A stretch of 64,000 nt of DNA from a virus. The notes below the pieces were generated by a model, which searched no databases, was not told the origin of the DNA, and was given only the letters and a program-made list of their open reading frames with translations. Shown piece after piece: positions 1 through 64,000 of this stretch. A program made the translations under genes and the position numbers. The stretch spans positions 13,604 through 77,603 of the IMG/VR virus record IMGVR_UViG_3300032006_002011. The stretch is one strand, 5' to 3'. Within the stretch, counting starts at the first letter, position 1, and the number at the start of each line of letters is the position of its first letter.

Positions 1-2
1 GT

Positions 3-3000
3 TGGTAAACTTATGAGAATCTTAAACTCACCCATAACAATTTCCGAAGATGAATATGGTACTTCGATGTACTCATCTGTGGGTGTGCATTGTTGCACGG
101 GGGTCGGTGTGGGTGTTGGGGTAGGTGTAGGTGTTGGGGTAGGTGTTGGGGTCGGAGTCAACTCTACCGAGTCTTCAAACGAATATGAAAACTCAATCTT
201 CTCTTGTTTTTCCTCGGACAACATCGGCGAAACTATCAGGCCTGGGTCTTCTCTCACTACGGATACCACAGGGGTGTCATCTATGAACCAAAAATGATCA
301 GGAGACCCACTACCCGTGCGGGTTCTTACTATTGGTGAGGTGGAATTTAGATGCCCCGACAAGTTTGCGGTAGTTGAGACATCATTGACACCTCGGCCGA
401 TAATATTTCGTCTAAAATTACTTCTATGTATAGGAAACTTTTTCTTTGTAAACAGAGAACCAGGTGTTCCAATATTTACTAAATCACACAATTGAGTTGG
501 TCGTTCAATCACATAATCAAATGGAATAGTTTTTGATACCTGACGTGTCCATGATTTAAGTTGATTACCGTCAGCACTGATTCCGTCACCTATTCCATAT
601 TCAAACTCATCAACATGAACTGATGTGTGTATTTTCTCCGCAACATAATCTTCACGACATCTTGGTGTAATAACAATCTTAACATCCAAGGTAACGTCAG
701 AAATCAAACCAGTATAATTAGGTATATTCAATTTGCTTGATATAACCAAAGGAGTTTGTTTAATTATTTGCTCGGAAGTGACCACTGCACTTCCACTCTC
801 CTCAACTCCGAAAAATTCAGCAGACCAATTAATAAGAGAATTTCCATCATAACTAAAACTAACTTTAGTATTTTCTCTAGTATCCTTGGTGAATATCTCC
901 GGTTCGTGGGTAACATCAATAGGCAAAGTTATTTTATATAAATTGCTCTGTTGTGATGATATTGGGGTGATGGAAAACTTCACGGATGAATCTAACTGAG
1001 ATGAAATCTTTTCACTGGAAAGTGTATCGAGTTTAGTAATCACCGGTGTTGGGTGGATATGATATGAAGTTGTATTCGTGGTGGGTGAATAATCTACCTC
1101 ATACTCAAATGTATCATAATTCATATCAGAAATTGACATATCCGAGGGATTCTTCAATTTATTAAGATTATCAAGTTCCGTTATTTGTGTCTTCTGTGGA
1201 TCTTTGAACTGACCCAATAAAAGTTTATAGTTAACTACCAAAAATGATTCGGGGTCTATGTTTCTAACATCACCGAGGGCCAATTTAGGTGCAGTTATAC
1301 TTGCAAGGGTATTGGTTGGGGTGGACTTGACACTATCAAGATCATCCGTTGTTAACTTAAATTTATAAAACACACCTTGCATAAAGTCGGCCGAATTGTG
1401 GTTTGTTGGATTAACCTCCGAATCGAATCTATCTACGTTCTCAAATACTATACCCGACAGTTGTGTTTCGTATTTATCGGTGAATACCCACTTTGACTGG
1501 AATGAGTTGGGTTTGCGATCCATACAAGCAATAATCCAATTATTTCTATTTGCAAATGTATACGCATTACCATTCGAGTCCATAGTGCCCGTTGTAGTAT
1601 ATATACCATTGGCATCCTCAATATCACACTCCGAAACTTCAACGGTTGTTAAATCTATCAACTTTAGCATAGCAACCGATTGCCAATTATCACGCATTCT
1701 ATATTCACCGGGGTGGGGACATAACATTGTTGCTAATTTATTTACATTTTTATCATATGCGTCCTGCGGGACTCCATTTCGTTTCTGTAAACTTGCTTCG
1801 GGAGAAGCCTCTAATGGTGGGACATCTATTGTTTTCAACGAAACATATATGTCTCGGCAACTTGTCACTCCCTCGTTTTTCAATTCCGCAACACCTATAT
1901 CATACGATGGGTTGTTTGGATCAGAGCTGCTCGTTGATGAAATATAAAGTGGATCAGTGTCTGATTTTCTTTGTATTATATACTTTGTAGGATCATCTCT
2001 TTTTATAAATAGTTTGTCCCCCGGTGATGTTCCTGTGTTAGTTTCCTCACGACTCTCGGTGTATACTCCATTAAATGTCGCAGACGCACCTGTCCCACAG
2101 GAAACTTCGATTGCAAGTTCACCACCAATTCCATATAAATATGGTTTATCTACACCCAAATTAAGTAAGTCACACCTAGCAATATTTGAATTTTTTTCAA
2201 TATTATTTTCAACTAAACTCGGAGATGCATATGGATATGCTTTCAAATCACGACAATCTACATCACCAACGGCCTCTTTCTTTACATGACCCCAATTTAT
2301 GTATAAATCTTCCGATATCTCATCGGTGGTAGACAATGGAACTTTATTCGTAACAGGAATCCTTGGATTAAACGGGATGGGGGCAGACGGTGTACGTCTT
2401 GTATAAAATACATTGGAGCTTCCCGTGGGGAATATTTCAGATTGTTTCTCTCTATAAGTGCAGTCGGGAGTTATAGTTACCTCCGTGGTGGATTTAATAT
2501 ATCCCAATTTAGTTGCAAGTGTCTCAGTTTCTTGAAACGACATATCCCGATAATATTCAGAGTAGTTTGGTTTTGAAACATGACTAATAATCCACCTATC
2601 AGGAGTATTCATTTTAGTAGATTTTTTCAAACGAATTTCATACTCCTCGGAGGTAGATCTAAAAATCACATCATCTTCCGTATCGGTTAAACTTATATTA
2701 ACCCGTGTATATATTCCGCGTGGAATTTTTTCATTCTTGGCCGTGTTGGAATAATACATACTTCGGGTAGGATCAACTTCAACCGAAACCGTATTATAAT
2801 CATCAGGTATCCAATTAAGTATAACTTCCGCACCACCACCCTCTCTTCTATAATTGCCAGGAATTGGAAGGGTTGGAGTCTTCCTCTTCGCCACAATACA
2901 CCACGCAAGCTTTTCTATTGAAGCTGCTAAGTTATCTGATTCAAATCTCGCAAAGTGATGTGGGTTGGGTATCAATCTAAAAGAATTTCCCACCACAGGG

Positions 3001-6000
3001 CCACTTGACGCAGAAAGCATATCAAGTCTTTCTGGGCTGGATGTTATTGTATCTCTAAAATAACTTGCCGAGGACTGATAACTCAGTTTGTTCTTTTGTT
3101 CAAGGGATGGAATATATGCGTATCCCGTTTGTGGGGCATACCCAAGGCCATCCGAAGTTTGCTGGAATGTCTTGCCACCCAGTTTTATATACAAATCGGT
3201 TTCATCATGTGTAGAGAACTTATTATCTTCATTAATCCTACAACTGAATTCACGTGCTAAATTAATAACCCACTTTGTTGGCATATGAGTATTAAAATAC
3301 TTTGTCAGATTCAATTGCTGATATGTAGTTTTCATGGAATTTCGTATCTCTGTTGCGAGTGGAACACACTCCACAAGAACCCAAGTATACACATCCTCGT
3401 TCCAATACAAATACCACCCACGGCCGTTTGTATATGATGGATTTTCCCCGGAAACCCCATTTACTTTTCTATATAACCCGTTTGCAGATAGGGCGACATT
3501 CTTGAAACCAAAAAGTTTCACCGCAGACGGATCTCTGAATATGTACACCAATCCATTTCCGTCTGTGTCCAACCCAAGTGCTTCGGCTGACAACAAATTA
3601 ACATATCCCTCTTCATCATTGTTGAGTAAATCTACAACCGGAGTATCGGTATTAAGTTCATTTCTATGATAACCGACATCACCACCATATAAAGTGTTAA
3701 ACTCTGGGTGAGTTGCGTCTTCCTTTCCATAAATCCACATTATATCGTGCCGAACTGGACTTTCATGCGGAATATACAATTTTTGTTCATCGGTAAAATT
3801 AATAGAATAGTTATTGCTATGGAGGAGTATCCACCTGTGATTTATATCACTCCAAAAAATGTAGTTAACCTTTCGACCTATAAATCCCTTTGGCAGAAGG
3901 TGGGCATCTCCACTAATATCTCCTATTACATTCTGGCGGTAGTTGCCATCTATGTCACGATCATTTCTATATAAAGATTTTCCATTATATGTTCCGATCT
4001 CCAAATAAGATCCATTCAACATATCCATCTGACCCTCAAACTCAGTTATATCAATTGAATTAAATTTAGTTAATTCATAGACACAAAAATAATTCCCCAG
4101 GGTATCTGATTGGTTATAAGTTACATCTTTATCGAACGGCAAAATTTCCAATTCATATTTGTATGAGGGGTTTTCAATCTTTATATCAATTGGTATGTGT
4201 AAGTTGTTCTTTGTATATACAATTTTATCCGCAGTTCCACCGTCAAAGCCAACATCTTGAGTGACTATACTGGAATCATATGCCAATCTATGTTCTGCAA
4301 ATACACTCGACAACTCAACCGTGCCACCCGGTCTTAATAACCCATAACCCAACCGAGGTGTTGCAGACCACTCCACAATTTCATCCGAAAGTGACACCTT
4401 ATCCAAACCTTGCTTGTCCACAGAATGTTTGACTCTGTGAATGTGGTCTTCACTGCGTCCAGACACCTTCTTTGTTGTGACGGTTTCCTCCAAATACCCC
4501 ACCAACCATATATTTTGAACTACATGTTTTTTGTGCGGCGATGATCCCAGTGAGGGGGATTTAATGTGAAAGAAACACACCTTGGAAATATCATGGTTTT
4601 CCAACTCCGTTATATTATAGGTGTTATATATGTAATTTCTATCAGAAAGTTCGGTATCTACTGAGGCTATAGTTTGAGTTAAAACAGAATTTATTCGGGC
4701 GTCCCAGTTTTCGGGATCATTTGACCTCTGTTGTTCCGCCCTAGCAACAAAATCTCTATTCTCAATATACTCATTACCCGAGGTAAAATTTTGATGAGAA
4801 TAGTCATATTCATATATGTACCCAGAAACACAATTCGACCCAGAAGATACTATACTTACGTCTGGATTAGTTGAATCCGTGGAATCTATGGAAAACTCAA
4901 CATTAAGTGGTCGGTCAACCGCCTGTAATCCTGTTTTCATTTTAATTCTATAATATTTTGTGTGTTCGGGATCAAGTTCCGTGTGAGCAAGTACCTTAAT
5001 ATCACGGAGGGTAGTTCCTCGTAAATTGGCCGTTAATTCCACCGAGTAATCTAACAGGGTAGGAAATGAGAACGTATCTGTAGTTCTGTGGTTAACTGCT
5101 AGAGAATAACTACCCGAAATCCGTTGGTCTCCACCGTGCCTAAACTCCAATTTGTTTTGTACATCATAGTGTACATATGGAGAATCCACTTCACCATATC
5201 TAATAGTAGTGTTTTCGTAGGTTTTAAAAGTTGATGTAACTGGTACTAAATTAACCGAGTCAAACTCCTTAGTTATATAGTTTGTTTTAATTTGAACAGT
5301 CTCATCAAGATTTGTTGTTATACTACCCGATTCTTTATTTACTATATCATTTATGCTATATATCGTAGCACCCACATCGTCCGTTGGAAGCGTCCACGGA
5401 TTATCACAATCATAGTAATTCGCAGAATTTACTGTTCCCGTTACTCTAAAGTCTCCTCCACCTTGACCGAGTGTTCCTCTCAATAACTTCCCACTGAACT
5501 TACCGTCCATGAAAATAGTTTTACTCACACCATCTTTTTCAAAGTGATAATTAGTAACCTCATAATATCCGGTTTTGGGTTGCCAAACATCCTCATTATT
5601 TATACGAGTCAGCACCTTATATTTGCCCGAAAAATTACCATATAATTCACAACTCAAATTACCGACAACACGACCACGATCATCCGGCACATTGTTAGTG
5701 TTGATAGACAAAATTCTATCATTCATAACAGATGCAGACGGTAACAGACCAGAATCCACCTGAGTAATAGAATTGTTATCGTAATATGCAGTATTATCTT
5801 TCTTGTTTCCAACAAACCGGCATGGCCATGTATACACCATGTTCTCACACGAATCACCCGTATCAAATACCCACAACAACCCCTCCTTGGGGATTAATAA
5901 CCCACCTTCTTCACTTATGCTTGCTGGGTTCTCATTTACCAACACCCACCTTTCTCTAGACCTACTCCAAAATATAAACCATGTTTTTGAGTTATTTGAA

Positions 6001-9000
6001 AACGACAACTTACCATTAATAAGAATACCCGACCTATATACACCATTTGCTTTCGCGAACTCACCCACATATGTGCCATCACCATTAACCAACCCATCTA
6101 TTTTAATTATTACATCCGTGAGGCGATCATAGTCTACATCACTGCTCATATCATACTTGATAGGAAGTCTTATTTGATACGACCTTGGCAATGACTCCAC
6201 TTTGTACATAGTTGAACCAATTGTATGGACTCCATATATGGACGAAACACCGTACATATCTTGGTCAAGGGCATTGCTAACATAATTCCCTGTATAATTA
6301 AAATTAAATGTCCTGTTATGATCTGGTTCATTTGCACTATCTGCTCTTTTATATCCTGCGTTTGAAGAAAGCAATACCACCGAAGTATCCTTTGACGTAC
6401 CTCCGGGTGTTCTGGGATTTGCGAAAGATGCTATACTGGTAGTGGTATCGTGACATGACAATTTTATGTTATGTAATCTAGTTATCTTTCTCTCATTTGT
6501 CGCCTTTTCAGTAATAGAGTTCAGTCCCAACGGGTTGTTTATATTTTCCAACGATTCACTTGAAATTTTATTAAACTCAGAACGAACTGAAGATACCAAC
6601 TTGGCACTTCTGAATTTATTTCTTTCAAGTATGCTCGGTTCAACCAATAAACCCGATATCAAACGGGTTCTGGCGGGAGTTAACTTTTCGATATTTTCAA
6701 ACAACGAAGCATCGACATATGCCTTCATAATGTTCAAGTACATAGACCAGTCTATCTGACCGAATCCCTCTTTATAAAACACCCTCTTAAATTGATTATA
6801 TCGTTCATACTCACTTTCATATAAATCCGATGGATCACCTATGTAGTCACCCAATTCAAAATTACCAAAGAATCTTAATATCTCTGTGTTAATCAAATCC
6901 GTTGGACTGAAAAACACTCCAAGAGTGTTGGTATCGACCGCCAACCTGTCACCCGACTTCTCCGTTGCTCTAGAATAAGGACTTAGTGTTCCTGTTAGTT
7001 TCTGTTCCTCTATTCTGATTTTTTTATTATTAAATGCCTGAGCACCGAATAAGGGAAGTTTTGCGTATTGCCGTCTAGCACTTCCCGTGAAATCATAGGG
7101 AAATTCCCGCGAACGGAAATTCCAACACTCAATTTCTTTAGGAGCATCTTCCCTGAATGCACTATTTAAAATAACTCCATGTGGTGACTCGTCTTGAGCA
7201 TGGCTTGGGTTTCCGGCAGCCGTTATATCATAAGGGTAGTCAAAGTTAGATTTAAAAATCAACGACTCATTTAGTGTAAGTGGATCGTCTATATCATATG
7301 ACTGATTAAATAATATATGATTTTCAAATCGGTCTTCCGGAATTTCAATATTATACATTCTCAGTCGATTAAATGTTCCGCGGTATGTAGAAGAAGCATA
7401 ATTTCCAAAAAATATGTTATTGTAAGAGTTAAACTTGGTAAACGCATCAAATGTGGTAGGTATTAAACTAGAATAACTAACCACCACATCAGCATCCACC
7501 ACCTTCTTAACATACAACTTTAAATATCGTGAGAACTCGGCCGTTGACGAGGTTGATTTCACAAGCATTATGTTATAGTCTCCCGCACCCAATACATTTA
7601 CCGGTGGGTGTGATTTATCTGGACAATAATGTCTACCACTTGCTTCGGATTCGAAGTAAAATCTACCATATCCGTCTTGTTGACGTCCCGGGGAAATCTC
7701 AACCCCAATCTCCCAATCTGACGAAGCATCCTCATCATTAAATGACTTATCAGAATTAACGAAAGAAATATCAACAGAAACTGGGTTTAGTATACATTCG
7801 TTATCACTAATCTGACCCACCAAGGTTTCTCCCTCATATAAACCCTCGGTTGGGGTGTAATATATTTTTAACCCAGAAAGTGTTCCACTTGGTATACCCG
7901 TGTAAGTTATGTGGCCTGCCAGCGTTCCCTCGGGTCCATATACATCAACTGGATACGGAGAGGAGGTGTCATCTTCCATACCGTATACGGGAACCTCCGT
8001 TGTTGCGGATGGTATTGACATACGACCCGACCATTGCCACGTGGAAGATGTTATACCCCCGTCTTGATCCACAATCGGGGTGGAACGAGATACTGCATAT
8101 TCTAATTGGCCGAATTCCGTAGATAAGTTGGTGGTTCTCAATGAATCATCAAATGATAGTTCAAACTCAAGTGTTCTAACCTCATACAAATCAGAATTCC
8201 AAGGAATTGCAAGATACTGATCGTCCTCTGAAAACTCTAGTTTATAATCAAATATATCAAAACTAAAAACCGAATCGTCCGACTCACCACTCGTTGAATA
8301 TCTTACACCCCCATATTCCTTTATTTTAAAAAGGTGATCTGGGACACCGTAACACCGAAGCAAAGCAGATATAGATCTCTCAGTTCCAATAGTCTTAAGG
8401 ATGTGAGGAAGGTTGTTTAATATCCTCCTCCATATTATATCACGACGTTGCTTAATAGACAATTTATCAGATGGTTGAGATGCCGAAATATCATCACCCG
8501 AATCATCTTGGCCTGAGAATCTTATTCCGAGTGAATTCATTATAAACCATACAAGTTGATTTGGAACTCCCTTGGTTGATTTGTTTCTCGGTTTGAGAGA
8601 TGCACCCATATTGGCAATGTAAGTATAAATCAAATCAAAGTGATTTCCGACCAAATTTAGAAAATCAACAAAATCTTCATTAGAATCATCACGAACCAAA
8701 AACTCTGGTATGTTATTTCCCAGTGCATCATCATTAACTTTATCATATTTATCTGCCTCGTTTGCCCTCTCCAAGTACCAATAATACCCCGCATCAGACT
8801 TAAAGTCATTTAAATCTTGTGGAATATAACGAGGTGAACGGGATTTGTTATCACCCACACCAACACAATCATACGAAACACTAAATAATGTAGACTCATC
8901 AAACCCCGAGTTATTAAGTGTGGTCACAACCGAAGAACCCTCGGTACGAGAAATCTCATGTGGTGTCAAATTATCAATTAACACCGAGTCACTAGTTCTG

Positions 9001-10925
9001 GACGAACCATAAGCAATCCAGTTTCCAGTTTTAAGGGGACCGGTGTCTGACAAAACCCACCCCAATTCATTACCATCCCAAAACAAGGACCAGTCCCCTG
9101 CTTGGTGTGTATAGATAGGTCGTTCATTAAAGCGACCATCTTCATAATACACACCTTCGTACAAGACCGACTGAAATTTGCTTGTGGATGATGTGGTGAT
9201 TACTAAATCGTTCGTGCGGGGCCATGCATCATCACTATTAGTGTAAAACAAAAACCGTTCATATTCAGTAAACGCAGAAATCAACTCATTTGCTTCATCG
9301 TTTATCTTAACTATATCCATTTCATTTAAAATGGAAACCGAGTCAATTGCAGTGGCCTCTGCTATTGTTCCTAGTAACGAACGGGTTTTTAGAGCATAAA
9401 TCTCATTCTCCGCGTCAGTTCTCTTTCTATACAACTTAGATAACTGAGTTAGTTTAAACACGAAGGCATCTAATTTTTTGCGGGCAGACGAAAACCTTAC
9501 AAAATTAGAAAAATCAGAATAATCTATTGACAGCTCGGTGCCCGATGTAATCTTGTTGAAATAATTTGAAATACCCGAGGAAATTTCATTACCCAATTCC
9601 AATTCATCACTTGTATATTTCTTCGTACCTGCTCCCGAAGTCAGTAATGATACTCTGTCGGGGCCTCTAAGTTTATATGTCGTTGACTTTACTTCTTCCG
9701 TTACTATTACAGTTTGAACGACATCATCTGAACTTGATATATTTGATATGTAAAATCCATCACCCACACCAATTTCGTGTGGAAGTGGTTCTGGTAATTT
9801 TAATATAGTTGGTTGGTGCTTTACATCATCGTCTACATTCTGAGTCGATGGTGTGTGTTTTAATATTGGATAATTCTCCCCGTTGGTAAAATTCATTACA
9901 TTGGAAAAGTAATTATCAAATCTATTTGCATATAATTCCGTCAAAAAATCCAGATCAAATAAACATATAAATGCAGATTTATAGAAATCTCTCTCAACTG
10001 AATTGGTCTTAAGTATTCCGAGTTTGGTATGTTTTGAAATTATATACTCAACGCATTTCAAATATTCATCATAAAAATCGGACGATGCAAACGAAGAACC
10101 ATATTTAGATGTAATTGTATTTTCATATAAATCGGCCAACTTAGAATATTGAGTTAAAATATCCTTAATAAGTTTGTTATGGTGATTTGGTTTTATTGAA
10201 CTTGGATCAACCCCTAGCAACGTGACCAACGTAGTTTCCAAACTTTTTTCATAGTTGGTGATGGATGATTTTAATTTATCAGAAAACCCCAAACCGGTAT
10301 CATCTAACATATAAGAAGTATCAGACCTAAGAAACTTCTTTGTGTCGTGGTATATATGTGCAACCAAAATTCTCTTGTTCAAAAAATTATCATAATCAAA
10401 ATTCAACGATGCGTCTTGTGCTCTAATTGAATTTTTCAAACACTCGGGTATAATCTTGATTTCTGTCCGAGAGGGAGAAATTTCAGAAATTACAAGCTTA
10501 CTATCCGAGTCGTGCGAACCAACTATATCACTCTTGAACGAAATGCCAACACGATAAATTCCGGACGCCAGGCCGATCTCCTTTAGTTCGGTGACAGGTG
10601 ATAGTATAATATTGCCATTTGCTGACGGATATATAGAGTCAAGAACTCTTATGCTCGCGGTGGTTGTCTCCCCATCATAGTTTGTGAACCGCAATTGCTT
10701 TGTTGTATAATTTTCTGCTCCCGCAACTACACCCCACCCTAGCATATTCTCACCGGTAGAATCATACGCACTAAACTCTACTACATCCTTATGAGAACTA
10801 CCAAAGTCAACCCCAACTGGTATTTTTTCAAACGCAAGATCTAGTGTCCCTGGTTCAACATAATACCCACGGGAAAAATCTAAGGTTTGTGTGGATTCAT
10901 CAACATATTTCAAATATTGTGGCAT
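3..10925 (-). CDS. Giant baseplate wedge / tail-attachment protein (T4 gp7 / P2 gpI-like), >=3,641 aa, 3' end beyond window
   Basis: ATG at 10925 (MPQYLKYVDEST...). The frame is open at every spot checked down to base 3, and the track reports no closed ORF in this frame. Contains IWRRILNNLPHILKTIGTERSISALLRCYGVP (~8340-8440) and LFENIEKLTPARTRLISGLLVEPSILER (~6620-6710), resembling gpI/gp7 wedge motifs, plus a LamG-like segment (~7320-7700). Lies downstream of gp25 and gp6. Confidence 0.8.
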   Translation of the reverse strand, partial: MPQYLKYVDESTQTLDFSRGYYVEPGTLDLAFEKIPVGVDFGSSHKDVVEFSAYDSTGENMLGWGVVAGAENYTTKQLRFTNYDGETTTASIRVLDSIYPSANGNIILSPVTELKEIGLASGIYRVGISFKSDIVGSHDSDSKLVISEISPSRTEIKIIPECLKNSIRAQDASLNFDYDNFLNKRILVAHIYHDTKKFLRSDTSYMLDDTGLGFSDKLKSSITNYEKSLETTLVTLLGVDPSSIKPNHHNKLIKDILTQYSKLADLYENTITSKYGSSFASSDFYDEYLKCVEYIISKHTKLGILKTNSVERDFYKSAFICLFDLDFLTELYANRFDNYFSNVMNFTNGENYPILKHTPSTQNVDDDVKHQPTILKLPEPLPHEIGVGDGFYISNISSSDDVVQTVIVTEEVKSTTYKLRGPDRVSLLTSGAGTKKYTSDELELGNEISSGISNYFNKITSGTELSIDYSDFSNFVRFSSARKKLDAFVFKLTQLSKLYRKRTDAENEIYALKTRSLLGTIAEATAIDSVSILNEMDIVKINDEANELISAFTEYERFLFYTNSDDAWPRTNDLVITTSSTSKFQSVLYEGVYYEDGRFNERPIYTHQAGDWSLFWDGNELGWVLSDTGPLKTGNWIAYGSSRTSDSVLIDNLTPHEISRTEGSSVVTTLNNSGFDESTLFSVSYDCVGVGDNKSRSPRYIPQDLNDFKSDAGYYWYLERANEADKYDKVNDDALGNNIPEFLVRDDSNEDFVDFLNLVGNHFDLIYTYIANMGASLKPRNKSTKGVPNQLVWFIMNSLGIRFSGQDDSGDDISASQPSDKLSIKQRRDIIWRRILNNLPHILKTIGTERSISALLRCYGVPDHLFKIKEYGGVRYSTSGESDDSVFSFDIFDYKLEFSEDDQYLAIPWNSDLYEVRTLEFELSFDDSLRTTNLSTEFGQLEYAVSRSTPIVDQDGGITSSTWQWSGRMSIPSATTEVPVYGMEDDTSSPYPVDVYGPEGTLAGHITYTGIPSGTLSGLKIYYTPTEGLYEGETLVGQISDNECILNPVSVDISFVNSDKSFNDEDASSDWEIGVEISPGRQQDGYGRFYFESEASGRHYCPDKSHPPVNVLGAGDYNIMLVKSTSSTAEFSRYLKLYVKKVVDADVVVSYSSLIPTTFDAFTKFNSYNNIFFGNYASSTYRGTFNRLRMYNIEIPEDRFENHILFNQSYDIDDPLTLNESLIFKSNFDYPYDITAAGNPSHAQDESPHGVILNSAFREDAPKEIECWNFRSREFPYDFTGSARRQYAKLPLFGAQAFNNKKIRIEEQKLTGTLSPYSRATEKSGDRLAVDTNTLGVFFSPTDLINTEILRFFGNFELGDYIGDPSDLYESEYERYNQFKRVFYKEGFGQIDWSMYLNIMKAYVDASLFENIEKLTPARTRLISGLLVEPSILERNKFRSAKLVSSVRSEFNKISSESLENINNPLGLNSITEKATNERKITRLHNIKLSCHDTTTSIASFANPRTPGGTSKDTSVVLLSSNAGYKRADSANEPDHNRTFNFNYTGNYVSNALDQDMYGVSSIYGVHTIGSTMYKVESLPRSYQIRLPIKYDMSSDVDYDRLTDVIIKIDGLVNGDGTYVGEFAKANGVYRSGILINGKLSFSNNSKTWFIFWSRSRERWVLVNENPASISEEGGLLIPKEGLLWVFDTGDSCENMVYTWPCRFVGNKKDNTAYYDNNSITQVDSGLLPSASVMNDRILSINTNNVPDDRGRVVGNLSCELYGNFSGKYKVLTRINNEDVWQPKTGYYEVTNYHFEKDGVSKTIFMDGKFSGKLLRGTLGQGGGDFRVTGTVNSANYYDCDNPWTLPTDDVGATIYSINDIVNKESGSITTNLDETVQIKTNYITKEFDSVNLVPVTSTFKTYENTTIRYGEVDSPYVHYDVQNKLEFRHGGDQRISGSYSLAVNHRTTDTFSFPTLLDYSVELTANLRGTTLRDIKVLAHTELDPEHTKYYRIKMKTGLQAVDRPLNVEFSIDSTDSTNPDVSIVSSGSNCVSGYIYEYDYSHQNFTSGNEYIENRDFVARAEQQRSNDPENWDARINSVLTQTIASVDTELSDRNYIYNTYNITELENHDISKVCFFHIKSPSLGSSPHKKHVVQNIWLVGYLEETVTTKKVSGRSEDHIHRVKHSVDKQGLDKVSLSDEIVEWSATPRLGYGLLRPGGTVELSSVFAEHRLAYDSSIVTQDVGFDGGTADKIVYTKNNLHIPIDIKIENPSYKYELEILPFDKDVTYNQSDTLGNYFCVYELTKFNSIDITEFEGQMDMLNGSYLEIGTYNGKSLYRNDRDIDGNYRQNVIGDISGDAHLLPKGFIGRKVNYIFWSDINHRWILLHSNNYSINFTDEQKLYIPHESPVRHDIMWIYGKEDATHPEFNTLYGGDVGYHRNELNTDTPVVDLLNNDEEGYVNLLSAEALGLDTDGNGLVYIFRDPSAVKLFGFKNVALSANGLYRKVNGVSGENPSYTNGRGWYLYWNEDVYTWVLVECVPLATEIRNSMKTTYQQLNLTKYFNTHMPTKWVINLAREFSCRINEDNKFSTHDETDLYIKLGGKTFQQTSDGLGYAPQTGYAYIPSLEQKNKLSYQSSASYFRDTITSSPERLDMLSASSGPVVGNSFRLIPNPHHFARFESDNLAASIEKLAWCIVAKRKTPTLPIPGNYRREGGGAEVILNWIPDDYNTVSVEVDPTRSMYYSNTAKNEKIPRGIYTRVNISLTDTEDDVIFRSTSEEYEIRLKKSTKMNTPDRWIISHVSKPNYSEYYRDMSFQETETLATKLGYIKSTTEVTITPDCTYREKQSEIFPTGSSNVFYTRRTPSAPIPFNPRIPVTNKVPLSTTDEISEDLYINWGHVKKEAVGDVDCRDLKAYPYASPSLVENNIEKNSNIARCDLLNLGVDKPYLYGIGGELAIEVSCGTGASATFNGVYTESREETNTGTSPGDKLFIKRDDPTKYIIQRKSDTDPLYISSTSSSDPNNPSYDIGVAELKNEGVTSCRDIYVSLKTIDVPPLEASPEASLQKRNGVPQDAYDKNVNKLATMLCPHPGEYRMRDNWQSVAMLKLIDLTTVEVSECDIEDANGIYTTTGTMDSNGNAYTFANRNNWIIACMDRKPNSFQSKWVFTDKYETQLSGIVFENVDRFDSEVNPTNHNSADFMQGVFYKFKLTTDDLDSVKSTPTNTLASITAPKLALGDVRNIDPESFLVVNYKLLLGQFKDPQKTQITELDNLNKLKNPSDMSISDMNYDTFEYEVDYSPTTNTTSYHIHPTPVITKLDTLSSEKISSQLDSSVKFSITPISSQQSNLYKITLPIDVTHEPEIFTKDTRENTKVSFSYDGNSLINWSAEFFGVEESGSAVVTSEQIIKQTPLVISSKLNIPNYTGLISDVTLDVKIVITPRCREDYVAEKIHTSVHVDEFEYGIGDGISADGNQLKSWTRQVSKTIPFDYVIERPTQLCDLVNIGTPGSLFTKKKFPIHRSNFRRNIIGRGVNDVSTTANLSGHLNSTSPIVRTRTGSGSPDHFWFIDDTPVVSVVREDPGLIVSPMLSEEKQEKIEFSYSFEDSVELTPTPTPTPTPTPTPTPTPTPVQQCTPTDEYIEVPYSSSEIVMGEFKILISLP
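99..158 (-). repeat. (Thr-Pro)10 coding repeat in the giant protein
   Basis: Degenerate ACN-CCN hexamers in frame with the giant ORF. Confidence 0.9.
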
Positions 10926-10945
10926 AACCTATAACCTTTTGTATT

Positions 10946-11533
10946 CTATGTTCCCATAAAAGGAAAACTCTCCCTCGGTAAATCGTTAGATAATTTCTCA
11001 GTAGAAGTTAATGGCAAAAATGGAAAGACCTCAGAAAAATCTGATGGGGAATTTCCTTCACCCGCTGCTATCCGTTGAGTTATGATTATATCCCGTGACG
11101 CATTGAATGTCTGCACCGCATCTTCCTTGAACCGCACAGACTTGTCAATTTCTTCATCCAACTTTTCGCTCAACTCATCAATTTGAGATTGAAGTAGTTT
11201 CTGCTCATCTATATTTTCCTCAACCTCGTCAAGCACATCCAAGAGTTCACTAGTCTGAGTCGGATCTTCTGTCCCATCTCCTTGTGCGTCTGGGAACTCT
11301 GAAATTGACGTATCATAAAATGTCTCTATCTGTTGTGGGATTTGTTTTCTTTTTTGTGTTGGTACTCCAATCAAATAATCACCCACATTAGAACCCTCAG
11401 CGGGATCTCCAAATTTAACAATTAAATTATTCATGGCATCCCGTTGATTATTAAACTTTCCCGACTTCAACGATTCATCAAGTTCACTTTGATTAAACTC
11501 ATGTGCTTCTATATATTCAGGTAACTTATACAT
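10946..11533 (-). CDS. Hypothetical acidic coiled-coil protein in the baseplate cluster
   Basis: 195-aa ORF tightly packed between baseplate genes. Confidence 0.7.
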   Translation of the reverse strand: MYKLPEYIEAHEFNQSELDESLKSGKFNNQRDAMNNLIVKFGDPAEGSNVGDYLIGVPTQKRKQIPQQIETFYDTSISEFPDAQGDGTEDPTQTSELLDVLDEVEENIDEQKLLQSQIDELSEKLDEEIDKSVRFKEDAVQTFNASRDIIITQRIAAGEGNSPSDFSEVFPFLPLTSTEKLSNDLPRESFPFMGT

Positions 11534-11537
11534 CTTA

Positions 11538-13064
11538 TTATGACCTCACAATAAATCTTCGTTTATCTTCATGCACCACATCACCCTCATCAGATTCCAC
11601 TAGTATTAAAAACTTATATATTCTACCCACAGGGAGACAAGTGAAATCAAAATTAAAATAATGGCCAGACGCGTCGCAACTTATACGACTATATTCGTCA
11701 AAATCAACAATTACCTCATCTGTCTCCGCATCCCTGACCGAATATTTCATGGTGTGCAATGTATAGTTATTCAAATCATAAGATGACTTTGATGAGAATG
11801 TTTTGGTTGGGTGCTTTGTCCGAACCCCCACCGAAATCCTTTGTCTTGATAAAGTTCTGTATTCCTTCTTTACCCTCTTTATGTGCGGGACAATATCTTC
11901 ATCAACCTGATTAAGATTTGGTTCTAACTCGACTACCTCAATACTATACGGTGGTACGTCTTTCTCACTTACGGAACTAAGACAATTTGTAATAACCACC
12001 CCAAGTAAAGCATCTGTTGTATCATTATCTGTGGTGGTAATCTCGGTAATGGTTCCCGAAACAAGACTGCCCGATTCTAGGGTACCCGAAAATAAATTAT
12101 GTGGGTCTAGTGTGTCAAATGATAAACTACCCGATTCAATAGTACCCGAAAACAGACTTCCCAGTTCAATAGTACCCGAAAACAGACTTCCCGATTCAAT
12201 GGTACCAGAAAACAGACTTCCCGATTCAATGGTACCAGAAAACAGACTTCCCGATTCAATGGTTCCCGACTCGGGGCACATGTGGTGACTTGGAGTTGGT
12301 GTCGGCAACGTAACCTTACCAACTGCGGGAGTTGGGCATACCAACTTTCTAACTTTTCTTTTTTGGCATGGATTAAAAAAGTAATCATCATAGGAAACTT
12401 GCAAATATGGATAATAAATTGTATTAGTATCACTAGAATAAAACTTTACATTCCCACTATCTTCCTCCGATTCTTGAGAAAACTTTATTATTACTCCATA
12501 ATTAGGAATGCTTCCTTCCAACCAATAATTTACTATTTTCGTAATATCAACCTTAACATCCGAGAAATTCTTAACAAATTGAAACGAACAATCAATGTCT
12601 GTCGGTGCGGTGGATATATCAAGACACAATTCCTTGTCATACCAACCTCCTCCACCAGTAGAATCTCTATGTGAGCCCTGTTCCCACATGGTATCCTCAC
12701 CATCCGTGTACTTCCAGTTTGCACCAGGACTAAAATACTTTGCATCCGAGGAAGGGACGAATCTTCCATTTCCCTCCACCCAAGGTTTGGTTAAAGGATA
12801 CACATTTATCTTATCCAGTGGCATCAACTCTGAAGAAGTCATCAACCGCAGATTCAACACATACTTTGCTGAAGTTAGTTTCTCCTTAACAGAGTTTATT
12901 CCCGACAAATCAAACTGCATGAGTATTCGTGACAGATCATGACCGACTGCTTCATCATGGATATTTGACAATTCAATAACTTCGTCCGAACCTGCATTAA
13001 GCAATCTGTGTTTTTTCAGCTTATACAATGTAGTGTCTTTTGATGGATAAAGAAAAAAGTTCAT
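11538..13064 (-). CDS. Virion structural protein with DNRLRE-like beta-sandwich domain and internal repeats
   Basis: KDTTLY..., SRILMQFDLS, DITKIVNYW...NYGVIIK, FYSSDT...PYLQV pattern; start overlaps the gp6 stop. Confidence 0.6.
   Translation of the reverse strand: MNFFLYPSKDTTLYKLKKHRLLNAGSDEVIELSNIHDEAVGHDLSRILMQFDLSGINSVKEKLTSAKYVLNLRLMTSSELMPLDKINVYPLTKPWVEGNGRFVPSSDAKYFSPGANWKYTDGEDTMWEQGSHRDSTGGGGWYDKELCLDISTAPTDIDCSFQFVKNFSDVKVDITKIVNYWLEGSIPNYGVIIKFSQESEEDSGNVKFYSSDTNTIYYPYLQVSYDDYFFNPCQKRKVRKLVCPTPAVGKVTLPTPTPSHHMCPESGTIESGSLFSGTIESGSLFSGTIESGSLFSGTIELGSLFSGTIESGSLSFDTLDPHNLFSGTLESGSLVSGTITEITTTDNDTTDALLGVVITNCLSSVSEKDVPPYSIEVVELEPNLNQVDEDIVPHIKRVKKEYRTLSRQRISVGVRTKHPTKTFSSKSSYDLNNYTLHTMKYSVRDAETDEVIVDFDEYSRISCDASGHYFNFDFTCLPVGRIYKFLILVESDEGDVVHEDKRRFIVRS
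12045..12272 (-). repeat. 30-nt tandem repeat encoding ESGSLFSGTI (about 7 units, some degenerate)
   Basis: Near-identical units aacagacttcccgattcaatggtaccagaa on the + strand. Confidence 0.9.
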
Positions 13065-15025
13065 TACACAACCCTCCCCACAATATCTCTTCCTGGAAAC
13101 TTCAATTCAAAAATTGAAGGGTCCATTGAAGGATAAAGAATCTTATTGATTGTTGCTCCGTTGATGTCATATTCGTTTTCAGAATAATCTCCATCTTTAA
13201 CAGTTAAGTTCTTAATATCAAGACGAGAAATTGACTTAACTCCAGCAACCTTAGAAAGTTCAAGTTCTAAATTTCCCAATTCAACTGGTTGTGATATTTG
13301 CCACTTGTCTATGTTGAAAAAGTTCCTTACGGAATCAATAGCAGAATATAGAACTTCCTTCTTGTTATAGTTATGAAATACTGAAATCTCAAACTCCACT
13401 CCAATGTTTATTATGAATGCACTCGTTATATTCAGGCCGTCTGTTACGAGTCTATACTGAGATAAGTATGTGCTCAAATTCTCCAGTACCAACTTGTTTG
13501 GGTTTACCAACTTCTTCTCTGCATTATAACTCAATATATATAAATTTACTGCGAACGGATTGTTAATCTCCCCATAAACCGTATTCATCCCGTTTGGAAT
13601 CACCTCGTCATCCAACTCACCCGTGGACTTTAGTATATCCAACTGAGACTTAGTGTCTAAAATGCCATCCTTGGTAACAAATGCCTTGGCAACACTCCCA
13701 AACCTAGTTGGCATTGAATATGATCGTATCACATAATCATCTCTCGTTACTGCTCGATTTTGTGAAGAAAAACTGGCAAGGCCTTTTATTCGTATTTCAT
13801 CAATACTTTCCTCGTCACGACCCCCAAGTGCAGGTTCTGGATTATTGACCGTAACACTGCCCTTAATAGTTTCTAAGATATTTTGTTCAGTCGTACTTAA
13901 ATATTGATCAGTATCATTAAACTCAATGGTGCTTATGTTATTTAAAGTATTGGACTTAACATTTGAACTTAACCCACCACCCGCATAATAATTAACGGTT
14001 AGTGTGGTGTTTGATGGGGATTCTCCATACGAGTCTGTCTTTAAAAAATTTGCAGGATCATAAGGCACATCAAAATTTTTATTTGAGCCAACTGCACGTC
14101 CTATGCTATCAAGTGAAGGTATTATGAGTTCTTCGTCTAACCTATCTGTTCCTTGGCCAAATTCCAATGTAGTTGTATTGTCGGAATTCACCAAAGTCGT
14201 AAATCTCTTTGATGTCTTCAGATACCTCATAATGTATGGTACCAGATTTGCATATTTCGATGTATGTGGGCTAAACTTATCAGAGTTTGGTTCTTCCACC
14301 AAAACCGTATCTTGTGATAAGTATGGAACTTCATGCCACTTGTTTCCCATTGAATCCGTGACCGACTCGATTTCCAAAACATTGGAATCTGGAATCTCTA
14401 TTTCAAAAAACTCCTCGGGTTCACCGACCACCACATTTAGTGTCTTAGCTTCACCGGCCGAGGCTTTAATTTTCTTCCTTAACAGATAAAATGTAGGTTG
14501 GCCGTTGGCATCGCGTTGGAACACATTAATATCGGTTGGATTCCGAGGGTCTGTTTCAGAAAAATTAACACTATCAACTGTTCGGAATACTACACTTGTA
14601 TCACTTGCCGCCAATATTTCCATACCCGGTCTAATATTAAGTGCAAACTTCATATCAGGAACATTTCTGCCATCTTCACCCACCTTCGATGGAACTAGTT
14701 GCATAATATCCAAGTCGGTGGTGGCGGCCGTTGATGGTCTTGGTTTATACCCAAGATAGTTCGCAAGCGTTACAACGTTGTTTCGTTCCGATGCATATTG
14801 TATAAAGCCTTCCTTGAACTGATAGTCAATATAATATGAAAGTACATCACCGACATAACTTGCCAATTCAATAAACATCATACCCGTTGAGTTCTCACTA
14901 AAATCCTTATACGTACCTGGGTAGTAGGATTTTACATACTCAACCAAATTGCGTTTAAAACTATTAAAGTCCTTGCTTAAATAGTTTATGTCTTTTCCCG
15001 AAGTTAATTGTGAATAGTCATCCAT
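13064..15025 (-). CDS. Baseplate wedge subunit (T4 gp6-like / baseplate J)
   Basis: YLSKDFNSFK...DFSENSTGMMFIELASYVGDVLSYY, LEFGQG, GGRDEESIDEIR, QNRAVTRDDY. Confidence 0.9.
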   Translation of the reverse strand: MDDYSQLTSGKDINYLSKDFNSFKRNLVEYVKSYYPGTYKDFSENSTGMMFIELASYVGDVLSYYIDYQFKEGFIQYASERNNVVTLANYLGYKPRPSTAATTDLDIMQLVPSKVGEDGRNVPDMKFALNIRPGMEILAASDTSVVFRTVDSVNFSETDPRNPTDINVFQRDANGQPTFYLLRKKIKASAGEAKTLNVVVGEPEEFFEIEIPDSNVLEIESVTDSMGNKWHEVPYLSQDTVLVEEPNSDKFSPHTSKYANLVPYIMRYLKTSKRFTTLVNSDNTTTLEFGQGTDRLDEELIIPSLDSIGRAVGSNKNFDVPYDPANFLKTDSYGESPSNTTLTVNYYAGGGLSSNVKSNTLNNISTIEFNDTDQYLSTTEQNILETIKGSVTVNNPEPALGGRDEESIDEIRIKGLASFSSQNRAVTRDDYVIRSYSMPTRFGSVAKAFVTKDGILDTKSQLDILKSTGELDDEVIPNGMNTVYGEINNPFAVNLYILSYNAEKKLVNPNKLVLENLSTYLSQYRLVTDGLNITSAFIINIGVEFEISVFHNYNKKEVLYSAIDSVRNFFNIDKWQISQPVELGNLELELSKVAGVKSISRLDIKNLTVKDGDYSENEYDINGATINKILYPSMDPSIFELKFPGRDIVGRVV

Positions 15026-15028
15026 GTG

Positions 15029-15424
15029 TTATACCTCCACCTTTATTTCAATTTCTTGTTCCGACTCTGGTATGTTGTTTACACTAAATGTAATGTTTAG
15101 GGTGGCCACATAAGGATTATTTTCCAGGTCGCGAGTAGTGACTACACCCAATATGTCTACTTCAGACATCCATGTTTCAGCTGCATCTTTTACCGCATCT
15201 TCAAATAACTCGTCCACATAATCGGGGGTGTTGGGGTTGAACAACAACGCACGTAGGTCACTTCCGTAGGTCGGCATCATTGGTCTTTCACCCTTTGCAG
15301 TCATAAGCAAAAATGCAAGATTTGTTCTTGCACGTTCCAGCATAGAGTAAGTTTGGGCAAAGAACCCATCTCCTTCTCCTCTTGAATATGGTATTGTAAT
15401 ACCTACTGGAACTTCATTTGCCAA
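15029..15424 (-). CDS. Baseplate wedge subunit gp25/GPW-like
   Basis: LLMTAKGERPMMPTYGSDLRALLF signature; directly upstream of gp6. Confidence 0.9.
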   Translation of the reverse strand: MANEVPVGITIPYSRGEGDGFFAQTYSMLERARTNLAFLLMTAKGERPMMPTYGSDLRALLFNPNTPDYVDELFEDAVKDAAETWMSEVDILGVVTTRDLENNPYVATLNITFSVNNIPESEQEIEIKVEV

Positions 15425-15426
15425 AA

Positions 15427-15861
15427 TTAACTACCTCCTTTTTTCTTGTCCACCAAATTAAGCAACTCGGAATAATCACGTGTTAGTGCATTGGAAACAT
15501 GATCTGGTAACGCATCTACATCAACCTCCTGACCCTGAAAGTCTGTAACTTGTTCTGTTGGTTGCTCCACACCACTTACCATAGAACCTTCTTGTGGCAC
15601 TCCACCCACGGTTGCGTTTAGTGCTTCGTTCAAAGCTGCATTTCGTGTAAACTGAACCGTTGGTGTTTTCTTTGGTGTTCTTACCATTTTCTTGGGGGAA
15701 TCCTCTAAAACTTTTTTAGTTAGTTCCACGGGATCCGCCGTCTGCGTTTTCACAGACTTAAGACATTTATTTACACTTTCTGTAACCAATTTGGGTAAAT
15801 AATCCTTTAGTTCTGCTCTGACCGCAATCCTAATTACTTCTATTAACTCACTTTTTTTCAT
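15427..15861 (-). CDS. Hypothetical virion-associated protein
   Basis: 144 aa, MKKSELIEVIRIAVRAEL N-terminus; AGAAAGG RBS and TATTTATA element upstream. Confidence 0.7.
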   Translation of the reverse strand: MKKSELIEVIRIAVRAELKDYLPKLVTESVNKCLKSVKTQTADPVELTKKVLEDSPKKMVRTPKKTPTVQFTRNAALNEALNATVGGVPQEGSMVSGVEQPTEQVTDFQGQEVDVDALPDHVSNALTRDYSELLNLVDKKKGGS

Positions 15862-15876
15862 TGTTTAATAACCTTT

Positions 15877-18800
15877 CTAACCAGCTATAAATACTCTGGT
15901 ACTTAATAATGTTGGCAATCTTGCCCGTAAACCTGCTAATTGTCCTTGTTGAGCGGGACTTGAGGTGGTAATATATGGGTCGTGGTGAACATGGCCACTC
16001 AACCAACCACACAAACTGCCTAACCATGCAGTTGCTACATCTCCTTTCAAAACGGGATGCCTTCTTGTTATATATTCTCCGAGGTGAATTGTGGGTGATA
16101 CCACAGATGTATGTGTAGCCGTTACAGTTACAAGTCTCTTTACGCAATTTAAAGTCATTTCATCATCGGTGGTCATACCAAACTTGCCCTTTCCATAAAA
16201 CGCAAGTTCTTTGGTTTTTGCTGATACGATAATTCTCTCAGAATTCAATATTATCTGATTTCCGTCAAGTTGGGGAAGTTGCTTTCCGAACATAATATTG
16301 CCACCGTCTTGTTCTTCCTCAACTTTTTTTTCAACCGCATCCATTTTTTTATTGAACTCATTATCCTTTTTCTTCTTTGCCTCATTGATATCATCATTAA
16401 CCTGTTTTGTATCTTTCAAAGAATTCAAATCTTCTGGGTGGAGAAGTGAGACTGCATTCATGTCCGCATTTTCCAAATGAGTCCCAACCAAATCACCTTT
16501 TGAAATTTCCTCTCCGTTATGGAAATTCTTTACAGTGTCAGGATTTTGAGGAACTTGCCCCGAGTCGGTTGTCGTGGTTGCGGGAGGAGTTGGGGATGGA
16601 CTTGCAAGTTCAGTAGATGGTGTTGGTGTTGGAGATGCGGGTGACGATGGTGTGGTTGTGGACGAGGGTGCAGATGAAGATTGGTCTGAGTCGGTTAATG
16701 TTGAGGTTGTTGTGACAGCTGTGGTGGAAGTTGTTGACGCCGTTCCCGTATATTGAATTCCCCCTGTATTTGTCGTATCATAGGATATTGTTCCCATGTT
16801 TGGTGTTACGGGTGTGTCTAATGATTCTGCGGTTGGTGTGGGTGGGGTTTCTCTGTATAAACCCGAGATGGGATCAAACGACATGGTTGCAACCTGAGAA
16901 GAGCCTTTATTCAAAGACAACGAAGTTTGTCCGAACATTCCAGCAGCTGCTTTCAGAGCCGAACCATCTCCTATTAAAGATTTATACTGCATATCAAAGT
17001 CTGGGTTACCTCTTGCATAAGCATCGTAATTGCCATCTTGCATCAGTTTATTTCCGGCAAACATAGTTAGTTCTTTTGGATTAAGTGCCTTGGTTGCTTC
17101 ACTTTTAAAAGTATCCGCAAGACTTGAACCATACTCAATTTGATTTACCCAGTCACACAAATCAAACAACAAATTATTCAAATCAAACCCAAGAAGTGAA
17201 CCGATGTTGAATTTAAGATCACGGAGTCTTGCGAAAATCGCCGCAAGGATGGCAAGCAATTCCAAGTTTATTCCAATTGACAACAACCACCCGAGTTCGT
17301 CCTCGGTTCTTGAACCGTGCTTCTTATCCTTTAGACCTGCACAAATAGAACGGAGTCCAAAAGATGCCAACTTAAAAACCTTAAACATTGGACTATCACT
17401 TGGTGTCATTCCCATCGCAGATGCTCCTGGTATATCGATGCCAAGAGAATTTGCAGCGGAAATTGCAGGACCCGACTTTGATGACATCAGTGAGTCCTTT
17501 CCAGCCTTGGTACCCGATTTAATAGAACTAACTATACCCGTTTCAAATGTAGGGTTTAATGTAAATGCACCGCGGCCTACGTCGGCCATGAACTCTGCTT
17601 TGGGTGACTTAGTTCCAACCGAAGCAGCGATTCCCATACTTGACGAACCACCACTCGCAGAATTGGCCTTCAGGGCATCTGACGATGGGCCCGTGTCTAT
17701 GTATTTAGCGGCCCGGTTGGCCGACATACCATCGAATCGTTTACCAACTGCTTGACCATTGTCAGAACCAAGGGCTGCACTGAAACTTGATGTCATTGAC
17801 CCACCCAAATCGGAGTTCGCTGCAAACTTGGCAGCTGCTATCTGCGGTCCGTATGCTGTTTCTGCGTATGTCTTTCCCGCCTTTACCGCAAGATCACCCG
17901 TAACTTTTGCAGTATCAAGTGCAGGTTCTGCAATGTCCTTAATGCCCTTTGACCCCACATCAGACTTAGCAAGATTTGAAAGACCATCCAATCCACCTTT
18001 TTTCTTTTTCTTCGGTTTTGGTTTGGGTCCTACTAATGTATGCTTAAACTTTGAAATTGTTTTTCCAGACGTAATATGAATAGACGAACCATCTTTGTTT
18101 ATGTCTTCAAGAATAGTGTGTTGAAATATTTTTTCATTGTCTTTGTCTTTTGTGTCGGGTCCTGGAATTTTTAGAGGGCGTTGGCGATTTCTAATTAATA
18201 TCATGGGGTTTCCACGATTAGCATCGTAGTTTTCTCCATGCCCTTCCGCAGTTCCTATATCAAATTTAGGGTTGTCCTCATAACAACCAAACCTAACACT
18301 TGAACCAAACCTACTCTCCAATACAGTATCTCCCTCAAAGTGTTTGAGGGGGCGTATCCAGGAGTTGGCCTTGAAATATCGTCCCAAATAACTTGCAATT
18401 GAATTACACTCTTTGCTAATATTTGACTTATTCTTAGCATTTTTTAACGCAGGACTTTTTAACTTAGTAATAGGAGTTGATCCTGAAAACTTGGGCTCCC
18501 ACCTATAATCCCCTGAATGATTTATAAAATTTCGTGAATTGATTTTTCTATGATAATACCAACCATCTAGATATTTTACAACCACCACCATTTCATTGAC
18601 AAGTGGCCATTCCTTGTAGGTACTATCCATAGGAATCATCCAAGTAAGTTCTGACCAAGGGGTTTGGGCCTGACTATGTATTGGTCTTGCTTTTATTCTA
18701 CCTATAAACGAGTAATCTGGTTTAGTGGAGTCATTCCACCCTTCTGGCCATTCCGTCTCTACTATTTTCGGTTCTTTCCCACCTTCTTTGAAAATGGGGT

Positions 18801-18957
18801 GGTTTTCATCTTGTATGACATCCAAAACAACGGCCGCCTCAAGCTCATAAAACATAACCGTGTCGGGGGTTTCTAATTTTAACCCACGCAAGGTGGCCAA
18901 CGCGTTAGTTGACAATTCCTTTTTTACGGACTTTTTAGTATAAGTGCTATATGCCAT
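15877..18957 (-). CDS. Baseplate hub / central spike (gp5/gpV-like) with a long low-complexity middle
   Basis: N-terminal OB-like region (WPLVNEMV, FEGDTVLESRFGSSVRF); C-terminal beta-repeat (GNQIILNSERIIVSAK) and HVHH tip motif; upstream of gp25. Confidence 0.7.
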   Translation of the reverse strand: MAYSTYTKKSVKKELSTNALATLRGLKLETPDTVMFYELEAAVVLDVIQDENHPIFKEGGKEPKIVETEWPEGWNDSTKPDYSFIGRIKARPIHSQAQTPWSELTWMIPMDSTYKEWPLVNEMVVVVKYLDGWYYHRKINSRNFINHSGDYRWEPKFSGSTPITKLKSPALKNAKNKSNISKECNSIASYLGRYFKANSWIRPLKHFEGDTVLESRFGSSVRFGCYEDNPKFDIGTAEGHGENYDANRGNPMILIRNRQRPLKIPGPDTKDKDNEKIFQHTILEDINKDGSSIHITSGKTISKFKHTLVGPKPKPKKKKKGGLDGLSNLAKSDVGSKGIKDIAEPALDTAKVTGDLAVKAGKTYAETAYGPQIAAAKFAANSDLGGSMTSSFSAALGSDNGQAVGKRFDGMSANRAAKYIDTGPSSDALKANSASGGSSSMGIAASVGTKSPKAEFMADVGRGAFTLNPTFETGIVSSIKSGTKAGKDSLMSSKSGPAISAANSLGIDIPGASAMGMTPSDSPMFKVFKLASFGLRSICAGLKDKKHGSRTEDELGWLLSIGINLELLAILAAIFARLRDLKFNIGSLLGFDLNNLLFDLCDWVNQIEYGSSLADTFKSEATKALNPKELTMFAGNKLMQDGNYDAYARGNPDFDMQYKSLIGDGSALKAAAGMFGQTSLSLNKGSSQVATMSFDPISGLYRETPPTPTAESLDTPVTPNMGTISYDTTNTGGIQYTGTASTTSTTAVTTTSTLTDSDQSSSAPSSTTTPSSPASPTPTPSTELASPSPTPPATTTTDSGQVPQNPDTVKNFHNGEEISKGDLVGTHLENADMNAVSLLHPEDLNSLKDTKQVNDDINEAKKKKDNEFNKKMDAVEKKVEEEQDGGNIMFGKQLPQLDGNQIILNSERIIVSAKTKELAFYGKGKFGMTTDDEMTLNCVKRLVTVTATHTSVVSPTIHLGEYITRRHPVLKGDVATAWLGSLCGWLSGHVHHDPYITTSSPAQQGQLAGLRARLPTLLSTRVFIAG

Positions 18958-19372
18958 CAGAACTCTCGACTTCGTCCGTTTTTTCTTTGAGGGACTTGAG
19001 TTCTTCCGTTATTTTCTGTTCTTCTTCGACCGTTTCCGACAACTCGTCCCTCACAGTATCAAGTAGTGAGGCCTTTTCAGCCTCCGATAACCCACCCGAT
19101 GAAAAATCCGACTCTGAAGAAGAACCCGAGTTAATAACTCTCTGCAATACTGCGGATAACTTGATTAGTTGATCATCGTTTTTAACCCCCACATCAAGAT
19201 AATCTTTTATCATAGGAGCAACCACAGTTGCCGAGCCCACGTCTTTAACCATCGTGTGCAAATCCTTGATGATTTGATTTATTTGGTCTCTCTTATGCGA
19301 AGAATTGCTATAAATATCACGGGCAAGTGATGAAAAAGTTTTTCCTTCAAATATTTCAGGGTCGGAATCCAT
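18947..19372 (-). CDS. Hypothetical helical protein
   Basis: 141-aa ORF preceded by TATATTTAT. Confidence 0.7.
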   Translation of the reverse strand: MDSDPEIFEGKTFSSLARDIYSNSSHKRDQINQIIKDLHTMVKDVGSATVVAPMIKDYLDVGVKNDDQLIKLSAVLQRVINSGSSSESDFSSGGLSEAEKASLLDTVRDELSETVEEEQKITEELKSLKEKTDEVESSDGI

Positions 19373-19412
19373 AAAACATAAATATAAATGTATATATGTT
19401 TTTTACAATAAC

Positions 19413-20279
19413 TCAGTCTAAATCTATCCTACCTTGGTCAATATATTTCCTATGCAAAGCAAATTGTGTTTCCTTCATCTTATTAACGACCTTGGTTATA
19501 TTTTGAGTTTTGCAATCAGTCATTTCACGTATATACAAATACAATGCCTTTTTATTGAAATTTTCAATTGAATCGCAGTTTCTGAATATCTCCACTACGG
19601 CAGCTGCGATTCTTAATTCTTGTGGTTTCTTAAAAAACTTTTCGAGGTTTTCGTCCCAGTACCCTATCATCAGTTTTATAAATTCACTTAACTCTTTCTT
19701 TTTAATTTCCGACTTTGGACTTACAGTTAATTCTTTTTGTTCATATACAATTTCGTCATCGTCCACACTTGTATGTCGTTTAAACTTCTTATAGTTTCCG
19801 TTATTATATAAAATTAAAAAGTTTTTTGCTATAATACTAAAATACGAAAAGGCCTTTCCGTTTTCTTGTTTATATTTGTGAATATTACTTACCAAATTAC
19901 TAACAGTTTCCCGCTGAACATCTTCATGACTACATTGAAAATAAGAAAACTTAAAAGTATTTAGTATGTTCTCTGCAAGTTTGTCGAACGGATAACTTAT
20001 TGACTCGTTATATATTTTATTTCGTTTTATAGTACACTCTGTCGAGTTATACAACACAATTGCATCTTCGGTTTCTTGAGTAAAATATAACTTTTTCTTT
20101 GTCTTGGAACGCCTGCGCCTTCTTTTTTTAGGGGCTGGTTGTTTATCTACCTCGACCTTAACATTAGAAACTTTCTTCTTAGTAGTTGCCTTCTTCTTGG
20201 AAGCTGCTTTAGTAGTTGCAGCCTTCTTAGAAGTTGCTTTAGTAGTTGCCTTCTTCTTGGCAGTTGCCTTTGCTTTCAT
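19413..20279 (-). CDS. Late-transcription sigma factor (gp55-like) with a histone H1-like Lys/Ala/Thr N-terminal tail
   Basis: LYFTQETEDAI...KLAENI...KY...GKAFSYFSIIAKN sigma region-2-like pattern; N-terminal KKKATTKA repeats. Confidence 0.6.
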   Translation of the reverse strand: MKAKATAKKKATTKATSKKAATTKAASKKKATTKKKVSNVKVEVDKQPAPKKRRRRRSKTKKKLYFTQETEDAIVLYNSTECTIKRNKIYNESISYPFDKLAENILNTFKFSYFQCSHEDVQRETVSNLVSNIHKYKQENGKAFSYFSIIAKNFLILYNNGNYKKFKRHTSVDDDEIVYEQKELTVSPKSEIKKKELSEFIKLMIGYWDENLEKFFKKPQELRIAAAVVEIFRNCDSIENFNKKALYLYIREMTDCKTQNITKVVNKMKETQFALHRKYIDQGRIDLD

Positions 20280-20551
20280 ATTTCGTCCTCATTAATTTTA
20301 CTATCTAAATCCAGTATTATATCTCGTATACCAGAATATACCACACCCACCTCATCATCACTCTCAAATAACTCCTTTGAGTCAATGTCCTTAATATCAT
20401 TACTCAGTTTAGTTACCGAGTCTCTGGTTTCCAGTATCCACTGCTCATATACACCATTTTTAATATATAAATTTCTTATAATATATATTAATAGAGGTAT
20501 AATAATTACCCAAGAAACTGCCAACGCAATTATATAATACGTTTCATACAT
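20276..20551 (-). CDS. Small single-TM membrane protein
   Basis: Hydrophobic N-terminus followed by a coiled coil; stop overlaps the sigma gene start. Confidence 0.65.
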   Translation of the reverse strand: MYETYYIIALAVSWVIIIPLLIYIIRNLYIKNGVYEQWILETRDSVTKLSNDIKDIDSKELFESDDEVGVVYSGIRDIILDLDSKINEDEI

Positions 20552-20595
20552 AGGCACTGTATATTATATATATATTTATTTGTCAACAAAATAAA

Positions 20596-21474
20596 TCATT
20601 TGTTATCTTTTTGTGAATCGTCTTTTTTGTCCGATTCTTTTTCTGTGGGCATATTACCAAGTGTACTTCCTGGTATATATTCCCTATCTCTTTTGTATCG
20701 TTTTCTTATAATATATTCTTCATATGCTTTCATTGAAGTTTCTTTCCAAGGCACATAATATGGACCTTTATTAAATCCTGCTGGGTCTAATTTATTCACC
20801 TTAACAAACTCTTCCCACTCATCTTCATTATCATACATAGGAGTTGACATAACATTATCATCTTCTTGTTTTTTTGGAGTCGGGGTCGGGGTCGGGGTTG
20901 GAGTCGGAGTCGGGGTTGGTGTTGGAGTCGGGGTCGGGGTTGGTGTTGGAGTCGGGGTTGGTGTCGGGGTTGGAGTCGGGGTTGGTGTTGGTGTTGGAGT
21001 CGGGGTTGGTGTTGGAGTCGGGGTTGGTGTCGGAGTCGGGGTTGGTGTCGGGGTTGGAGTTGAAAATTCCTCACACGCATCTGGTAATAACAATGTATCG
21101 TCTGTCCATTCTGTATCTTGATATGGAAACTCAACATCTTCGGCCATTCCCACTAGTTGCCACGGATGGGCATCTTCTCTGCTATGGTCCGTCTTGTGCC
21201 ACCCCATTGCCCAAAAGTTGTCAATTGATGTCCAGAAAATCCATCGTTCGTTTTCCATGCCGATATACTCATCGGAGCAGCTGCCTTCACATCGTTTTAC
21301 CCACGCAGGTTTTCCCTGCCACAACTCGGAATCAAGGTGATATTCCCCACTATATGCAAACGAGTCTTCGGTTTTTGAAACACATATAACAGAAGATGGT
21401 TGTGGAGTTGGGGTGGGTGTAAAGTCACTCTCCTCTTGATACCTATCAGCAAAGGGAAGATTGTCTATCCAATT
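20596..21474 (-). CDS. Pro-Thr-rich reading frame, probably the -1 frameshift extension of 21465..22565
   Basis: Frame open from 21495 to 20596 with no ATG/GTG/TTG before 21324; overlaps the upstream gene at an A10 run. Confidence 0.65.
   Translation of the reverse strand, partial: NWIDNLPFADRYQEESDFTPTPTPQPSSVICVSKTEDSFAYSGEYHLDSELWQGKPAWVKRCEGSCSDEYIGMENERWIFWTSIDNFWAMGWHKTDHSREDAHPWQLVGMAEDVEFPYQDTEWTDDTLLLPDACEEFSTPTPTPTPTPTPTPTPTPTPTPTPTPTPTPTPTPTPTPTPTPTPTPTPTPTPTPTPTPTPTPKKQEDDNVMSTPMYDNEDEWEEFVKVNKLDPAGFNKGPYYVPWKETSMKAYEEYIIRKRYKRDREYIPGSTLGNMPTEKESDKKDDSQKDNK
20875..21060 (-). repeat. (Thr-Pro)31 coding repeat
   Basis: 186 nt of ACN-CCN hexamers with 18-nt higher-order periodicity. 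Confidence 0.95.
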
Positions 21475-22565
21475 TTTTTTTTCGGGGTGTCTAATTCATC
21501 GTCACGGGTTAACTTTCCACCCGATATAATGTTGTATGCAAGAACAAGTGCAACCGCAAGTGGATCAAACACGATAACAATTACAATGATAAACCACTTA
21601 ACAACTTGGTCGATTGGAGTATTAAACGAATCAGCAATGAACTGAAAACTTCCTATGTCCGTATTTCTAATAGAGTCCTTTTCCTCAAGAATGCGTTGCT
21701 CGTTTTTTCTTAACTTCTCATAGTTTGCTTCAATTGCGGGTGTGTTATCTATCTTATTAGACTCATCTCGTAAACTATTTACCTTTCCCGTGAAGATCCC
21801 GTATTCTCTTTCAATTTCCGCGTCAATTGCGTTGATTTGTTCATTGTATAGGGCAACCGCGGATGTTTCTTCATCATCAATTTTTTTCATAGACTCTGCA
21901 ATGGATGCCCGTTCTGGTGCCTGAGCCTTTGCAAGTTCTTCAAGTTTCTTCTTCTTATTGGAGAACAAACCACCACTTGATGCTTCTAACTCACTTCTTG
22001 CCTTGTCAAGTATTGCAAGTCTATCCAATAGTTGTTGCCTTCGTGATTGACGGGTTTCGGAATCAGACTTGTGTCTATCTGACAGAGATGCTTGTCTTGC
22101 TCGTCTATCCTCAACAAAGTCATCATAAATTTTTTGGAATCCAGCAATGGTTTCCGTTGATTTGTTGTCAACTGTGTCCGATGATTGCTTGAGTGATTCC
22201 ATCTCACCTTTAATATGTTCGTTCTCTGCTTGTATTTGGACGATGTTATTGTTGTGCATTTCAACCTTTGCACGTGTATCGTCATACGCATCACTTAAAA
22301 ATCCATAAATACCAAGTGACGTTATCCCCACTAGGGTTATCACCGCAGTAGTTGAATATATTTTCAACATACGTGGAACTCGGTCCCAATATCGATATAG
22401 AAACGAAGTCATTACCAATTTTCCTGCTTCAAGGACACCTGCCATTATCATAGCGGCGATGGATGCTCCTGCAAATAATAAACTTATTCCCCAAACTGAA
22501 AAGAAGGCTGCCGTTCCCGCCACCGCAAGTGCCAAAAGGCCGACTATTGCCGTAAACATCTTCAT
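21465..22565 (-). CDS. Membrane protein: 3 N-terminal TM helices, long coiled coil, C-terminal TM (DUF4407-like architecture)
   Basis: Hydrophobic N-terminus with LEAGKLV, heptad-rich centre, IVIVFDPLAVALVLA. Confidence 0.75.
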   Translation of the reverse strand: MKMFTAIVGLLALAVAGTAAFFSVWGISLLFAGASIAAMIMAGVLEAGKLVMTSFLYRYWDRVPRMLKIYSTTAVITLVGITSLGIYGFLSDAYDDTRAKVEMHNNNIVQIQAENEHIKGEMESLKQSSDTVDNKSTETIAGFQKIYDDFVEDRRARQASLSDRHKSDSETRQSRRQQLLDRLAILDKARSELEASSGGLFSNKKKKLEELAKAQAPERASIAESMKKIDDEETSAVALYNEQINAIDAEIEREYGIFTGKVNSLRDESNKIDNTPAIEANYEKLRKNEQRILEEKDSIRNTDIGSFQFIADSFNTPIDQVVKWFIIVIVIVFDPLAVALVLAYNIISGGKLTRDDELDTPKKKIG

Positions 22566-22632
22566 AATAATATATATCCTCCCATTAGTTTATTTAATCC
22601 GTATCATCCTCATATAAATATAATATAATTAT

Positions 22633-22664
22633 AAAAAAACGGAGGTTTTTTTAAAACCCCCGTT
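22633..22664 (-). terminator. Intrinsic terminator after hsp20
   Basis: AACGGGGGTTTT / AAAACCTCCGTT hairpin followed by a T run on the minus strand. Confidence 0.75.
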
Positions 22665-22691
22665 CAAAACGAATTGTTTTAAGTTGTTATG

Positions 22692-23186
22692 TTAAAGGAT
22701 TTTTACCTTTTTTGATTTAGTCTCGATTACTTCCTTCTTGGGAATTGTAACATTGAGAATTCCGTTATCGAACTTTGCGGAAATATCTTCTACTTCAAGA
22801 GTAGAATCGTCTACCTTAAAAGAACGCTTAAACGAAGAACGTTTCAGTTCCTTATACACATACTTTACATTGGGTTCTTCAATCTCAGTTTTCTTTTCAC
22901 CTGAAATTGTAAGCAATCCGTCTTCGTATTCTACCGAGACATCTTCCTTGGTTAACCCCGCAATTTCTGCTTCAATAAGTATTGAGTCTGATGTATCTGC
23001 TACATTTACCCTTGGATACGAGCTATTTCCAAAAAAGTTTACTCCGAATTCTTGACCGAAGTTTGGAAATGCTTGATTTACTACCTTATCAAACAACGAG
23101 TCGAATGGTGTTAAAAATTCGTCTCGCAACGATGGAACGTGTTTATTAAGTCCTGTTCCGTTGGACTTATATCCGTATTTTTTCAT
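22692..23186 (-). CDS. Small heat-shock protein (Hsp20 / alpha-crystallin)
   Basis: YPRVNV...IEAEIAG...LTISGEK...SFKRSF...SAKFDNGILNVTIPK; start moved to ATG 23186 (AGGA RBS). Confidence 0.95.
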   Translation of the reverse strand: MKKYGYKSNGTGLNKHVPSLRDEFLTPFDSLFDKVVNQAFPNFGQEFGVNFFGNSSYPRVNVADTSDSILIEAEIAGLTKEDVSVEYEDGLLTISGEKKTEIEEPNVKYVYKELKRSSFKRSFKVDDSTLEVEDISAKFDNGILNVTIPKKEVIETKSKKVKIL

Positions 23187-23207
23187 GTTATTTTTCCTAT
23201 TTGAATT

Positions 23208-23257
23208 ACGAACCCCAAGTTGGGCATCCGCCGAACAACCTCGTTTGAGCATTGTTC
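23208..23257 (-). promoter_or_regulatory. Tandem hairpin element in the hsp20 5' leader
   Basis: GAACAA-TG-CTC-AAAC-GAG-G-TTGTTC and GCGGA-TG-CCCA-ACT-TGGG-G-TTCGT share the same UG/G internal loop. Confidence 0.55.
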
Positions 23258-23263
23258 TATATT

Positions 23264-23295
23264 ATAAATATACCACAAAATATTAAATTTGTCAA
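23264..23295 (-). promoter_or_regulatory. Sigma70-type promoter of hsp20, overlapping a TATATTTAT element
   Basis: TTGACA-N17-TATATT with an extended -10 TG. Confidence 0.7.
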
Positions 23296-23297
23296 AA

Positions 23298-23969
23298 TTA
23301 TGGGTCAAATTTCATAATATCGTCTTGTTGAGACTTCTCAACCAAGCAGGACATATGGTCTGCCCAATGAACTATTCTTGGTAGTTCGGTCTTCAATCCG
23401 ACCTCCTTTGAAAAGGCCTTTAGATATTGAATGTTTGAATCGTCATACATACCATCAGACAACTTGATTCCCAAAAATTCCTTTTCAGTCAAAGCAATTC
23501 CAAAGTGCTGAAGAAGAAACACCGACCTATCCGTAACGGACATCCAATGAATGTCTGGGTTTATATTATATAGTTTTCCTTGATTCTTTCTGTGCCACTC
23601 ACTATCATTATAGACATATTGTTCACCATCAAGAGTTCCTAACTTTCCCAAATCGTGATTAAGTGCAGAAAACATCATTTCGTCATCGGTAAAGTCTATT
23701 TTAGCACCCAAACTCTGCACAAGTACCTTAACCCCACGCACCGCACGGCAGACACCCATTACATGGTCTATATAACCCCCATCATACGCATTGTGAAATC
23801 TATCTATGCTTGATGCGGGTGATGTCAATGCTCGTAGTCCAAGGCATCCATCGTCCGTTCCATACATATGAAGGAGTTTTTCTTGTCGTTCTCCTTCAAA
23901 GGTGTCCTCAATAAATTTCAGAAAGTTTGTATAATTTGTTTCTAATTCTGCTTCTGTATAATTTTTCAT
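23298..23969 (-). CDS. HD-domain phosphohydrolase (YhaM/Cbf1-like)
   Basis: HNAYDGGYIDHV...ALNHDLGK...HWADH; start moved to ATG 23969. Confidence 0.85.
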   Translation of the reverse strand: MKNYTEAELETNYTNFLKFIEDTFEGERQEKLLHMYGTDDGCLGLRALTSPASSIDRFHNAYDGGYIDHVMGVCRAVRGVKVLVQSLGAKIDFTDDEMMFSALNHDLGKLGTLDGEQYVYNDSEWHRKNQGKLYNINPDIHWMSVTDRSVFLLQHFGIALTEKEFLGIKLSDGMYDDSNIQYLKAFSKEVGLKTELPRIVHWADHMSCLVEKSQQDDIMKFDP

Positions 23970-23975
23970 GGTACT

Positions 23976-24004
23976 ATAATATAACACCACAGGTAATTCG
24001 TCAA
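23976..24004 (-). promoter_or_regulatory. Sigma70-type promoter, predicted leaderless transcript
   Basis: TTGACG-N17-TATTAT-N6-ATG. Confidence 0.6.
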
Positions 24005-24735
24005 GTAAAATTAGTTCCCATATATTCGATTGAATGTTCCGAGTCAGTTGTTTGAATCATGGATTTTCTTGTATTGGAATACATTTTATAATTGTTGTCC
24101 ACGTGGGTTTGTGGTGGTCTTTCATGAAAAAGATGATATGCAGTAGTGTCCACGGACCCAACCCGTATATCGGTTGGTAATCTATTTTCAACAAAGTCCA
24201 AGTCTTGAAACCCCCATCCGATGAAGCGTTCGTCCATACCGCCCACCGACTCAAAAACCTCCCGTTTAACTATAAAGGAAAACTTACCCGTTTGGTTGTT
24301 TGCAGTATAATCACCTCCAATAGTTAGTTGACCTGTGGTGATTAGTTCGTCAGTTTCGTCATCAGTTAAAAACAACACCGATTCAAACGGACGAACCAGA
24401 TCATGTTCACACTCTTCCATATAATTGATTATCTCTTGATATTGAGTGAAGAAATCCGCATCTATCACCCACACATAGGCGGTGTTCACTAGACTAACCG
24501 AGTGGTTTATTAACGCAGATTTATGAATTTCATTCGCACCCTCAACCGATAAAGTGGTATACATCGCACCACATTCACTTACATACTCACCGACACTTAG
24601 ATCGCTAGTCTGCTCACATACCATAACATCACACTTAAGTTTCGTAATGTTTTTAAGGACAAACCTAAAATTTCTCAATCTTTGACCCGATAATCTGTAT
24701 ACGGGTATTATTATCGTGAGAGTTGTACTCTCCAT
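24001..24735 (-). CDS. Glycosyltransferase (GT2 with GT7-like C-terminus)
   Basis: IIIPVY, DAD motif, GGMDERFIGWGFQD, HLFH. Confidence 0.85.
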   Translation of the reverse strand: MESTTLTIIIPVYRLSGQRLRNFRFVLKNITKLKCDVMVCEQTSDLSVGEYVSECGAMYTTLSVEGANEIHKSALINHSVSLVNTAYVWVIDADFFTQYQEIINYMEECEHDLVRPFESVLFLTDDETDELITTGQLTIGGDYTANNQTGKFSFIVKREVFESVGGMDERFIGWGFQDLDFVENRLPTDIRVGSVDTTAYHLFHERPPQTHVDNNYKMYSNTRKSMIQTTDSEHSIEYMGTNFT

Positions 24736-24749
24736 ATTACATATCTAAA

Positions 24750-26849
24750 TTAACCACACGATTGTGGACACCCAACGGTGGTGTTGGATAATAGTCCCGC
24801 AGTACACAACTCCTGAATTGTGTAGTGAGTGCCTTCTATTGTTCCATTGAAGGTGACTGAAAGACAACATTCGGTTCTTGCCGTTCCATAATTTAGCGTC
24901 ACTTTGATGGTTTCCCCATTAAGGGTATCTTGTGCTCCGATTTCTGCAAGAACATATCTGGGATCGTAATCAAACTGATCCATTTCTTGACCCTCTACGT
25001 GCGGTCTTGCTTCATTTGAGTAAATAGTCATAAACGCAGGTTCGGTGCCTGCTTGGATTCCAGAATTGTAGCATATCTGAATATCCTCTCTTACGTTCTT
25101 CCATGACACCTCAAGTGCATCGGCAGGTGCTTGACCACCCGGCCAAACTATATTGGAGTCATCGGACATGGTGTATAATCTTGCACCATCTGCGTTATTA
25201 ATCAGAGTGGTGTCCGTTCCACCAAGAAGTGGTGTAATTGATACCGATGTACCTATGTTGCTTCGGATAATGGCCTTTCCTGATCCACAACACATCGCAT
25301 CACTACACAGATTTGGGAATGTCTGTTGCGATAGGTAACTTGCCCAGTGACCTTCTGGTAGTTCACCGGATACACCCTTAACTCTAAGGGTTACCATCTT
25401 CTCGGTGATTCCTCCACCTGCTTCGTTTACAGGGAATACCTCCACCGCCGAATCAACATTTCCATCTTGATCAAGGTCGGCGGGTAGTTTAAATGTTGTT
25501 GTTGCACTATCTGTCTGCGATGAATCTGCTTCACTTTCCCACTCCATCTCAACTGCAAGTGTTATTGGCATTGGAATTACGAAATCAACGGTGTCCTCGG
25601 TGGTAGTTCCTCCTACTCCCGCAACACTTGATATTTCAAACATAGCACCCTCATTAATCGTTAGATTCTCGTCTCCACCTGCAATATCGTTATGAATGTC
25701 ACTTTGTTGTTCCTCGGCGCAACGACCTTGAATTTCAAGTTTTGGAATTGAATAAATCGTATTGCTGGATGCCTTTGGTGTTACAATTCTTCCTGCTCCA
25801 ACGAAGTCAGTCGTGGGGCGGCCATCAACGGTGTCAGAAAATATTTCCACAAACAAACTACCCACACCATTGACACCCTTGCTTCCATACGATGAAGTAG
25901 TTCCAAATTCAGCAGACCCAGAAGTTACTTTAAACTCAAATTCATTCTCACGTTCTTCAGAACCACTTACATTTGCTTGTGGAAGACTCCTCAATTCACC
26001 TATATGCTTGCTCATGTGTGTTGGGCCACCACCCACCATTTGATTGTAGTGTAAGATGGCAACCAATGGGTTTCTGCTTGCAAGGTTTCCTATGTTTACA
26101 ACCTTAACATTCCACCCACCAGGAATCAATGTAAGTTCAATAATGTAATCTTCTGTTTCAATCTGACCCCCAGAGGAGGAACCTGTCATCGGTCTGTAGT
26201 GTGTTACAATCCCTTTATTTTTACCCGTGGCAAGTAGCATTGGTTTGCTTATGGCAGGTTCTGCAATCGATAAGTTGTGAGAAAACTTAACTTGATTAAC
26301 TGAACCCCTGTCATGTAGGAAATATGTCGTACCTGGTATCAGTGCGTTATTTACCAAGTCCACGTTTTTGAATTCAATTTCACCGAACATAACAATGGTG
26401 GCATCTGCCGTTGAGGATACACTTGTTCCGTCACATGAAGTTTCCACACTTTCAACTATTCCCATTGCCTCGGTTAAGTGTTCAAGATCATTGTTCGCGG
26501 CATTGTTGTCGTATGTTGCCCATGCGAGGGCATATTCTCCGTTGACATAATCATAACGAACGACATCCCCAACTTTTGGACAATCATACGATAATTTTGC
26601 AGGAAATGCAATTCGTCTCCCGTTAATTCCATGATTGGCCAGATGATCGTTTATTGCGTTGGAAACCGCATTTTTTAATGCCTGTTCCGTTTGGTTTGCA
26701 AGTAGTTCTGCTTCAACATTCAAAGAATCGGTTAAATTCTCCGTCTGTTCGTGCTTTACACGAACCGTGATTTCCGAACCACACGCACTTGCACCCGCAG
26801 CCCCACCTGTGCTTGAGCATCCTCTTAAATTGAAAGTAGAACCTGGCAT
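24750..26849 (-). CDS. Virion fibre/decoration-like structural protein
   Basis: 699 aa, Gly/Thr/Cys-rich; LIPGTTYFL...ISKPMLLATG module shared with 27314..29206. Confidence 0.55.
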   Translation of the reverse strand: MPGSTFNLRGCSSTGGAAGASACGSEITVRVKHEQTENLTDSLNVEAELLANQTEQALKNAVSNAINDHLANHGINGRRIAFPAKLSYDCPKVGDVVRYDYVNGEYALAWATYDNNAANNDLEHLTEAMGIVESVETSCDGTSVSSTADATIVMFGEIEFKNVDLVNNALIPGTTYFLHDRGSVNQVKFSHNLSIAEPAISKPMLLATGKNKGIVTHYRPMTGSSSGGQIETEDYIIELTLIPGGWNVKVVNIGNLASRNPLVAILHYNQMVGGGPTHMSKHIGELRSLPQANVSGSEERENEFEFKVTSGSAEFGTTSSYGSKGVNGVGSLFVEIFSDTVDGRPTTDFVGAGRIVTPKASSNTIYSIPKLEIQGRCAEEQQSDIHNDIAGGDENLTINEGAMFEISSVAGVGGTTTEDTVDFVIPMPITLAVEMEWESEADSSQTDSATTTFKLPADLDQDGNVDSAVEVFPVNEAGGGITEKMVTLRVKGVSGELPEGHWASYLSQQTFPNLCSDAMCCGSGKAIIRSNIGTSVSITPLLGGTDTTLINNADGARLYTMSDDSNIVWPGGQAPADALEVSWKNVREDIQICYNSGIQAGTEPAFMTIYSNEARPHVEGQEMDQFDYDPRYVLAEIGAQDTLNGETIKVTLNYGTARTECCLSVTFNGTIEGTHYTIQELCTAGLLSNTTVGCPQSCG

Positions 26850-26862
26850 CTTAAATATTTCC

Positions 26863-27312
26863 TTACTGATTTTCCTGTTGTGTTGGGTTTATGTGATCAG
26901 CTGGGTTTACTGATTTGGTTGGACTGGAGGTAAGCATCCATTGTTGCTCGGTTTCCCCCGTATAGCCACCAACCACCTTAACCGTAGATCTGCGGAATAT
27001 GTATATATTTTCAACAAGAATAACTCCGGTGGAGTCTTGTTTTATATAAGTTATAAACGCAGTATCGTCTTCTGCATTATATCCGAAAATGGCATCCCTT
27101 GGCCAAACCTTATGAAGAAAGCTCTGAAGTTGGCCTATTAAGTTAGCAAATTTAACATCATGTTCTGCCTTGGCAGCTGCGTTATCTGCTTCAGACAAAG
27201 CAGGATTACTAACATACTCCTTGTCAAGTGGTGTATATTCACTTGCATCTCCACGCGAATAGAACGTAAAGTGCTTATATCTCATGTTTCCTATGTCGTA
27301 CAATGAACCCAT
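26863..27312 (-). CDS. Hypothetical protein between fibre-like genes
   Basis: ATG 27312 lies just after the upstream stop; the longer track call overlaps the upstream gene. Confidence 0.65.
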   Translation of the reverse strand: MGSLYDIGNMRYKHFTFYSRGDASEYTPLDKEYVSNPALSEADNAAAKAEHDVKFANLIGQLQSFLHKVWPRDAIFGYNAEDDTAFITYIKQDSTGVILVENIYIFRRSTVKVVGGYTGETEQQWMLTSSPTKSVNPADHINPTQQENQ

Positions 27313-27313
27313 A

Positions 27314-29206
27314 TCATATTCCCTCACTTTCTGTGACCTCGGTCCAGTTTCCATAGACCCCCAAAGCACTGACATCCGCGGACAAGTACCACTTCTTTGT
27401 AACGAACTCTCCTGGGGCCTGAATAAATGTATCCGTACCACTCCACCCCGTGTGTGTTATATATGTGTAGTCATTTTCTTGGGCATGGGGAAGGGCCGAT
27501 TTTAAAAATTTATTAGCGGTTACATTATCATATGGTTGATCGGTGGTGGTTAAATTCGTAGTTTTGTTTGCGTCACCGCAAAAAGATGATGATGTTGGAT
27601 CTGGGTTGGTTGCATTACATTGGTCTATCGGTGATGGATATGCAGGTGAGTTGAGCAATAAAATTTGAGTATCACTGACTGCATAGAACACTGGTTTTTC
27701 ATAAACAGTTACCTTACCCGTAACGGAATCACGTTGAAACGGATTGTGTATCGTCACATTTCGGAATGGTGTTATACCAGTTGTTACATCTAACATATCC
27801 GTATCTGCCCACGTTGCACTTGTGGGATCTTGAAACGCATCCTCGTATTGCTGAGATGTATAATCATACACCGTATTTGACAACCTTGTCTGTGATGTCG
27901 ATGTAGTTTGACCCGACTCTGGTTCAAACGAATTCAAGTAGTATGTGTATCCTCGTTTAAAAATTGCATTTGGTCGGTTTTTCTTAACATCACTATTGAC
28001 GATACCATTTGGTTTTTCAAAATTTATCATACCCGATGTCTGAACTTGGAAATAGTCGGGGGTTGAAACAATTACAATGCCAAGTATATCGGTGTAGTAA
28101 GAACGGTCTTCATCGGGTATTGGGTTGGTATCATCTCCATATGCAGCTCTTGCGTTTGACATAATATAGTCTCCGTCAATAACCACATCAAGATATGAAG
28201 GTTTTGCACCCTCGTTTACCTCTTCAAACGGTGATGTCGGTGCAGTTCCAAAAGTTTTATCTGCATTTCTTCTAATTTTTCGTTTAAGACGGAGTATATC
28301 ACCGACCTTGACATTACTACAAGACGCATCAACCTCTATAATAAACTTATGAGGTTCTTCTCCACTCTCACATATCAACCCTCTGTAATTAACAAGAACC
28401 CCGGATGATTCCGAGGTAGCTACCAATACAGGTTTGGATACATGACTCAACGCGTCACTAAAAGAAGAGGCGGGATCGGTGCTTGAAAGTAGTCCGTCTA
28501 AATTATCCGTGTTGTCAGATGACAGAAAATAAGTGCGACCATCTGAAAGTGGTGTTGGTTGCGGGGTACCCTGTGACATGACGTCTTGGGTAACAGGTTG
28601 CACCGGACTTCCGTCAGGTGCTTCAAATTGTACATGACCCCCAAATGCAATATTAATATGAGTGATCTCAGAAGAATCATCTGACGGGTCTTGTCTTTTT
28701 ATTTTTCGGATTACTCCCACAACCTCCATTAGTGATTGGTCGATGATTGCATCGGTTTCCTCAGATTTATAAATTGATGATGCCCTTCGGTATTTGTTTC
28801 CATTTCTAGTTAAGATGTACCCAACTTTATATTGATCGTTGAGAGTGCTTCCCTCGGGGATATAAAAATTTGATATTCCATTGGAGTCAACTGCGGGGAT
28901 GGATAACTCGGACGCACCTGGAGAATCTGTAAAGGATACTCCGTCTTCTGATTCGTTTATTTGCAGGTAACCTCCACCCCAACCCGAATAATCGTTAGGT
29001 ACATCCGAGAGAGCAGGGAGACTAATACCTACATCTCCTTGATGAATTTCTGCAAGTTGAGACGCAAGTGTAGTTGCCTCAATAGCCATCGTTTCACCTG
29101 TTGATGAACCCGATATCCCCGAGGCGTCCGTATCCACTACTAGAAGTAAATCCGATTTGGATAACTTCTGCATCTTGTTTAAATCTGTTATTTTTTGGTT
29201 GGCCAT
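27314..29206 (-). CDS. Tail fibre / virion structural protein
   Basis: MANQKITDL N-terminus and LSDVPNDYSG..G.YLQIN motif typical of fibres; internal GRTYFLS...VSKPVLVA module with a looser second copy. Confidence 0.6.
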   Translation of the reverse strand: MANQKITDLNKMQKLSKSDLLLVVDTDASGISGSSTGETMAIEATTLASQLAEIHQGDVGISLPALSDVPNDYSGWGGGYLQINESEDGVSFTDSPGASELSIPAVDSNGISNFYIPEGSTLNDQYKVGYILTRNGNKYRRASSIYKSEETDAIIDQSLMEVVGVIRKIKRQDPSDDSSEITHINIAFGGHVQFEAPDGSPVQPVTQDVMSQGTPQPTPLSDGRTYFLSSDNTDNLDGLLSSTDPASSFSDALSHVSKPVLVATSESSGVLVNYRGLICESGEEPHKFIIEVDASCSNVKVGDILRLKRKIRRNADKTFGTAPTSPFEEVNEGAKPSYLDVVIDGDYIMSNARAAYGDDTNPIPDEDRSYYTDILGIVIVSTPDYFQVQTSGMINFEKPNGIVNSDVKKNRPNAIFKRGYTYYLNSFEPESGQTTSTSQTRLSNTVYDYTSQQYEDAFQDPTSATWADTDMLDVTTGITPFRNVTIHNPFQRDSVTGKVTVYEKPVFYAVSDTQILLLNSPAYPSPIDQCNATNPDPTSSSFCGDANKTTNLTTTDQPYDNVTANKFLKSALPHAQENDYTYITHTGWSGTDTFIQAPGEFVTKKWYLSADVSALGVYGNWTEVTESEGI

Positions 29207-29270
29207 ACCTTTAGTGCTAACAATATATATAATAAATATACATATATTTTTATATTTTCATAAATATTAT

Positions 29271-30014
29271 CTATCTTAAACTTTTTATCCTCTTGACTAT
29301 GAATTTTACTAGTTCTGAACGAATTATGTCATCTTCGTTAAATTCAAAGCTATAGATTCCTTTACTTTTTGATTCATCGTCAGAAAAAAGATTAATGATA
29401 TTCTTAAGTCCTCCTTTGTTTCCAATGTCACTTTGCATAACATCGCCGCATATGAAAACTTTAGTGTTTTCTCCGATACGAGTCATCGTAGTAATAAGTT
29501 CTTTTTCGGTCATATTTTGAGCTTCGTCAAGTATAACAAACTTATCATTCCAACTTGCACCACGGAGGAATCCAACGGGGATTCCGTATATTCTTTCCTC
29601 TTCCTGTAAGTATCTCACGTCAACTGCCGACAGGAATTCTTCTAGTTTATCTTTGAATGGTTCTAGGTAAGGAGCCATTTTGTCTTCTTGTGCTCCTGGG
29701 AGAAATCCTAATTTTGAATCGGAACTTTCAACTGCACTTCTAATATAAACAAGTTCACTCACTTTTGCATTACTAATTAATTCTAGACCACAATATACAC
29801 TTAAATAAGTTTTAGCACAACCGGCCGGACCTTGAATGAACATCATTTTTGTATCTTCATTTAAAGCTATATCAATGAATGCTTTTTGTTTGTCTGTGAA
29901 CGGTTTGTGCTTTATTTGCAATTTCCGAGCCAACTGGTTGCTTCTCATGTTATCTTGTAGATGGCAATCGTGAATTAAGTTTTTCGTAACCGTTTTTGAT
30001 TTCTTGCTTGACAT
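29271..30014 (-). CDS. phoH: PhoH-family ATPase
   Basis: GPAGCAKT, LGFLPG, FLRG, DEAQN, TRIGE, GDVMQSD. Confidence 0.95.
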   Translation of the reverse strand: MSSKKSKTVTKNLIHDCHLQDNMRSNQLARKLQIKHKPFTDKQKAFIDIALNEDTKMMFIQGPAGCAKTYLSVYCGLELISNAKVSELVYIRSAVESSDSKLGFLPGAQEDKMAPYLEPFKDKLEEFLSAVDVRYLQEEERIYGIPVGFLRGASWNDKFVILDEAQNMTEKELITTMTRIGENTKVFICGDVMQSDIGNKGGLKNIINLFSDDESKSKGIYSFEFNEDDIIRSELVKFIVKRIKSLR

Positions 30015-30055
30015 GATGCTTTTCCTGTTTATTATGACGTGAGTCCGATGTTCTG

Positions 30056-30388
30056 TTAGTCTTGTTCAGCTTCTCCGTCTTTATTATTCATATTTTCTAT
30101 TTTATTTATAATGTCTTTTATACTAGCGCAACTTTCATATTCTTCTAGTTCTATATAATAGTCTAGCAGATTTTGTAAGTTTGCTATATAACTTTCTGAT
30201 TTGACAACCACTTCAAGATTTGTATTCTTAAATCTAAAAAGAGTTATTTTCTCAGGTGCGTTTTTTATAAAATCAATGGATTCAAAGGTTTCAAGGATAT
30301 GATTCATATAATTTGGTTTACGAGATTTTATATCCGCATCAAGTGATTCGTTGTCCTTGGGTATAACAAAAATGTCCTCATTCATCAT
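30056..30388 (-). CDS. Hypothetical protein with a C-terminal UVR-like helical motif
   Basis: LLDYYIELEEYESCASIKD. Confidence 0.6.
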   Translation of the reverse strand: MMNEDIFVIPKDNESLDADIKSRKPNYMNHILETFESIDFIKNAPEKITLFRFKNTNLEVVVKSESYIANLQNLLDYYIELEEYESCASIKDIINKIENMNNKDGEAEQD

Positions 30389-30436
30389 ATATAAGTATTT
30401 GAGTTTCTTCAATTTCACGAAAGGTTATTAAATCAA

Positions 30437-30847
30437 ATGGGAAAAGTTTTTAAAAGGTATAAAGGTAACGATAATACACCCACTCCGGTGAAGTCCAAAC
30501 CAATTCCAACCAATACCACCCCAATACCAACACCAACCCCAACGGTCGTTAAAAATAAACCACACCAAACACAAACCCCTTCGGCCGAGGAAACTCCCAA
30601 ACATGGGTTCTTTGGTCTTGCTAAAAATTTGGCAACTTCTTTAATAGCATGGCAAAAGGCGGGTAGACCCGTGGTAACATCGGAGCAATGGGATGCAAGA
30701 CTCGCAATATGCAGAGGTTGTGAATATTGGCAAGAAATAGGAACTACTAATGTAGCAAGATGCAAAAAGTGTGGGTGCAGTAGTGGGAAATTATTACTTG
30801 CAACTAGCAGATGCCCACTAAACCCACCAAAGTGGGATAGTGTATAA
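30437..30847 (+). CDS. Small Cys-rich putative metal-binding protein (DUF6171-like) with Pro-Thr linker
   Basis: RLAICRGCEYW...CKKCGC...CPLNPPKW; GAAAGG RBS. Confidence 0.7.
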   Translation: MGKVFKRYKGNDNTPTPVKSKPIPTNTTPIPTPTPTVVKNKPHQTQTPSAEETPKHGFFGLAKNLATSLIAWQKAGRPVVTSEQWDARLAICRGCEYWQEIGTTNVARCKKCGCSSGKLLLATSRCPLNPPKWDSV

Positions 30848-30914
30848 TTATAAAAACTCGGGTAAAAACGAGATAGATGAAACGAAAAGTATTTTTCAGT
30901 TATATTTATGGACA

Positions 30915-31112
30915 ATGAACGATGCTAACTATAAGTTGACTACTGTAAAAGTTTTGTCAGAAAACTACTCCGAATTTAAAATGAAAACCTTAAATTCAGA
31001 CATGACTTTGCAAAAATTGGTAAATCGTGCGATTCACTTATATTTGACTGATCCCGATTTCAAGAAACAACTTACCGACACTTCCCCGATAACTGATAAT
31101 AAAAAGTATTGA
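30915..31112 (+). CDS. Small ribbon-helix-helix-like protein
   Basis: LTTVKV strand followed by two helices (TLQKLVNRAIHLY); TATATTTAT at 30901. Confidence 0.55.
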   Translation: MNDANYKLTTVKVLSENYSEFKMKTLNSDMTLQKLVNRAIHLYLTDPDFKKQLTDTSPITDNKKY

Positions 31113-31141
31113 TTGACTTATCTACATAAACATAGTATTGT
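31113..31141 (+). promoter_or_regulatory. Sigma70-type promoter, predicted leaderless
   Basis: TTGACT-N17-TATTGT-N6-ATG. Confidence 0.5.
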
Positions 31142-31147
31142 TTAGGT

Positions 31148-31148
31148 A
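31148..31148 (+). other. Predicted transcription start coinciding with the ATG of the glycosyltransferase
   Basis: 6-nt spacing after the -10 hexamer. Confidence 0.3.
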
Positions 31149-32407
31149 TGAAGAAAAAGATATTGCTCCTTGGAGATGATATTCGAGTCGTGTCGGGGGT
31201 TTCCCGTATTTGCAAACAATTGATACTGTCGGGTATACACACATATGATTGGGTGCAGGTCGCTGCTCAAAAAAACAATCCCGACAACGGAAATGTAATT
31301 GATGTGTCAGATTCGGTCAATTCACTCATGGGTAGTGATGATGCTTATGTTAGACTTTATTGTACTTCGGGGTATGGAAACCAAGCAACTATACGACAGA
31401 TTCTAGCAGAAGAAAAACCCGATGCACTTTTACATGTAACTGATCCAAGATACTGGGGTTGGTTATATAGAATGGAAAACGAAATTAGAAAAAATATTCC
31501 ATTGTGTTATTATCATGTGTGGGACAACGAACCAGTTCCTTTGTATAATAAGACCATATACGAATCATGTGATTGGATTGGTTGTATCAGCAAGGTAACT
31601 CATAAATGTGTAGAGGGTGCAAGTGGGGTGAACAATCACTCATATGTCCCGCACGGAGTGGATACATCCACATATTGTCCATTAGATAAAGATGTATCTA
31701 TTAAGTGTAAGCAAAACTTACTTGAATCGTCCTGTGAGTTTATGCTATTTGTAAATAATGCAAACATGAGGCGTAAGCAGATGTTACTAACACTTGAAGC
31801 ATTTGATAAGTTTTGTAGTAAACTTAAACTAAGTGAATCGCAGTCTGTTGCGATAATGTTGCACACAAACCCAACTAATAATGTTGGTTCAAATCTAAAC
31901 ATTGCAATTGACAATTTATACCCAAACAGAAATATAATATTCTCCACGTCGGTGGTTTCCGATGAAACCCTAAACCAAATGTATAACTCGGCCGACGTGA
32001 CGTTAAACTTGGCAAGCAATGAAGGTTTTGGTCTGGCAACACTGGAATCACTTTCCGCAGGAACTCCGATAATAGTGAATAAGTCGGGTGGGTTGTCTGA
32101 GCAAATTGATGATGAAAACACTTGGGGAATTGGAATCAACCCAAAGGTGCGTAATTTAATAGGTAGTCCAAATGTTCCGTATATATACGATGATATATGT
32201 TGTGCGGATGACGTTGCTGAAGCAATATATGAAATGTATCAAAAAACCTACGAGGAAAGATGTACAATGGGTCTTGCTGGACGTGACTTTGTAATGAACT
32301 CGGGGTATACCAATCAAGATATGTGCGAAGGAATTTACACAGGTCTTGAAAGTGCAATAGATAATCATACCCCACGTGAAACATTCAGGTGCTTGAAAGT
32401 AACATAA
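31148..32407 (+). CDS. Glycosyltransferase family 4 (GT-B)
   Basis: VPHGVD, NMRRK, EGFGLATLESLSAGTP. Confidence 0.9.
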   Translation: MKKKILLLGDDIRVVSGVSRICKQLILSGIHTYDWVQVAAQKNNPDNGNVIDVSDSVNSLMGSDDAYVRLYCTSGYGNQATIRQILAEEKPDALLHVTDPRYWGWLYRMENEIRKNIPLCYYHVWDNEPVPLYNKTIYESCDWIGCISKVTHKCVEGASGVNNHSYVPHGVDTSTYCPLDKDVSIKCKQNLLESSCEFMLFVNNANMRRKQMLLTLEAFDKFCSKLKLSESQSVAIMLHTNPTNNVGSNLNIAIDNLYPNRNIIFSTSVVSDETLNQMYNSADVTLNLASNEGFGLATLESLSAGTPIIVNKSGGLSEQIDDENTWGIGINPKVRNLIGSPNVPYIYDDICCADDVAEAIYEMYQKTYEERCTMGLAGRDFVMNSGYTNQDMCEGIYTGLESAIDNHTPRETFRCLKVT

Positions 32408-33651
32408 TGAAAGAAAACAAAATATTATTTATAGGACCCGTTGCATCACGAAGTGGTTATGGAGAACATGCGCGTGAAATTGCAGACTATCTATGTAAGT
32501 GGGATGCGGACTTTCTCGTTACAAGTTGGGGAGATAATCCCATGACTGCACTTGAGAATGAAGATGAAATCACCAAGAAAATTACAGAACGAATTGTGCC
32601 GAAGGCAACGAAAGGTTCATATGACGTGTGTATTCACCTTGGTATGCCAACAGAATTTCAAAAAATTGGAAATTACAATATAGGAATTACTGCTGGAGTG
32701 GAAACGGATAGATGCCCAGTTCAGTTTTTAAAGGGATGCAATGATGTTGACTTGGTAATCGTACCTTCGGATTTTTCCAAAAGCACATTCTTGAATACAG
32801 AGTGTATAGAAGACGGAAAACAAATTAAATGCACAACTCCAATTGAAGTTATATCCGAAACAGTTAACCCAGCATTCCACTACAAGGAGAACGCACACTC
32901 AGACACATTAAATTCCAAACTAAATGCAATAACCGAAGATTTTTGTTTTATGTTTGTTGGTCAGTGGGTTTCATCTCAAACAGATGACGGGGGTCGGAAG
33001 AATGTAAATTCACTTATATCAACATTCTGTGAGACATTTAAAAACGAATCAAACCCACCTGCGTTAGTGTTGAAAACCAATGGAGTAGATTTCAGTTTAT
33101 TTGACGAGGTTAACACACGACAACTCATTGAATCCGTTACCGATAACTTTGAAAATCCTCCTAGCATTTATTTAATACACGGGGAATTAACAGAACATGA
33201 AATGGCATCATTATACAACCACCCCAAAATTAAATGCCACATCAGTCACACACGGGGAGAAGGATTTGGCAGACCTTTGTTGGAAGCATCGTTAAGTGGT
33301 AAACCCGTTATCGCACCCAAGTGGTCGGGTCACTTAGACTTTCTTCCCAAGAAAAATAACTTGTTGATTCCGGGTAAGATGAAACCAGTCGGAGTAGTTA
33401 ATTCACTATTTGCAGATGGTGCTCAATGGTTTGATGTGGACGTTGACCGCAGTCGTGAATTAATGAAAGATGTCTATGTAAATTACGACAAACATCAGAA
33501 ACGTGCAATTGCATTGGCAGATGATAATCTTGAAAAGTTTAGTAGAAAGTCAATATTTAATATATATGACAATATATTCAATCAATATATTCCCCCCAAG
33601 AAACGGGAAGTTGAATTGAAATTACCTAACATTAAAAAACTACCGACTTAA
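32407..33651 (+). CDS. Glycosyltransferase family 4 (GT-B)
   Basis: SGYGEHAR, GEGFGRPLLEA, WSGHLDF; start at the TAATG overlap. Confidence 0.9.
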   Translation: MKENKILFIGPVASRSGYGEHAREIADYLCKWDADFLVTSWGDNPMTALENEDEITKKITERIVPKATKGSYDVCIHLGMPTEFQKIGNYNIGITAGVETDRCPVQFLKGCNDVDLVIVPSDFSKSTFLNTECIEDGKQIKCTTPIEVISETVNPAFHYKENAHSDTLNSKLNAITEDFCFMFVGQWVSSQTDDGGRKNVNSLISTFCETFKNESNPPALVLKTNGVDFSLFDEVNTRQLIESVTDNFENPPSIYLIHGELTEHEMASLYNHPKIKCHISHTRGEGFGRPLLEASLSGKPVIAPKWSGHLDFLPKKNNLLIPGKMKPVGVVNSLFADGAQWFDVDVDRSRELMKDVYVNYDKHQKRAIALADDNLEKFSRKSIFNIYDNIFNQYIPPKKREVELKLPNIKKLPT

Positions 33652-33652
33652 A

Positions 33653-34375
33653 ATGAGAACTTTTTTTCCTGCATACCGACGTAAAATGGTGGCGGGATTT
33701 GTTCCCACCCACATATCACGGATACTTCGGGGTCAAATAATTACATTTAGATACCCCGAAGACAGAAACCGAGTACCAACGGGAGGAACAGGTACAGTAC
33801 CAAGATTGGTATTTGTTTTAAACAACCGAATCAATCCAAATGGTAACGGACGATTGTTACACGGATTAAATCTGTCTCACATACCTTGGGTGCAATTTAG
33901 AACATTTATTAAAAAACTAATGGTTCAAGATACCTTGACATTAATCAAAAGAAGATACGACATAAAAGCACCTATTAATGAATTGATTGAAAGACCCAAA
34001 ACATTCTACTCACAATATATTAAAACATATCTGGGGGATGTTCATTGTTATCGTACATATTTTGTACATTTAATAAAACAACCCAAAATGGGTATGCTAA
34101 ATTATGCTTCGATATTTCCACCTGCAAACAAAACTGCACGGGAGTTACTTGTCAGTAAAACCGAAACACTAAAAGATATACAGGAAGAAGTTAGAATATT
34201 AAATGATATTATTAACGTAAATACAATGAAATTAAAAGACGATAATTTTAAGCAAATAATAATGTCTCGGTTTGGTAGTGTTGAAAACTTTGTGGAAGCT
34301 GTTCTTGATATCGAAAACTATATAGATGAAACTTCTACAACTGACATGAACGAGATAGACGATTTATTAAAATGA
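33653..34375 (+). CDS. Hypothetical protein, weak resemblance to T4 gp2 DNA-end protector
   Basis: ITFRY...PRLVFVL...LHGLNLSH...CYRTY pattern. Confidence 0.4.
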   Translation: MRTFFPAYRRKMVAGFVPTHISRILRGQIITFRYPEDRNRVPTGGTGTVPRLVFVLNNRINPNGNGRLLHGLNLSHIPWVQFRTFIKKLMVQDTLTLIKRRYDIKAPINELIERPKTFYSQYIKTYLGDVHCYRTYFVHLIKQPKMGMLNYASIFPPANKTARELLVSKTETLKDIQEEVRILNDIINVNTMKLKDDNFKQIIMSRFGSVENFVEAVLDIENYIDETSTTDMNEIDDLLK

Positions 34376-35046
34376 GCAAATCAATAAGTTATGCAATAAC
34401 CACCCACAACGAAACCGATGTATTGGGCGAGTTGATAAATACTTTACAAGCGTATATAAAAGAAGAGGATGAGATGGTTATACTTGATGATCATTCAGAT
34501 AACCCACAAACTTGCAATATACTAAAGAACTTACCAAACGTACATAAATCAAAGTTCACCGGCAATTATGCCGACCACAAAAATAACTTAAACAACAAAT
34601 GTAAAAAGGATTATATTTTTCAGTTGGACGGTGATGAAGTTCCCACCGAATTGTTATTATACAATATAAAAGAAATTATAAACTCAAACGATGTTGATTT
34701 AATTTACTTGCCACGGGAAAACATAATAAACGGCATTGAGGACTTTCATCTTAAAAAGTGGAAATGGTCAAAGGATGACAAAGACCGAATAAACTACCCA
34801 GACTTTCAAGGAAGGGTTTACAGAAATACAGAGCAGATTAAGTGGGAAAGACCACTACATGAATACATAACAGGTCATGTAACTTGGTCAAAGATCCCAC
34901 CAAACTCGGGATTGGATCTTATTCATATAAAGGACATAGAAGTTCAAGTACAAAGCAACAACAGATACGACAACGACTACGATAGAAATGATAACTTTTC
35001 TTATCGTCAATCGGTCACCAAGCAGAAAGATGAAGACGGAAAATGA
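34372..35046 (+). CDS. Glycosyltransferase family 2
   Basis: ISYAITTHNE, ILDD.S, FQLDGDE, LHE. Confidence 0.9.
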   Translation: MSKSISYAITTHNETDVLGELINTLQAYIKEEDEMVILDDHSDNPQTCNILKNLPNVHKSKFTGNYADHKNNLNNKCKKDYIFQLDGDEVPTELLLYNIKEIINSNDVDLIYLPRENIINGIEDFHLKKWKWSKDDKDRINYPDFQGRVYRNTEQIKWERPLHEYITGHVTWSKIPPNSGLDLIHIKDIEVQVQSNNRYDNDYDRNDNFSYRQSVTKQKDEDGK

Positions 35047-36817
35047 AAAGCACCAAGACGATAAACTTGGAGTAGTATGTTGTTATTTCAATCCATGTAA
35101 TTATCTTTCGCGATATATAAACTTTATATCATTCTATCAAGGTCTTCGTGAATATCCAAATATCAAGTTGCTTGTTGTAGAGTCTTATTCAGATTCTTCA
35201 AAATATAGAATATCAAAAGTTTGTCCTGACGTAATATCAATAGAATCTTCCGAGATATATTGGCAAAAGGAGCAACTCCTTAATATAGGACTTGAAAAAT
35301 TATACAAGGAAGGATATGAATGTATAACTTGTCTCGATGCGGATATAGAATTTTCAAATAAAGATTGGGTAGAAAACTCAATCTCTGCAATACGAGAATA
35401 TAAAATGGTTCAGTTATTTGATAAATGTATCAAAAAACTACCGAATAGTAAAAAACGCATTATCTCAAAATCTACGTGTGCGTATTTTAAGAATCAACTT
35501 CCTCCTGTCGATAAACTTCTGCAACGACCAGGAGAACCTGGGTTTGCATATGGCTACCACTCCAGTATACTAGAAACTTTTAGATTATACGAAAATGCCA
35601 TTATGGGTTCGGGTGATTTCCTGAACTTGTTGGGGTGTATTTATGATGGGAATGATTTGTCTGTCATGAAATCAGATAGATTTTTTGCAGGAGGCAATGA
35701 AGAATTTTTCAATGATTATATAGAGTGGGTATCTCGTAATGATTTGGAAATCGGTGAAATTAACACCGCAAACAATACAATCTATGTTGAATACCACGGC
35801 GAATATATGAAACGTTCTTATGTAGGACGAGAAGTAATATTAAAAAGAACCAACTACAATCCCAAGGAAGATGTAACTTTATTAAAAACGGGATTGTATA
35901 AAATCAACAACCAATCTTTGAGACAACAAATTTTATCCTACTTTCAGTCTAGAGATGAAGATGGTTTTATCGGAGTGGTTAACCGAAATCGTCCGTTTAG
36001 AAATAAGATATTAAAATTAATACTAAACAACAACCCCGATTATGATATAACTCAAACAGAACTTGATAATTTGAATGAACTTGAATACAAAGAACCACCT
36101 GAACTTCATTGTGATATTCCCAAACTTTCAAACGACACAAATCGTGTGGTGATTGCATCAAAGACAACCGAGGAATTTTTCGCGGTCAAAAGAATCTCAG
36201 CTGACGAACACATTGTGGTAGATAAATCAAAATACCCACAGAGAAATACAATCAAATCAACAAATGGTTCAGGAGACGCAGAAACATACTTAAGTTTCAT
36301 AATCAAAAATTATGAAATTTTACCCGAGTGTTGTGTGTTTATATCAGATAATCTTAAAAGAAAAACAAGAGAGTATCAACCTTTGGTCAACAAAGTCTTG
36401 AAAACAAACCCGACCCCCGATGACAAATTAATCTATATAGTTGATTCATACAACACAATATATGTTGATAAAACTATTCATATAAAGGGTACTATAAAAG
36501 TAACGCATAAAACCAAGCAATATGTAAACTCATTGATGCCGAGTAATTACAACTATACAAACTGGGTGGAACACTTTATATCCAAGGAGAAGTTTCAAGT
36601 ACTAAATAGGAGTGTAAACAAACTCACACAGACAATGATACTGAAAGATGGAGTCCAATTAAAATATAATCCGAATAATTCATTCTTAATAAGTGGTGAT
36701 AAAATTAGAAACCGAGAAAAGTCATTTTATGAAACACTATACTCTCGGTTGGTTGGAGAACACAATACAGAGGAATCGTTATATATAAACAGAAGTTGGG
36801 ATATTATATTCAAATGA
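35030..36817 (+). CDS. GT-A-fold glycosyltransferase fused to a DUF3431-like domain
   Basis: WQKEQLLN, LDAD, MGSGD; C-terminal GDAETYLSFIIKNYEILP...FLISGDKIRNREKSFY. Confidence 0.65.
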   Translation: MKTENEKHQDDKLGVVCCYFNPCNYLSRYINFISFYQGLREYPNIKLLVVESYSDSSKYRISKVCPDVISIESSEIYWQKEQLLNIGLEKLYKEGYECITCLDADIEFSNKDWVENSISAIREYKMVQLFDKCIKKLPNSKKRIISKSTCAYFKNQLPPVDKLLQRPGEPGFAYGYHSSILETFRLYENAIMGSGDFLNLLGCIYDGNDLSVMKSDRFFAGGNEEFFNDYIEWVSRNDLEIGEINTANNTIYVEYHGEYMKRSYVGREVILKRTNYNPKEDVTLLKTGLYKINNQSLRQQILSYFQSRDEDGFIGVVNRNRPFRNKILKLILNNNPDYDITQTELDNLNELEYKEPPELHCDIPKLSNDTNRVVIASKTTEEFFAVKRISADEHIVVDKSKYPQRNTIKSTNGSGDAETYLSFIIKNYEILPECCVFISDNLKRKTREYQPLVNKVLKTNPTPDDKLIYIVDSYNTIYVDKTIHIKGTIKVTHKTKQYVNSLMPSNYNYTNWVEHFISKEKFQVLNRSVNKLTQTMILKDGVQLKYNPNNSFLISGDKIRNREKSFYETLYSRLVGEHNTEESLYINRSWDIIFK

Positions 36818-37674
36818 TAATCATATCAATACATCTGTTTCCACACGAAATAAAAAGATTTAGGCGTATCGTCCAAACTTTTAAAAAGTCCGTTCCGTAT
36901 ATAGAAGACACCTCCCAAATAAAAATGTTAGTTACTCTAAATACGAACTCTAAGTTAATTGACTGGGGTACTGAATCTGATGATATAGTATGTGCGGAGT
37001 TTGAAGAAATATGCAAAACAATTCCGTTTGCAGTTTGTTGGGAAATAAAAAACGAACCCACTTATTTGGGAGTTAACGAACACAGAAGAAATTCTATACA
37101 CACATCCTTGCTTGGTGATACAATAATATTTCTAGACACAGATTTATACTTTGAAGAGCGACTTCTTGCACACCAAATAAATGCAATAAGTTTAATTAAA
37201 ACATTAAATGAGTATTATGTAATATCCCCACAGATATTAAGATTATGGGATGCTACGTGGGATTGTATAGTTAATAAAAAATATCTAGATAAACCACTTG
37301 ATTATTACAAAACCGCAACTCCAATAGATCATGTAAACGTAGACCACGGAAGTGTTGGGGTACTTCCCATTCAAACTTTCAAATGGGGTGGTGGTTGGTT
37401 CAATGCAATTTCCGCAAACCTTTTAAAATACATTGGACTACCCGAGTCATTTGTGGGATACGGACCCGATGACACATTTGTCATGGAGTGTTGTAAGATA
37501 ATGAAAAAGCATAACAAAGACATACAACAATATGTGCTTTCAAATATGATAGTAATGGAAGATCAAGAACCCATTGAAAGTTCAATAAAACTTAAAAACA
37601 ACACTCTCAACTTTAGAGAAGAATGTAACAAACACTTTTTATCCGAGATTTCCAAGTTTACACAAAAACTATAA
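36814..37674 (+). CDS. GT-A-fold glycosyltransferase
   Basis: FLDTD, GGGWF, GYGPDDTF. Confidence 0.7.
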   Translation: MIIISIHLFPHEIKRFRRIVQTFKKSVPYIEDTSQIKMLVTLNTNSKLIDWGTESDDIVCAEFEEICKTIPFAVCWEIKNEPTYLGVNEHRRNSIHTSLLGDTIIFLDTDLYFEERLLAHQINAISLIKTLNEYYVISPQILRLWDATWDCIVNKKYLDKPLDYYKTATPIDHVNVDHGSVGVLPIQTFKWGGGWFNAISANLLKYIGLPESFVGYGPDDTFVMECCKIMKKHNKDIQQYVLSNMIVMEDQEPIESSIKLKNNTLNFREECNKHFLSEISKFTQKL

Positions 37675-37687
37675 AAATTTCATATAT

Positions 37688-38500
37688 ATGGATATGAAAC
37701 TGCGACATATTCTAACCTCAGGAACCATCCTTGCACTGGCACTTATGAACCAGGGTTGCTTTAATGTAACATGGGGATTAAAAGAACAACGAACAGAAAT
37801 TGCAGGAGAAATTGCAAGAAAAGAAGGTGAACTAGACCGGCACACAAGAGCATTCGTTTCGGGAACTGTAGACGCCCTGTCCCTTTCAGAAGAGAAATCC
37901 AAGGAAGATTTGGTGGCACTTAATCTCGCACAAAAGGCACAAGAAATAATCGGACTACCACAACCGGGTGATAAAATTCATGTTGAAGACGTAATCAATC
38001 AAAACGAACTTGCTTTGGAAAATCTATCCGACAGAGACACCGATGTCATTAAACTTAGCAGACGAAAGGAAATGCTCGGCCACGACTTAAAGGATACCGA
38101 AGAAAAACTTATTAGTTTGGGAGAACTCAAAGCACAAGAAGAAAAAGACGGATTCTTTTCCTCATTGTGGGGGTGGTTAACGGGAACATTCGGCTTACTC
38201 GGAGCAATCGCAGTTTGCATAATAGCAGGTCCTGCATTGCTCCCACTCATAACCCAATTATTCGGTTGGTTGGTAGGTAAGATACCAGGACTAATTACAT
38301 GGTTGGGAATTACAAGTAGTAGGATGACAAGTAATATCATTAAGGGTGTCCACGATGCCAAAGAAAAAATTCGTGCGGTGGAAGATGACAAGAAATTCAG
38401 TAAGAACGAAGTTTTGGGAATATTCGGTTCATCTCTTGGAAACTCAACCAATGACACCGACAAAAATGTCATTGCGAGAATAAAACGCAGATTCAAGTAA
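37688..38500 (+). CDS. Lipoprotein with C-terminal transmembrane segment (u-spanin-like topology)
   Basis: Signal peptide ending MNQG-C, helical middle, hydrophobic LWGWLTGTFGLLGAIAVCIIAG segment. Confidence 0.55.
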   Translation: MDMKLRHILTSGTILALALMNQGCFNVTWGLKEQRTEIAGEIARKEGELDRHTRAFVSGTVDALSLSEEKSKEDLVALNLAQKAQEIIGLPQPGDKIHVEDVINQNELALENLSDRDTDVIKLSRRKEMLGHDLKDTEEKLISLGELKAQEEKDGFFSSLWGWLTGTFGLLGAIAVCIIAGPALLPLITQLFGWLVGKIPGLITWLGITSSRMTSNIIKGVHDAKEKIRAVEDDKKFSKNEVLGIFGSSLGNSTNDTDKNVIARIKRRFK

Positions 38501-38570
38501 TAAACCCCCACCTTTGTTATATTTATAACAAAAGGTTATACCGCATTTTAATTTATGGAGATTGCGTTAT

Positions 38571-39446
38571 ATGAAGATTGGAGTTGTTGGTAATGGGTTC
38601 GTGGGTCATGCAATGACATTGCTTAGACCACACGTTGAAGTATTGGTATGGGACATAGTTGCCGAAAAGAGAGATCCAAAGACATTGGATATTGAAACAT
38701 TTGTCGAAGAGTCCGAAATTATTTTCGTTGCAGTTCCTACACCGATGAATTCAGATGGTAGTTGCAACCTAAACATTGTTCGTGACGTATGCGAAGAAAT
38801 ACAAGAAATAGATGACACCAAGTATATAGTGTTACGTTCTACAGTTCCTCCTGGAACAAGTGAAGAACTTGACGTGGCATTCATGCCGGAATTCCTCACG
38901 GAAAAGAATTGGAAAACCGATTTTAAAAATTGCGATCAATGGATACTTGGTTCAACCGATCCGTTCTTGTATGAAAAAATGAAACGTATGTTTGAACTTG
39001 CCCACGACAATGGTAATGGTTCGGTAATAAACAAGAGCGTTATTCAGTGCAAACCAAGTGAAGCAGAAATGATAAAGTATTTAAAGAACGTATTTCTTAG
39101 TGTTAAGGTTGGGTTCTTTAACGAACTTGAGTCAATATGCTCAGAGTTGGACATTAATTATGAAAATGTTCGTTGTATCGCAACCCAAGATAAACGAATT
39201 GGAAGTGGTCATACTAAAGTTCCTGGACATGATGGACACCGAGGTTTCGGTGGAACGTGTTTCCCAAAGGACACCAATGCACTCGCAAGTTTTGCAGAAG
39301 ACAATATGATACCAACTCCGATTCTTGATGCGGTTATCAAAAGAAATGAAGAACTTGATCGTCCAGAAAAAGATTGGATGGCAGATAAAGGTCGAGCAGT
39401 CTCCGCAGAAATCAAATCAAAGAAATCCAAAAAAGAAACCGAGTAA
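38571..39446 (+). CDS. ugd: UDP-glucose/GDP-mannose dehydrogenase (short phage form)
   Basis: GNGFVG, VPTP, RSTVPPGT, PEFL, GFGGTCFPKD. Confidence 0.9.
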   Translation: MKIGVVGNGFVGHAMTLLRPHVEVLVWDIVAEKRDPKTLDIETFVEESEIIFVAVPTPMNSDGSCNLNIVRDVCEEIQEIDDTKYIVLRSTVPPGTSEELDVAFMPEFLTEKNWKTDFKNCDQWILGSTDPFLYEKMKRMFELAHDNGNGSVINKSVIQCKPSEAEMIKYLKNVFLSVKVGFFNELESICSELDINYENVRCIATQDKRIGSGHTKVPGHDGHRGFGGTCFPKDTNALASFAEDNMIPTPILDAVIKRNEELDRPEKDWMADKGRAVSAEIKSKKSKKETE

Positions 39447-39449
39447 GAT

Positions 39450-40403
39450 ATGGACTACTACGATTTCTTTAATGGTGATGCGGATGGTATCATAAGTCTA
39501 CATCAATACAGAACGCACTATCCAAAGAACTCCAAGTTGTTTACTGGAGTCAAACGTGACGTGAAGTTACTTAGACATTGTACCGACATAAAAGACTCCA
39601 TGTTTACTGTGTTTGATATATCCTTGCTTTCCAATGCAGACTATATAAAACCAATATTGGATAATGGAAATCATGTCAAGTGGTTTGACCACCATGAACC
39701 AGGTGAAACGGAACTGGGAGATAACTTTAGCATCAAGGTGGATGCAGACCCCAATTGTTGCACAAACATATTGGTTGATGAGTATTTGAATGGTTTGTAT
39801 CGTCCGTGGACAATATGTGGAATATATGGAGATAACCTCCACGAACAAGCAGACAAATTTAATCCATGCTTCAACAAAGAGTCAATGAACAAATTAAAGG
39901 AAGTTGGTGAAACATTAAACTACAATGGATATGGAAACGAGGAACTTGACTTGACTGTTCACCCCAAAGACGTATATCTTGACCTGAAGGATTATGAATC
40001 TCCGTTCGAATACAGAAAGAAGTCGGAAACCTATCACAAGATTCACACACAGATGACCTCAGACGAAGCAGAATTAAGTTCTTCGGAAATTATATACGAT
40101 ACGGAAGTTGGAATGGTTATCATCTTACCCAACACAAGAGCATCAATAAGATATTCGGGAATTTATAGCAATCAACAAACAACAGATAATCCAGACAAAG
40201 CATTTGCAATACTTACTTCAGTAGACGGAGGGAACTACCGCATCAGCATTCGTTCACCAAAAACAAATCCATACGGAGCAAGCAAACTGGCATTGCAGTT
40301 TCCAACGGGGGGTGGGCGTGAGAAAGCTGCGGGAATAAACGAACTCCCAAAGTCAGAACTAATAAATTTTATTTCAAAGTTTGAAGAAGTATACGGAAAA
40401 TGA
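39450..40403 (+). CDS. DHH/DHHA1 phosphoesterase
   Basis: NGDADG, WFDHH, GGGREKAAG. Confidence 0.85.
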   Translation: MDYYDFFNGDADGIISLHQYRTHYPKNSKLFTGVKRDVKLLRHCTDIKDSMFTVFDISLLSNADYIKPILDNGNHVKWFDHHEPGETELGDNFSIKVDADPNCCTNILVDEYLNGLYRPWTICGIYGDNLHEQADKFNPCFNKESMNKLKEVGETLNYNGYGNEELDLTVHPKDVYLDLKDYESPFEYRKKSETYHKIHTQMTSDEAELSSSEIIYDTEVGMVIILPNTRASIRYSGIYSNQQTTDNPDKAFAILTSVDGGNYRISIRSPKTNPYGASKLALQFPTGGGREKAAGINELPKSELINFISKFEEVYGK

Positions 40404-41029
40404 TTGTATCTCATAAGCACAAGTTCATATTTTTCAAACCGTGGAAAGTCGGTGGTAATAGTGTTGAACATAATTTGATTGAGCATTGTGGTGATAAAGA
40501 CTTAATAGACACAACACACAGAAATCCCAAAGACACCCTTGACATAATAGGAAAACGAAAGTTCAACAAGTACTTTAAGTTTACAATCGCAAGGAATCCT
40601 TGGGATAGAATGGTTTCTTATTTTTGGTGGCAAGACGGGGGTTTGGTAGGAAAGAATCACAGAAAGAACATTAACAAACTTGTAAAGATGCAGTTTAACG
40701 GATATCAGTTCAAAGAACAATTTGCTCGTTGGATTGGAAACTATTCCCACTTCAACCAACCTTTCTATTTTGATGACAAAGGAAATCCAATAATGGACCA
40801 CTATATGAAGTTTGAGAACCTGGACAACGACTATAAGAAAATTTGCAAGAAGCTAAAGTTACCATACAAGAGTCTTAAAAAAATAGGAACATTTCCATTC
40901 AAGAAAAAGAATGAAGAATATTGGAAATATTACAACTATGAGTCGGGTGCGGTAATTGCACAACGACACAAAAAAACAATAGAAATGTTTAATTATACGT
41001 GCGGTCCCGCACCAAAGAAAGATATTTAA
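40400..41029 (+). CDS. Sulfotransferase (Sulfotransfer_2 type)
   Basis: KFIFFKPWKVGGNS 5'-PSB-like loop, RNPWDRMVSYF 3'-PB motif, FENL. Confidence 0.8.
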   Translation: MIVSHKHKFIFFKPWKVGGNSVEHNLIEHCGDKDLIDTTHRNPKDTLDIIGKRKFNKYFKFTIARNPWDRMVSYFWWQDGGLVGKNHRKNINKLVKMQFNGYQFKEQFARWIGNYSHFNQPFYFDDKGNPIMDHYMKFENLDNDYKKICKKLKLPYKSLKKIGTFPFKKKNEEYWKYYNYESGAVIAQRHKKTIEMFNYTCGPAPKKDI

Positions 41030-41033
41030 TTAT

Positions 41034-41285
41034 ATGAAGTTATCAGATGTCAAAATAGAAAACGATCAAATAGTTCTGAAATTTGATTATCGTATGTATG
41101 GCATTGGTGATGATATTACCATGATGCACGATTTGAAATTGTGGTCAAACCCAAAGAAAGTTTGTGAAGACTTGGTAAATACCGCAAATGGTATTATAGA
41201 TATATTAGAACTTGATATGGAAATTAAATCGGTAGAAACAAAGTCCGACATTTCTTCACAAGACTTGTCCGACAGATGGGGATAA
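41034..41285 (+). CDS. Hypothetical protein
   Basis: 83-aa ORF in operon spacing. Confidence 0.6.
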   Translation: MKLSDVKIENDQIVLKFDYRMYGIGDDITMMHDLKLWSNPKKVCEDLVNTANGIIDILELDMEIKSVETKSDISSQDLSDRWG

Positions 41286-41289
41286 AATT

Positions 41290-41661
41290 ATGAGTGAACA
41301 AGACGAAAGCATTAGACCTTGGGGAAATTACGAAATTCTCCTAGACGCAGATTACTGCAAAGTTAAACGCATCTTTGTAAAACCCGGACAACGACTTAGT
41401 TATCAGTACCACCACAAACGACAAGAAGCATGGACGGTCGTTAGTGGAGTTGCAAGAATAACCTTGGATGACGTTACCGAAGATTACAAACCAGGTGAAA
41501 CTGTTTTGATTCCACTTGGTGCAAAGCATCGCATGGCAAACCCAAGTGATGACGAAATGATGATTTTAATTGAAGTTCAAACAGGAACTTATTTTGGTGA
41601 GGACGATATTGTGCGTGTTCAAGATGACTATGATCGTCCAGAAAAACACGAATCGGAGTAA
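41290..41661 (+). CDS. Cupin, mannose-6-phosphate isomerase type II C-terminal domain
   Basis: RPWG, LSYQYHHKRQEAW, HR, EVQTG.YFGEDDIVR. Confidence 0.9.
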   Translation: MSEQDESIRPWGNYEILLDADYCKVKRIFVKPGQRLSYQYHHKRQEAWTVVSGVARITLDDVTEDYKPGETVLIPLGAKHRMANPSDDEMMILIEVQTGTYFGEDDIVRVQDDYDRPEKHESE

Positions 41662-41665
41662 CCTT

Positions 41666-42073
41666 ATGAAAACAGTAGCAGTTAGTGGATACTTTGACCC
41701 AATTCATGTGGGACACTTGGAATACCTTGAGTTGGCAAAAGAACTTGGTGATCGTCTTGTTGTTATCGTAAACAACAATCATCAATGTGTTCTTAAAAAA
41801 GGCAAACCATTTATGGATGAAGCAGACCGAGTAAAAATCGTAGAAGCACTCGGAATCGTTGATGAGGCATTTCTCAGCATTGATAAGGACAAAAGTGTAT
41901 GTGCTTCACTCGATGCAATTAAACCAGACATCTTTGCAAATGGTGGAGACAGAAGTGTGGGTGAAGTTCCAGAAAGTGTTGTTTGTAAGAAACATGGAAT
42001 AGAAATGGTTGATGGTCTCGGCGACAAAATCAGAAGTTCTTCTGACCTGACTGGACTAAAAGAAAAGAAGTAA
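41666..42073 (+). CDS. Cytidylyltransferase-like nucleotidyltransferase (HxGH)
   Basis: SGYFDPIHVGH, FANGGDR, IRSSS. Confidence 0.9.
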   Translation: MKTVAVSGYFDPIHVGHLEYLELAKELGDRLVVIVNNNHQCVLKKGKPFMDEADRVKIVEALGIVDEAFLSIDKDKSVCASLDAIKPDIFANGGDRSVGEVPESVVCKKHGIEMVDGLGDKIRSSSDLTGLKEKK

Positions 42074-42092
42074 GGTTTGTCTACTTATAGTT

Positions 42093-42998
42093 GTGGACAA
42101 AGTACTTATAACAGGTGGTGCGGGATTTGTCGGAACTGCACTAATTAAAAAACTTATACGCAAGTATAAGAACATTGAAATTGTTTCCATTGACAATTAT
42201 AGTAGTGGTTCGGTGAACAATCATGTAAAGAGCAAGAAAGTAACTTATCTTGATAAGGATACTCAAAACTTAGTTCCCAAAAAATTCGGCATGAACGATA
42301 CCAAGATGGACATTGCCGATGCATTTGAACCAGATGTCGTTTTTCATTTCGGTGAGTTCTCAAGAATCGTAACGAGTTTCGATTCTTTTGATAATTGTTG
42401 GGACTACAATATGCAAGGCACAAAAATGGTTCTTGATTATTGTGTCGCAAAAAAAGCAAAGTTGGTTTATAGTGCAAGTTCAAGTAAGTTCGGAAACGAT
42501 GGGAAGGACGAAAACCTTTCTCCATATGCTTGGATGAAAGCAAAGATGGTTGAACTAATTAAAAACTATTCAGAGTGGTTTGACTTAAAATATGAAATCA
42601 CCTATTTCTATAATGCGTATGGACCAGGACAAATAAGAACTGGGGATTATGCAACCGTCATCGGAATCTTTGAAGAGCAATACTCCAAGGGAGAACCACT
42701 TACAGTTGTAGAACCAGGTGAACAATCAAGAGACTTTACCCACATCAGTGATATTGTACGGGGAGTTATACTGGCCGCAGAGAAAGGAAGGCAAGATGAG
42801 TATCCCCTCGGCACGGCAATTTCACATAAAATTATTGATGTGGCAAAAATGTTTAACCATGAATATGTTATGATTCCAGAAAGGAGAGGTGAGAGATTTT
42901 ACGGAAAAGCAATTCCCTCACTAACTTATCAGCATCTTGGTTGGGTAGCAAAAATTAAGTTGGAAGATTATATTTCAAAAATCATATGTAAAAAGTAA
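42093..42998 (+). CDS. NAD-dependent nucleotide-sugar epimerase/dehydratase (extended SDR)
   Basis: TGGAGFVG, YAWMK (YxxxK), YNAYGP, RDFTH. Confidence 0.9.
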   Translation: MDKVLITGGAGFVGTALIKKLIRKYKNIEIVSIDNYSSGSVNNHVKSKKVTYLDKDTQNLVPKKFGMNDTKMDIADAFEPDVVFHFGEFSRIVTSFDSFDNCWDYNMQGTKMVLDYCVAKKAKLVYSASSSKFGNDGKDENLSPYAWMKAKMVELIKNYSEWFDLKYEITYFYNAYGPGQIRTGDYATVIGIFEEQYSKGEPLTVVEPGEQSRDFTHISDIVRGVILAAEKGRQDEYPLGTAISHKIIDVAKMFNHEYVMIPERRGERFYGKAIPSLTYQHLGWVAKIKLEDYISKIICKK

Positions 42999-43027
42999 TT
43001 GACTTATTTTAGTCAATGGGCTATAAT
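42999..43027 (+). promoter_or_regulatory. Near-consensus sigma70 promoter of the asnB operon
   Basis: TTGACT-N17-TATAAT, 10 nt before ATG 43038. Confidence 0.8.
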
Positions 43028-43037
43028 ATATGATACA

Positions 43038-44684
43038 ATGTGCGGTATATTAGGCGGTAACCAATTCAACGATATAGAACAGGTCAAAACTGGTCTGGCA
43101 TCTATCATGCATCGTGGTACGGACGGAAACGTAGTGTTCCACTTCAAAGAAAATGACTTCTATATGTGTCATAACAGGTTGTCTATTCAAGACTTATCAG
43201 AGTCAGCAAATCAACCGCTCATATCAGAAGATGAAAAATTTATTTTGGCATTTAACGGGGAGATGTGGAAACCATTCTTTAGGAAGTTCAATTCCAAACT
43301 AAGAAAAAAATACAACTTCAAGACTGAGCGGAGTGATTCGGAGTTGTTACTTTATTACTTAATAGATAATCGTGACAACATATTGAAGTCAATGAAGAAA
43401 CTTGACGGAATGTTTTGTTTTGCTTTTTATGACATAGAAAGAAACGAACTTACGTTGGGCAGAGATTTCATCGGAAGGCTTCCTTTATACTATGCGTTTG
43501 AAAAAAACAAAATAGTTTTCTCAAGTGAAGTAAAGGGAATACAATCGGCAAAACCAGAATATAAGTTTTTTAATGTAGACAGAAGTCGTAAACCACCCGA
43601 GGGACAGGAAGAGAAAATAAAGGTTGTAGAACCAGGAACAATTGTAACGGTTTCCAAAAATTTCTTTGGTACTATCAGTTGCGAAATCAAACGATGGAAC
43701 GATTTCAAACCCGAGTTCAACCCAGAGAACCCAACCCTATATACTCGTTCCGAGACAGACTTAACCCTACTTGAAGGGGAGGACTTAGGAATTGACTATT
43801 ACGCATCCGAGTTCAGAAAACGGTTGGAAAAAGCAGTTGACGATGAATTGATTAGTGACACCCCAATCTGTACGATTTTAAGTGGTGGCATTGATAGTAC
43901 AATCATCACATATCTTCTAAAAAAGAAGAACCCAGACATTGAAGCATTCGTGGTAAACGTAACGTCAAACAGAAAGCAGACACTAAAAGATGACTTATAT
44001 TATGCCAAGATAGCTGCCAACGAATTGGGAGTTAGGTTACACGAAGTTAATGTCAGCAAAGACGATATTGAAAACAATCTAAAAGAAAGCATCTGGGCAT
44101 CCGAGACTCATAAGTGGACACAGGTATCTCCTGCGGTTGCTCAACTATTCTTGTCGTGGGAAATCCGTGACAAAGGATATAAGGTTGTATTTGGTGGAGA
44201 GGGAGCAGATGAAATCTTTGCAAGTTATGGAGACGTCAAGAGATTCTGTTGGCCCGACCCACTTGCTTGGCATCAAAAAAGAGTCAACCTCATCAACAAC
44301 CTTCACAAGAATAATCTCATCAGAACCAACAAGGCAATGATGTATGGTGGCAAGGTAGAATTGAGAACTCCGTTTCTAAACAAGGAAGTTATTGATTTCG
44401 GTTTAAGGATTCCGACCAGATATAGAGATGAAGCAGATGGTAAGGGAAACATAATGAAGTATGTTTTGCGGAAAGCATTTGAGGGAGAGATTTCAGAAGA
44501 ACTTCTCTGGAGACCCAAAAAGACTTTTCAACAAGGATGTCACACGGATTACTTAAAGAAGGAGCAGGAGACCATAGATAAATACTTTAATGAATTGTTC
44601 GTTGAAAACAAAGTTCCTGCCAAATATATTGGTAGGAGTATTGGTCATGTATCTGCTAGAATCAAAGTAAAGGAGATGGCATGA
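43038..44684 (+). CDS. asnB: Asparagine synthetase B-like glutamine amidotransferase
   Basis: MCGI Ntn cysteine (true start 43038), HRG, RLSIQD, NGE, LSGGIDS, GEGADE, ELRTPFL. Confidence 0.9.
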
Positions 44685-45490
44685 ACATATTACTAAAAGA
44701 CAAATCAGACCTCGGTGAAGTAGACAAGTTTATCCCCAATGCCCATGTTCTTGGAGCAATGCAAAAAGCAGACGGCATTCCAACCCAAGACATTAAAGTA
44801 ATATCCACCAAGTTCAGCAAGGTGGGCAAGACCACCCTAGACAAATACCCAAACCTTGAGTGGGTTGTTCACAGAGGTCATGGGGTTGATTCGGTCAACC
44901 TAAAGTTATGCAAACAACATAACGTGGGAGTCGTTGCAACAAGCCCAAACACAAACGGATGTGCTTACTGGATAAAGGATAAACTGATTGAGGGTGATTG
45001 CGTTATATTCGGCAACGGAGTCATTTCCAAAAAAGTTCAAGGTATCGTTGAAGAAAATTTTGAAATTATAAATTCAAAGACGGATAGTGCAACAATTAAA
45101 CAGATAGTGTCACTTCCCAATATCAAAAACATAATCACAACAGTACCGTTGAATGATTCCACAAAAAATATGTTTGATGCAGAATTGTTTGAAAACTGCA
45201 ACTCGGTGAACTTTGTATCCATCAGTCGTGCGGAATGCCATGACAATTTAGCCTTGCTTTCTCTGATAAACGGTGGTAATATAGCATCCGCACATATTGA
45301 TACATTGGGAACAGAGTTAAGGGAAGAACTAATCGACACCGAAAAAGTTAAATACTACAATCACACCTCATGGGATTTCCTTGGGGAAAAGAACGATCAT
45401 AAAAAGTTGAGTGAGATTATCAACGATTGTTTGAATGACAAAGTAAGCAATGCAATTTTAGAAAGGCAAGAAAACAAATGGTTTCAGTAA
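44681..45490 (+). CDS. Divergent D-isomer 2-hydroxyacid dehydrogenase-like protein
   Basis: [34 protein letters not shown]-terminal HTSW. Confidence 0.65.
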
Positions 45491-46686
45491 AAGAAAAGAA
45501 GACACAGAAAGTCAAAGTCAAGGATGACATTTCAGATGAAGTTAAGGATGCGTTTAGGAAACACGCAAAGTTTTATCAGGAATACGATGTTCCACCACAG
45601 TGGAAAGACCAACCCATTGCGTGTAAAGAACCCAACCTAGATCCATTTAAGAAAATTAATTGGAAGAACTTATGGGAAGCAGACCGAAAGGGAAGGTTGT
45701 TTTGGCACGAAGATGAAAACAATGAAATTGTATGGAGTTACATTTGTGCGGAAGCAAAGTCGAGTCGTGGTATCAAGGATATAGCAGAAGATGTCGTGGC
45801 AACCATCAAGGCAGGTGATTTGCAAATCTCACGATTCGCATATGCACCCGAATGGAAGCAAGAGTTAATTGATGACATTGAATCCAAACGTGAATTGGAA
45901 AACGACTTCTTCAACACCAAGAGAGACTTATTTTTTACAGACGTCAACATGGAACTTCAACAAGACAAAGATGTCTGCGAGGCACTAAATGCAACTTGGT
46001 TGAGTAGCAAGGTAACCGCAGTTGGATCGGAAGTCCGTGGTATTTGGTATGAAGGCGAATTGAAGCAACCCGGTGTATCCAAGTACGAAGACATCAAAAT
46101 TAAAAAGATGAAACTATCTTCTATCAACAAAAAGGAATGTGCGGAACTTGTTCAAGAAATCAAAGATTACAAGGAAGCAGTTAATCCTTGGAGTTATGAT
46201 GGAATCAACGGAAACTACGGAGGACCAGAAAAGACTTGGTACACCATTGAAGTAGTTCCAATTAATCCCAATAGTGAAACTGACTATACGATTCTTGAGA
46301 AACTTCCCAAACTTGCCAAGATTGTAAACGAAATAACTTCAGTTGACAAATGCACTTGGTTGGTTATCACAAGAGTAGAACCAAAGAAGGGAGTCATTCA
46401 ACGGCATACCGACATTGGTCACGATAGTTGGGACTACCAAACCAAAAATGGTCCTAAACTTGGTCGTTCTCTGCGAGTACACTTCCCAATTCAAGTTGAC
46501 GAAGATTGTGTATTCACTCAAGTTGGACTTGACGGAGAAACCGAAGACTTCCGTTTAAAGACGGGGGAATATTACTATATGGATAAACGCAAACCTCACT
46601 GGGTTGTAAACAACTCCGAAGATTATAGGTTTCATGTAATCATGGATTTGGAGTGTGAACAAAAACACTTGGATGCTCTCCTTTAA
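45478..46686 (+). CDS. Fusion of an unassigned (possibly GNAT-like) N-domain and an Asp/Asn beta-hydroxylase-type 2OG-Fe(II) dioxygenase
   Basis: IQRHTD (HxD), [25 protein letters not shown]. Confidence 0.75.
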
Positions 46687-47554
46687 TTTCAATACTCCCA
46701 CCGAAGAATATTCTTGTGATGGTCGTTCTGTTTATGTAAAACGGGATGATTTGCTCAACGGAGATATGGACTTACCTCCTTGGGCAAAGATGGAAGGCAT
46801 CCGCAGGGTACTTGAAAGTGGTGACCTAAACAAAGATATTCCAATTATACACTTATCAGTTCGTGTAAGTTATAGTGGTTGGGCATTGGCATATATAGGT
46901 CGTGAACTTGGGTTTGACATTAAGATTGCTTATCCAGATAGTAAGGACTACCCAAAAGAAGCACTTAAAAAGATAGAGAGTTTCGGTGCGGAAACGGTGC
47001 CAATTAAACCCAACCTACTTAGCATTGTGCTGAACCGAGTTAAGGCAATGGCAAAAGAAGAAGGATTTCAAATGATGCCGTATGCGTTTAATCACCCTGC
47101 TTATATTGATTATTTCCAAACAAGGATGCAAGATATATTAAAAGAAACAGATTTTGACCACCTTGTTATTAGTGGTGGTAGTGGGGTTACGGGTTCGGGT
47201 TTAATCCGTGGGTTTATGGACTTTGATAGTTTTTTCCCCAAGAAGAAAGTCCACATTATTTCTACTGCATCGGAGAATTCCATTGCAAACGTATTAAAGA
47301 AGTGGAACGCATATCACAGAAGCAACATCCGAATTCACGAAACCGAACATGATTTCTTTGATGACATGGATTGGTGCGAAGTTCCATTTCCGTGCAACGG
47401 AAATTGGGATAAGAAAGCATGGATATGGTTACAAGAAAATGCTCGCAATTTAGACGGAAGCGTACTATTCTATAATCTTGGTGGACATAGTGCATCATAT
47501 TTTTGGAAAACACAAAATGAAGAAATACTTTTACGAGAAGAACAACCTAACTGA
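46655..47554 (+). CDS. PLP-dependent enzyme, fold type II (ACC deaminase / D-cysteine desulfhydrase-like)
   Basis: VYVKRDDL, PPWAKME, SGGSGVTG phosphate loop, FYNLGG; alternative ATG at 46673. Confidence 0.8.
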   Translation: MNKNTWMLSFNFNTPTEEYSCDGRSVYVKRDDLLNGDMDLPPWAKMEGIRRVLESGDLNKDIPIIHLSVRVSYSGWALAYIGRELGFDIKIAYPDSKDYPKEALKKIESFGAETVPIKPNLLSIVLNRVKAMAKEEGFQMMPYAFNHPAYIDYFQTRMQDILKETDFDHLVISGGSGVTGSGLIRGFMDFDSFFPKKKVHIISTASENSIANVLKKWNAYHRSNIRIHETEHDFFDDMDWCEVPFPCNGNWDKKAWIWLQENARNLDGSVLFYNLGGHSASYFWKTQNEEILLREEQPN

Positions 47555-49106
47555 GTGTAAGGTCAATATCACATTTCATGAACTTCTTCAGAAGAACGGA
47601 GAAGAACTTGAACAATGGATAGACGAACTTAGAAACTATATCGTTGAGACATGGGATAAGCAGGGGTTACCACCAAGAACAGGTAAAAACGAAAAAGACA
47701 TCATCGCTCAGTTCAATAAACTTCAACGATACGACACCAAGAAGTTTCTACATAAAGATGAAATGGATGGAACTATGACCATCGTAAAGAACTTCAATAA
47801 GTTTGCAACTGTCATTGACCAATTCTTTCCAACGATGCTCAAGACCAAAATTGGTTCAAGCAAACACACGTCTTGGAGTGTATATGATTGCTTTGCCAAT
47901 CCAGAGAAACGAGAAAGTTTTCATACTTGCATGAGACGAACGATACGCAGAGATTCCTTTTTTGCTCATGGAAAAACGATAGGAAAAAACGATACCTCAG
48001 TTCCGTGTCCAACTGAAGATGGTGAGGAGTGGGTTAGGAACTTTGTCAAGGAAAAGGAACTTCACCCCGAGAACGACTTTTGGATTATTGAATTGTTCAC
48101 CGAAAAGAAGTTTGACTCGTATGAAGAAAGTAGTTTGATGTTGACTGCAAAGCAAATCAAGAAATTGTACAAAGAAGGTTTACTCGAAACAAACAACATT
48201 AGAAATCTTGAACGAACCGCAAACTTCGGTGACGATATGGAAAACCTAAACGACACCATCATTGAAGATGAGAAGGAAGTTAATTTTAAATTCAGCATTC
48301 GTTATTACGACAAGACTTCTCGTATTTTTCCTTCAGCAATGGAAGCATTCAAACTTGGGTTGAGTCAACCGGCGGTAAACTTTCCTCCTCTGACTGCAAA
48401 ATATATATACCAGAAGTACACGGATCACGTGGACAACAAAGATGATATTACCATATATGATCCAAGTTCTGGGTGGGGTGGAAGAATTCTCGGTGCTATG
48501 AGCATTGATGATAGGCAGATTCATTATGTTGGAACTGACCCAAATACCGACAACTATATTGATGAAATTGGAAAGTCTCGTTACGAATATGTTGCCGACT
48601 TCTTCAATGAAAAGACCAATGGTGGTAATCCGTTCTTTGGCCATCGTAATACATATGATGTTTATCAAGACGGAAGTGAGGACATTCACAAGAACCCACG
48701 ATTTCAGAAATACAAAGGTAAACTTGATTTGGTTTTTACAAGTCCACCATATTTTAATCGTGAACAATACTCAGCTGACGAATCTCAGAGTTTCAAAAAG
48801 TTTCCTGAGTATGAAGATTGGAGAGACAACTTTCTTCGTCCCACGTTGAAAACCGCATCGGAATATCTAAAGCATGATCGTTATCTATTGTGGAACATTG
48901 CGGATATCGGTGATGGGGATGGATTCATGCCACTTGAGCAAGATAGCAAAGATATTCTTGCGGAATACGGACTTGAGTATGTTGAAACTCTTAAGATGCT
49001 TATGACAACAATGAGAGGAGTCAAGGCAGAACAGGTAAAGAATTGTTGCAAGATAAACGGAGAACTACAGAAGTACGAACCTATATTTGTGTTCTACAAG
49101 AAGTGA
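47517..49106 (+). CDS. SAM-dependent amino-methyltransferase-fold DNA modification enzyme
   Basis: YDPSSGWGGR (motif I), GTDPN, FTSPPYF (motif IV). Confidence 0.8.
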   Translation: MKKYFYEKNNLTECKVNITFHELLQKNGEELEQWIDELRNYIVETWDKQGLPPRTGKNEKDIIAQFNKLQRYDTKKFLHKDEMDGTMTIVKNFNKFATVIDQFFPTMLKTKIGSSKHTSWSVYDCFANPEKRESFHTCMRRTIRRDSFFAHGKTIGKNDTSVPCPTEDGEEWVRNFVKEKELHPENDFWIIELFTEKKFDSYEESSLMLTAKQIKKLYKEGLLETNNIRNLERTANFGDDMENLNDTIIEDEKEVNFKFSIRYYDKTSRIFPSAMEAFKLGLSQPAVNFPPLTAKYIYQKYTDHVDNKDDITIYDPSSGWGGRILGAMSIDDRQIHYVGTDPNTDNYIDEIGKSRYEYVADFFNEKTNGGNPFFGHRNTYDVYQDGSEDIHKNPRFQKYKGKLDLVFTSPPYFNREQYSADESQSFKKFPEYEDWRDNFLRPTLKTASEYLKHDRYLLWNIADIGDGDGFMPLEQDSKDILAEYGLEYVETLKMLMTTMRGVKAEQVKNCCKINGELQKYEPIFVFYKK

Positions 49107-50738
49107 TCACTCAGAAAACAATTCTATCTTTCCGTTTATACCACACGTGGCAAGTTTGATACCAAAAAACTTTTGCAGATAATCAAGTGCTTTTGCACCT
49201 TGTTTCTTTATCCAGGCAAATGCCTTGGATACTCTCTCGGAAATCCAATTCCAAATCTTAACAAACCGGTCTTTAACTTTATTACTTACAGATGCGATTC
49301 CATCTCGGACTTTCTTAATCATTTGCCATTCATTAAGATTTTGAAAACTCGATTCGGTTAAAAGTCGTTTTCCAAATTCGTCTTGCTCAAGACCTTGTTG
49401 GATGATTGTAGAAAAGGTTGGACATATCGCTGAAAAGTTTTTATTTTCCATTATCTGCTTTTGCATCCAAGCAGTAACCTTTTTTGGGTCTTGCTCCATG
49501 TTCCCCCGAAGTGCCATATAAGGAGTGCTATTCCCACTTGTCTTGAATGACAAATAAAACTTGTATTGACTTGCAAGAGAAGAAATATCCTTTACGGTAT
49601 TCATTTTATAATTTGATGTGATCTTACCACTATTGGTATCTATTTCCACCATAGTATCAGCACGACTCTCTGAAGAGTCACCAAACTTTACTGAACCAGT
49701 TGCGGCCTCAAACACAAATAAGTCTTTAAACTTTGCATCCGACAAAAACAGACGATTCATTTCAGACGTAATATACTTTCCATCCTCACGTGCTTGTTTA
49801 AGATTGTCAACGACTGGTTTTAGTTTTTTCATTTTCTTGGGGTCTGCCTCACTTGCCTTTATATCTTTTTCAAGAGAGTCTATGCTACCTCGGTAACCAC
49901 TTTCCGATAAATCAAGAACTGCGGTTTTGAATTTATCCAAGATTTTATTTACTTCACTTGGATAATTCTTGCCATACATTCTAACCGCCGCACCAAACGT
50001 AGATGCAGCCTCTGCTTGCTTGGCACTCATTGCTTGAGAACCACCTGCTTTCTTTAATGAAATTTTCTTTGAACCACCCTTAATGTCAGTCTTGGGGGTT
50101 TTGTTCATTGTACCACTTCCATACTCCTTGAATATATCTCCCCACTCACCGGACACACCAGCACCACCCTTCCCACTACCTGTTTGTGAGATTGGAGAAT
50201 ATCCATTCTTCTTAAATGCAGACGCGAGTTTTTCAGCAATGTCTCTATTAAAATCATCATTCCAGAATCCCTTTCTCTCTATTCTACTCCATTCGTCTGG
50301 AACTTCTTTAGAAGGATCTTTCTTCTGAATAGTTGCAAGACCGATAGCAATCATTGCTTCCCAATCTTCACCACTTGGATTTCCACTACTGGCACCACCA
50401 CTCAAATTATTTTGAGACTTACCAATGTCAGTCATGGAAGTCCCAAACAATTGTTTGATTTTATTTTCTTTGGTATTCCCACCCCACCCTACCAAGTCCT
50501 TGTGACTATCTGCATCAAGCAATTCCTTTTTCATCTGCTTCCATAGAGACTTAGTTCCACTCTTTACTTTTAGTGGGTTATTCTTTGCATCAAGCATCTC
50601 ATCTGCTTCAACTTTATCAATGAATCGTTGCTTGTTATCTCGTTTGAACAGGTCGTGCAACGCAAGTTCACACAAAACATCTTCATACTCAACAGAAGTA
50701 ATCAGAGACTTATTCAAATAATGTTCTACAATGTCCAC
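49107..50738 (-). CDS. Putative virion-packaged protein with a restriction-endonuclease-like core (paralogue 1)
   Basis: DWEAMIA...KTDI-x6-ISLKK.GGSQ, FEAATG.VKF; TATATTTAT upstream. Confidence 0.5.
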   Translation of the reverse strand: MDIVEHYLNKSLITSVEYEDVLCELALHDLFKRDNKQRFIDKVEADEMLDAKNNPLKVKSGTKSLWKQMKKELLDADSHKDLVGWGGNTKENKIKQLFGTSMTDIGKSQNNLSGGASSGNPSGEDWEAMIAIGLATIQKKDPSKEVPDEWSRIERKGFWNDDFNRDIAEKLASAFKKNGYSPISQTGSGKGGAGVSGEWGDIFKEYGSGTMNKTPKTDIKGGSKKISLKKAGGSQAMSAKQAEAASTFGAAVRMYGKNYPSEVNKILDKFKTAVLDLSESGYRGSIDSLEKDIKASEADPKKMKKLKPVVDNLKQAREDGKYITSEMNRLFLSDAKFKDLFVFEAATGSVKFGDSSESRADTMVEIDTNSGKITSNYKMNTVKDISSLASQYKFYLSFKTSGNSTPYMALRGNMEQDPKKVTAWMQKQIMENKNFSAICPTFSTIIQQGLEQDEFGKRLLTESSFQNLNEWQMIKKVRDGIASVSNKVKDRFVKIWNWISERVSKAFAWIKKQGAKALDYLQKFFGIKLATCGINGKIELFSE

Positions 50739-50767
50739 GACAATAAATATATATCAGATGTGTTTTA

Positions 50768-52324
50768 TTACCAAATGGGGGTGGTTATGGAACAAGTTCC
50801 ATCCATAATATACCCCAGACTCTCTAGTGCTTGATTTAACCCACGTTGAAATGCGTCCCATAGATAATCAATAACTTTCTTAATTACATTTTCGTAAAAC
50901 CCCAAGATAAGTGATTCAATCTTTTCATAAGAACTTTTAACCCATGTCGACGTAGAATCAAATCCACTTTTTATGGTGTCCCAAATTTTTCCTTCACGCA
51001 AAACACCCAACTCAGTTTCAAGTTTAGAATATTCTTCTGTAATTGTAGTTTCAACAAACGAATTAACTGACTCTGCGGCCAGTCCAAACTTAATGAATTT
51101 TCTGCGACCACTTCCTTTGAAACTAATGTCAACATTGTTACATAGGTTTCCATTTCCCTGTGACCACTTATACAAATCGTGAACTTTCTTTACACCATTT
51201 GCATCAAATACCAATATCTTGTTTGCAACTGCGGTATTGTCACCGAAATAATTTCCACCCTTGGATGCTTTACCAGTAAACTTACCAAGACCACTTGCAG
51301 CTTCATATACAATCCATTTTTTTAGTTCTGCATTGTTTTGGATAATCTGCCGAATGCGACTTTTCCAAGTATCTGCTTTCAATGCCACATCAATCAAATC
51401 CATGATCTGAGTTCGCAGTGCTTCCTTAGTTAAGAGTTCAGATGGTACGTTTGCTTTTTCAAGATAATCTTTTGCAATGGTAACATCCCCAATTTTCATG
51501 TCCGAAGAAATATAAGCTGCTCGCATTTTTGAAATATCTTTTTGGGTAAGAGGTTTAACACCCTTGATATAATCACCCTCCAACTTGGGAGCATCTGCGT
51601 TGGATATTGCATTATTCACGGCGAGTTCCGCACGGATGTGTCTTTTTATTTCATCGTCAGTCGCATCTTTTGCCTTTGCCTTAACTTCATCGTATCGTCC
51701 ACTATCGGCAATTACCCAATCACGGAAATCTTTTTTACCTTTTCCGACTTCCACATTAATGTCATTTCTGATTGCCTTGGACATTTCGTTTTGAAATATA
51801 TCGAACAACTCTTTCAGTTCGGAATCGGAAACTAACTTTCCACCACTTGCTTCCAAATGCTTAACTGCAAACTCAAATACACCCATTGCTTCACCAGAAG
51901 TTCCACTAACAAGTTGAGATCCCTTTGCAGAACTACTTGCTTGCTTTACCGATAATCTATTTCGGTTGTTTCCGACCAAATCTGCTTTCGATGCTTCTTT
52001 CTTTCCGTTTTTATAGTGCGTGGACGCAGATGTCTTTCCAGACCACACCAAGGTGCTTCCTATGTTCTTAAGTCCTGTGGCAACTTTCTTACCTGCATTA
52101 TATACTGATTTGTTTGCCTTAATCTTTTTCCAAGTTGCTTTGTCTACACCTGCCGACTTAAGAGCATCTGCCTCACTTTTACCTTGTCTGATGTTATATG
52201 CAACGCAAATAGCAACTTCCGCATCCGATGCGTTGGTGGTAGCAGCTTCACTTAACAAAGTCTTCAATTCGGAAGGAACTTCGTGCAAATCTATCTCCGA
52301 CAAATAATGTTGGACAACATCCAT
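50768..52324 (-). CDS. Putative virion-packaged protein with a restriction-endonuclease-like core (paralogue 2)
   Basis: DAEVAIC...KADL-x7-LSVKQ...GSQL, YEAASGLGKF; same upstream element as paralogue 1. Confidence 0.5.
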   Translation of the reverse strand: MDVVQHYLSEIDLHEVPSELKTLLSEAATTNASDAEVAICVAYNIRQGKSEADALKSAGVDKATWKKIKANKSVYNAGKKVATGLKNIGSTLVWSGKTSASTHYKNGKKEASKADLVGNNRNRLSVKQASSSAKGSQLVSGTSGEAMGVFEFAVKHLEASGGKLVSDSELKELFDIFQNEMSKAIRNDINVEVGKGKKDFRDWVIADSGRYDEVKAKAKDATDDEIKRHIRAELAVNNAISNADAPKLEGDYIKGVKPLTQKDISKMRAAYISSDMKIGDVTIAKDYLEKANVPSELLTKEALRTQIMDLIDVALKADTWKSRIRQIIQNNAELKKWIVYEAASGLGKFTGKASKGGNYFGDNTAVANKILVFDANGVKKVHDLYKWSQGNGNLCNNVDISFKGSGRRKFIKFGLAAESVNSFVETTITEEYSKLETELGVLREGKIWDTIKSGFDSTSTWVKSSYEKIESLILGFYENVIKKVIDYLWDAFQRGLNQALESLGYIMDGTCSITTPIW

Positions 52325-52351
52325 ACACAATAAATATATATCAATATAAGA

Positions 52352-53905
52352 TTATTGTATCAATTCGGGGTGGTCGGTAAATACTCCGTTTACACCCCGC
52401 TCCCGCAACCATCTGATCTGCTCCAACTTATTTACGGTGAAAACAAAAAGTTTCATTTTGTTTTTGTTACAAAATTCTATAATTTCCTCGGTGACACTTT
52501 CTAAGGGAAGGTTCAGAGAATACAAATTGTAATTGAAGTAATGAGACTTTAAACTTTTGATTTCATCCAGAGTACTATATGTTTCATGCAACAGATAAGA
52601 AACATTTATATCAGAACGCATTCTTCTTGCTCCATTCATGGTCGCATGACTAAAAGACGATAGCACTATATCACGATTTAACCATTCGTGTTTATCTTTA
52701 TATTTCTCTACGACATTAACTACATTTGAACATATGGTGGAATCCTTTATTTCGATATTCACATGAACTCTACCATTTATGAAATCAAGAACTTGTTCCA
52801 GTGTGGGAATTTTTTCACAGTTGGAATATGTTAATTCGGCTGCCTCACTCTCCGTTAAGTCCGACATTTTCTTATCAATTCCAAACATTCTTTTCGCAGA
52901 ACTATCGTGGAAAACTCTAATTTTGTTACCAATCCACTGAACATCAAGTTCAATCATGTCACACCCAACTTCAATTGCCTTTTCAAACGAAGCAAACGTA
53001 TTTTCTGTACACGTCCCACTTGCTCCTCTGTGGGCAATATTTACAAACTTATTCCGATGGACTTCTGTTAAAAACTTGGATATTTTGAAAAACACACCAC
53101 ACTCAAATCCCTTGTCAACGATGGTTAAGTGTGTGTTCAACTTTGTTTTTTGAAATCTTTTTAAAGTTGAACCCAGTTTCTTGAACGCCTTTACTCCACT
53201 CCCGTAAAACACAGTTGGATCATTATATTCCTGTATTACAAACGTGGGACACAATACATCTTGTAAAGCGGCCTGTGATATCTTTGATATCTTTCTTAAC
53301 TCATTGGTTGCGGATAGATTCACAAGGGGTTGATTCAACTCAGGTGCTTCACTGTTATTGGTAATTGATTCCAACATAAACTTTTGTAAATTGAATTTTT
53401 CGCACAACTTGTTGTATACCATTACACCGGGAAGAAGTTTATTAAAAACATTTTTAACTCCGAACACACCGTTGATAATAACCAACCCATTTGGTTTTAT
53501 GCTTTTTAATGTCGAAACATACGCACATACACACCCACCAAGAGAAAACCCCACCATATAAACCTCATCACAATGTTCTTTTAATTTTTTATATTTTACT
53601 TTGACATCGGATACCCAGTCGTTCCATGTTACATTGGTGATGTTTTCTTCGTCATAACCATGACCCGACAACTGAACTAAACTAGTTTCCCATCCCAATG
53701 TTTCGTATATATAATCACTCAGAGGAATCATCTGTTCGTGTCTTGACAGAAATCCATGACACAAAAGAACCCCAACCTTGTTGGTTTGGGGTTCAAAATG
53801 TTTTACTGCGTTGCTTATTTCAAGTTGTGCGGTCACGCACATATTGTTCCAGTTACAAGTTTCTGGATATGCACAGGTTTCTTTTACGCAGTTTACATTT
53901 GCCAT
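52352..53905 (-). CDS. Alpha/beta-hydrolase (lipase/esterase) fused to glycerophosphodiester phosphodiesterase
   Basis: HGF, GHG, GFSLGG, DPTV, H; then IAHRGASG..ENT, IELDV, HD, NIEIK, FTVN, GVFTDHP. Confidence 0.85.
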   Translation of the reverse strand: MANVNCVKETCAYPETCNWNNMCVTAQLEISNAVKHFEPQTNKVGVLLCHGFLSRHEQMIPLSDYIYETLGWETSLVQLSGHGYDEENITNVTWNDWVSDVKVKYKKLKEHCDEVYMVGFSLGGCVCAYVSTLKSIKPNGLVIINGVFGVKNVFNKLLPGVMVYNKLCEKFNLQKFMLESITNNSEAPELNQPLVNLSATNELRKISKISQAALQDVLCPTFVIQEYNDPTVFYGSGVKAFKKLGSTLKRFQKTKLNTHLTIVDKGFECGVFFKISKFLTEVHRNKFVNIAHRGASGTCTENTFASFEKAIEVGCDMIELDVQWIGNKIRVFHDSSAKRMFGIDKKMSDLTESEAAELTYSNCEKIPTLEQVLDFINGRVHVNIEIKDSTICSNVVNVVEKYKDKHEWLNRDIVLSSFSHATMNGARRMRSDINVSYLLHETYSTLDEIKSLKSHYFNYNLYSLNLPLESVTEEIIEFCNKNKMKLFVFTVNKLEQIRWLRERGVNGVFTDHPELIQ

Positions 53906-53938
53906 CCCAAAAATAAATATTGAAATGACTTATCTTTT

Positions 53939-54268
53939 TTAATCCCAATTACCTTGAGCAGGAAAACCATCTTGCCAGTTTTCGTTCAAGTGACTATCTT
54001 TTTGCTCAATGTACTCTTCGTACATTTGTTCTTGACGATACTTGGTCAGCTTGTCATTCATTCGTTTCCCCATCCACAATGCTTCCAATGCAAGTTCACG
54101 AATTGCACCCAAGTTATATGCATCATCTTGTGCAGATTGATAAATCAATCGGACAACATTACAGACCGTTCTTTTTTCGTCCATTGCACATGGAAGAATA
54201 TCTTCTAGTGCAAGGTCCCTATCCTTGTTTGTAAAAGGTTTTCCCTTGAATTCTTTTTTATCACCCAT
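53939..54268 (-). CDS. Hypothetical protein
   Basis: 109-aa ORF with ATATTTAT upstream. Confidence 0.7.
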   Translation of the reverse strand: MGDKKEFKGKPFTNKDRDLALEDILPCAMDEKRTVCNVVRLIYQSAQDDAYNLGAIRELALEALWMGKRMNDKLTKYRQEQMYEEYIEQKDSHLNENWQDGFPAQGNWD

Positions 54269-54307
54269 AACATCTATAAATATTATAATAAGTGACTTTT
54301 CTTCAAG

Positions 54308-54388
54308 TTAATTTGAGAAAACCGAAACCGTTCCGTATAAAATAGAAACCACCAAAATAGACCCACCGACTGCAATTAGTAAACTCAC
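54308..54388 (-). CDS. Putative 26-aa hydrophobic peptide
   Basis: GTG overlaps the upstream TGA (GTGA); MSLLIAVGGSILVVSILYGTVSVFSN. Confidence 0.4.
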   Translation of the reverse strand: MSLLIAVGGSILVVSILYGTVSVFSN

Positions 54389-54690
54389 ACCTCTACTTCA
54401 ATTTTAACTGGTGGTTGGGTCAGTCCATCAACGGGTTTGTCACCCACTCTACCAGTCTTTATCATACCCGCCGATACTTTTCTCTTTGACTTCCTTTTTG
54501 CCTTCTTTGGTTTTACTTCTTCTGAAGATTCCTTTACAGACTCTTCCTCGTCCCACGGAGATGATACCACTCGGATACCCTTCTCGTCCCATGTAATTTG
54601 GGGAGCCAAGTCCCAAAGGTCGTTGCGGAAGTTTTCCACATATAAATCCCACACACTCTTATCCCCTATGTTGTCATAGTTTGTTGCCAT
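54385..54690 (-). CDS. Hypothetical protein
   Basis: 101-aa ORF. Confidence 0.65.
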   Translation of the reverse strand: MATNYDNIGDKSVWDLYVENFRNDLWDLAPQITWDEKGIRVVSSPWDEEESVKESSEEVKPKKAKRKSKRKVSAGMIKTGRVGDKPVDGLTQPPVKIEVEV

Positions 54691-54717
54691 ATCGTAACTT
54701 TCTTTTTTGATGGACTA

Positions 54718-55860
54718 TTATCTTCCGGCGAAGTCATCCATCTTGAACTTCGTCTTAAATGCTTTATTGATGGCATCAAGAAACTTTTGATCTTGAGGAG
54801 CAGTAACCTCACCCCAATCTAAATCACCATCCCATGTTTCAAAAGAACCATCACGCAACATGGCAACCGACATAAGAGTTCCGTTGTCTACCATAAAAGC
54901 GGCTCCATACTTTTCCATAGGAATCATTTTGCTTTTCTTTGCCTCTTCAATTGGTTCTTCGGTTGATTCGTTCTTTTGTGCCTTTTTAAGTGCCTTCTCT
55001 AAAGTCTTTAAGTCATCCTTTGCTTGTTTGTGGTGCATTGCCCTCATGGAAATTAAACTTGGTTTTCTTGATTTCTGAAGTTTCTTTTCCCACCAACTAA
55101 CATCGTTCTTCTTTTGGGCAATCCGGTCTTGCAAGTCAACTATGTTATCAGGAATGTTTATACCTGCCTTTTCTGTTAATCTTTCCATATATCCTCGTAG
55201 AAGTTCTCTGAGTTTTGTTTCTTGTTCGACAAACACCTTACCACTATATCTATCAGACTTCAATTTATATTTCCTCACTATACTTGATATAACCGGAGCA
55301 GACGCATCAAAATGTTTGTTTGTTTCCTTAAAGAATGCAACAAGTGCTTCCTTACCTTTTAAATCTAAATTCTTTTTAAGTGCAGTCTTTATCTCATCTC
55401 CACCCTTGATTACTTGTAAACTAACTGGGTTGGCATTTGAACCTGTGTTCTTTTTAATTCTGTCCAACAAACCGATAACTGTACTTCCTATTGCAACGAT
55501 CAGGGTTTTCATTTCAAGGTCTTCAAGGTTCGGAGGAAGAATGCGAGTATTAAACTTTGCTTCCATAACTGCTTTTTTCAGAATTTCTTCTTCCATAGAA
55601 TACATCTTATATGCTTTCCATGTTTCAAATCGACCGGCCGGCTTACCATTTACTTCTCCTGCCGTTACCCATGTAAATCTCATTGTGTTTTCTTCAGGGT
55701 CAAGATCAGCATATTTCTTCTGGGCATCCTTGAGGTTTTTGAATACCTCAACCCCACCACCGTCTCCCGTGATTCTTCCATTCTTTACACCAACCACTTG
55801 AACGGGCATATTGGGTTTATACCCTCTCCACTCTTCACAAATAATATTTTCGGACTTCAT
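54718..55860 (-). CDS. Hypothetical multidomain protein, possible internal head protein
   Basis: ATG 55860 after TATATTTAT; linkers ending in hydrophobic-x-E (VME, LTE, IEE). Confidence 0.6.
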   Translation of the reverse strand: MKSENIICEEWRGYKPNMPVQVVGVKNGRITGDGGGVEVFKNLKDAQKKYADLDPEENTMRFTWVTAGEVNGKPAGRFETWKAYKMYSMEEEILKKAVMEAKFNTRILPPNLEDLEMKTLIVAIGSTVIGLLDRIKKNTGSNANPVSLQVIKGGDEIKTALKKNLDLKGKEALVAFFKETNKHFDASAPVISSIVRKYKLKSDRYSGKVFVEQETKLRELLRGYMERLTEKAGINIPDNIVDLQDRIAQKKNDVSWWEKKLQKSRKPSLISMRAMHHKQAKDDLKTLEKALKKAQKNESTEEPIEEAKKSKMIPMEKYGAAFMVDNGTLMSVAMLRDGSFETWDGDLDWGEVTAPQDQKFLDAINKAFKTKFKMDDFAGR

Positions 55861-55902
55861 GGTAAATAAATATATATCAAAACTCAATTTCTATAAAAAA
55901 AC

Positions 55903-56088
55903 TTATGGTTTATAATATACACTTGCAGTCACCATCAATTGTTTTCCCTCGTAAGACTCGGTTGTAACGTTTCTTCCACTTGAACTTGCAATGATTTTTG
56001 TTTTGCCACTGGAGGAGTCTTTTGGTTCTTTTTCTATGGGCAAACGAATGATAACTTCATTGGTTTCTTTGTCTATTTCTACTTTCAT
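55903..56088 (-). CDS. Small hypothetical protein
   Basis: 61 aa, SSSGKTKIIASSSG. Confidence 0.65.
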   Translation of the reverse strand: MKVEIDKETNEVIIRLPIEKEPKDSSSGKTKIIASSSGRNVTTESYEGKQLMVTASVYYKP

Positions 56089-56107
56089 AATAATGTTCCG
56101 TTAAAAT

Positions 56108-56183
56108 TGGTGGAGCTGAACGGGATCGAACCGATGACCTTCTGAATGCAAATCAGATGCTCTTCCAGCTGAGCTACAGCCCC
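56108..56183 (-). tRNA. tRNA-Ala(TGC)
   Basis: Cloverleaf, G3:U70, encoded CCA. Confidence 0.95.
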
Positions 56184-56254
56184 AATTAAAAATATACGTA
56201 TATATACTCATTAAATATACATATACATTTATATAAAAAATGATAAAAGGTGAA

Positions 56255-56986
56255 TTAACCTTTTTGTCGGTTGCCGATTGCATTACCATAAGACCTACCC
56301 ATTGCAAGTAGTGTTTTGATGTCTAGTGGTATATAAAGTGCTGACAACTTTAATGGTGGGTTGGCAAGCATTGCCTGCCCATACCGATGGTGACCGTCTA
56401 ATATATAACCCTCTTGTGAGGAAATTACAGATGCTTTTGTGAGAGGAGAACCATTTTGAGGAACACCCCATTCAATAATATTACCCACCAACTTTTCCAA
56501 CCAAATTTGACTTTGGGTGGGTTTTAAATTCTTTGCAGGAAACTTTGTCCACTTTCCTTTGATAACATCATCTTTATTGTCTCCGTCCTTCGTTCCCAAC
56601 GTAACCCACTCCTTACCTTGCTTTTTGTCTAAATCTTTTGGGAATCTTTTACTAAAGTTATCAATCTTATATGGCCTAAAAATATCAATCTTACCAAGCG
56701 CAAGTTGTTTTGTAAATTTTTTCATATCAGTCGGTTCAATCACCGGCATATCAATTCTTGGTATGTCAAGTGCTGAGTTACACGCAGCCTGCAAGTTCAT
56801 ATAGTTTTTATCGAACTCGGGAATCACTTCATCCAAATTCTTTCCTGCGTTGTTAAATTCACTCTCTGCATAGTCCCTTGCTTTACCAAGGTCGAGACTG
56901 GCCACATTATATTTGAACCCACCTTCTTCAGAGAGAAGTTCGGAGATACAAGTCTGAATTAATTCTTTTAGTTTTGTAGTTTCCAT
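56255..56986 (-). CDS. ParB/Srx-like nuclease-domain protein
   Basis: LKPTQSQI...YILDGHHRY; N-terminal KLKELIQTCISELLSE leader. Confidence 0.75.
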   Translation of the reverse strand: METTKLKELIQTCISELLSEEGGFKYNVASLDLGKARDYAESEFNNAGKNLDEVIPEFDKNYMNLQAACNSALDIPRIDMPVIEPTDMKKFTKQLALGKIDIFRPYKIDNFSKRFPKDLDKKQGKEWVTLGTKDGDNKDDVIKGKWTKFPAKNLKPTQSQIWLEKLVGNIIEWGVPQNGSPLTKASVISSQEGYILDGHHRYGQAMLANPPLKLSALYIPLDIKTLLAMGRSYGNAIGNRQKG

Positions 56987-57020
56987 GTGAATATATAAAT
57001 ATAAACATATAAGAAAAAAG

Positions 57021-57109
57021 TGGCGGAGAGGACAGGATTCGAACCTGCGGTTGCATTACACAACACAACATTTCCAATGTTGCACATTAAACCACTCTGT
57101 CACCTCTCC
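57021..57109 (-). tRNA. tRNA-Ser(GGA)
   Basis: Long variable arm, CAACA-TTGGAAA-TGTTG anticodon arm, CCA. Confidence 0.95.
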
Positions 57110-57112
57110 CCC

Positions 57113-57189
<77 letters not shown>

Positions 57190-57193
57190 ACGT

Positions 57194-57270
57194 TGGCGGG
57201 ATAGACGGGACTTGAACCCGCAACCTCCGGCGTGACAGGCCGGCACTCTAACCAGTTGAGCTACTACCCC
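57194..57270 (-). tRNA. tRNA-Asp(GTC)
   Basis: Cloverleaf, CCA. Confidence 0.95.
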
Positions 57271-57279
57271 AAAAAAAGA

Positions 57280-57341
57280 CGGGTTGGGTGGGACTCGTTC
57301 CACCGCATAAATGTTTAGGAACTATCAAACACACCCAACCC
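57280..57341 (-). ncRNA. Structured, partly tRNA-like small RNA inside the tRNA array
   Basis: 10-bp terminal inverted repeat GGGTTGGGTG/CACCCAACCC, inner hairpin, T-loop-like GG-AACGAGT-CC. Confidence 0.4.
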
Positions 57342-57363
57342 TATTGTTATCCGGGAACAAAAG

Positions 57364-57440
57364 TGGCCTCCTCACGGAGATTCGAACTCCGGTTGCATGG
57401 ATGAAAACCATGTGTCCTAACCTGACTAGACGATGAGGAG
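57364..57440 (-). tRNA. tRNA-Glu(TTC)
   Basis: Cloverleaf, CCA. Confidence 0.95.
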
Positions 57441-57455
57441 AAAAGATTGAAGATT

Positions 57456-57533
57456 TGGGGAGATTGACGAGACTTGAACTCGCAATCCTCGATACCACAA
57501 ACCGATGCTTTAACCAATTAAGCTACAATCTCC
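57456..57533 (-). tRNA. tRNA-His(GTG)
   Basis: Cloverleaf with encoded G-1:C73, CCA. Confidence 0.95.
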
Positions 57534-57546
57534 ATAAAATAAAAAA

Positions 57547-57624
57547 TGGTCGGGATAGCAGGATTCGAACCTGCGACCCTTCGCTCCCAAAGCGAATGCG
57601 CTAGCCAGACTGCGCTATATCCCG
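57547..57624 (-). tRNA. tRNA-Pro(TGG)
   Basis: Cloverleaf, C1:G72, CCA. Confidence 0.95.
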
Positions 57625-57655
57625 AATAAATACATACATATATAAATATATTATA

Positions 57656-57732
<77 letters not shown>

Positions 57733-57737
57733 AAAAA

Positions 57738-57813
57738 TGGAGCCGTCTATCGGGATCGAACCGATGACATCCTCATTACAAGTGAGGTGCTCTACCAGCT
57801 GAGCTAAGACGGC
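57738..57813 (-). tRNA. tRNA-Thr(TGT)
   Basis: Cloverleaf, CCA. Confidence 0.95.
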
Positions 57814-57825
57814 AATAAAATGTTT

Positions 57826-57900
57826 TGGAGCATCGGACAGGATTCGAACCTGCATTATAGGGATTTGCAGTCCCTTGCGTCACCATTCCGCCACCGATGC
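57826..57900 (-). tRNA. tRNA-Cys(GCA)
   Basis: Cloverleaf, U73, CCA. Confidence 0.95.
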
Positions 57901-58002
57901 GTGAAAGAAACGTTTTGCCCCTCTCATTAAATATGGTTTGGACACCCCTTATTGGACGTTATGCCTATGTTCCCCTACATAGGAAGAATTAATTGTGACA
58001 TC

Positions 58003-58031
58003 ACTATACTTGTTATTATAAGAAATGTCAA
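58003..58031 (-). promoter_or_regulatory. Sigma70-type promoter of the tRNA array
   Basis: TTGACA-N17-TATAGT. Confidence 0.75.
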
Positions 58032-58034
58032 CAA

Positions 58035-58643
58035 CTAAAAAGAAGAATTTTTAAATAGATATGGTTTCCATTCTTCTCGTATCGTACTCCCAACCTCGTA
58101 AAATGGTTTTGGTGGACTTGCCTTTAGAACATTCCCCTTGTAGTCGTAATACGGAAAAATACTCCCCTTTCTGGAATTACACTTTACACAAGTCAGTGTC
58201 AGATTAAAATAATCGTTGTCACCCCCTTTGCTTTTCGGTTTGATATGTTCAATGGTCAGTTTACCTTGAGGAAAGTGGTTTCCGCATATCTGGCACTTCC
58301 CCCCATATTTCTTGTACAAATATTTTAAGGAAGGTTTTCGTTTGGTATTGTATGTGAAGTTTGCAGTTGTCAGCAAAATAGTTGGAACGGGTATAACATG
58401 ATTCACCGAACGCACAAATGGTTGTTCGGCATAAAATCCATGTTTGTATTCAATCCACGTGTCCCAATCACAAGTAGTTCCGTCACTTGCTACGGCCATT
58501 ACCTTGGGTCTGGTTTTGTGGTATCGTTCTTTAGCACCCATCAACTTTTTCAGACCTTCCTTAACCGACGTGACATTCAAAGGAGTCCAATAGTGGGTTA
58601 GCAGAAGAACAAGATTCTCCGAGGTGCTTACATATTGATACAT
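58035..58643 (-). CDS. HNH endonuclease (McrA-like)
   Basis: CQICG...TIEHIKPKSKGG...NLTLTCVKCNSRKG. Confidence 0.9.
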   Translation of the reverse strand: MYQYVSTSENLVLLLTHYWTPLNVTSVKEGLKKLMGAKERYHKTRPKVMAVASDGTTCDWDTWIEYKHGFYAEQPFVRSVNHVIPVPTILLTTANFTYNTKRKPSLKYLYKKYGGKCQICGNHFPQGKLTIEHIKPKSKGGDNDYFNLTLTCVKCNSRKGSIFPYYDYKGNVLKASPPKPFYEVGSTIREEWKPYLFKNSSF

Positions 58644-58742
58644 GGATTTAATATAAAGGATAATTCAGAATAGGACAACAGAAAAATACCGATTGACAAA
58701 TCAGTAATAAATGTGTTTACTTAATATAAATATAAAATAAAC

Positions 58743-59162
58743 ATGAACGAGGACGAATTCAATATCTATGGTTTGTTGGCAGTTTTAGAACTTCTAAGAA
58801 ACTCACAAAAATTTCTTGACGCATACATTGAAAAGTATAAAGATAACGAAACAGATGCGATGAGTTATTCAGTTGACCCACATTGCAAATGTAGGGATAA
58901 TTTAATAAATCACTATAATTCGAATTCAAAAGATGTTAATGACTTTACCCGAAACTTTATCACCAACAACTCAACTGAACTTGATTGGGTCGATTTCGTT
59001 CGGAGAAACCAAACAACCCCCGTTGCAGGAAAAATCGTCACAATCCCCAAAAACCCCGAAGACTACGCAACCCTTGTTCAACAAATGCATAACGAGCGTT
59101 GGGTGTTTAGACATATGAATGTTGCGGTGGACGGAGATTCTTACGTCTTTTTCTTTGCATAA
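58743..59162 (+). CDS. Hypothetical protein
   Basis: 139-aa ORF. Confidence 0.7.
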   Translation: MNEDEFNIYGLLAVLELLRNSQKFLDAYIEKYKDNETDAMSYSVDPHCKCRDNLINHYNSNSKDVNDFTRNFITNNSTELDWVDFVRRNQTTPVAGKIVTIPKNPEDYATLVQQMHNERWVFRHMNVAVDGDSYVFFFA

Positions 59163-59169
59163 TATTTTC

Positions 59170-59198
59170 TTGCAAAAAACAAAGAAATCATATATTAT
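59170..59198 (+). promoter_or_regulatory. Sigma70-type promoter
   Basis: TTGCAA-N17-TATTAT. Confidence 0.5.
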
Positions 59199-59240
59199 AT
59201 ATTATATAATTTAACAATAACAAAAGAAAGGTTATATCTA

Positions 59241-59429
59241 ATGGCTACATCACAAGAACTATATGAACAAATCAAGGCTCTGTACGAGTCGTTTGATGAA
59301 AATCATACTCAAAACGCAAATACTGGAACTAAAGCATCTGGTACACGGGCCCGCAAGGCTATCGGTGAACTCAAGAAGTTGGCCACCGAATACAGAAAGG
59401 CATCTGTGGCAGAATCAAAGAGCAGTTAA
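59241..59429 (+). CDS. Hc1-family histone H1-like nucleoid protein (short form)
   Basis: GTKASGTRARKAIGELKKLATEYRKAS matches the Hc1 G.KAA.TRARK...FRK.S pattern; AGAAAGG RBS. Confidence 0.75.
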   Translation: MATSQELYEQIKALYESFDENHTQNANTGTKASGTRARKAIGELKKLATEYRKASVAESKSS

Positions 59430-59472
59430 ATCTCTTTGATTTTATTAAACTATAAATTTATTTTTAAGAAAA

Positions 59473-59730
59473 ATGACAGATACAGATAATATTAAAAAGG
59501 AAATCCGAGTAGAGACTGAGATTCGTCCCAAGAAGAAAAAGTTAGTGGTCAATTGGCCAAGTGGAAAGTTCAGTATTGCTGACTTAGAAAGAACCCACCC
59601 CGCCGCCGTACCTATTACCCTTCGGTTTAGAGTAAAGAAAGCACTTGAAAACGGTACCATCAAGTCCGTTGGAAAGATTGAAGGTGAAATCGGCAGACCC
59701 ACTTTGTTGTTTGAAAAGACATCGGTGTAA
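59473..59730 (+). CDS. Small winged-helix-like DNA-binding protein
   Basis: FSIADLE...TLRFRVKKALENGTI...GRPTLLF. Confidence 0.55.
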   Translation: MTDTDNIKKEIRVETEIRPKKKKLVVNWPSGKFSIADLERTHPAAVPITLRFRVKKALENGTIKSVGKIEGEIGRPTLLFEKTSV

Positions 59731-59733
59731 TTT

Positions 59734-59961
59734 ATGGGAAAGTTATATCACGAATACGAAGTAAGAGATTCCGCAACAAACGAAATAATAGATACCATTT
59801 ACATACCAGAGGACACCGAAACCAAAGGGTGGGTTTTTGGAAAGTGGTATAGGAAGAAAGAAGATGGAACTCCTTGCGTTCAAATAAAAAGTGAGGATAA
59901 CACCAAAATAGCAACCTATAAGGGTCATCATATAAACGAAGATGGCGGTGACTTATTTTAA
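59734..59961 (+). CDS. Hypothetical protein
   Basis: 75-aa ORF in operon spacing. Confidence 0.6.
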   Translation: MGKLYHEYEVRDSATNEIIDTIYIPEDTETKGWVFGKWYRKKEDGTPCVQIKSEDNTKIATYKGHHINEDGGDLF

Positions 59962-59995
59962 TTAAAATATAAATACATATATATTTATTACCATT

Positions 59996-60607
59996 ATGTC
60001 ATTTGAAGATTTAGATAACAACTTTGATAAAGTTGCACAGACTCCACGGAAAACTGATATTAAACGTCAAGAGGAACGTGAGCAAGAGCAAGTTGAAGAA
60101 AAAGTTAAATACGAGACAACCTTTGAAAATCCAGGGTTGACTGGTTTATTGGCTGCTTTTCAAGAAAAATTAAAAAACCGAGATCCGGAAAAAGCAGATT
60201 CGGGTGAATTTGAAACCGTAAATTTAACTTCACATAGTGTTATAAACACAACCCCACAAGCAGCTCCACAAAATGAAGTATCGGAGGAGCAAATTGATAG
60301 TCTACTAAAAAATACTCCAAGTGAAGTATCCAAAGAACTTGAGGTTGAAGAAACACGGGCAAAACTTAGATACGAAAGTACTCACCCAACAATTGACAAC
60401 CGTCCGTCAATTCACGATATAACCGGACCAACATCTCCCCCGACACCAAACACATCTCAACAACCATATTCACAGGGTCAGCAGATAACGGACGATGAAG
60501 TTGCCAGACAACTTGCCATTCACAATCAGAAAAAGGCCGAGAGACAAGCACAAGAAGCACTTGAGTCTGAAACTACTGAACCTTCCGAGTCGGGTGAAAC
60601 CGAGTAA
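59996..60607 (+). CDS. Hypothetical acidic low-complexity protein
   Basis: 203 aa, TATATTTAT upstream. Confidence 0.7.
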   Translation: MSFEDLDNNFDKVAQTPRKTDIKRQEEREQEQVEEKVKYETTFENPGLTGLLAAFQEKLKNRDPEKADSGEFETVNLTSHSVINTTPQAAPQNEVSEEQIDSLLKNTPSEVSKELEVEETRAKLRYESTHPTIDNRPSIHDITGPTSPPTPNTSQQPYSQGQQITDDEVARQLAIHNQKKAERQAQEALESETTEPSESGETE

Positions 60608-60633
60608 TTTCTGCATAGAAATGTGACGGGGGT

Positions 60634-61851
60634 ATGTTAAAAGAACATTTTAAAAAGTTCTACGACATGAAACCATATATCCTCATTGAAGAGGATGAAT
60701 GGAAAGACATCATGCAGAAGTATGAAAAGGAAGATGTCGTAGAACAACTCGCAAAGGTATTGCACACTTACCCCGCACCCGTTCCAGAAATAAGTGACAA
60801 ACAAACACTTCATAGTCTAAACAAGTTAAAGGGAATCCGATGGAACGATGTTCTTATTGAGAAGAAGTGGTTTCCTCGAAACGAACGAAAGTCCAACTAC
60901 CACTTGAACTATAACGATTCTCAGTTTCTGTTGAAAAGAAACAATTCGGGTAATAATGCTTCCAATCCATTTCATGTGGAAAACCGATGGAAGGTTGATT
61001 GGACAAGAACCCCAAGTGGTTGGAAGACTTGGCAAACGGTTCGAGGAATCAAGACAATTGTTCGTGCGTATTGGACATTGGACGAAGTTCTTAATCGTGT
61101 TGATATCAACACACTCCGTATGGCAACAACTCTTAGAAAGTATGTCGCATCACAATTCAAACCTGCGGTTGCAAAAGCATTTTACGATTATTTCAAAAGT
61201 GAAAACGTATTGGACTTTAGTGCGGGGTGGGGAGATAGACTTGCTGGGTTCTATACGGGTGAAACAACCAAACACTATGTTGGAATCGACCCCAATACAA
61301 ATAACCACCCCAATTACAAAAAGCAAGTTGAGTTCTATAAAAAATACTCAACTTTCTTTGAACAAGATAGAGAAGTTGAAATGATTGAGAGTCCGGCGGA
61401 GGATGCAGACTATTCCAAATATGAAAACTTCTTTGACACCATTTTTACAAGTCCACCTTATTTTAATACAGAGAAATATACAGAGGACGATACTCAATCG
61501 TGGGTTCGTTACAAGAAAATTGACGAGTGGAACGAAAAGTTCCTTCACGCAACGATTAAAAAACTTATTCCCACGTTAAAGTCGGGAGGAATCCTCGCAG
61601 TCAATATTGCCGACGTATTCAATGCACCAATCAATGACTATGTGGAAATTACCAACCCAATGAATGACTTTATTAAATCACAAGGATTGAAGTATCGTGG
61701 TTGTATCGGAATGGAAATGACCAAACGATTCAACTCGGGTGGGGCAGGTAATGCCAAGAGTGAATATTTCTCGGAAGACCTCAAGGAGATTACCGAAGAA
61801 ACAAAAGACGTAGCATTCGCAGAACCAATTTGGATATGGGAAAAACCCTAA
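60634..61851 (+). CDS. Amino (N6A/N4C-type) DNA methyltransferase
   Basis: LDFSAGWGDRL, GIDPN, FTSPPYF. Confidence 0.85.
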   Translation: MLKEHFKKFYDMKPYILIEEDEWKDIMQKYEKEDVVEQLAKVLHTYPAPVPEISDKQTLHSLNKLKGIRWNDVLIEKKWFPRNERKSNYHLNYNDSQFLLKRNNSGNNASNPFHVENRWKVDWTRTPSGWKTWQTVRGIKTIVRAYWTLDEVLNRVDINTLRMATTLRKYVASQFKPAVAKAFYDYFKSENVLDFSAGWGDRLAGFYTGETTKHYVGIDPNTNNHPNYKKQVEFYKKYSTFFEQDREVEMIESPAEDADYSKYENFFDTIFTSPPYFNTEKYTEDDTQSWVRYKKIDEWNEKFLHATIKKLIPTLKSGGILAVNIADVFNAPINDYVEITNPMNDFIKSQGLKYRGCIGMEMTKRFNSGGAGNAKSEYFSEDLKEITEETKDVAFAEPIWIWEKP

Positions 61852-62972
61852 ACTATTCGGTCTTTAAAGACGAAGATATTCCTTTGGTAAAGACTGCATC
61901 TTCTAAAAATACCAAAAGTCGTTATTGCAAATTGATGCAAGACTTTGATGTGGATGCATCAAACCAAAACTGGCATGAGGTGGATACTCTGTCGGTCATA
62001 CCAAACAATATATACAACTATATAGATTTGTTTGCGGGTGGTGGGGGATTTTCCCAAGGAGTAACTTCCGCAGGATTCAACAAAGTGTTGAGTGTTGAAA
62101 TGGATAAAGACGCATCGTCAACTCTTAGAAACAACTTCCCAGATTCACAACACCACGAAGGGTTGATTGAAAATTTAAGTGAGTCGTTGCTAGAGGAGTA
62201 TATTCAGGGAAAGAAGATTCATGCGGTATTTGGTGGACCTCCATGCCAAGGATTCTCAGTTGCAGGACTCCGTGACCCAAACGATCCTCGCAATAAATTG
62301 TGGAAAGAATATATACGTATTGTTGAATATATACAACCCGACTTTCTTATCATGGAGAATGTCCCCGGTATGCTTACTTCCCAAAATGGAGAAGTTTATA
62401 AAGAACTTCTCAAACAACTTTCGGGTATCGGTTATCCAAATACAAGCATTAGGATTCTTGAAGTTGCCAAATACAATGTTCCACAACTAAGAACAAGAGC
62501 AATCTTTGTTGGAAACAGACACGGAGCAAAGAACCCATATCCCAAACCCTTTAAGATGGAGAGTGAATATCAGTCAATAGATGAAGCAATATCCGACTTG
62601 TCACATATACCATTTGATCCTTCGTGGAATCATGAAGGAACTCGTCACTCCGTAGAAATGACAAAACGACTTTCCAAGATTGAACCAGGAGGTTCGTTGT
62701 ATGAATCGTTTCGTGATTCGTGGAAACGACAACGCAAAGGAGTTCCGAGTATGACGATAAAGGAAAATCACGGAGGTGTTCATGTTCATTACGATTTGAA
62801 TCGTGTGCTGACTGCCCGTGAGATGGCAAGACTACAAACCTTCCCAGATGACTACATTTTCAGTGGAACTTTCAAACGAGCATATTGGCAAATAGGCAAC
62901 GCAGTCCCATGTAACTTTGCGGAACACCTTGCTCTTGGAATTTCAAATGACCTTGACATTTTGCGTCTATAA
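61836..62972 (+). CDS. dcm: C5-cytosine DNA methyltransferase
   Basis: DLFAGGGG, GGPPCQGFS, ENV, QLRTR, RLQTFPD, GNAVP. Confidence 0.93.
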   Translation: MGKTLNYSVFKDEDIPLVKTASSKNTKSRYCKLMQDFDVDASNQNWHEVDTLSVIPNNIYNYIDLFAGGGGFSQGVTSAGFNKVLSVEMDKDASSTLRNNFPDSQHHEGLIENLSESLLEEYIQGKKIHAVFGGPPCQGFSVAGLRDPNDPRNKLWKEYIRIVEYIQPDFLIMENVPGMLTSQNGEVYKELLKQLSGIGYPNTSIRILEVAKYNVPQLRTRAIFVGNRHGAKNPYPKPFKMESEYQSIDEAISDLSHIPFDPSWNHEGTRHSVEMTKRLSKIEPGGSLYESFRDSWKRQRKGVPSMTIKENHGGVHVHYDLNRVLTAREMARLQTFPDDYIFSGTFKRAYWQIGNAVPCNFAEHLALGISNDLDILRL

Positions 62973-63015
62973 TATATATTTATAGATATACATAATTAAA
63001 AACTCAAACAATAAA

Positions 63016-63306
63016 ATGGAATCAGAAGAAAACACAATGGAAAAGGAATCACTTGAGTTTCTTGCAAACTGCTCGGTTGATGACTTTGTTACTCTATACG
63101 AACATATGACAATGTGCAAACTGGAAGAAATTCAAGACGATACAATGGAACTCAAGTATAAAATCACAGAGTCAGAAGGTGACCCAGAAGAATGTGGCAC
63201 ACTAGTTTCGTTTAATAAAATGGTCGAGGGTGTTGAAGCAGTTTTCGGAATGACCTTTGATGATTTGAAATATTTGCACGAAAAAATTTGTGAAATAAGA
63301 AAGTAA
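63016..63306 (+). CDS. Hypothetical acidic protein
   Basis: 96-aa ORF. Confidence 0.65.
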   Translation: MESEENTMEKESLEFLANCSVDDFVTLYEHMTMCKLEEIQDDTMELKYKITESEGDPEECGTLVSFNKMVEGVEAVFGMTFDDLKYLHEKICEIRK

Positions 63307-63310
63307 TGTT

Positions 63311-63520
63311 ATGGAAATAAAAACCACCGCAATAGTTGCATTCATTCTCGGATTAGTTGGAATTATTTTTCTGCCACTTGGAATTATATGGGCAGTAAAT
63401 ACTTTGTTCTCTGCGGGTATCGAATATAGTTTAATAAATTGGGCAGCTGCCATATTTCTGCAAGTCTATCTTCAGGTCATACTGAAGTCGGCAGTTATCG
63501 GAAGTAAACCTGCGAAATAA
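63311..63520 (+). CDS. Small two-TM membrane protein
   Basis: Hydrophobic; PLGIIWAVNTLF motif. Confidence 0.65.
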   Translation: MEIKTTAIVAFILGLVGIIFLPLGIIWAVNTLFSAGIEYSLINWAAAIFLQVYLQVILKSAVIGSKPAK

Positions 63521-63561
63521 ATCCTTTACGTAATCAACATATCTCTATATATTTATATAAT

Positions 63562-63888
63562 ATGAAATACAATAATACAGCAAAGTTTACATTTGACTAT
63601 ACCTGGAGAGACGGGGACGATAATGTTGTATCGAGAACACGACACACAGTATCAGAAGAAACCCTCGGTGAAATCCTAAACGCATTTGAACTTTTTCTAA
63701 GAGGTTCGGGGTTCGTATTCAACGGAGTATTAGACATAGTGGACGAAGAAACAAACCAACCAACACACATGAGCCAACAGGTGGAAATGAAATTGTTTGA
63801 AGATAAGCAACTTGAATTTGATTTTGTAAAAGAGTTGTTTAACGAACCTAAAAAAGATATAGATAAGTCAAAAGATTTGGACAAGTGA
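63562..63888 (+). CDS. Hypothetical protein
   Basis: FELFLRGSGFVF; TATATTTAT upstream. Confidence 0.65.
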   Translation: MKYNNTAKFTFDYTWRDGDDNVVSRTRHTVSEETLGEILNAFELFLRGSGFVFNGVLDIVDEETNQPTHMSQQVEMKLFEDKQLEFDFVKELFNEPKKDIDKSKDLDK

Positions 63889-63889
63889 A

Positions 63890-64000
63890 GTGATTCACAA
63901 ACCAAACTTATCATTCTACAAGGGGATATCCAAACATCAAGTTTTTACACAGGTAGTTCATTGTAAAAAATCAGATTACGATATTTACATCGGCCGCCCT
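63890..64000 (+). CDS. DUF4326-family protein, 5' part (runs off window)
   Basis: GTG 63890; VVHCKKSDYDIYIGRP signature. Confidence 0.7.
   Translation, partial: MIHKPNLSFYKGISKHQVFTQVVHCKKSDYDIYIGRP

What the first reader, a model, noticed from the sequence alone, without database searches (positions are those of the whole stretch)
20596..22565. Apparent programmed -1 frameshift at an A10 run adds a (TP)31 extension to a membrane coiled-coil protein
Seen: the membrane gene ends CCG AAA AAA AAA ATT GGA TAG (A10 at 21473-21482). The -1 frame opens only at 21495, has no ATG/GTG/TTG for about 57 codons, and reads as sensible protein (NWIDNLPFADRYQEESDFTPTPTPQP...) for about 290 codons. Inference: ribosomal -1 frameshifting or transcriptional slippage yields a short (366 aa) and a long (~655 aa) isoform. 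Phage frameshifts are best known in tail chaperones and capsid/tail proteins, so one in a multi-TM coiled-coil protein is unusual.
Basis: partly seen in the sequence, partly recalled or inferred. Interest (0 to 1): 0.72.

Follow-up and report, generated by a model that had tools for sequence, protein, structure and literature searches.

The report
Conserved poly-A slip site, phage membrane protein
A run of ten A's at the end of a membrane-protein gene of an uncultured marine phage is a strictly conserved slip site that most likely gives a short protein and a 656-residue form with a Thr-Pro stalk; the mechanism is known, but this gene family has not been described as using it.

Summary
ORF1 (22565..21465, minus strand, 366 aa) ends CCG-A10-TT-GGA-TAG. 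The -1 frame is open from 21495 to 20596, has no start codon for 57 codons, and encodes a conserved motif, a 111-aa insert, (TP)31 and a conserved C-terminal module.

It is not an assembly error or a dead gene. Seventy related junctions from viral and metagenome contigs all carry exactly A10 followed by a stop two codons later. Variation after the run falls on third positions of the -1 frame. The C-terminal module is never fused in frame among 1.84 billion representative proteins.

No conserved RNA structure or Shine-Dalgarno-like stimulator flanks the run. A/T runs of 8 or more are about eightfold depleted in the window.

Other branches of the same protein family carry A9 or A10 Lys runs at the same core/tail boundary. 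Their homologous tail lies either in frame (A9) or in the -1 frame (A10).

I conclude this is programmed recoding that gives two isoforms. Transcriptional slippage (about 0.6) is favoured over ribosomal -1 frameshifting (about 0.3).

The protein is an uncharacterised four-helix membrane protein with a roughly 15-nm coiled-coil hairpin; its function is unknown. The closest precedent is Citrobacter tssM1.

This scan found the same site earlier on other genomes, and one follow-up reached the same verdict.

The parts
22628..22665 (-). Terminator-like hairpin after hsp20 (22665..22637), overlapping a promoter-like site (TTTAAA-16-TATAAT, 22655..22628) just upstream of ORF1
   Evidence: These are consensus matches only. 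No terminator-like site lies between ORF1 and the -1 ORF on this strand.
21465..22565 (-). ORF1, the short isoform (366 aa). TM1-TM3 are residues 2-92 (22565..22290). The antiparallel coiled-coil hairpin is residues 93-317. TM4 is residues 318-348 (21614..21522). The disordered tail is residues 349-366.
   Evidence: The AlphaFold2 model has mean pLDDT 79. More than 2000 homologues were found, all unnamed and viral.
21957..21980 (-). Hairpin tip loop, residues 196-203 (GGLFSN, followed by KKKK encoded AAG AAG AAG AAA), at the midpoint of the coiled coil
   Evidence: loop 196-203; G198, G199, F201 and S202 nearly or fully invariant; codons.
21473..21482 (-). A10 slip site. In the 0 frame it reads AAA AAA AAA A. 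It contains an in-phase A_AAA_AAA heptamer.
   Evidence: It is invariant in 70 of 70 homologous junctions. It is the only A/T run of 9 or more in the 77.6-kb contig.
21465..21467 (-). 0-frame stop TAG, two codons after the run, embedded in the -1-frame codons TGG ATA GAC (W-I-D)
   Evidence: The stop is kept in all relatives, including where Ile became Val (ATA to GTA).
20596..21474 (-). -1-frame extension: 292 codons from AAT at 21474, then a stop at 20598..20596. It is translated only after a slip in the run.
21421..21474 (-). Conserved junction motif NWID[ND]LPFA[DE][KR]FQE.GDF
   Evidence: Positions N1, W2, D4, L6, P7, F8, Q13 and F18 are invariant while third codon positions vary.
21064..21396 (-). 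Cys/Trp-rich insert of 111 aa, predicted beta-rich. It occurs only in this phage and in one relative (L018/L077).
   Evidence: The AlphaFold2 model is low-confidence. Similarity to the giant baseplate protein is weak (E = 0.06).
20875..21060 (-). (Thr-Pro)31 linker, encoded with mixed synonymous codons
   Evidence: Relatives have TP/SP/EP linkers of variable length.
20599..20862 (-). Conserved C-terminal module (DDNVxSTPMYD ... GPYYVPWK ... GYIPGSTLGN)
   Evidence: Alignment A3. It is present in 48 viral loci. A profile search of 1.84 billion representatives found only 17 short fragments.

Best explanation
The A10 run is a programmed recoding site, and one gene gives two proteins.

Standard decoding ends two codons after the run. 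It gives a 366-aa inner-membrane protein with three N-terminal transmembrane helices, a coiled-coil hairpin of about 100 residues per arm, a fourth helix and a short basic tail.

A fraction of the product continues in the -1 frame. It gains 292 residues: a conserved motif, an insert domain, a (Thr-Pro)31 linker and a conserved C-terminal module, for 656 aa in all.

The most likely mechanism is transcriptional slippage, at about 0.6 given that recoding is real. The host RNA polymerase would realign on the T10 template and add one A, so that A11 transcripts read through in frame. Transcripts with A9 or A12 would stop after 3-9 codons and still give a tail-less form. A ribosomal -1 slip on the in-phase A_AAA_AAA heptamer may contribute or be the main route, at about 0.3.

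What is shown: the site is conserved, the -1 frame is coding, it has no start of its own and no in-frame fusions exist.

What is inferred: the mechanism, the ratio of the two forms, and the topology. By the positive-inside rule the N and C termini are cytoplasmic and the hairpin is periplasmic, so the extension would be a cytoplasmic tether carrying a short binding module. The biological role is unknown.
For: (1) A10 plus a stop two codons later is found in every related junction: all 17 loci that reach the ORF1 end (12 distinct junction sequences with the window's), every one of the 48 C-module loci that reaches the junction (33, counting L056-L058), and 70 of 70 in a scan that would also have accepted A8-A13.

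(2) After the run, variable sites by -1-frame codon position are 10/20, 6/19 and 16/19. The 45 nt before the run vary at all three positions.

(3) Most relatives have no ATG, GTG or TTG for 120-230 codons of the -1 ORF, yet its first 18 residues are conserved.

(4) A profile of the C-terminal module finds only 17 fragments of 37-251 aa among 1.84 billion representatives. It finds no fused protein of about 600 aa.

(5) There is no conserved RNA structure. RNAalifold gives -1 kcal/mol and the single-sequence z-score is 0.18. The window's own hairpin pairs in 62.5% of cells against 60.9% in shuffles. No conserved SD-like sequence lies upstream.

(6) Long A/T runs are avoided elsewhere: 2 runs of 8 or more against 16 expected. 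The internal KKKK of the same gene is AAG AAG AAG AAA. In the window, L018 and L019, AAG is the commoner Lys codon in ORF1, yet the terminal KKK is always AAA. The run follows CCG, the rarest Pro codon at 13%.

(7) Other branches of the family carry A9 or A10 at the same boundary with a different frame relation. L325 and L327 have A10 with a 169-codon -1 extension. That extension is homologous (E = 5e-15) to the in-frame tail that follows an in-frame A9 in L337 and seven other loci. In those loci CAA/GAA, AAA, AAA and AGA/AGT keep nine A's although the residues change. L270 compared with L276/L282 shows the same pattern. Frame relations that vary among orthologues are the published criterion for transcriptional realignment (PMC3711429).

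(8) There is a precedent. The A11 tract of Citrobacter tssM1 lacks stimulators, gives RNAs with 10-15 A's, and yields two length variants of an inner-membrane protein, both of which are needed (PMC4256274).
Against: There is no RNA or protein evidence. Only contigs could be laid, and the single RNA run does not reach the junction.

The frame direction is constant (-1) within the window's own clade. By the criterion of PMC3711429 taken alone, that would predict ribosomal frameshifting.

Both the A10 and the A9 configurations contain an in-phase A_AAA_AAA heptamer, so a ribosomal slip is possible in each.

Relatives at 40-50% identity have P-K-K-K or P-N-K-K after TM4 with in-frame tails. Part of the Lys-run conservation could therefore be selection on the protein.

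The host is unknown (possibly Flavobacteriia), and how its RNA polymerase behaves on A runs is not known.
Confidence: 0.87

Rival explanations
1. The mechanism is purely ribosomal -1 frameshifting, or ribosome sliding on poly(A), at the in-phase A_AAA_AAA heptamer, acting on a homogeneous A10 mRNA.
For: The heptamer is in phase in all relatives. The direction is conserved (-1) across the window's clade. Ribosomes are known to slide on iterated AAA codons (PMC4363877, listed).
Against: No conserved downstream structure or upstream SD-like stimulator exists. The run is kept at 9-10 A's, beyond the 7 the heptamer needs, through synonymous choices and across residue changes. In other branches the frame relation flips between in-frame A9 and out-of-frame A10.
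Confidence: 0.3
2. The switch is at the DNA level. Replication slippage would give A10 and A11 subpopulations of phage genomes (phase variation), each making only one isoform.
For: Homopolymers are prone to replication slippage. In a second clade of the family, A9 and A10 states are each fixed in related phages, so run length does change over evolutionary time.
Against: All 70 homologous junctions have an A10 consensus, with none at A9 or A11. Contigs from three studies agree. Minor variants could not be examined because only contigs were available.
Confidence: 0.06
3. These are two separate genes. The -1 ORF would be translated on its own from TTG 21324 or another internal or non-canonical start.
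For: A TTG lies 57 codons into the -1 ORF. Gene callers emit short proteins that start at the Met of STPMYD.
Against: The TTG is not conserved. The first start lies 120-230 codons in for most relatives, and at STPMYD several relatives have Leu. The most conserved part of the extension, NWIDNLPFA, begins at the run, upstream of any start, and shows a coding pattern of substitution. No SD-like sequence precedes the TTG.
Confidence: 0.03
4. The frame break is an artefact or decay: a homopolymer sequencing or assembly error (true A11, one ORF), or a recently broken pseudogene.
For: Homopolymers are error-prone on some sequencing platforms.
Against: The same A10 appears in 70 contigs from many samples and studies, with diverged flanks. 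An independent contig crosses the site with 0 gaps. The -1 ORF is under purifying selection across relatives whose ORF1 is 65-89% identical to the window's. No A11 or in-frame version exists in any collection searched.
Confidence: 0.02

Closest known systems
Citrobacter rodentium tssM1 (A11) and Yersinia pseudotuberculosis tssM transcriptional frameshifting (PMC4256274)
   Same: A poly-A tract lies just before a premature stop in an inner-membrane protein gene. No SD or structure stimulator is present. The result is a short form and a C-terminally extended form that share the membrane part. In that system the ratio matters.
   Different: The tssM1 tract is A11, lies 28 nt before the stop and gives access to the +1 frame. 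Here the run is A10, lies 5 nt before the stop and gives access to the -1 frame. That is a bacterial secretion-system gene whose extension has a known function (binding TssJ). This is a phage gene of unknown function, and slippage has not been shown experimentally.
dnaX tau/gamma: Thermus thermophilus A9 transcriptional slippage and E. coli A_AAA_AAG -1 frameshifting (as summarised in PMC3711429 and PMC5009743)
   Same: An A-rich slip site gives two products with a common N-terminal part. Orthologues differ in mechanism and in frame relation.
   Different: In dnaX the shifted product is the shorter one. E. coli dnaX has an upstream SD-like element and a downstream hairpin, and neither is found here.
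Phage tail assembly chaperone G/GT -1 frameshift, and frameshift-added Ig-like extensions of capsid and tail proteins (PMC5009743)
   Same: Phage genes in which a fixed minority of product gains a C-terminal extension from the -1 frame.
   Different: Those are virion-assembly proteins with short heptamers such as G_GGA_AAG. According to the review the G/GT frameshift is absent from T4. Here the protein is a multi-pass membrane protein of a phage with a T4-type baseplate gene, and the site is a 10-nt homopolymer.
Shigella spa13 / mxiE and IS-element transposase transcriptional slippage (PMC5009743, PMC3711429)
   Same: Runs of eight or more A's or T's give a C-terminal extension from another frame, through a bacterial multi-subunit RNA polymerase.
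   Different: The gene classes differ. In IS families both +1 and -1 clusters are known. Here the states seen are in-frame A9 and -1 A10.
Spanins (Rz-like i-spanin)
   Same: Membrane anchor plus a long periplasmic coiled coil. There are weak PHROG hits (E = 0.008-0.025). Homologues lie near lysis genes in Pelagibacter phage Mosig and Flavobacterium phage immuto.
   Different: This protein has four transmembrane helices and a hairpin that returns to the membrane. No o-spanin partner is seen. In XacN1, RAS14 and Mel-JY01 the homologue lies among replication or unrelated genes. The PHROG hits are at noise level. It is not filed as a spanin.

Membership tests
Programmed transcriptional realignment (slippage) site | Homopolymeric A or T run of about 8-9 nt or more in the coding strand | tested here: met
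   A10 at 21473-21482.
Programmed transcriptional realignment (slippage) site | Run length conserved among orthologues despite available synonymous codons | tested here: met
   All 70 junctions have A10. AAG makes up 36% of other Lys codons in these genes. An in-frame A9 is kept through Q/E and R/S changes in a second clade.
Programmed transcriptional realignment (slippage) site | Frame relation of the two ORFs varies among orthologues (criterion of PMC3711429) | tested here: inconclusive
   The relation is constant (-1) within the window's clade. In two other branches it varies between in-frame A9/A10 and -1 A10. No +1 case was seen.
Programmed transcriptional realignment (slippage) site | Heterogeneous run length in RNA but not in DNA | not testable with these tools
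   Only Logan contigs were served, and the RNA run covers 21937-22364 only.
-1 programmed ribosomal frameshift site | X_XXY_YYZ heptamer in phase with the 0 frame | tested here: met
   A_AAA_AAA spans A3-A9 of the run.
-1 programmed ribosomal frameshift site | Conserved stimulatory hairpin or pseudoknot 5-9 nt downstream | tested here: not met
   RNAalifold gives -1 kcal/mol over 12 sequences. The z-score is 0.18. The candidate stem is no better than shuffled or slid controls.
-1 programmed ribosomal frameshift site | Conserved SD-like element 10-14 nt upstream | tested here: not met
   GGAG is present in one subgroup only and is absent from the window and its closest relatives.
-1 programmed ribosomal frameshift site | Trans-frame protein demonstrated | not testable with these tools
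   No proteomic data are available.
Rz-like i-spanin | Single N-terminal TM, periplasmic coiled coil, a cognate o-spanin lipoprotein gene, and a place in the lysis cassette | tested here: not met
   The AlphaFold2 model shows four TM helices and a returning hairpin. No lipobox ORF is embedded or adjacent. The genomic neighbourhood is inconsistent.

The most novel reading that the evidence does not exclude
The poly-A run is not a quirk of one clade. It would be an old, recurrent isoform switch of a very large, unnamed family of phage inner-membrane hairpin proteins (more than 2000 homologues in T4-like, immuto-like and jumbo phages). A Lys-coding A9 or A10 run sits at the boundary between the conserved membrane core and a variable tail. 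Its length (A9 in frame, A10 out of frame) would set which isoform is the default, and polymerase slippage would supply the other at a tuned ratio. The tail would be a long proline-rich cytoplasmic tether ending in a short aromatic/proline binding motif. It would couple a periplasm-spanning sensor or anchor to a cytoplasmic partner in only a subset of the molecules.
Probability: 0.35. Interest if true: 0.72.

Novelty: new member of a known kind. Interest (0 to 1): 0.55.

Why it matters
Gene callers split or drop the 292-codon extension. They emit only fragments of 37-251 aa, so a conserved protein form of an abundant group of marine phages is missing from every database.

The site adds a clean, deeply sampled natural example of homopolymer recoding in a phage with a T4-type baseplate. 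The reviewed literature lists tail-chaperone and capsid frameshifts but none in a membrane protein.

The contrast between in-frame A9 and out-of-frame A10 within one family offers a natural experiment. It can show how run length sets isoform ratios and can separate polymerase slippage from ribosome slippage.

It also points to a large uncharacterised family of phage membrane proteins with a 15-nm hairpin as worth functional study.

Tried and rejected
Family and fold searches:
- Pfam, PHROGs and NCBIfam scans of ORF1, the extension and distant homologues gave only noise-level coiled-coil hits.
- tblastn of the extension against 50,697 phage records found nothing.
- Foldseek of the ORF1 model against the PDB returned only generic antiparallel coiled coils such as SMC and chemoreceptors, with E > 0.02.
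- The AlphaFold2 model of the extension had mean pLDDT 55, so no fold search was run on it.
- The ESM Atlas lists only unnamed viral clusters.

Leads that did not hold:
No paralogue of any part of the extension exists in the 77.6-kb contig.
- A link to lysis, from the neighbourhoods in Mosig and immuto, is not borne out in XacN1, RAS14 or Mel-JY01.

Reads and RNA:
- Read-level A10 versus A11 counts and RNA run lengths could not be obtained. All runs were served as contigs, and the RNA run stops about 450 nt from the site.

Tools and literature:
- Literature searches found no description of this gene family or site.
Full report
**The observation.** The genes lie on the minus strand. ORF1 (22565..21465, 366 aa) ends CCG AAA AAA AAA ATT GGA TAG, with A10 at 21482..21473. 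The -1 frame is open from 21495 to 20596, which is 299 codons stop to stop. Its first ATG/GTG/TTG is the TTG at 21324, 57 codons in. Read from the run, it encodes 292 residues:
- a motif beginning NWIDNLPFA;
- a 111-aa Cys/Trp-rich segment;
- (TP)31 at 20875-21060;
- an 88-aa C-terminal module.

A slip would therefore give a 656-aa protein.

**Whether it is real.** Searching IMG/VR with ORF1 gave 19 loci at 65-89% identity. All 17 that reach the 3' end have the same A10, then two codons (I/T-G), then TAG, and a -1 frame open across the site. With the window they make 12 distinct junction sequences whose flanks differ freely.

A search with the C-terminal module gave 48 loci. Every one that reaches the junction has the same arrangement, and none is fused in frame. 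Many of those contigs end inside the Thr-Pro repeat.

A pattern that would accept A8 to A13 before TGGATAGA found 37 viral and 33 metagenome junctions with the NWID..LPF context. All have A10. The two collections overlap in part.

Contigs from other public runs cross the site without gaps. One is identical (run X3) and one comes from a diverged strain (run X7). Raw reads were not available.

After the run, variable columns by -1-frame codon position are 10/20, 6/19 and 16/19. That is the signature of a translated frame, and it begins at the run itself.

In most relatives the -1 ORF has no start codon for 120-230 codons.

A profile of the C-terminal module, run against 1.84 billion representative proteins, finds 17 fragments of 37-251 aa and no protein of about 600 aa. 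The module is therefore reached only through the frame change. Assembly error, pseudogene and independent initiation are all rejected.

**The site against its background.** The window (38.5% G+C) has only two A/T runs of 8 or more and one of 9 or more. A first-order Markov model expects about 16 and about 6. The whole 77.6-kb contig has three and one.

Inside ORF1 the conserved KKKK at the hairpin tip is encoded AAG AAG AAG AAA. In the window, L018 and L019, AAG is the commoner Lys codon in ORF1, yet the terminal KKK is AAA AAA AAA in every relative.

The run is preceded by CCG, the rarest Pro codon at 13%, or by CCC in one subgroup. The 0-frame stop is kept even where the overlapping -1 codon changed from ATA to GTA.

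The +1 frame closes after 3-9 codons. Any slip other than a net gain of one base therefore still gives a tail-less protein.

**Mechanism.** No conserved RNA structure flanks the site. RNAalifold on 12 sequences gives -1 kcal/mol. The window's own fold has a z-score of 0.18. Its downstream hairpin pairs in 62.5% of alignment cells, against 60.9% in shuffles and 70.8% when slid by one column. An SD-like GGAG lies upstream in one subgroup only. The usual stimulators of bacterial -1 frameshifting are thus absent. The authors of the Citrobacter tssM1 study used the same reasoning before showing RNAs with 10-15 A's (PMC4256274).

The strongest new evidence comes from other branches of the family. 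A scan with the family alignment and a follow-up scan show A9 or A10 Lys runs at the boundary between the conserved core and the distal tail in at least two further lineages.
- L325, L326 and L327 have ACC-A10-TTTAA, so the 0 frame reads KKKI-stop. Their -1 ORF is 169 codons long and 90% identical between L325 and L327.
- That -1 extension is homologous (E = 5e-15) to the in-frame distal tail of L337, which starts just after an in-frame A9.
- Eight loci with six different flanks keep this A9 as S-[Q/E]-K-K-[R/S]. They always use CAA/GAA, AAA, AAA and AGA/AGT, so nine A's persist although the residues change. The other two frames close after 0-22 codons.
- In a third lineage, L276 and L282 have an in-frame A10 followed by stops in both other frames. 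L270 has A10 with the homologous tail in the -1 frame.
- Across the family, KKK motifs in the tails are either broken by AAG (runs of 5-8) or are full A9-A10 runs (8 of 17).

Selection thus acts on a run longer than a heptamer, and the frame relation differs among relatives. That is the published hallmark of transcriptional realignment (PMC3711429).

Against this, the direction is constant in the window's own clade, and every configuration also contains an in-phase A_AAA_AAA heptamer. Relatives at 40-50% identity have PKKK or PNKK at this place with in-frame tails, so part of the conservation may be selection on the protein. I put transcriptional slippage at about 0.6, a ribosomal slip at about 0.3, and a DNA-level switch at about 0.06.

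**The protein.** ORF1 belongs to a very large family with more than 2000 hits, all unnamed and labelled viral in the ESM Atlas. No Pfam, PHROG or NCBIfam model covers it. Homologues occur in Flavobacterium phage immuto, Pelagibacter phage Mosig, Microcystis phage Mel-JY01, and jumbo Xanthomonas and Stenotrophomonas phages.

The AlphaFold2 model (mean pLDDT 79) shows these elements:
- helices 2-31 and 35-62;
- a third helix that runs unbroken from the membrane to residue 195;
- a loop at 196-203, the nearly invariant GGLFS motif;
- return helices to residue 314;
- a fourth membrane helix at 318-348;
- a disordered tail.

This is a four-helix anchor bearing an antiparallel coiled-coil hairpin of about 15 nm. 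Foldseek finds only generic coiled coils.

Over 34 homologues the TM2-TM3 loop has net charge +4.1 and the segment after TM4 has +1.0. The membrane-proximal ends of the hairpin are -0.3 and -1.1. Some relatives carry hydrophilic N-terminal extensions of 130-190 aa with no signal peptide. By the positive-inside rule the termini are cytoplasmic and the hairpin is periplasmic. This is an inference and was not tested.

Distant relatives all have in-frame hydrophilic tails after TM4, often proline-rich and ending in aromatic/proline motifs. The tail is therefore a general feature of the family. In the window's clade the slip site makes it optional.

The extension is predicted to be largely disordered. 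The 111-aa insert occurs only in this phage and one relative.

**Context.** The neighbouring genes are hsp20, an HD phosphohydrolase, a glycosyltransferase, phoH and a gp6-like baseplate wedge protein. The closest isolates by the gp6-like protein are a 484-kb uncultured phage, Mel-JY01 and immuto. Two homologues were binned with Flavobacteriia MAGs. The sequence occurs in marine plankton metagenomes. ORF1 has its own promoter-like site after the hsp20 terminator, and no terminator separates the two frames.

A link to lysis is suggested by Mosig, where the homologue follows a glucosaminidase gene, and by immuto, where it lies near chitinase and holin genes. Three other phages do not show it. 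I leave the function open.

**Comparison and novelty.** The kind of mechanism is well known: tssM1, dnaX, Shigella spa13/mxiE, IS transposases, and phage G/GT and capsid extensions (PMC4256274, PMC3711429, PMC5009743). The gene family, the phage group and the in-frame A9 versus out-of-frame A10 pattern are not described in the held literature. This scan had already flagged the same site on several other genomes, and one follow-up reached the same verdict. I rate it a new member of a known kind, with interest 0.55.

Noticed in passing
L325-L327 and L334-L345 (IMG/VR loci; for example L325:4097-4106, L337 about aa 421): A second clade of the same membrane-protein family has either an in-frame A9 run (eight loci) or an out-of-frame A10 run (three loci) at the same place. 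The homologous distal tail, with KPKEV... and EVPGPERIVE repeats, is read in frame 0 or in frame -1 accordingly.
   Followed up: partly
L270:2521-2530, compared with L276:3803-3812 and L282:3803-3812: A third lineage: A10 is in frame and followed by stops in both other frames (A10-TAAATAA) in L276 and L282. In L270, A10 is followed by a 0-frame stop, with the homologous 63-codon tail in the -1 frame. L270 is a single contig, so an error cannot be excluded.
   Followed up: partly
L028 / L049 / L245 (IMGVR_UViG_3300028829_005098): In this relative the -1 extension leaves the Thr-Pro frame inside the repeat and ends early, at 135 codons. This is probably an assembly error in the repeat. About 15 other contigs simply end inside the TP repeat.
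   Followed up: no
window 21064-21396 (-): A Cys/Trp-rich, beta-predicted 111-aa insert lies between the junction motif and the TP linker. It is present only here and in one relative (L018/L077). Its W-rich core resembles short motifs repeated in the giant baseplate protein only weakly (E = 0.06).
   Followed up: partly
window 21957-21980 (-): The nearly invariant motif GGLFS.KKKK sits exactly at the tip of the predicted 15-nm hairpin. A hydrophobic pair next to a Lys cluster could be a contact point for a membrane or a partner protein.
   Followed up: no
window 16324-16331: This is the only other A/T run of 8 or more in the window. It is an A8 on the minus strand inside the 1026-aa ORF (15877..18957), where it reads in frame as Lys codons. 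No alternative-frame ORF was examined.
   Followed up: no
window 20276-20557 (-): A small 93-aa protein with one N-terminal transmembrane helix is encoded 38 nt after the end of the extension. It is probably co-transcribed. It has no family match.
   Followed up: no
P0095, P0103, P0107 (family members): Some homologues carry hydrophilic, charged N-terminal extensions of 130-190 aa before TM1, so both ends of the family's core are sites of variable additions.
   Followed up: no

Follow-up and report, generated by a model that had tools for sequence, protein, structure and literature searches.

Pseudomonas phage M6 and Salmonella phage ViI make the hypermodified thymidines 5-NedU and 5-NeOmdU, respectively, by a route in which 5-hmdU is acted on by a DNA kinase and an amino-acid:DNA transferase (AADT) and is then tailored by enzymes such as a PLP decarboxylase, a radical SAM enzyme, and an FAD enzyme or acetyltransferase (PMC5889632, PMC8989533). 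Purified M6 gp52 decarboxylates C-alpha-glycinylthymidine in DNA (PMC8989533; PMC5889632). In Synechococcus phage S-B43, the CmoA/CmoX/CmoY system gives rise to 5-carboxymethylcytosine and its glycine amide; glycine is joined to 5-carboxymethylcytosine by CmoY, an AsnB homolog, and amidation of a carboxylate on DNA has been predicted for an AsnB clade that carries a glutaminase (PMC12783734). In microcin C synthesis, the SAM-dependent methyltransferase (MTase)-fold enzyme MccD transfers an aminocarboxypropyl group and the PLP domain of MccE, which also bears a GNAT domain, decarboxylates that group (PMC10491745). Finally, the GNAT-fold enzyme Mom of phage Mu decorates N6 of adenine in DNA with glycine, for which Gly-tRNA is the donor (PMC13219725).

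Here we describe five tightly packed enzyme genes from an uncultured marine T4-like phage, of which a stretch of 64,000 nucleotides (the window) was analyzed. No paper describing this cassette was found in the literature. On the basis of homology and genomic context, the cassette probably encodes an undescribed DNA hypermodification pathway (i.e., one that adds a larger-than-methyl decoration to a base rather than contributing to a sugar coat). Elsewhere in the window, 10 tRNA genes are clustered at positions 56108 to 57900.

Layout of the cassette and its upstream region

As the original prediction had it, five overlapping open reading frames occupy positions 43038 to 49106 on the plus strand, and their families in Pfam and NCBIfam are those of the proposed operon: AsnB, a 2-hydroxyacid dehydrogenase (2-HADH), a GNAT-2OG fusion, a PLP enzyme, and an MTase-fold protein (MTase5), in this order. 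The AsnB and 2-HADH genes meet in an ATGA overlap, and the subsequent junctions overlap by 13 nt (2-HADH/fusion), 14 to 32 nt (fusion/PLP gene, depending on the start of the latter), and 38 nt (PLP gene/MTase5). A single 5.8-kb contig from an independent seawater metagenome covers the epimerase gene, the cassette, and the start of the MTase gene and shows 10 differences; thus, the gene arrangement is not an assembly artifact.

The separate promoter that had been claimed for the operon was also located. A sigma-70-like site, TTGACT-N17-TATAAT, can be read directly in the sequence at 42999 to 43027 (plus strand), within the 39-nt gap between an epimerase gene and AsnB. It is the best site of its type in the region and the sole 11/12 match within 38 to 51 kb, where the total number of promoter-like sites (35 found versus 37 expected) is not above chance. 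In relatives L065 and L070, both hexamers are kept although the spacer between them has diverged; in relatives L062 and L064, they are not kept. Since the AsnB ATG lies 10 nt downstream of the -10 hexamer, the transcript would be nearly leaderless.

Upstream of the cassette, on the same strand, lies a 12-kb glycan gene set that includes glycosyltransferase, UGDH, sulfotransferase, cupin, cytidylyltransferase, and epimerase genes. The cassette follows directly, an order that is conserved in this lineage, and its position behind genes for a UDP-sugar dehydrogenase and an epimerase counts against the DNA reading; such a setting is classical for the AsnB-type uronamide-forming enzymes of O-antigen clusters. 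The cassette might accordingly equip the upstream cluster's sugar polymer with an acyl, amide, or amino-acid group or modify such a group (e.g., by forming a uronamide, if AsnB acted on what the UDP-sugar dehydrogenase produces). AspH-family enzymes, which also hydroxylate lipid A and Kdo (LpxO and KdoO), likewise favor glycan tailoring, while the cassette's own promoter-like site speaks against it.

AsnB and the 2-hydroxyacid dehydrogenase

The first gene (43038 to 44684, plus strand) encodes an AsnB-type glutamine-dependent amidotransferase of 548 aa with matches to Pfam Asn_synthase (2.6e-52) and GATase_7. Both of its active sites are intact, with an MCGI start that provides the Cys2 nucleophile, an SGGIDS PP-loop, and a GGEGADE motif, and E. 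coli AsnB (1ct9) is its top match in the PDB (2.5e-47). Compared with S-B43 CmoY, it gave no match at 1e-5, and the two are not close relatives. The second gene (44681 to 45490, plus strand) encodes a short protein (269 aa) of the D-isomer 2-hydroxyacid dehydrogenase family. Both Pfam 2-Hacid_dh domains exceed the cut-off, and the HGxD motif, the GxGxx(G/S) loop, R183, D207, and H228 are invariant in 26 homologs.

AsnB passes the asparagine synthase equivalog cut-off of TIGR01536 (276 bits; cut-off, 267). That it scores as a bona fide asparagine synthetase counts against the DNA reading and is consistent with an auxiliary metabolic role that concerns free amino and keto acids. In that case, AsnB would make asparagine, the PLP enzyme and 2-HADH would turn a free amino acid into a 2-oxo and then a 2-hydroxy acid, and the methyltransferase would be an unrelated neighboring DNA methylase. 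In 26 loci, the PLP gene lies next to the HADH gene, and the pair sometimes occurs alone (L148, L153, and L157); MTase5 persists in the absence of the cassette; both observations fit such a metabolic role.

A PLP enzyme of the M6 gp52 family

The fourth gene (46655 to 47554, plus strand; start at GTG 46655 or, more likely, ATG 46673) encodes a fold-type II PLP enzyme (Pfam PALP, 5.6e-13; phrog_7093, 3e-25), the only cultured-phage matches of which are in M6-like Pseudomonas phages and one Sphaerotilus phage. BLASTP aligned it with M6 gp52 over the full length (aa 13 to 276 versus 5 to 277; 27% identity; E = 5e-23). Its invariant K45 aligns with the PLP lysine of gp52 (K36), and the C-terminal signature PFPCN..WD.KAW.WL..LF(W/Y)N(L/I)G is common to both proteins. 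Judged by sequence, the enzyme is a member of the gp52 family (i.e., decarboxylases of DNA adducts); given just 27% identity, its substrate and reaction type may differ from those of gp52.

No relative of this PLP subfamily came up when 185,579 prokaryote species genomes were scanned. Its absence from these cellular genomes and the activity of its characterized member on DNA argue against auxiliary metabolism, as do the repeated occurrence of the module, in varying gene order, amid genes for replication and for MTase-fold proteins and the nucleotide-level thymidylate synthase (TS)-fold enzyme carried by sister modules. We regard a role in free amino acid metabolism as quite unlikely.

The GNAT-2OG fusion

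The third gene (45478 to 46686, plus strand) encodes a two-domain protein of 402 aa, in which a GNAT-fold domain (aa 22 to 196; nt 45541 to 46065) precedes an AspH/prolyl-hydroxylase-like 2OG-Fe(II) oxygenase domain (aa 204 to 402; nt 46087 to 46683). It matches Pfam Asp_Arg_Hydrox (7e-9), and its residues H310-x-D312 and H374/H386 are invariant. VIA-align comparisons of its AF2 model (pLDDT 77) returned proline 3-hydroxylase (Z 14.4) and AspH (Z 12.5), as well as GNATs over aa 22 to 194 (Z 11.7), and the GNAT domain has no obvious acyl-CoA loop. The whole-length BFVD match (E = 1.6e-19), gp4 of Mycobacterium phage LilMcDreamy, is the sole cultured-phage relative of the fusion (BLASTP, 2e-29 to the L003 variant and 1.6e-12 to the window protein). 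The gp4 gene comes after genes for a ParB-like protein, a protein with a weak likeness to Tet/JBP, and an amino-acid:DNA transferase (ADDT; PF18724, 47 bits; cut-off, 26), an architecture that is also that of ParB-dependent T-dioxygenase clusters (PMC13229309).

MTase5 and other methyltransferases

MTase5 (529 aa; 47517 to 49106, plus strand) starts at the same ATG (47517) as its homologs and consists of an N-terminal domain of unknown function (roughly 285 aa) and a class I SAM-MTase domain (aa 286 to 529; nt 48372 to 49103, plus strand). Its motifs I and IV read DPSSGWGGR and FTSPPYF, of which GWGGR and TSPPY are invariant across 26 homologs, and it matches phrog_498/12517. The solved folds nearest to its AF2 model (pLDDT 83) are the tRNA m2G methyltransferases Trm11, TrmN, and Trm14 (Z 15 to 16, versus about 13 for generic MTases). 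This counts against the DNA reading and, together with the 10-tRNA gene cluster, favors an RNA target (i.e., modification by the SPPY enzyme and cassette of the phage's own 10 tRNAs or those of the host). The nearest viral models, however, carry annotations as DNA methylases, of the N4-C or another type (E = 1e-14 to 1e-11, versus 1e-5 for RNA MTases), the homologs carry partial PF01555 matches, the family is found between clamp and clamp-loader genes, and it is in DNA pathways that the PLP and GNAT-2OG relatives are placed. We consider an RNA target highly improbable.

A paralog, MTpar (405 aa; 60634 to 61851, plus strand), has the SPPY catalytic domain of MTase5 with a different N terminus (BLASTP, 29% identity over the MTase domain, E = 1e-24; motifs GWGDR and FTSPPYFN; PF01555, 28.8 bits; cut-off, 26.7), and in other phages it adjoins or lies within the cassette. 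An ordinary C5-cytosine DNA methyltransferase (61830 to 62972, plus strand; TIGR00675 dcm, 1.3e-54) was rejected as a CmoX-like enzyme, its motif IV being GGPPCQ and not the SPPC of CmoX (PMC12783734).

Genomic neighborhoods of the cassette

Across 80 viral contigs, the PLP gene accompanies an AsnB, HADH, AspH, or TS-like gene. Among the 40 loci with at least four genes on each side, AsnB is present in 31, a TS-fold gene in 23, and polB, clamp, helicase, or UvsX in 20; an MTase5 or MTpar gene lies within four genes of the PLP gene in 28 and five to six genes away in most others. The SPPY MTase-fold gene stays against the cassette in four gene orders (the window, L066/67, L075, and L069/71/73); linkage to the methyltransferase, on which the original prediction had been staked beforehand, holds in at least that many. 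The co-location could partly reflect a common insertion hot spot near replication genes.

Sugar genes occur in just 5 of the 40 loci, solely in this lineage, and at the other 35 the module lies near polB, clamp, UvsX, or helicase genes. The locus is hypervariable: relatives with 84 to 90% identical MTase5 have the cassette, lack it (L011 and L012), or carry a swapped AspH'/PALP'/second-MTase set (L003 type), and L011 and L012 retain MTase5 and the whole sugar cluster. These observations, together with the placement of the sole cultured-phage relatives of the PLP and GNAT-2OG proteins in DNA hypermodification clusters, weaken the virion-glycan alternative, which appears unlikely. The presence/absence/swap polymorphism among near-identical phages fits a role in protection from host nucleases, and shielding of phage DNA is the likely function of the cassette. 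The MTase family is about ten times commoner than the cassette (>2,000 proteins versus 214 PLP relatives), which counts against the DNA reading.

Predicted hypermodification pathway

The homologies and neighborhoods of the PLP and GNAT-2OG proteins make DNA hypermodification the best reading, and the general proposal of an undescribed pathway gains support from the gp52-family PLP enzyme, the fusion homolog in the LilMcDreamy operon, and the conserved MTase linkage. AsnB, 2-HADH, the GNAT-2OG oxygenase, and the PLP enzyme would make up a mobile cassette that tailors a hypermodified base and is functionally tied to the adjoining SPPY MTase-fold gene. The side chain on this base would resemble an amino acid in having both a carboxylate and a free alpha-amine. 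The PLP enzyme would work on the alpha-amino acid moiety, by decarboxylation if M6 gp52 is a guide; deamination to a 2-oxo acid may be possible where 2-HADH, which would interconvert 2-oxo and 2-hydroxy acid forms, is adjacent. The 2OG domain would hydroxylate the side chain, the GNAT domain would bind or acylate an amine, and AsnB would convert the carboxylate to an amide with glutamine as the donor.

The more specific chemistry first envisaged gains no such support. The characterized PLP relative decarboxylates rather than deaminates, and transfer of an aminocarboxypropyl (acp) group to N6-A or N4-C is set against the wider spread of the MTase family and its persistence without the cassette (L011 and L012). 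The pairing of PLP and AsnB genes with a TS-fold enzyme in sister modules points to pyrimidine C5 chemistry.

ThyA-family/TS-like, Tet/JBP, 5-hmdU kinase, AADT, and CmoA/CmoX enzymes were found neither in the window nor in relatives, of which the cassette-bearing ones are only 23 to 66% complete, a result that counts against the DNA reading; the lack of a visible 5hmU kinase or AADT, previously remarked on for the cluster, thus extends to the window and the relatives. The first group might be installed by the SPPY MTase-fold protein, with SAM as methyl or aminocarboxypropyl donor, or by the product of a gene in the remaining two thirds of the genome, outside the window.

Comparison with described systems

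As in the Cmo system of S-B43, an asparagine synthetase homolog adjoins an MTase-fold enzyme. However, no CmoA was found for the cassette, the MTase-fold partner is of the amino-MTase type (SPPY), and the C5 methyltransferase of the window has GPPC instead of SPPC. LilMcDreamy gp1 to gp4 (ParB-like, Tet/JBP-like, ADDT, and GNAT-AspH) form a predicted T-hypermodification operon (PMC13229309), in which the same GNAT plus AspH-like oxygenase would serve as the tailoring enzyme of a DNA modification cluster; that operon has initiating enzymes, none of which were found here, and lacks the PLP enzyme, AsnB, HADH, and SPPY MTase. With Mom, there is a precedent for action of a GNAT-fold domain on an exocyclic amine of a DNA base, but the cassette's GNAT domain, which is fused to a 2OG oxygenase and has no obvious acyl-CoA loop, matched Mom neither in sequence nor specifically in structure. 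By analogy only, the combination of MTase-fold enzyme, PLP decarboxylase, and GNAT domain in microcin C synthesis resembles a possible core of the cassette, although the substrate there is a peptidyl-nucleotide and not DNA.

Unlike M6 and ViI, the window, its relatives, and the 80 loci yielded neither a dUMP hydroxymethylase nor a kinase, an AADT, or a radical SAM enzyme, and the partners of the PLP enzyme are AsnB, 2-HADH, the GNAT-2OG fusion, and the SPPY MTase-fold protein. The likeness to these phages lies in a homologous fold-type II PLP enzyme with the same lysine, in the proximity of many cassette relatives to DNA polymerase, and in a strategy in which an appended amino acid would be sculpted by combinatorially swapped tailoring genes.

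Organization and occurrence of the five-gene locus

The window (bases 13604 to 77603 of a 77.6-kb IMG/VR viral record; completeness, 31% by CheckV) contains an unbroken plus-strand run of genes at positions 31148 to 49106. Its first part (31148 to 42998) is a stretch of sugar genes encoding glycosyltransferases, a UDP-sugar dehydrogenase, a DHH phosphoesterase, a sulfotransferase, a PMI cupin, a cytidylyltransferase, and an epimerase. After a 39-nt gap, five further genes follow (43038 to 49106): an AsnB gene, a 2-hydroxyacid dehydrogenase gene (HADH), a GNAT-2OG fusion gene (AspH), a PLP enzyme gene (PALP), and the gene for MTase5, an MTase-fold protein of 529 aa with an SPPY motif (47517 to 49106). 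The first four are referred to here as the cassette. The gap holds a promoter-like site (TTGACT-N17-TATAAT; 42999 to 43027) that is the sole 11/12 site within 13 kb, and its hexamers are kept across a diverged spacer in two relatives and not kept in two others. ORF positions and sequence thus confirmed the original prediction of five overlapping genes preceded by this motif. Another promoter-like site (TTTAGA-16-TATAAT, 10/12; 47449 to 47476) lies within the final part of the PLP gene and 40 nt 5' of the MTase5 ATG; it could permit separate expression of MTase5, which would fit the persistence of this gene in cassette-less relatives. The stop of MTase5 abuts that of a convergent 543-aa minus-strand gene (49107 to 50738) with zero intergenic bases, and no terminator-like hairpin was found between the two (49104 to 49109).

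The window also carries baseplate and tail-fiber genes, PhoH, three DNA-methyltransferase-like genes, and a minus-strand cluster of 10 tRNA genes (56108 to 57900; Ala, Ser, Val, Asp, Glu, His, Pro, Arg, Thr, and Cys). Almost no closed ORFs were called at positions 1 to 11000. Given this gene content and the T4-type order of polB, clamp, and clamp loader genes in relatives, the source is a large, uncultured T4-like phage. Marine plankton and seawater metagenomes from several studies contain the stretch; all listed occurrences are in DNA contigs and none in RNA data. A 5.8-kb contig from an independent study spans the epimerase gene, the entire cassette, and the start of the MTase gene. No junction deleting the cassette was detected in four sequencing runs compared with the window. 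The module is common in marine T4-like phages, with the PLP gene occurring in at least 214 viral contigs. When the region was compared by megablast with 50,697 phage records, no match was obtained.

A PLP enzyme of the M6 gp52 family

The PLP enzyme is of fold type II, in the style of ACC deaminase and D-cysteine desulfhydrase (VKRDDL ... K ... NxGG), with an invariant lysine. Among the 50,697 phage records, its only cultured relatives are encoded by Pseudomonas phages of the M6/YuA group and by one Sphaerotilus phage, and a pattern scan with tblastn revealed no relatives of the subfamily in 185,579 prokaryote species genomes. The window protein matched gp52, the PLP decarboxylase of Pseudomonas phage M6, over nearly its whole length (BLASTP, 27% identity, aa 13 to 276 versus 5 to 277, E = 5e-23; tblastn, 2e-9 in a 2.3-Gb database, 93% coverage). 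Its K45, invariant in 14 and in 10 homologs, aligns with the PLP-binding lysine of gp52 (K36), and a distinctive C-terminal signature is common to both proteins. By sequence, the enzyme is thus classed as a full-length homolog of the M6 gp52/ViI gp226 PLP-dependent decarboxylases, which act on amino acids attached to DNA. The gp52 gene represents one of the classes of genes seen only in phages that hypermodify thymidine (PMC5889632), and purified gp52 decarboxylates C-alpha-glycinylthymidine in DNA to yield 5-NedU (PMC8989533).

The GNAT-2OG fusion and a related operon in a cultured phage

The AlphaFold model of the hydroxylase fusion (pLDDT, 77) consists of two domains. Residues 22 to 196 adopt a GNAT fold, matched by several GNATs (Z = 10.5 to 11.7; rmsd, 2.9 to 3.5; 130 to 150 residues aligned), and the acyl-CoA loop (R/Q-x-x-G-x-G/A) is not evident in the alignment after the conserved DLQITRFAY strand. 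Residues 204 to 402 form an AspH/prolyl-hydroxylase-like 2OG oxygenase (Z = 14.4 for proline 3-hydroxylase and 12.5 for AspH; PF05118, 36 bits against a cutoff of 22.6), in which the HxD...H iron triad (H310, D312, and H374/H386) is invariant.

Mycobacterium phage LilMcDreamy encodes the best whole-length viral structural match of the fusion, gp4 (E = 1.6e-19; TM score, 0.64/0.69), whose sequence also matched the window protein (1.6e-12) and the variant at the related locus L003 (2e-29). In LilMcDreamy, gp4 closes an operon of four genes, after a ParB-like gene, one that weakly matches Tet/JBP, and an amino-acid:DNA transferase (AADT) gene, gp3, which is annotated as hypothetical (PF18724, 47 bits against a cutoff of 26). 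The second gene, gp2, is annotated as a queuine tRNA-ribosyltransferase, and its sole Pfam match is the weak one to Tet_JBP. This architecture has been described for ParB-dependent T-dioxygenase clusters, with their associated GATases, kinases, and AADTs (PMC13229309). Judged from these matches, gp1 to gp4 (L158:1-3759) look like an operon for thymidine hypermodification that has gone unrecognized in a cultured phage.

AsnB and 2-HADH

The window AsnB is complete, with an MCGI start (Cys2 nucleophile), an LSGGIDS PP-loop, and a GGEGADE motif, and its scores (TIGR01536, 276 against a cutoff of 267; PDB 1ct9, 2.5e-47) place the predicted protein in the class II glutamine-dependent asparagine synthetase B superfamily. 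An asparagine synthetase homolog, CmoY, ligates glycine to 5-carboxymethylcytosine in DNA, and a glutaminase-bearing clade is predicted to amidate (PMC12783734); the window AsnB shows no close relationship to the CmoY of S-B43. The 2-HADH is short and is assigned from its sequence features to the D-isomer-specific 2-hydroxyacid dehydrogenases: PF02826 (36.6) and PF00389 (32.9) each scored over the cutoff, and all 26 sequences compared retain the NAD loop GxGxx(G/S), R183, and H228. That the set of enzymes serves the metabolism of a free metabolite appears quite unlikely.

MTase5 and its paralog

MTase5 combines an N-terminal domain of approximately 285 aa with a class I MTase domain (Z = 13 to 16) that bears invariant GWGGR and FTSPPYF motifs. 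It carries the features of exocyclic-amine (N6-A or N4-C) MTases, i.e., SAM motif I and the SPPY motif IV. No Pfam or NCBIfam model matched MTase5; PF01555 gave partial matches only, around motif IV, in its homologs and in MTpar, and single-sequence and profile searches against PDB sequences returned nothing usable. In the ESM Atlas, the N-terminal 300 aa matched only unnamed viral clusters, below 0.9. MTpar (60634 to 61851) has the same catalytic domain and another N terminus, and its gene adjoins that of an ordinary Dcm-type methylase; the C5 MTase motif of the window is GGPPCQ.

The closest viral models to MTase5 bear DNA methylase annotations (N4-cytosine or other), and the closest solved structures are the tRNA m2G methyltransferases Trm11, TrmN, and Trm14 (Z = 15 to 16). 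An RNA target for the pathway is nevertheless considered very improbable. DNA amino-MTases and MccD were absent from the best 50 solved matches of MTase5, as were Tet/JBP folds and Mom from the corresponding top 50 for the GNAT-2OG model; since both lists were short and dominated by one domain, these families are not excluded. The MTase5 family comprises more than 2,000 proteins, is far more widespread than the cassette, and persists where the cassette has been lost. Hypermodification genes cluster near the DNA polymerase gene in known systems (PMC5889632), and MTase5 itself may be a plain DNA methylase beside which such genes cluster.

Conserved linkage across rearranged neighborhoods

From IMG/VR, we took 59 loci with MTase5, 17 with AspH, and 80 with the PLP gene and labeled their ORFs. 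Among phages with 84 to 90% identical MTase5, the hypervariable locus occurs in three states: the four-gene cassette (L004, L005, L010, and L061); no insert, with the epimerase gene leading directly into MTase5 (L011 and L012); and a replacement (L003, L006 to L009, and L013) in which an AspH-type gene (24% identical), an ORF of 156 aa, and a divergent PLP gene are followed by MTase5 and a second MTase5 paralog. These present, absent, and swapped alleles in near-identical phages amount to a natural experiment on the cost and benefit of the cassette.

More distant loci are rearranged further, with the orders polB - x - MTpar - (x) - PALP - HADH - AsnB - AspH - UvsX - DnaB (L066 and L067), AsnB - HADH - PALP - MTpar - AspH - polB - clamp - MTase5 - clamp loader (L075), and MTase5 - AsnB - unknown - HADH - AspH - PALP - HD (L069, L071, and L073). 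Linkage to the MTase, whose absence would have refuted the original prediction, is retained through four or more rearrangements and holds for both paralogs. Counts were taken on the 40 PLP loci flanked on each side by four or more genes. AsnB was present in 31 of these, HADH in 17, and AspH in 9; an MTase5 or MTpar gene lay at most four genes away in 28 and at a distance of five to six genes in most others; and replication genes occurred in half (20/40). Sugar genes were found in only five, all of the window's lineage. Tailoring of a glycan would thus fit the local gene context of this lineage but nothing beyond it, and we consider it unlikely.

A 232-aa gene of the thymidylate synthase (TS) fold (PF00303, 28.6 bits) is immediately 5' of AsnB in 23 of the 40 loci, and it stands directly upstream of AsnB-PALP in 38 of all 80 (L093:5796-6494; also, e.g., L108, L117, L124, and L137). 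Such loci often have ribonucleotide reductase upstream and MTpar-polB downstream. Two module types can thus be distinguished, i.e., TS-like plus AsnB plus PALP without HADH and AspH, versus modules containing HADH/AspH without the TS-like gene. The TS-fold partner in these sister modules hints at pyrimidine C5 chemistry.

An HD phosphohydrolase gene stands immediately 3' of the PLP gene in 35 loci. Its window homolog (23316 to 23969, minus strand), 47% identical to a PLP-adjacent one, lies among structural genes 20 kb from the cassette, and we treat the association as synteny rather than module membership. A gene of glycosyl hydrolase family 6 (cellulase type; L124:10662-11480; Pfam E = 1.7e-43) is located four genes 3' of the PLP gene in 14 loci of marine phages.

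Search for known starter enzymes

To our knowledge, the characterized amino-acid-type pathways all start from 5-hmdU, 5-carboxymethylcytosine, or Gly-tRNA. Queries with M6 gp51, gp54, and gp55 and with PF18724 identified no 5-hmdU DNA kinase or AADT in the window or in seven related genomes (G001 to G007); the three M6 queries also gave no match in the 80 PLP loci, none of which contains a kinase, AADT, or radical SAM gene of the M6 type. For a source of 5-hmdU, PF00303, the TS-like query, and PF12851 had no match, in cassette-bearing contigs that are only 23 to 66% complete. The classical 5-hmdU route is thus not supported, i.e., ThyA family, TS-like, Tet/JBP, AADT, and kinase genes were not found in these incomplete contigs. 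A CmoX-type reading was likewise set aside: there was no TIGR00740 match to the Cx-SAM synthase CmoA in the incomplete 77.6-kb record, the Dcm carries GPPC instead of SPPC, and AsnB is not close to the S-B43 enzyme.

Interpretation and comparison with known systems

The MTase linkage, together with the homologies to gp52 and to LilMcDreamy gp4, makes DNA base hypermodification the best reading of the five-gene set, and we regard it as probable. The set most likely represents a new form of phage DNA hypermodification machinery; full-text literature searches found no publication on this gene combination. Since tailoring enzymes of validated families occur here and none of the known starters was found in the window or in the incomplete contigs of relatives, a new modified base is expected, possibly with a new initiation route. 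The tailoring steps would follow one another in an order that we infer, with the PLP enzyme acting by decarboxylation or by elimination/deamination ahead of 2-HADH. Hypermodified phage DNA withstands restriction enzymes and CRISPR, and its hypermodifications are a source of new DNA-chemistry enzymes.

In a conceivable route free of kinase and AADT, the SPPY enzyme would put the 3-amino-3-carboxypropyl (acp) group of SAM, instead of methyl, on a DNA base, to be sculpted by the PLP enzyme, the GNAT-2OG fusion, 2-HADH, and AsnB. We view this route as doubtful, and the TS-fold partner of the sister modules hints in another direction. If true, the route would yield a purine or cytosine bearing an aminopropyl or hydroxy-amide group and not so far known from DNA. 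A biochemical precedent exists in microcin C synthesis, in which the MTase-fold enzyme MccD acts before the PLP decarboxylase domain of MccE (PMC10491745); by analogy only, the five-gene set would apply the MccD/MccE logic to DNA.
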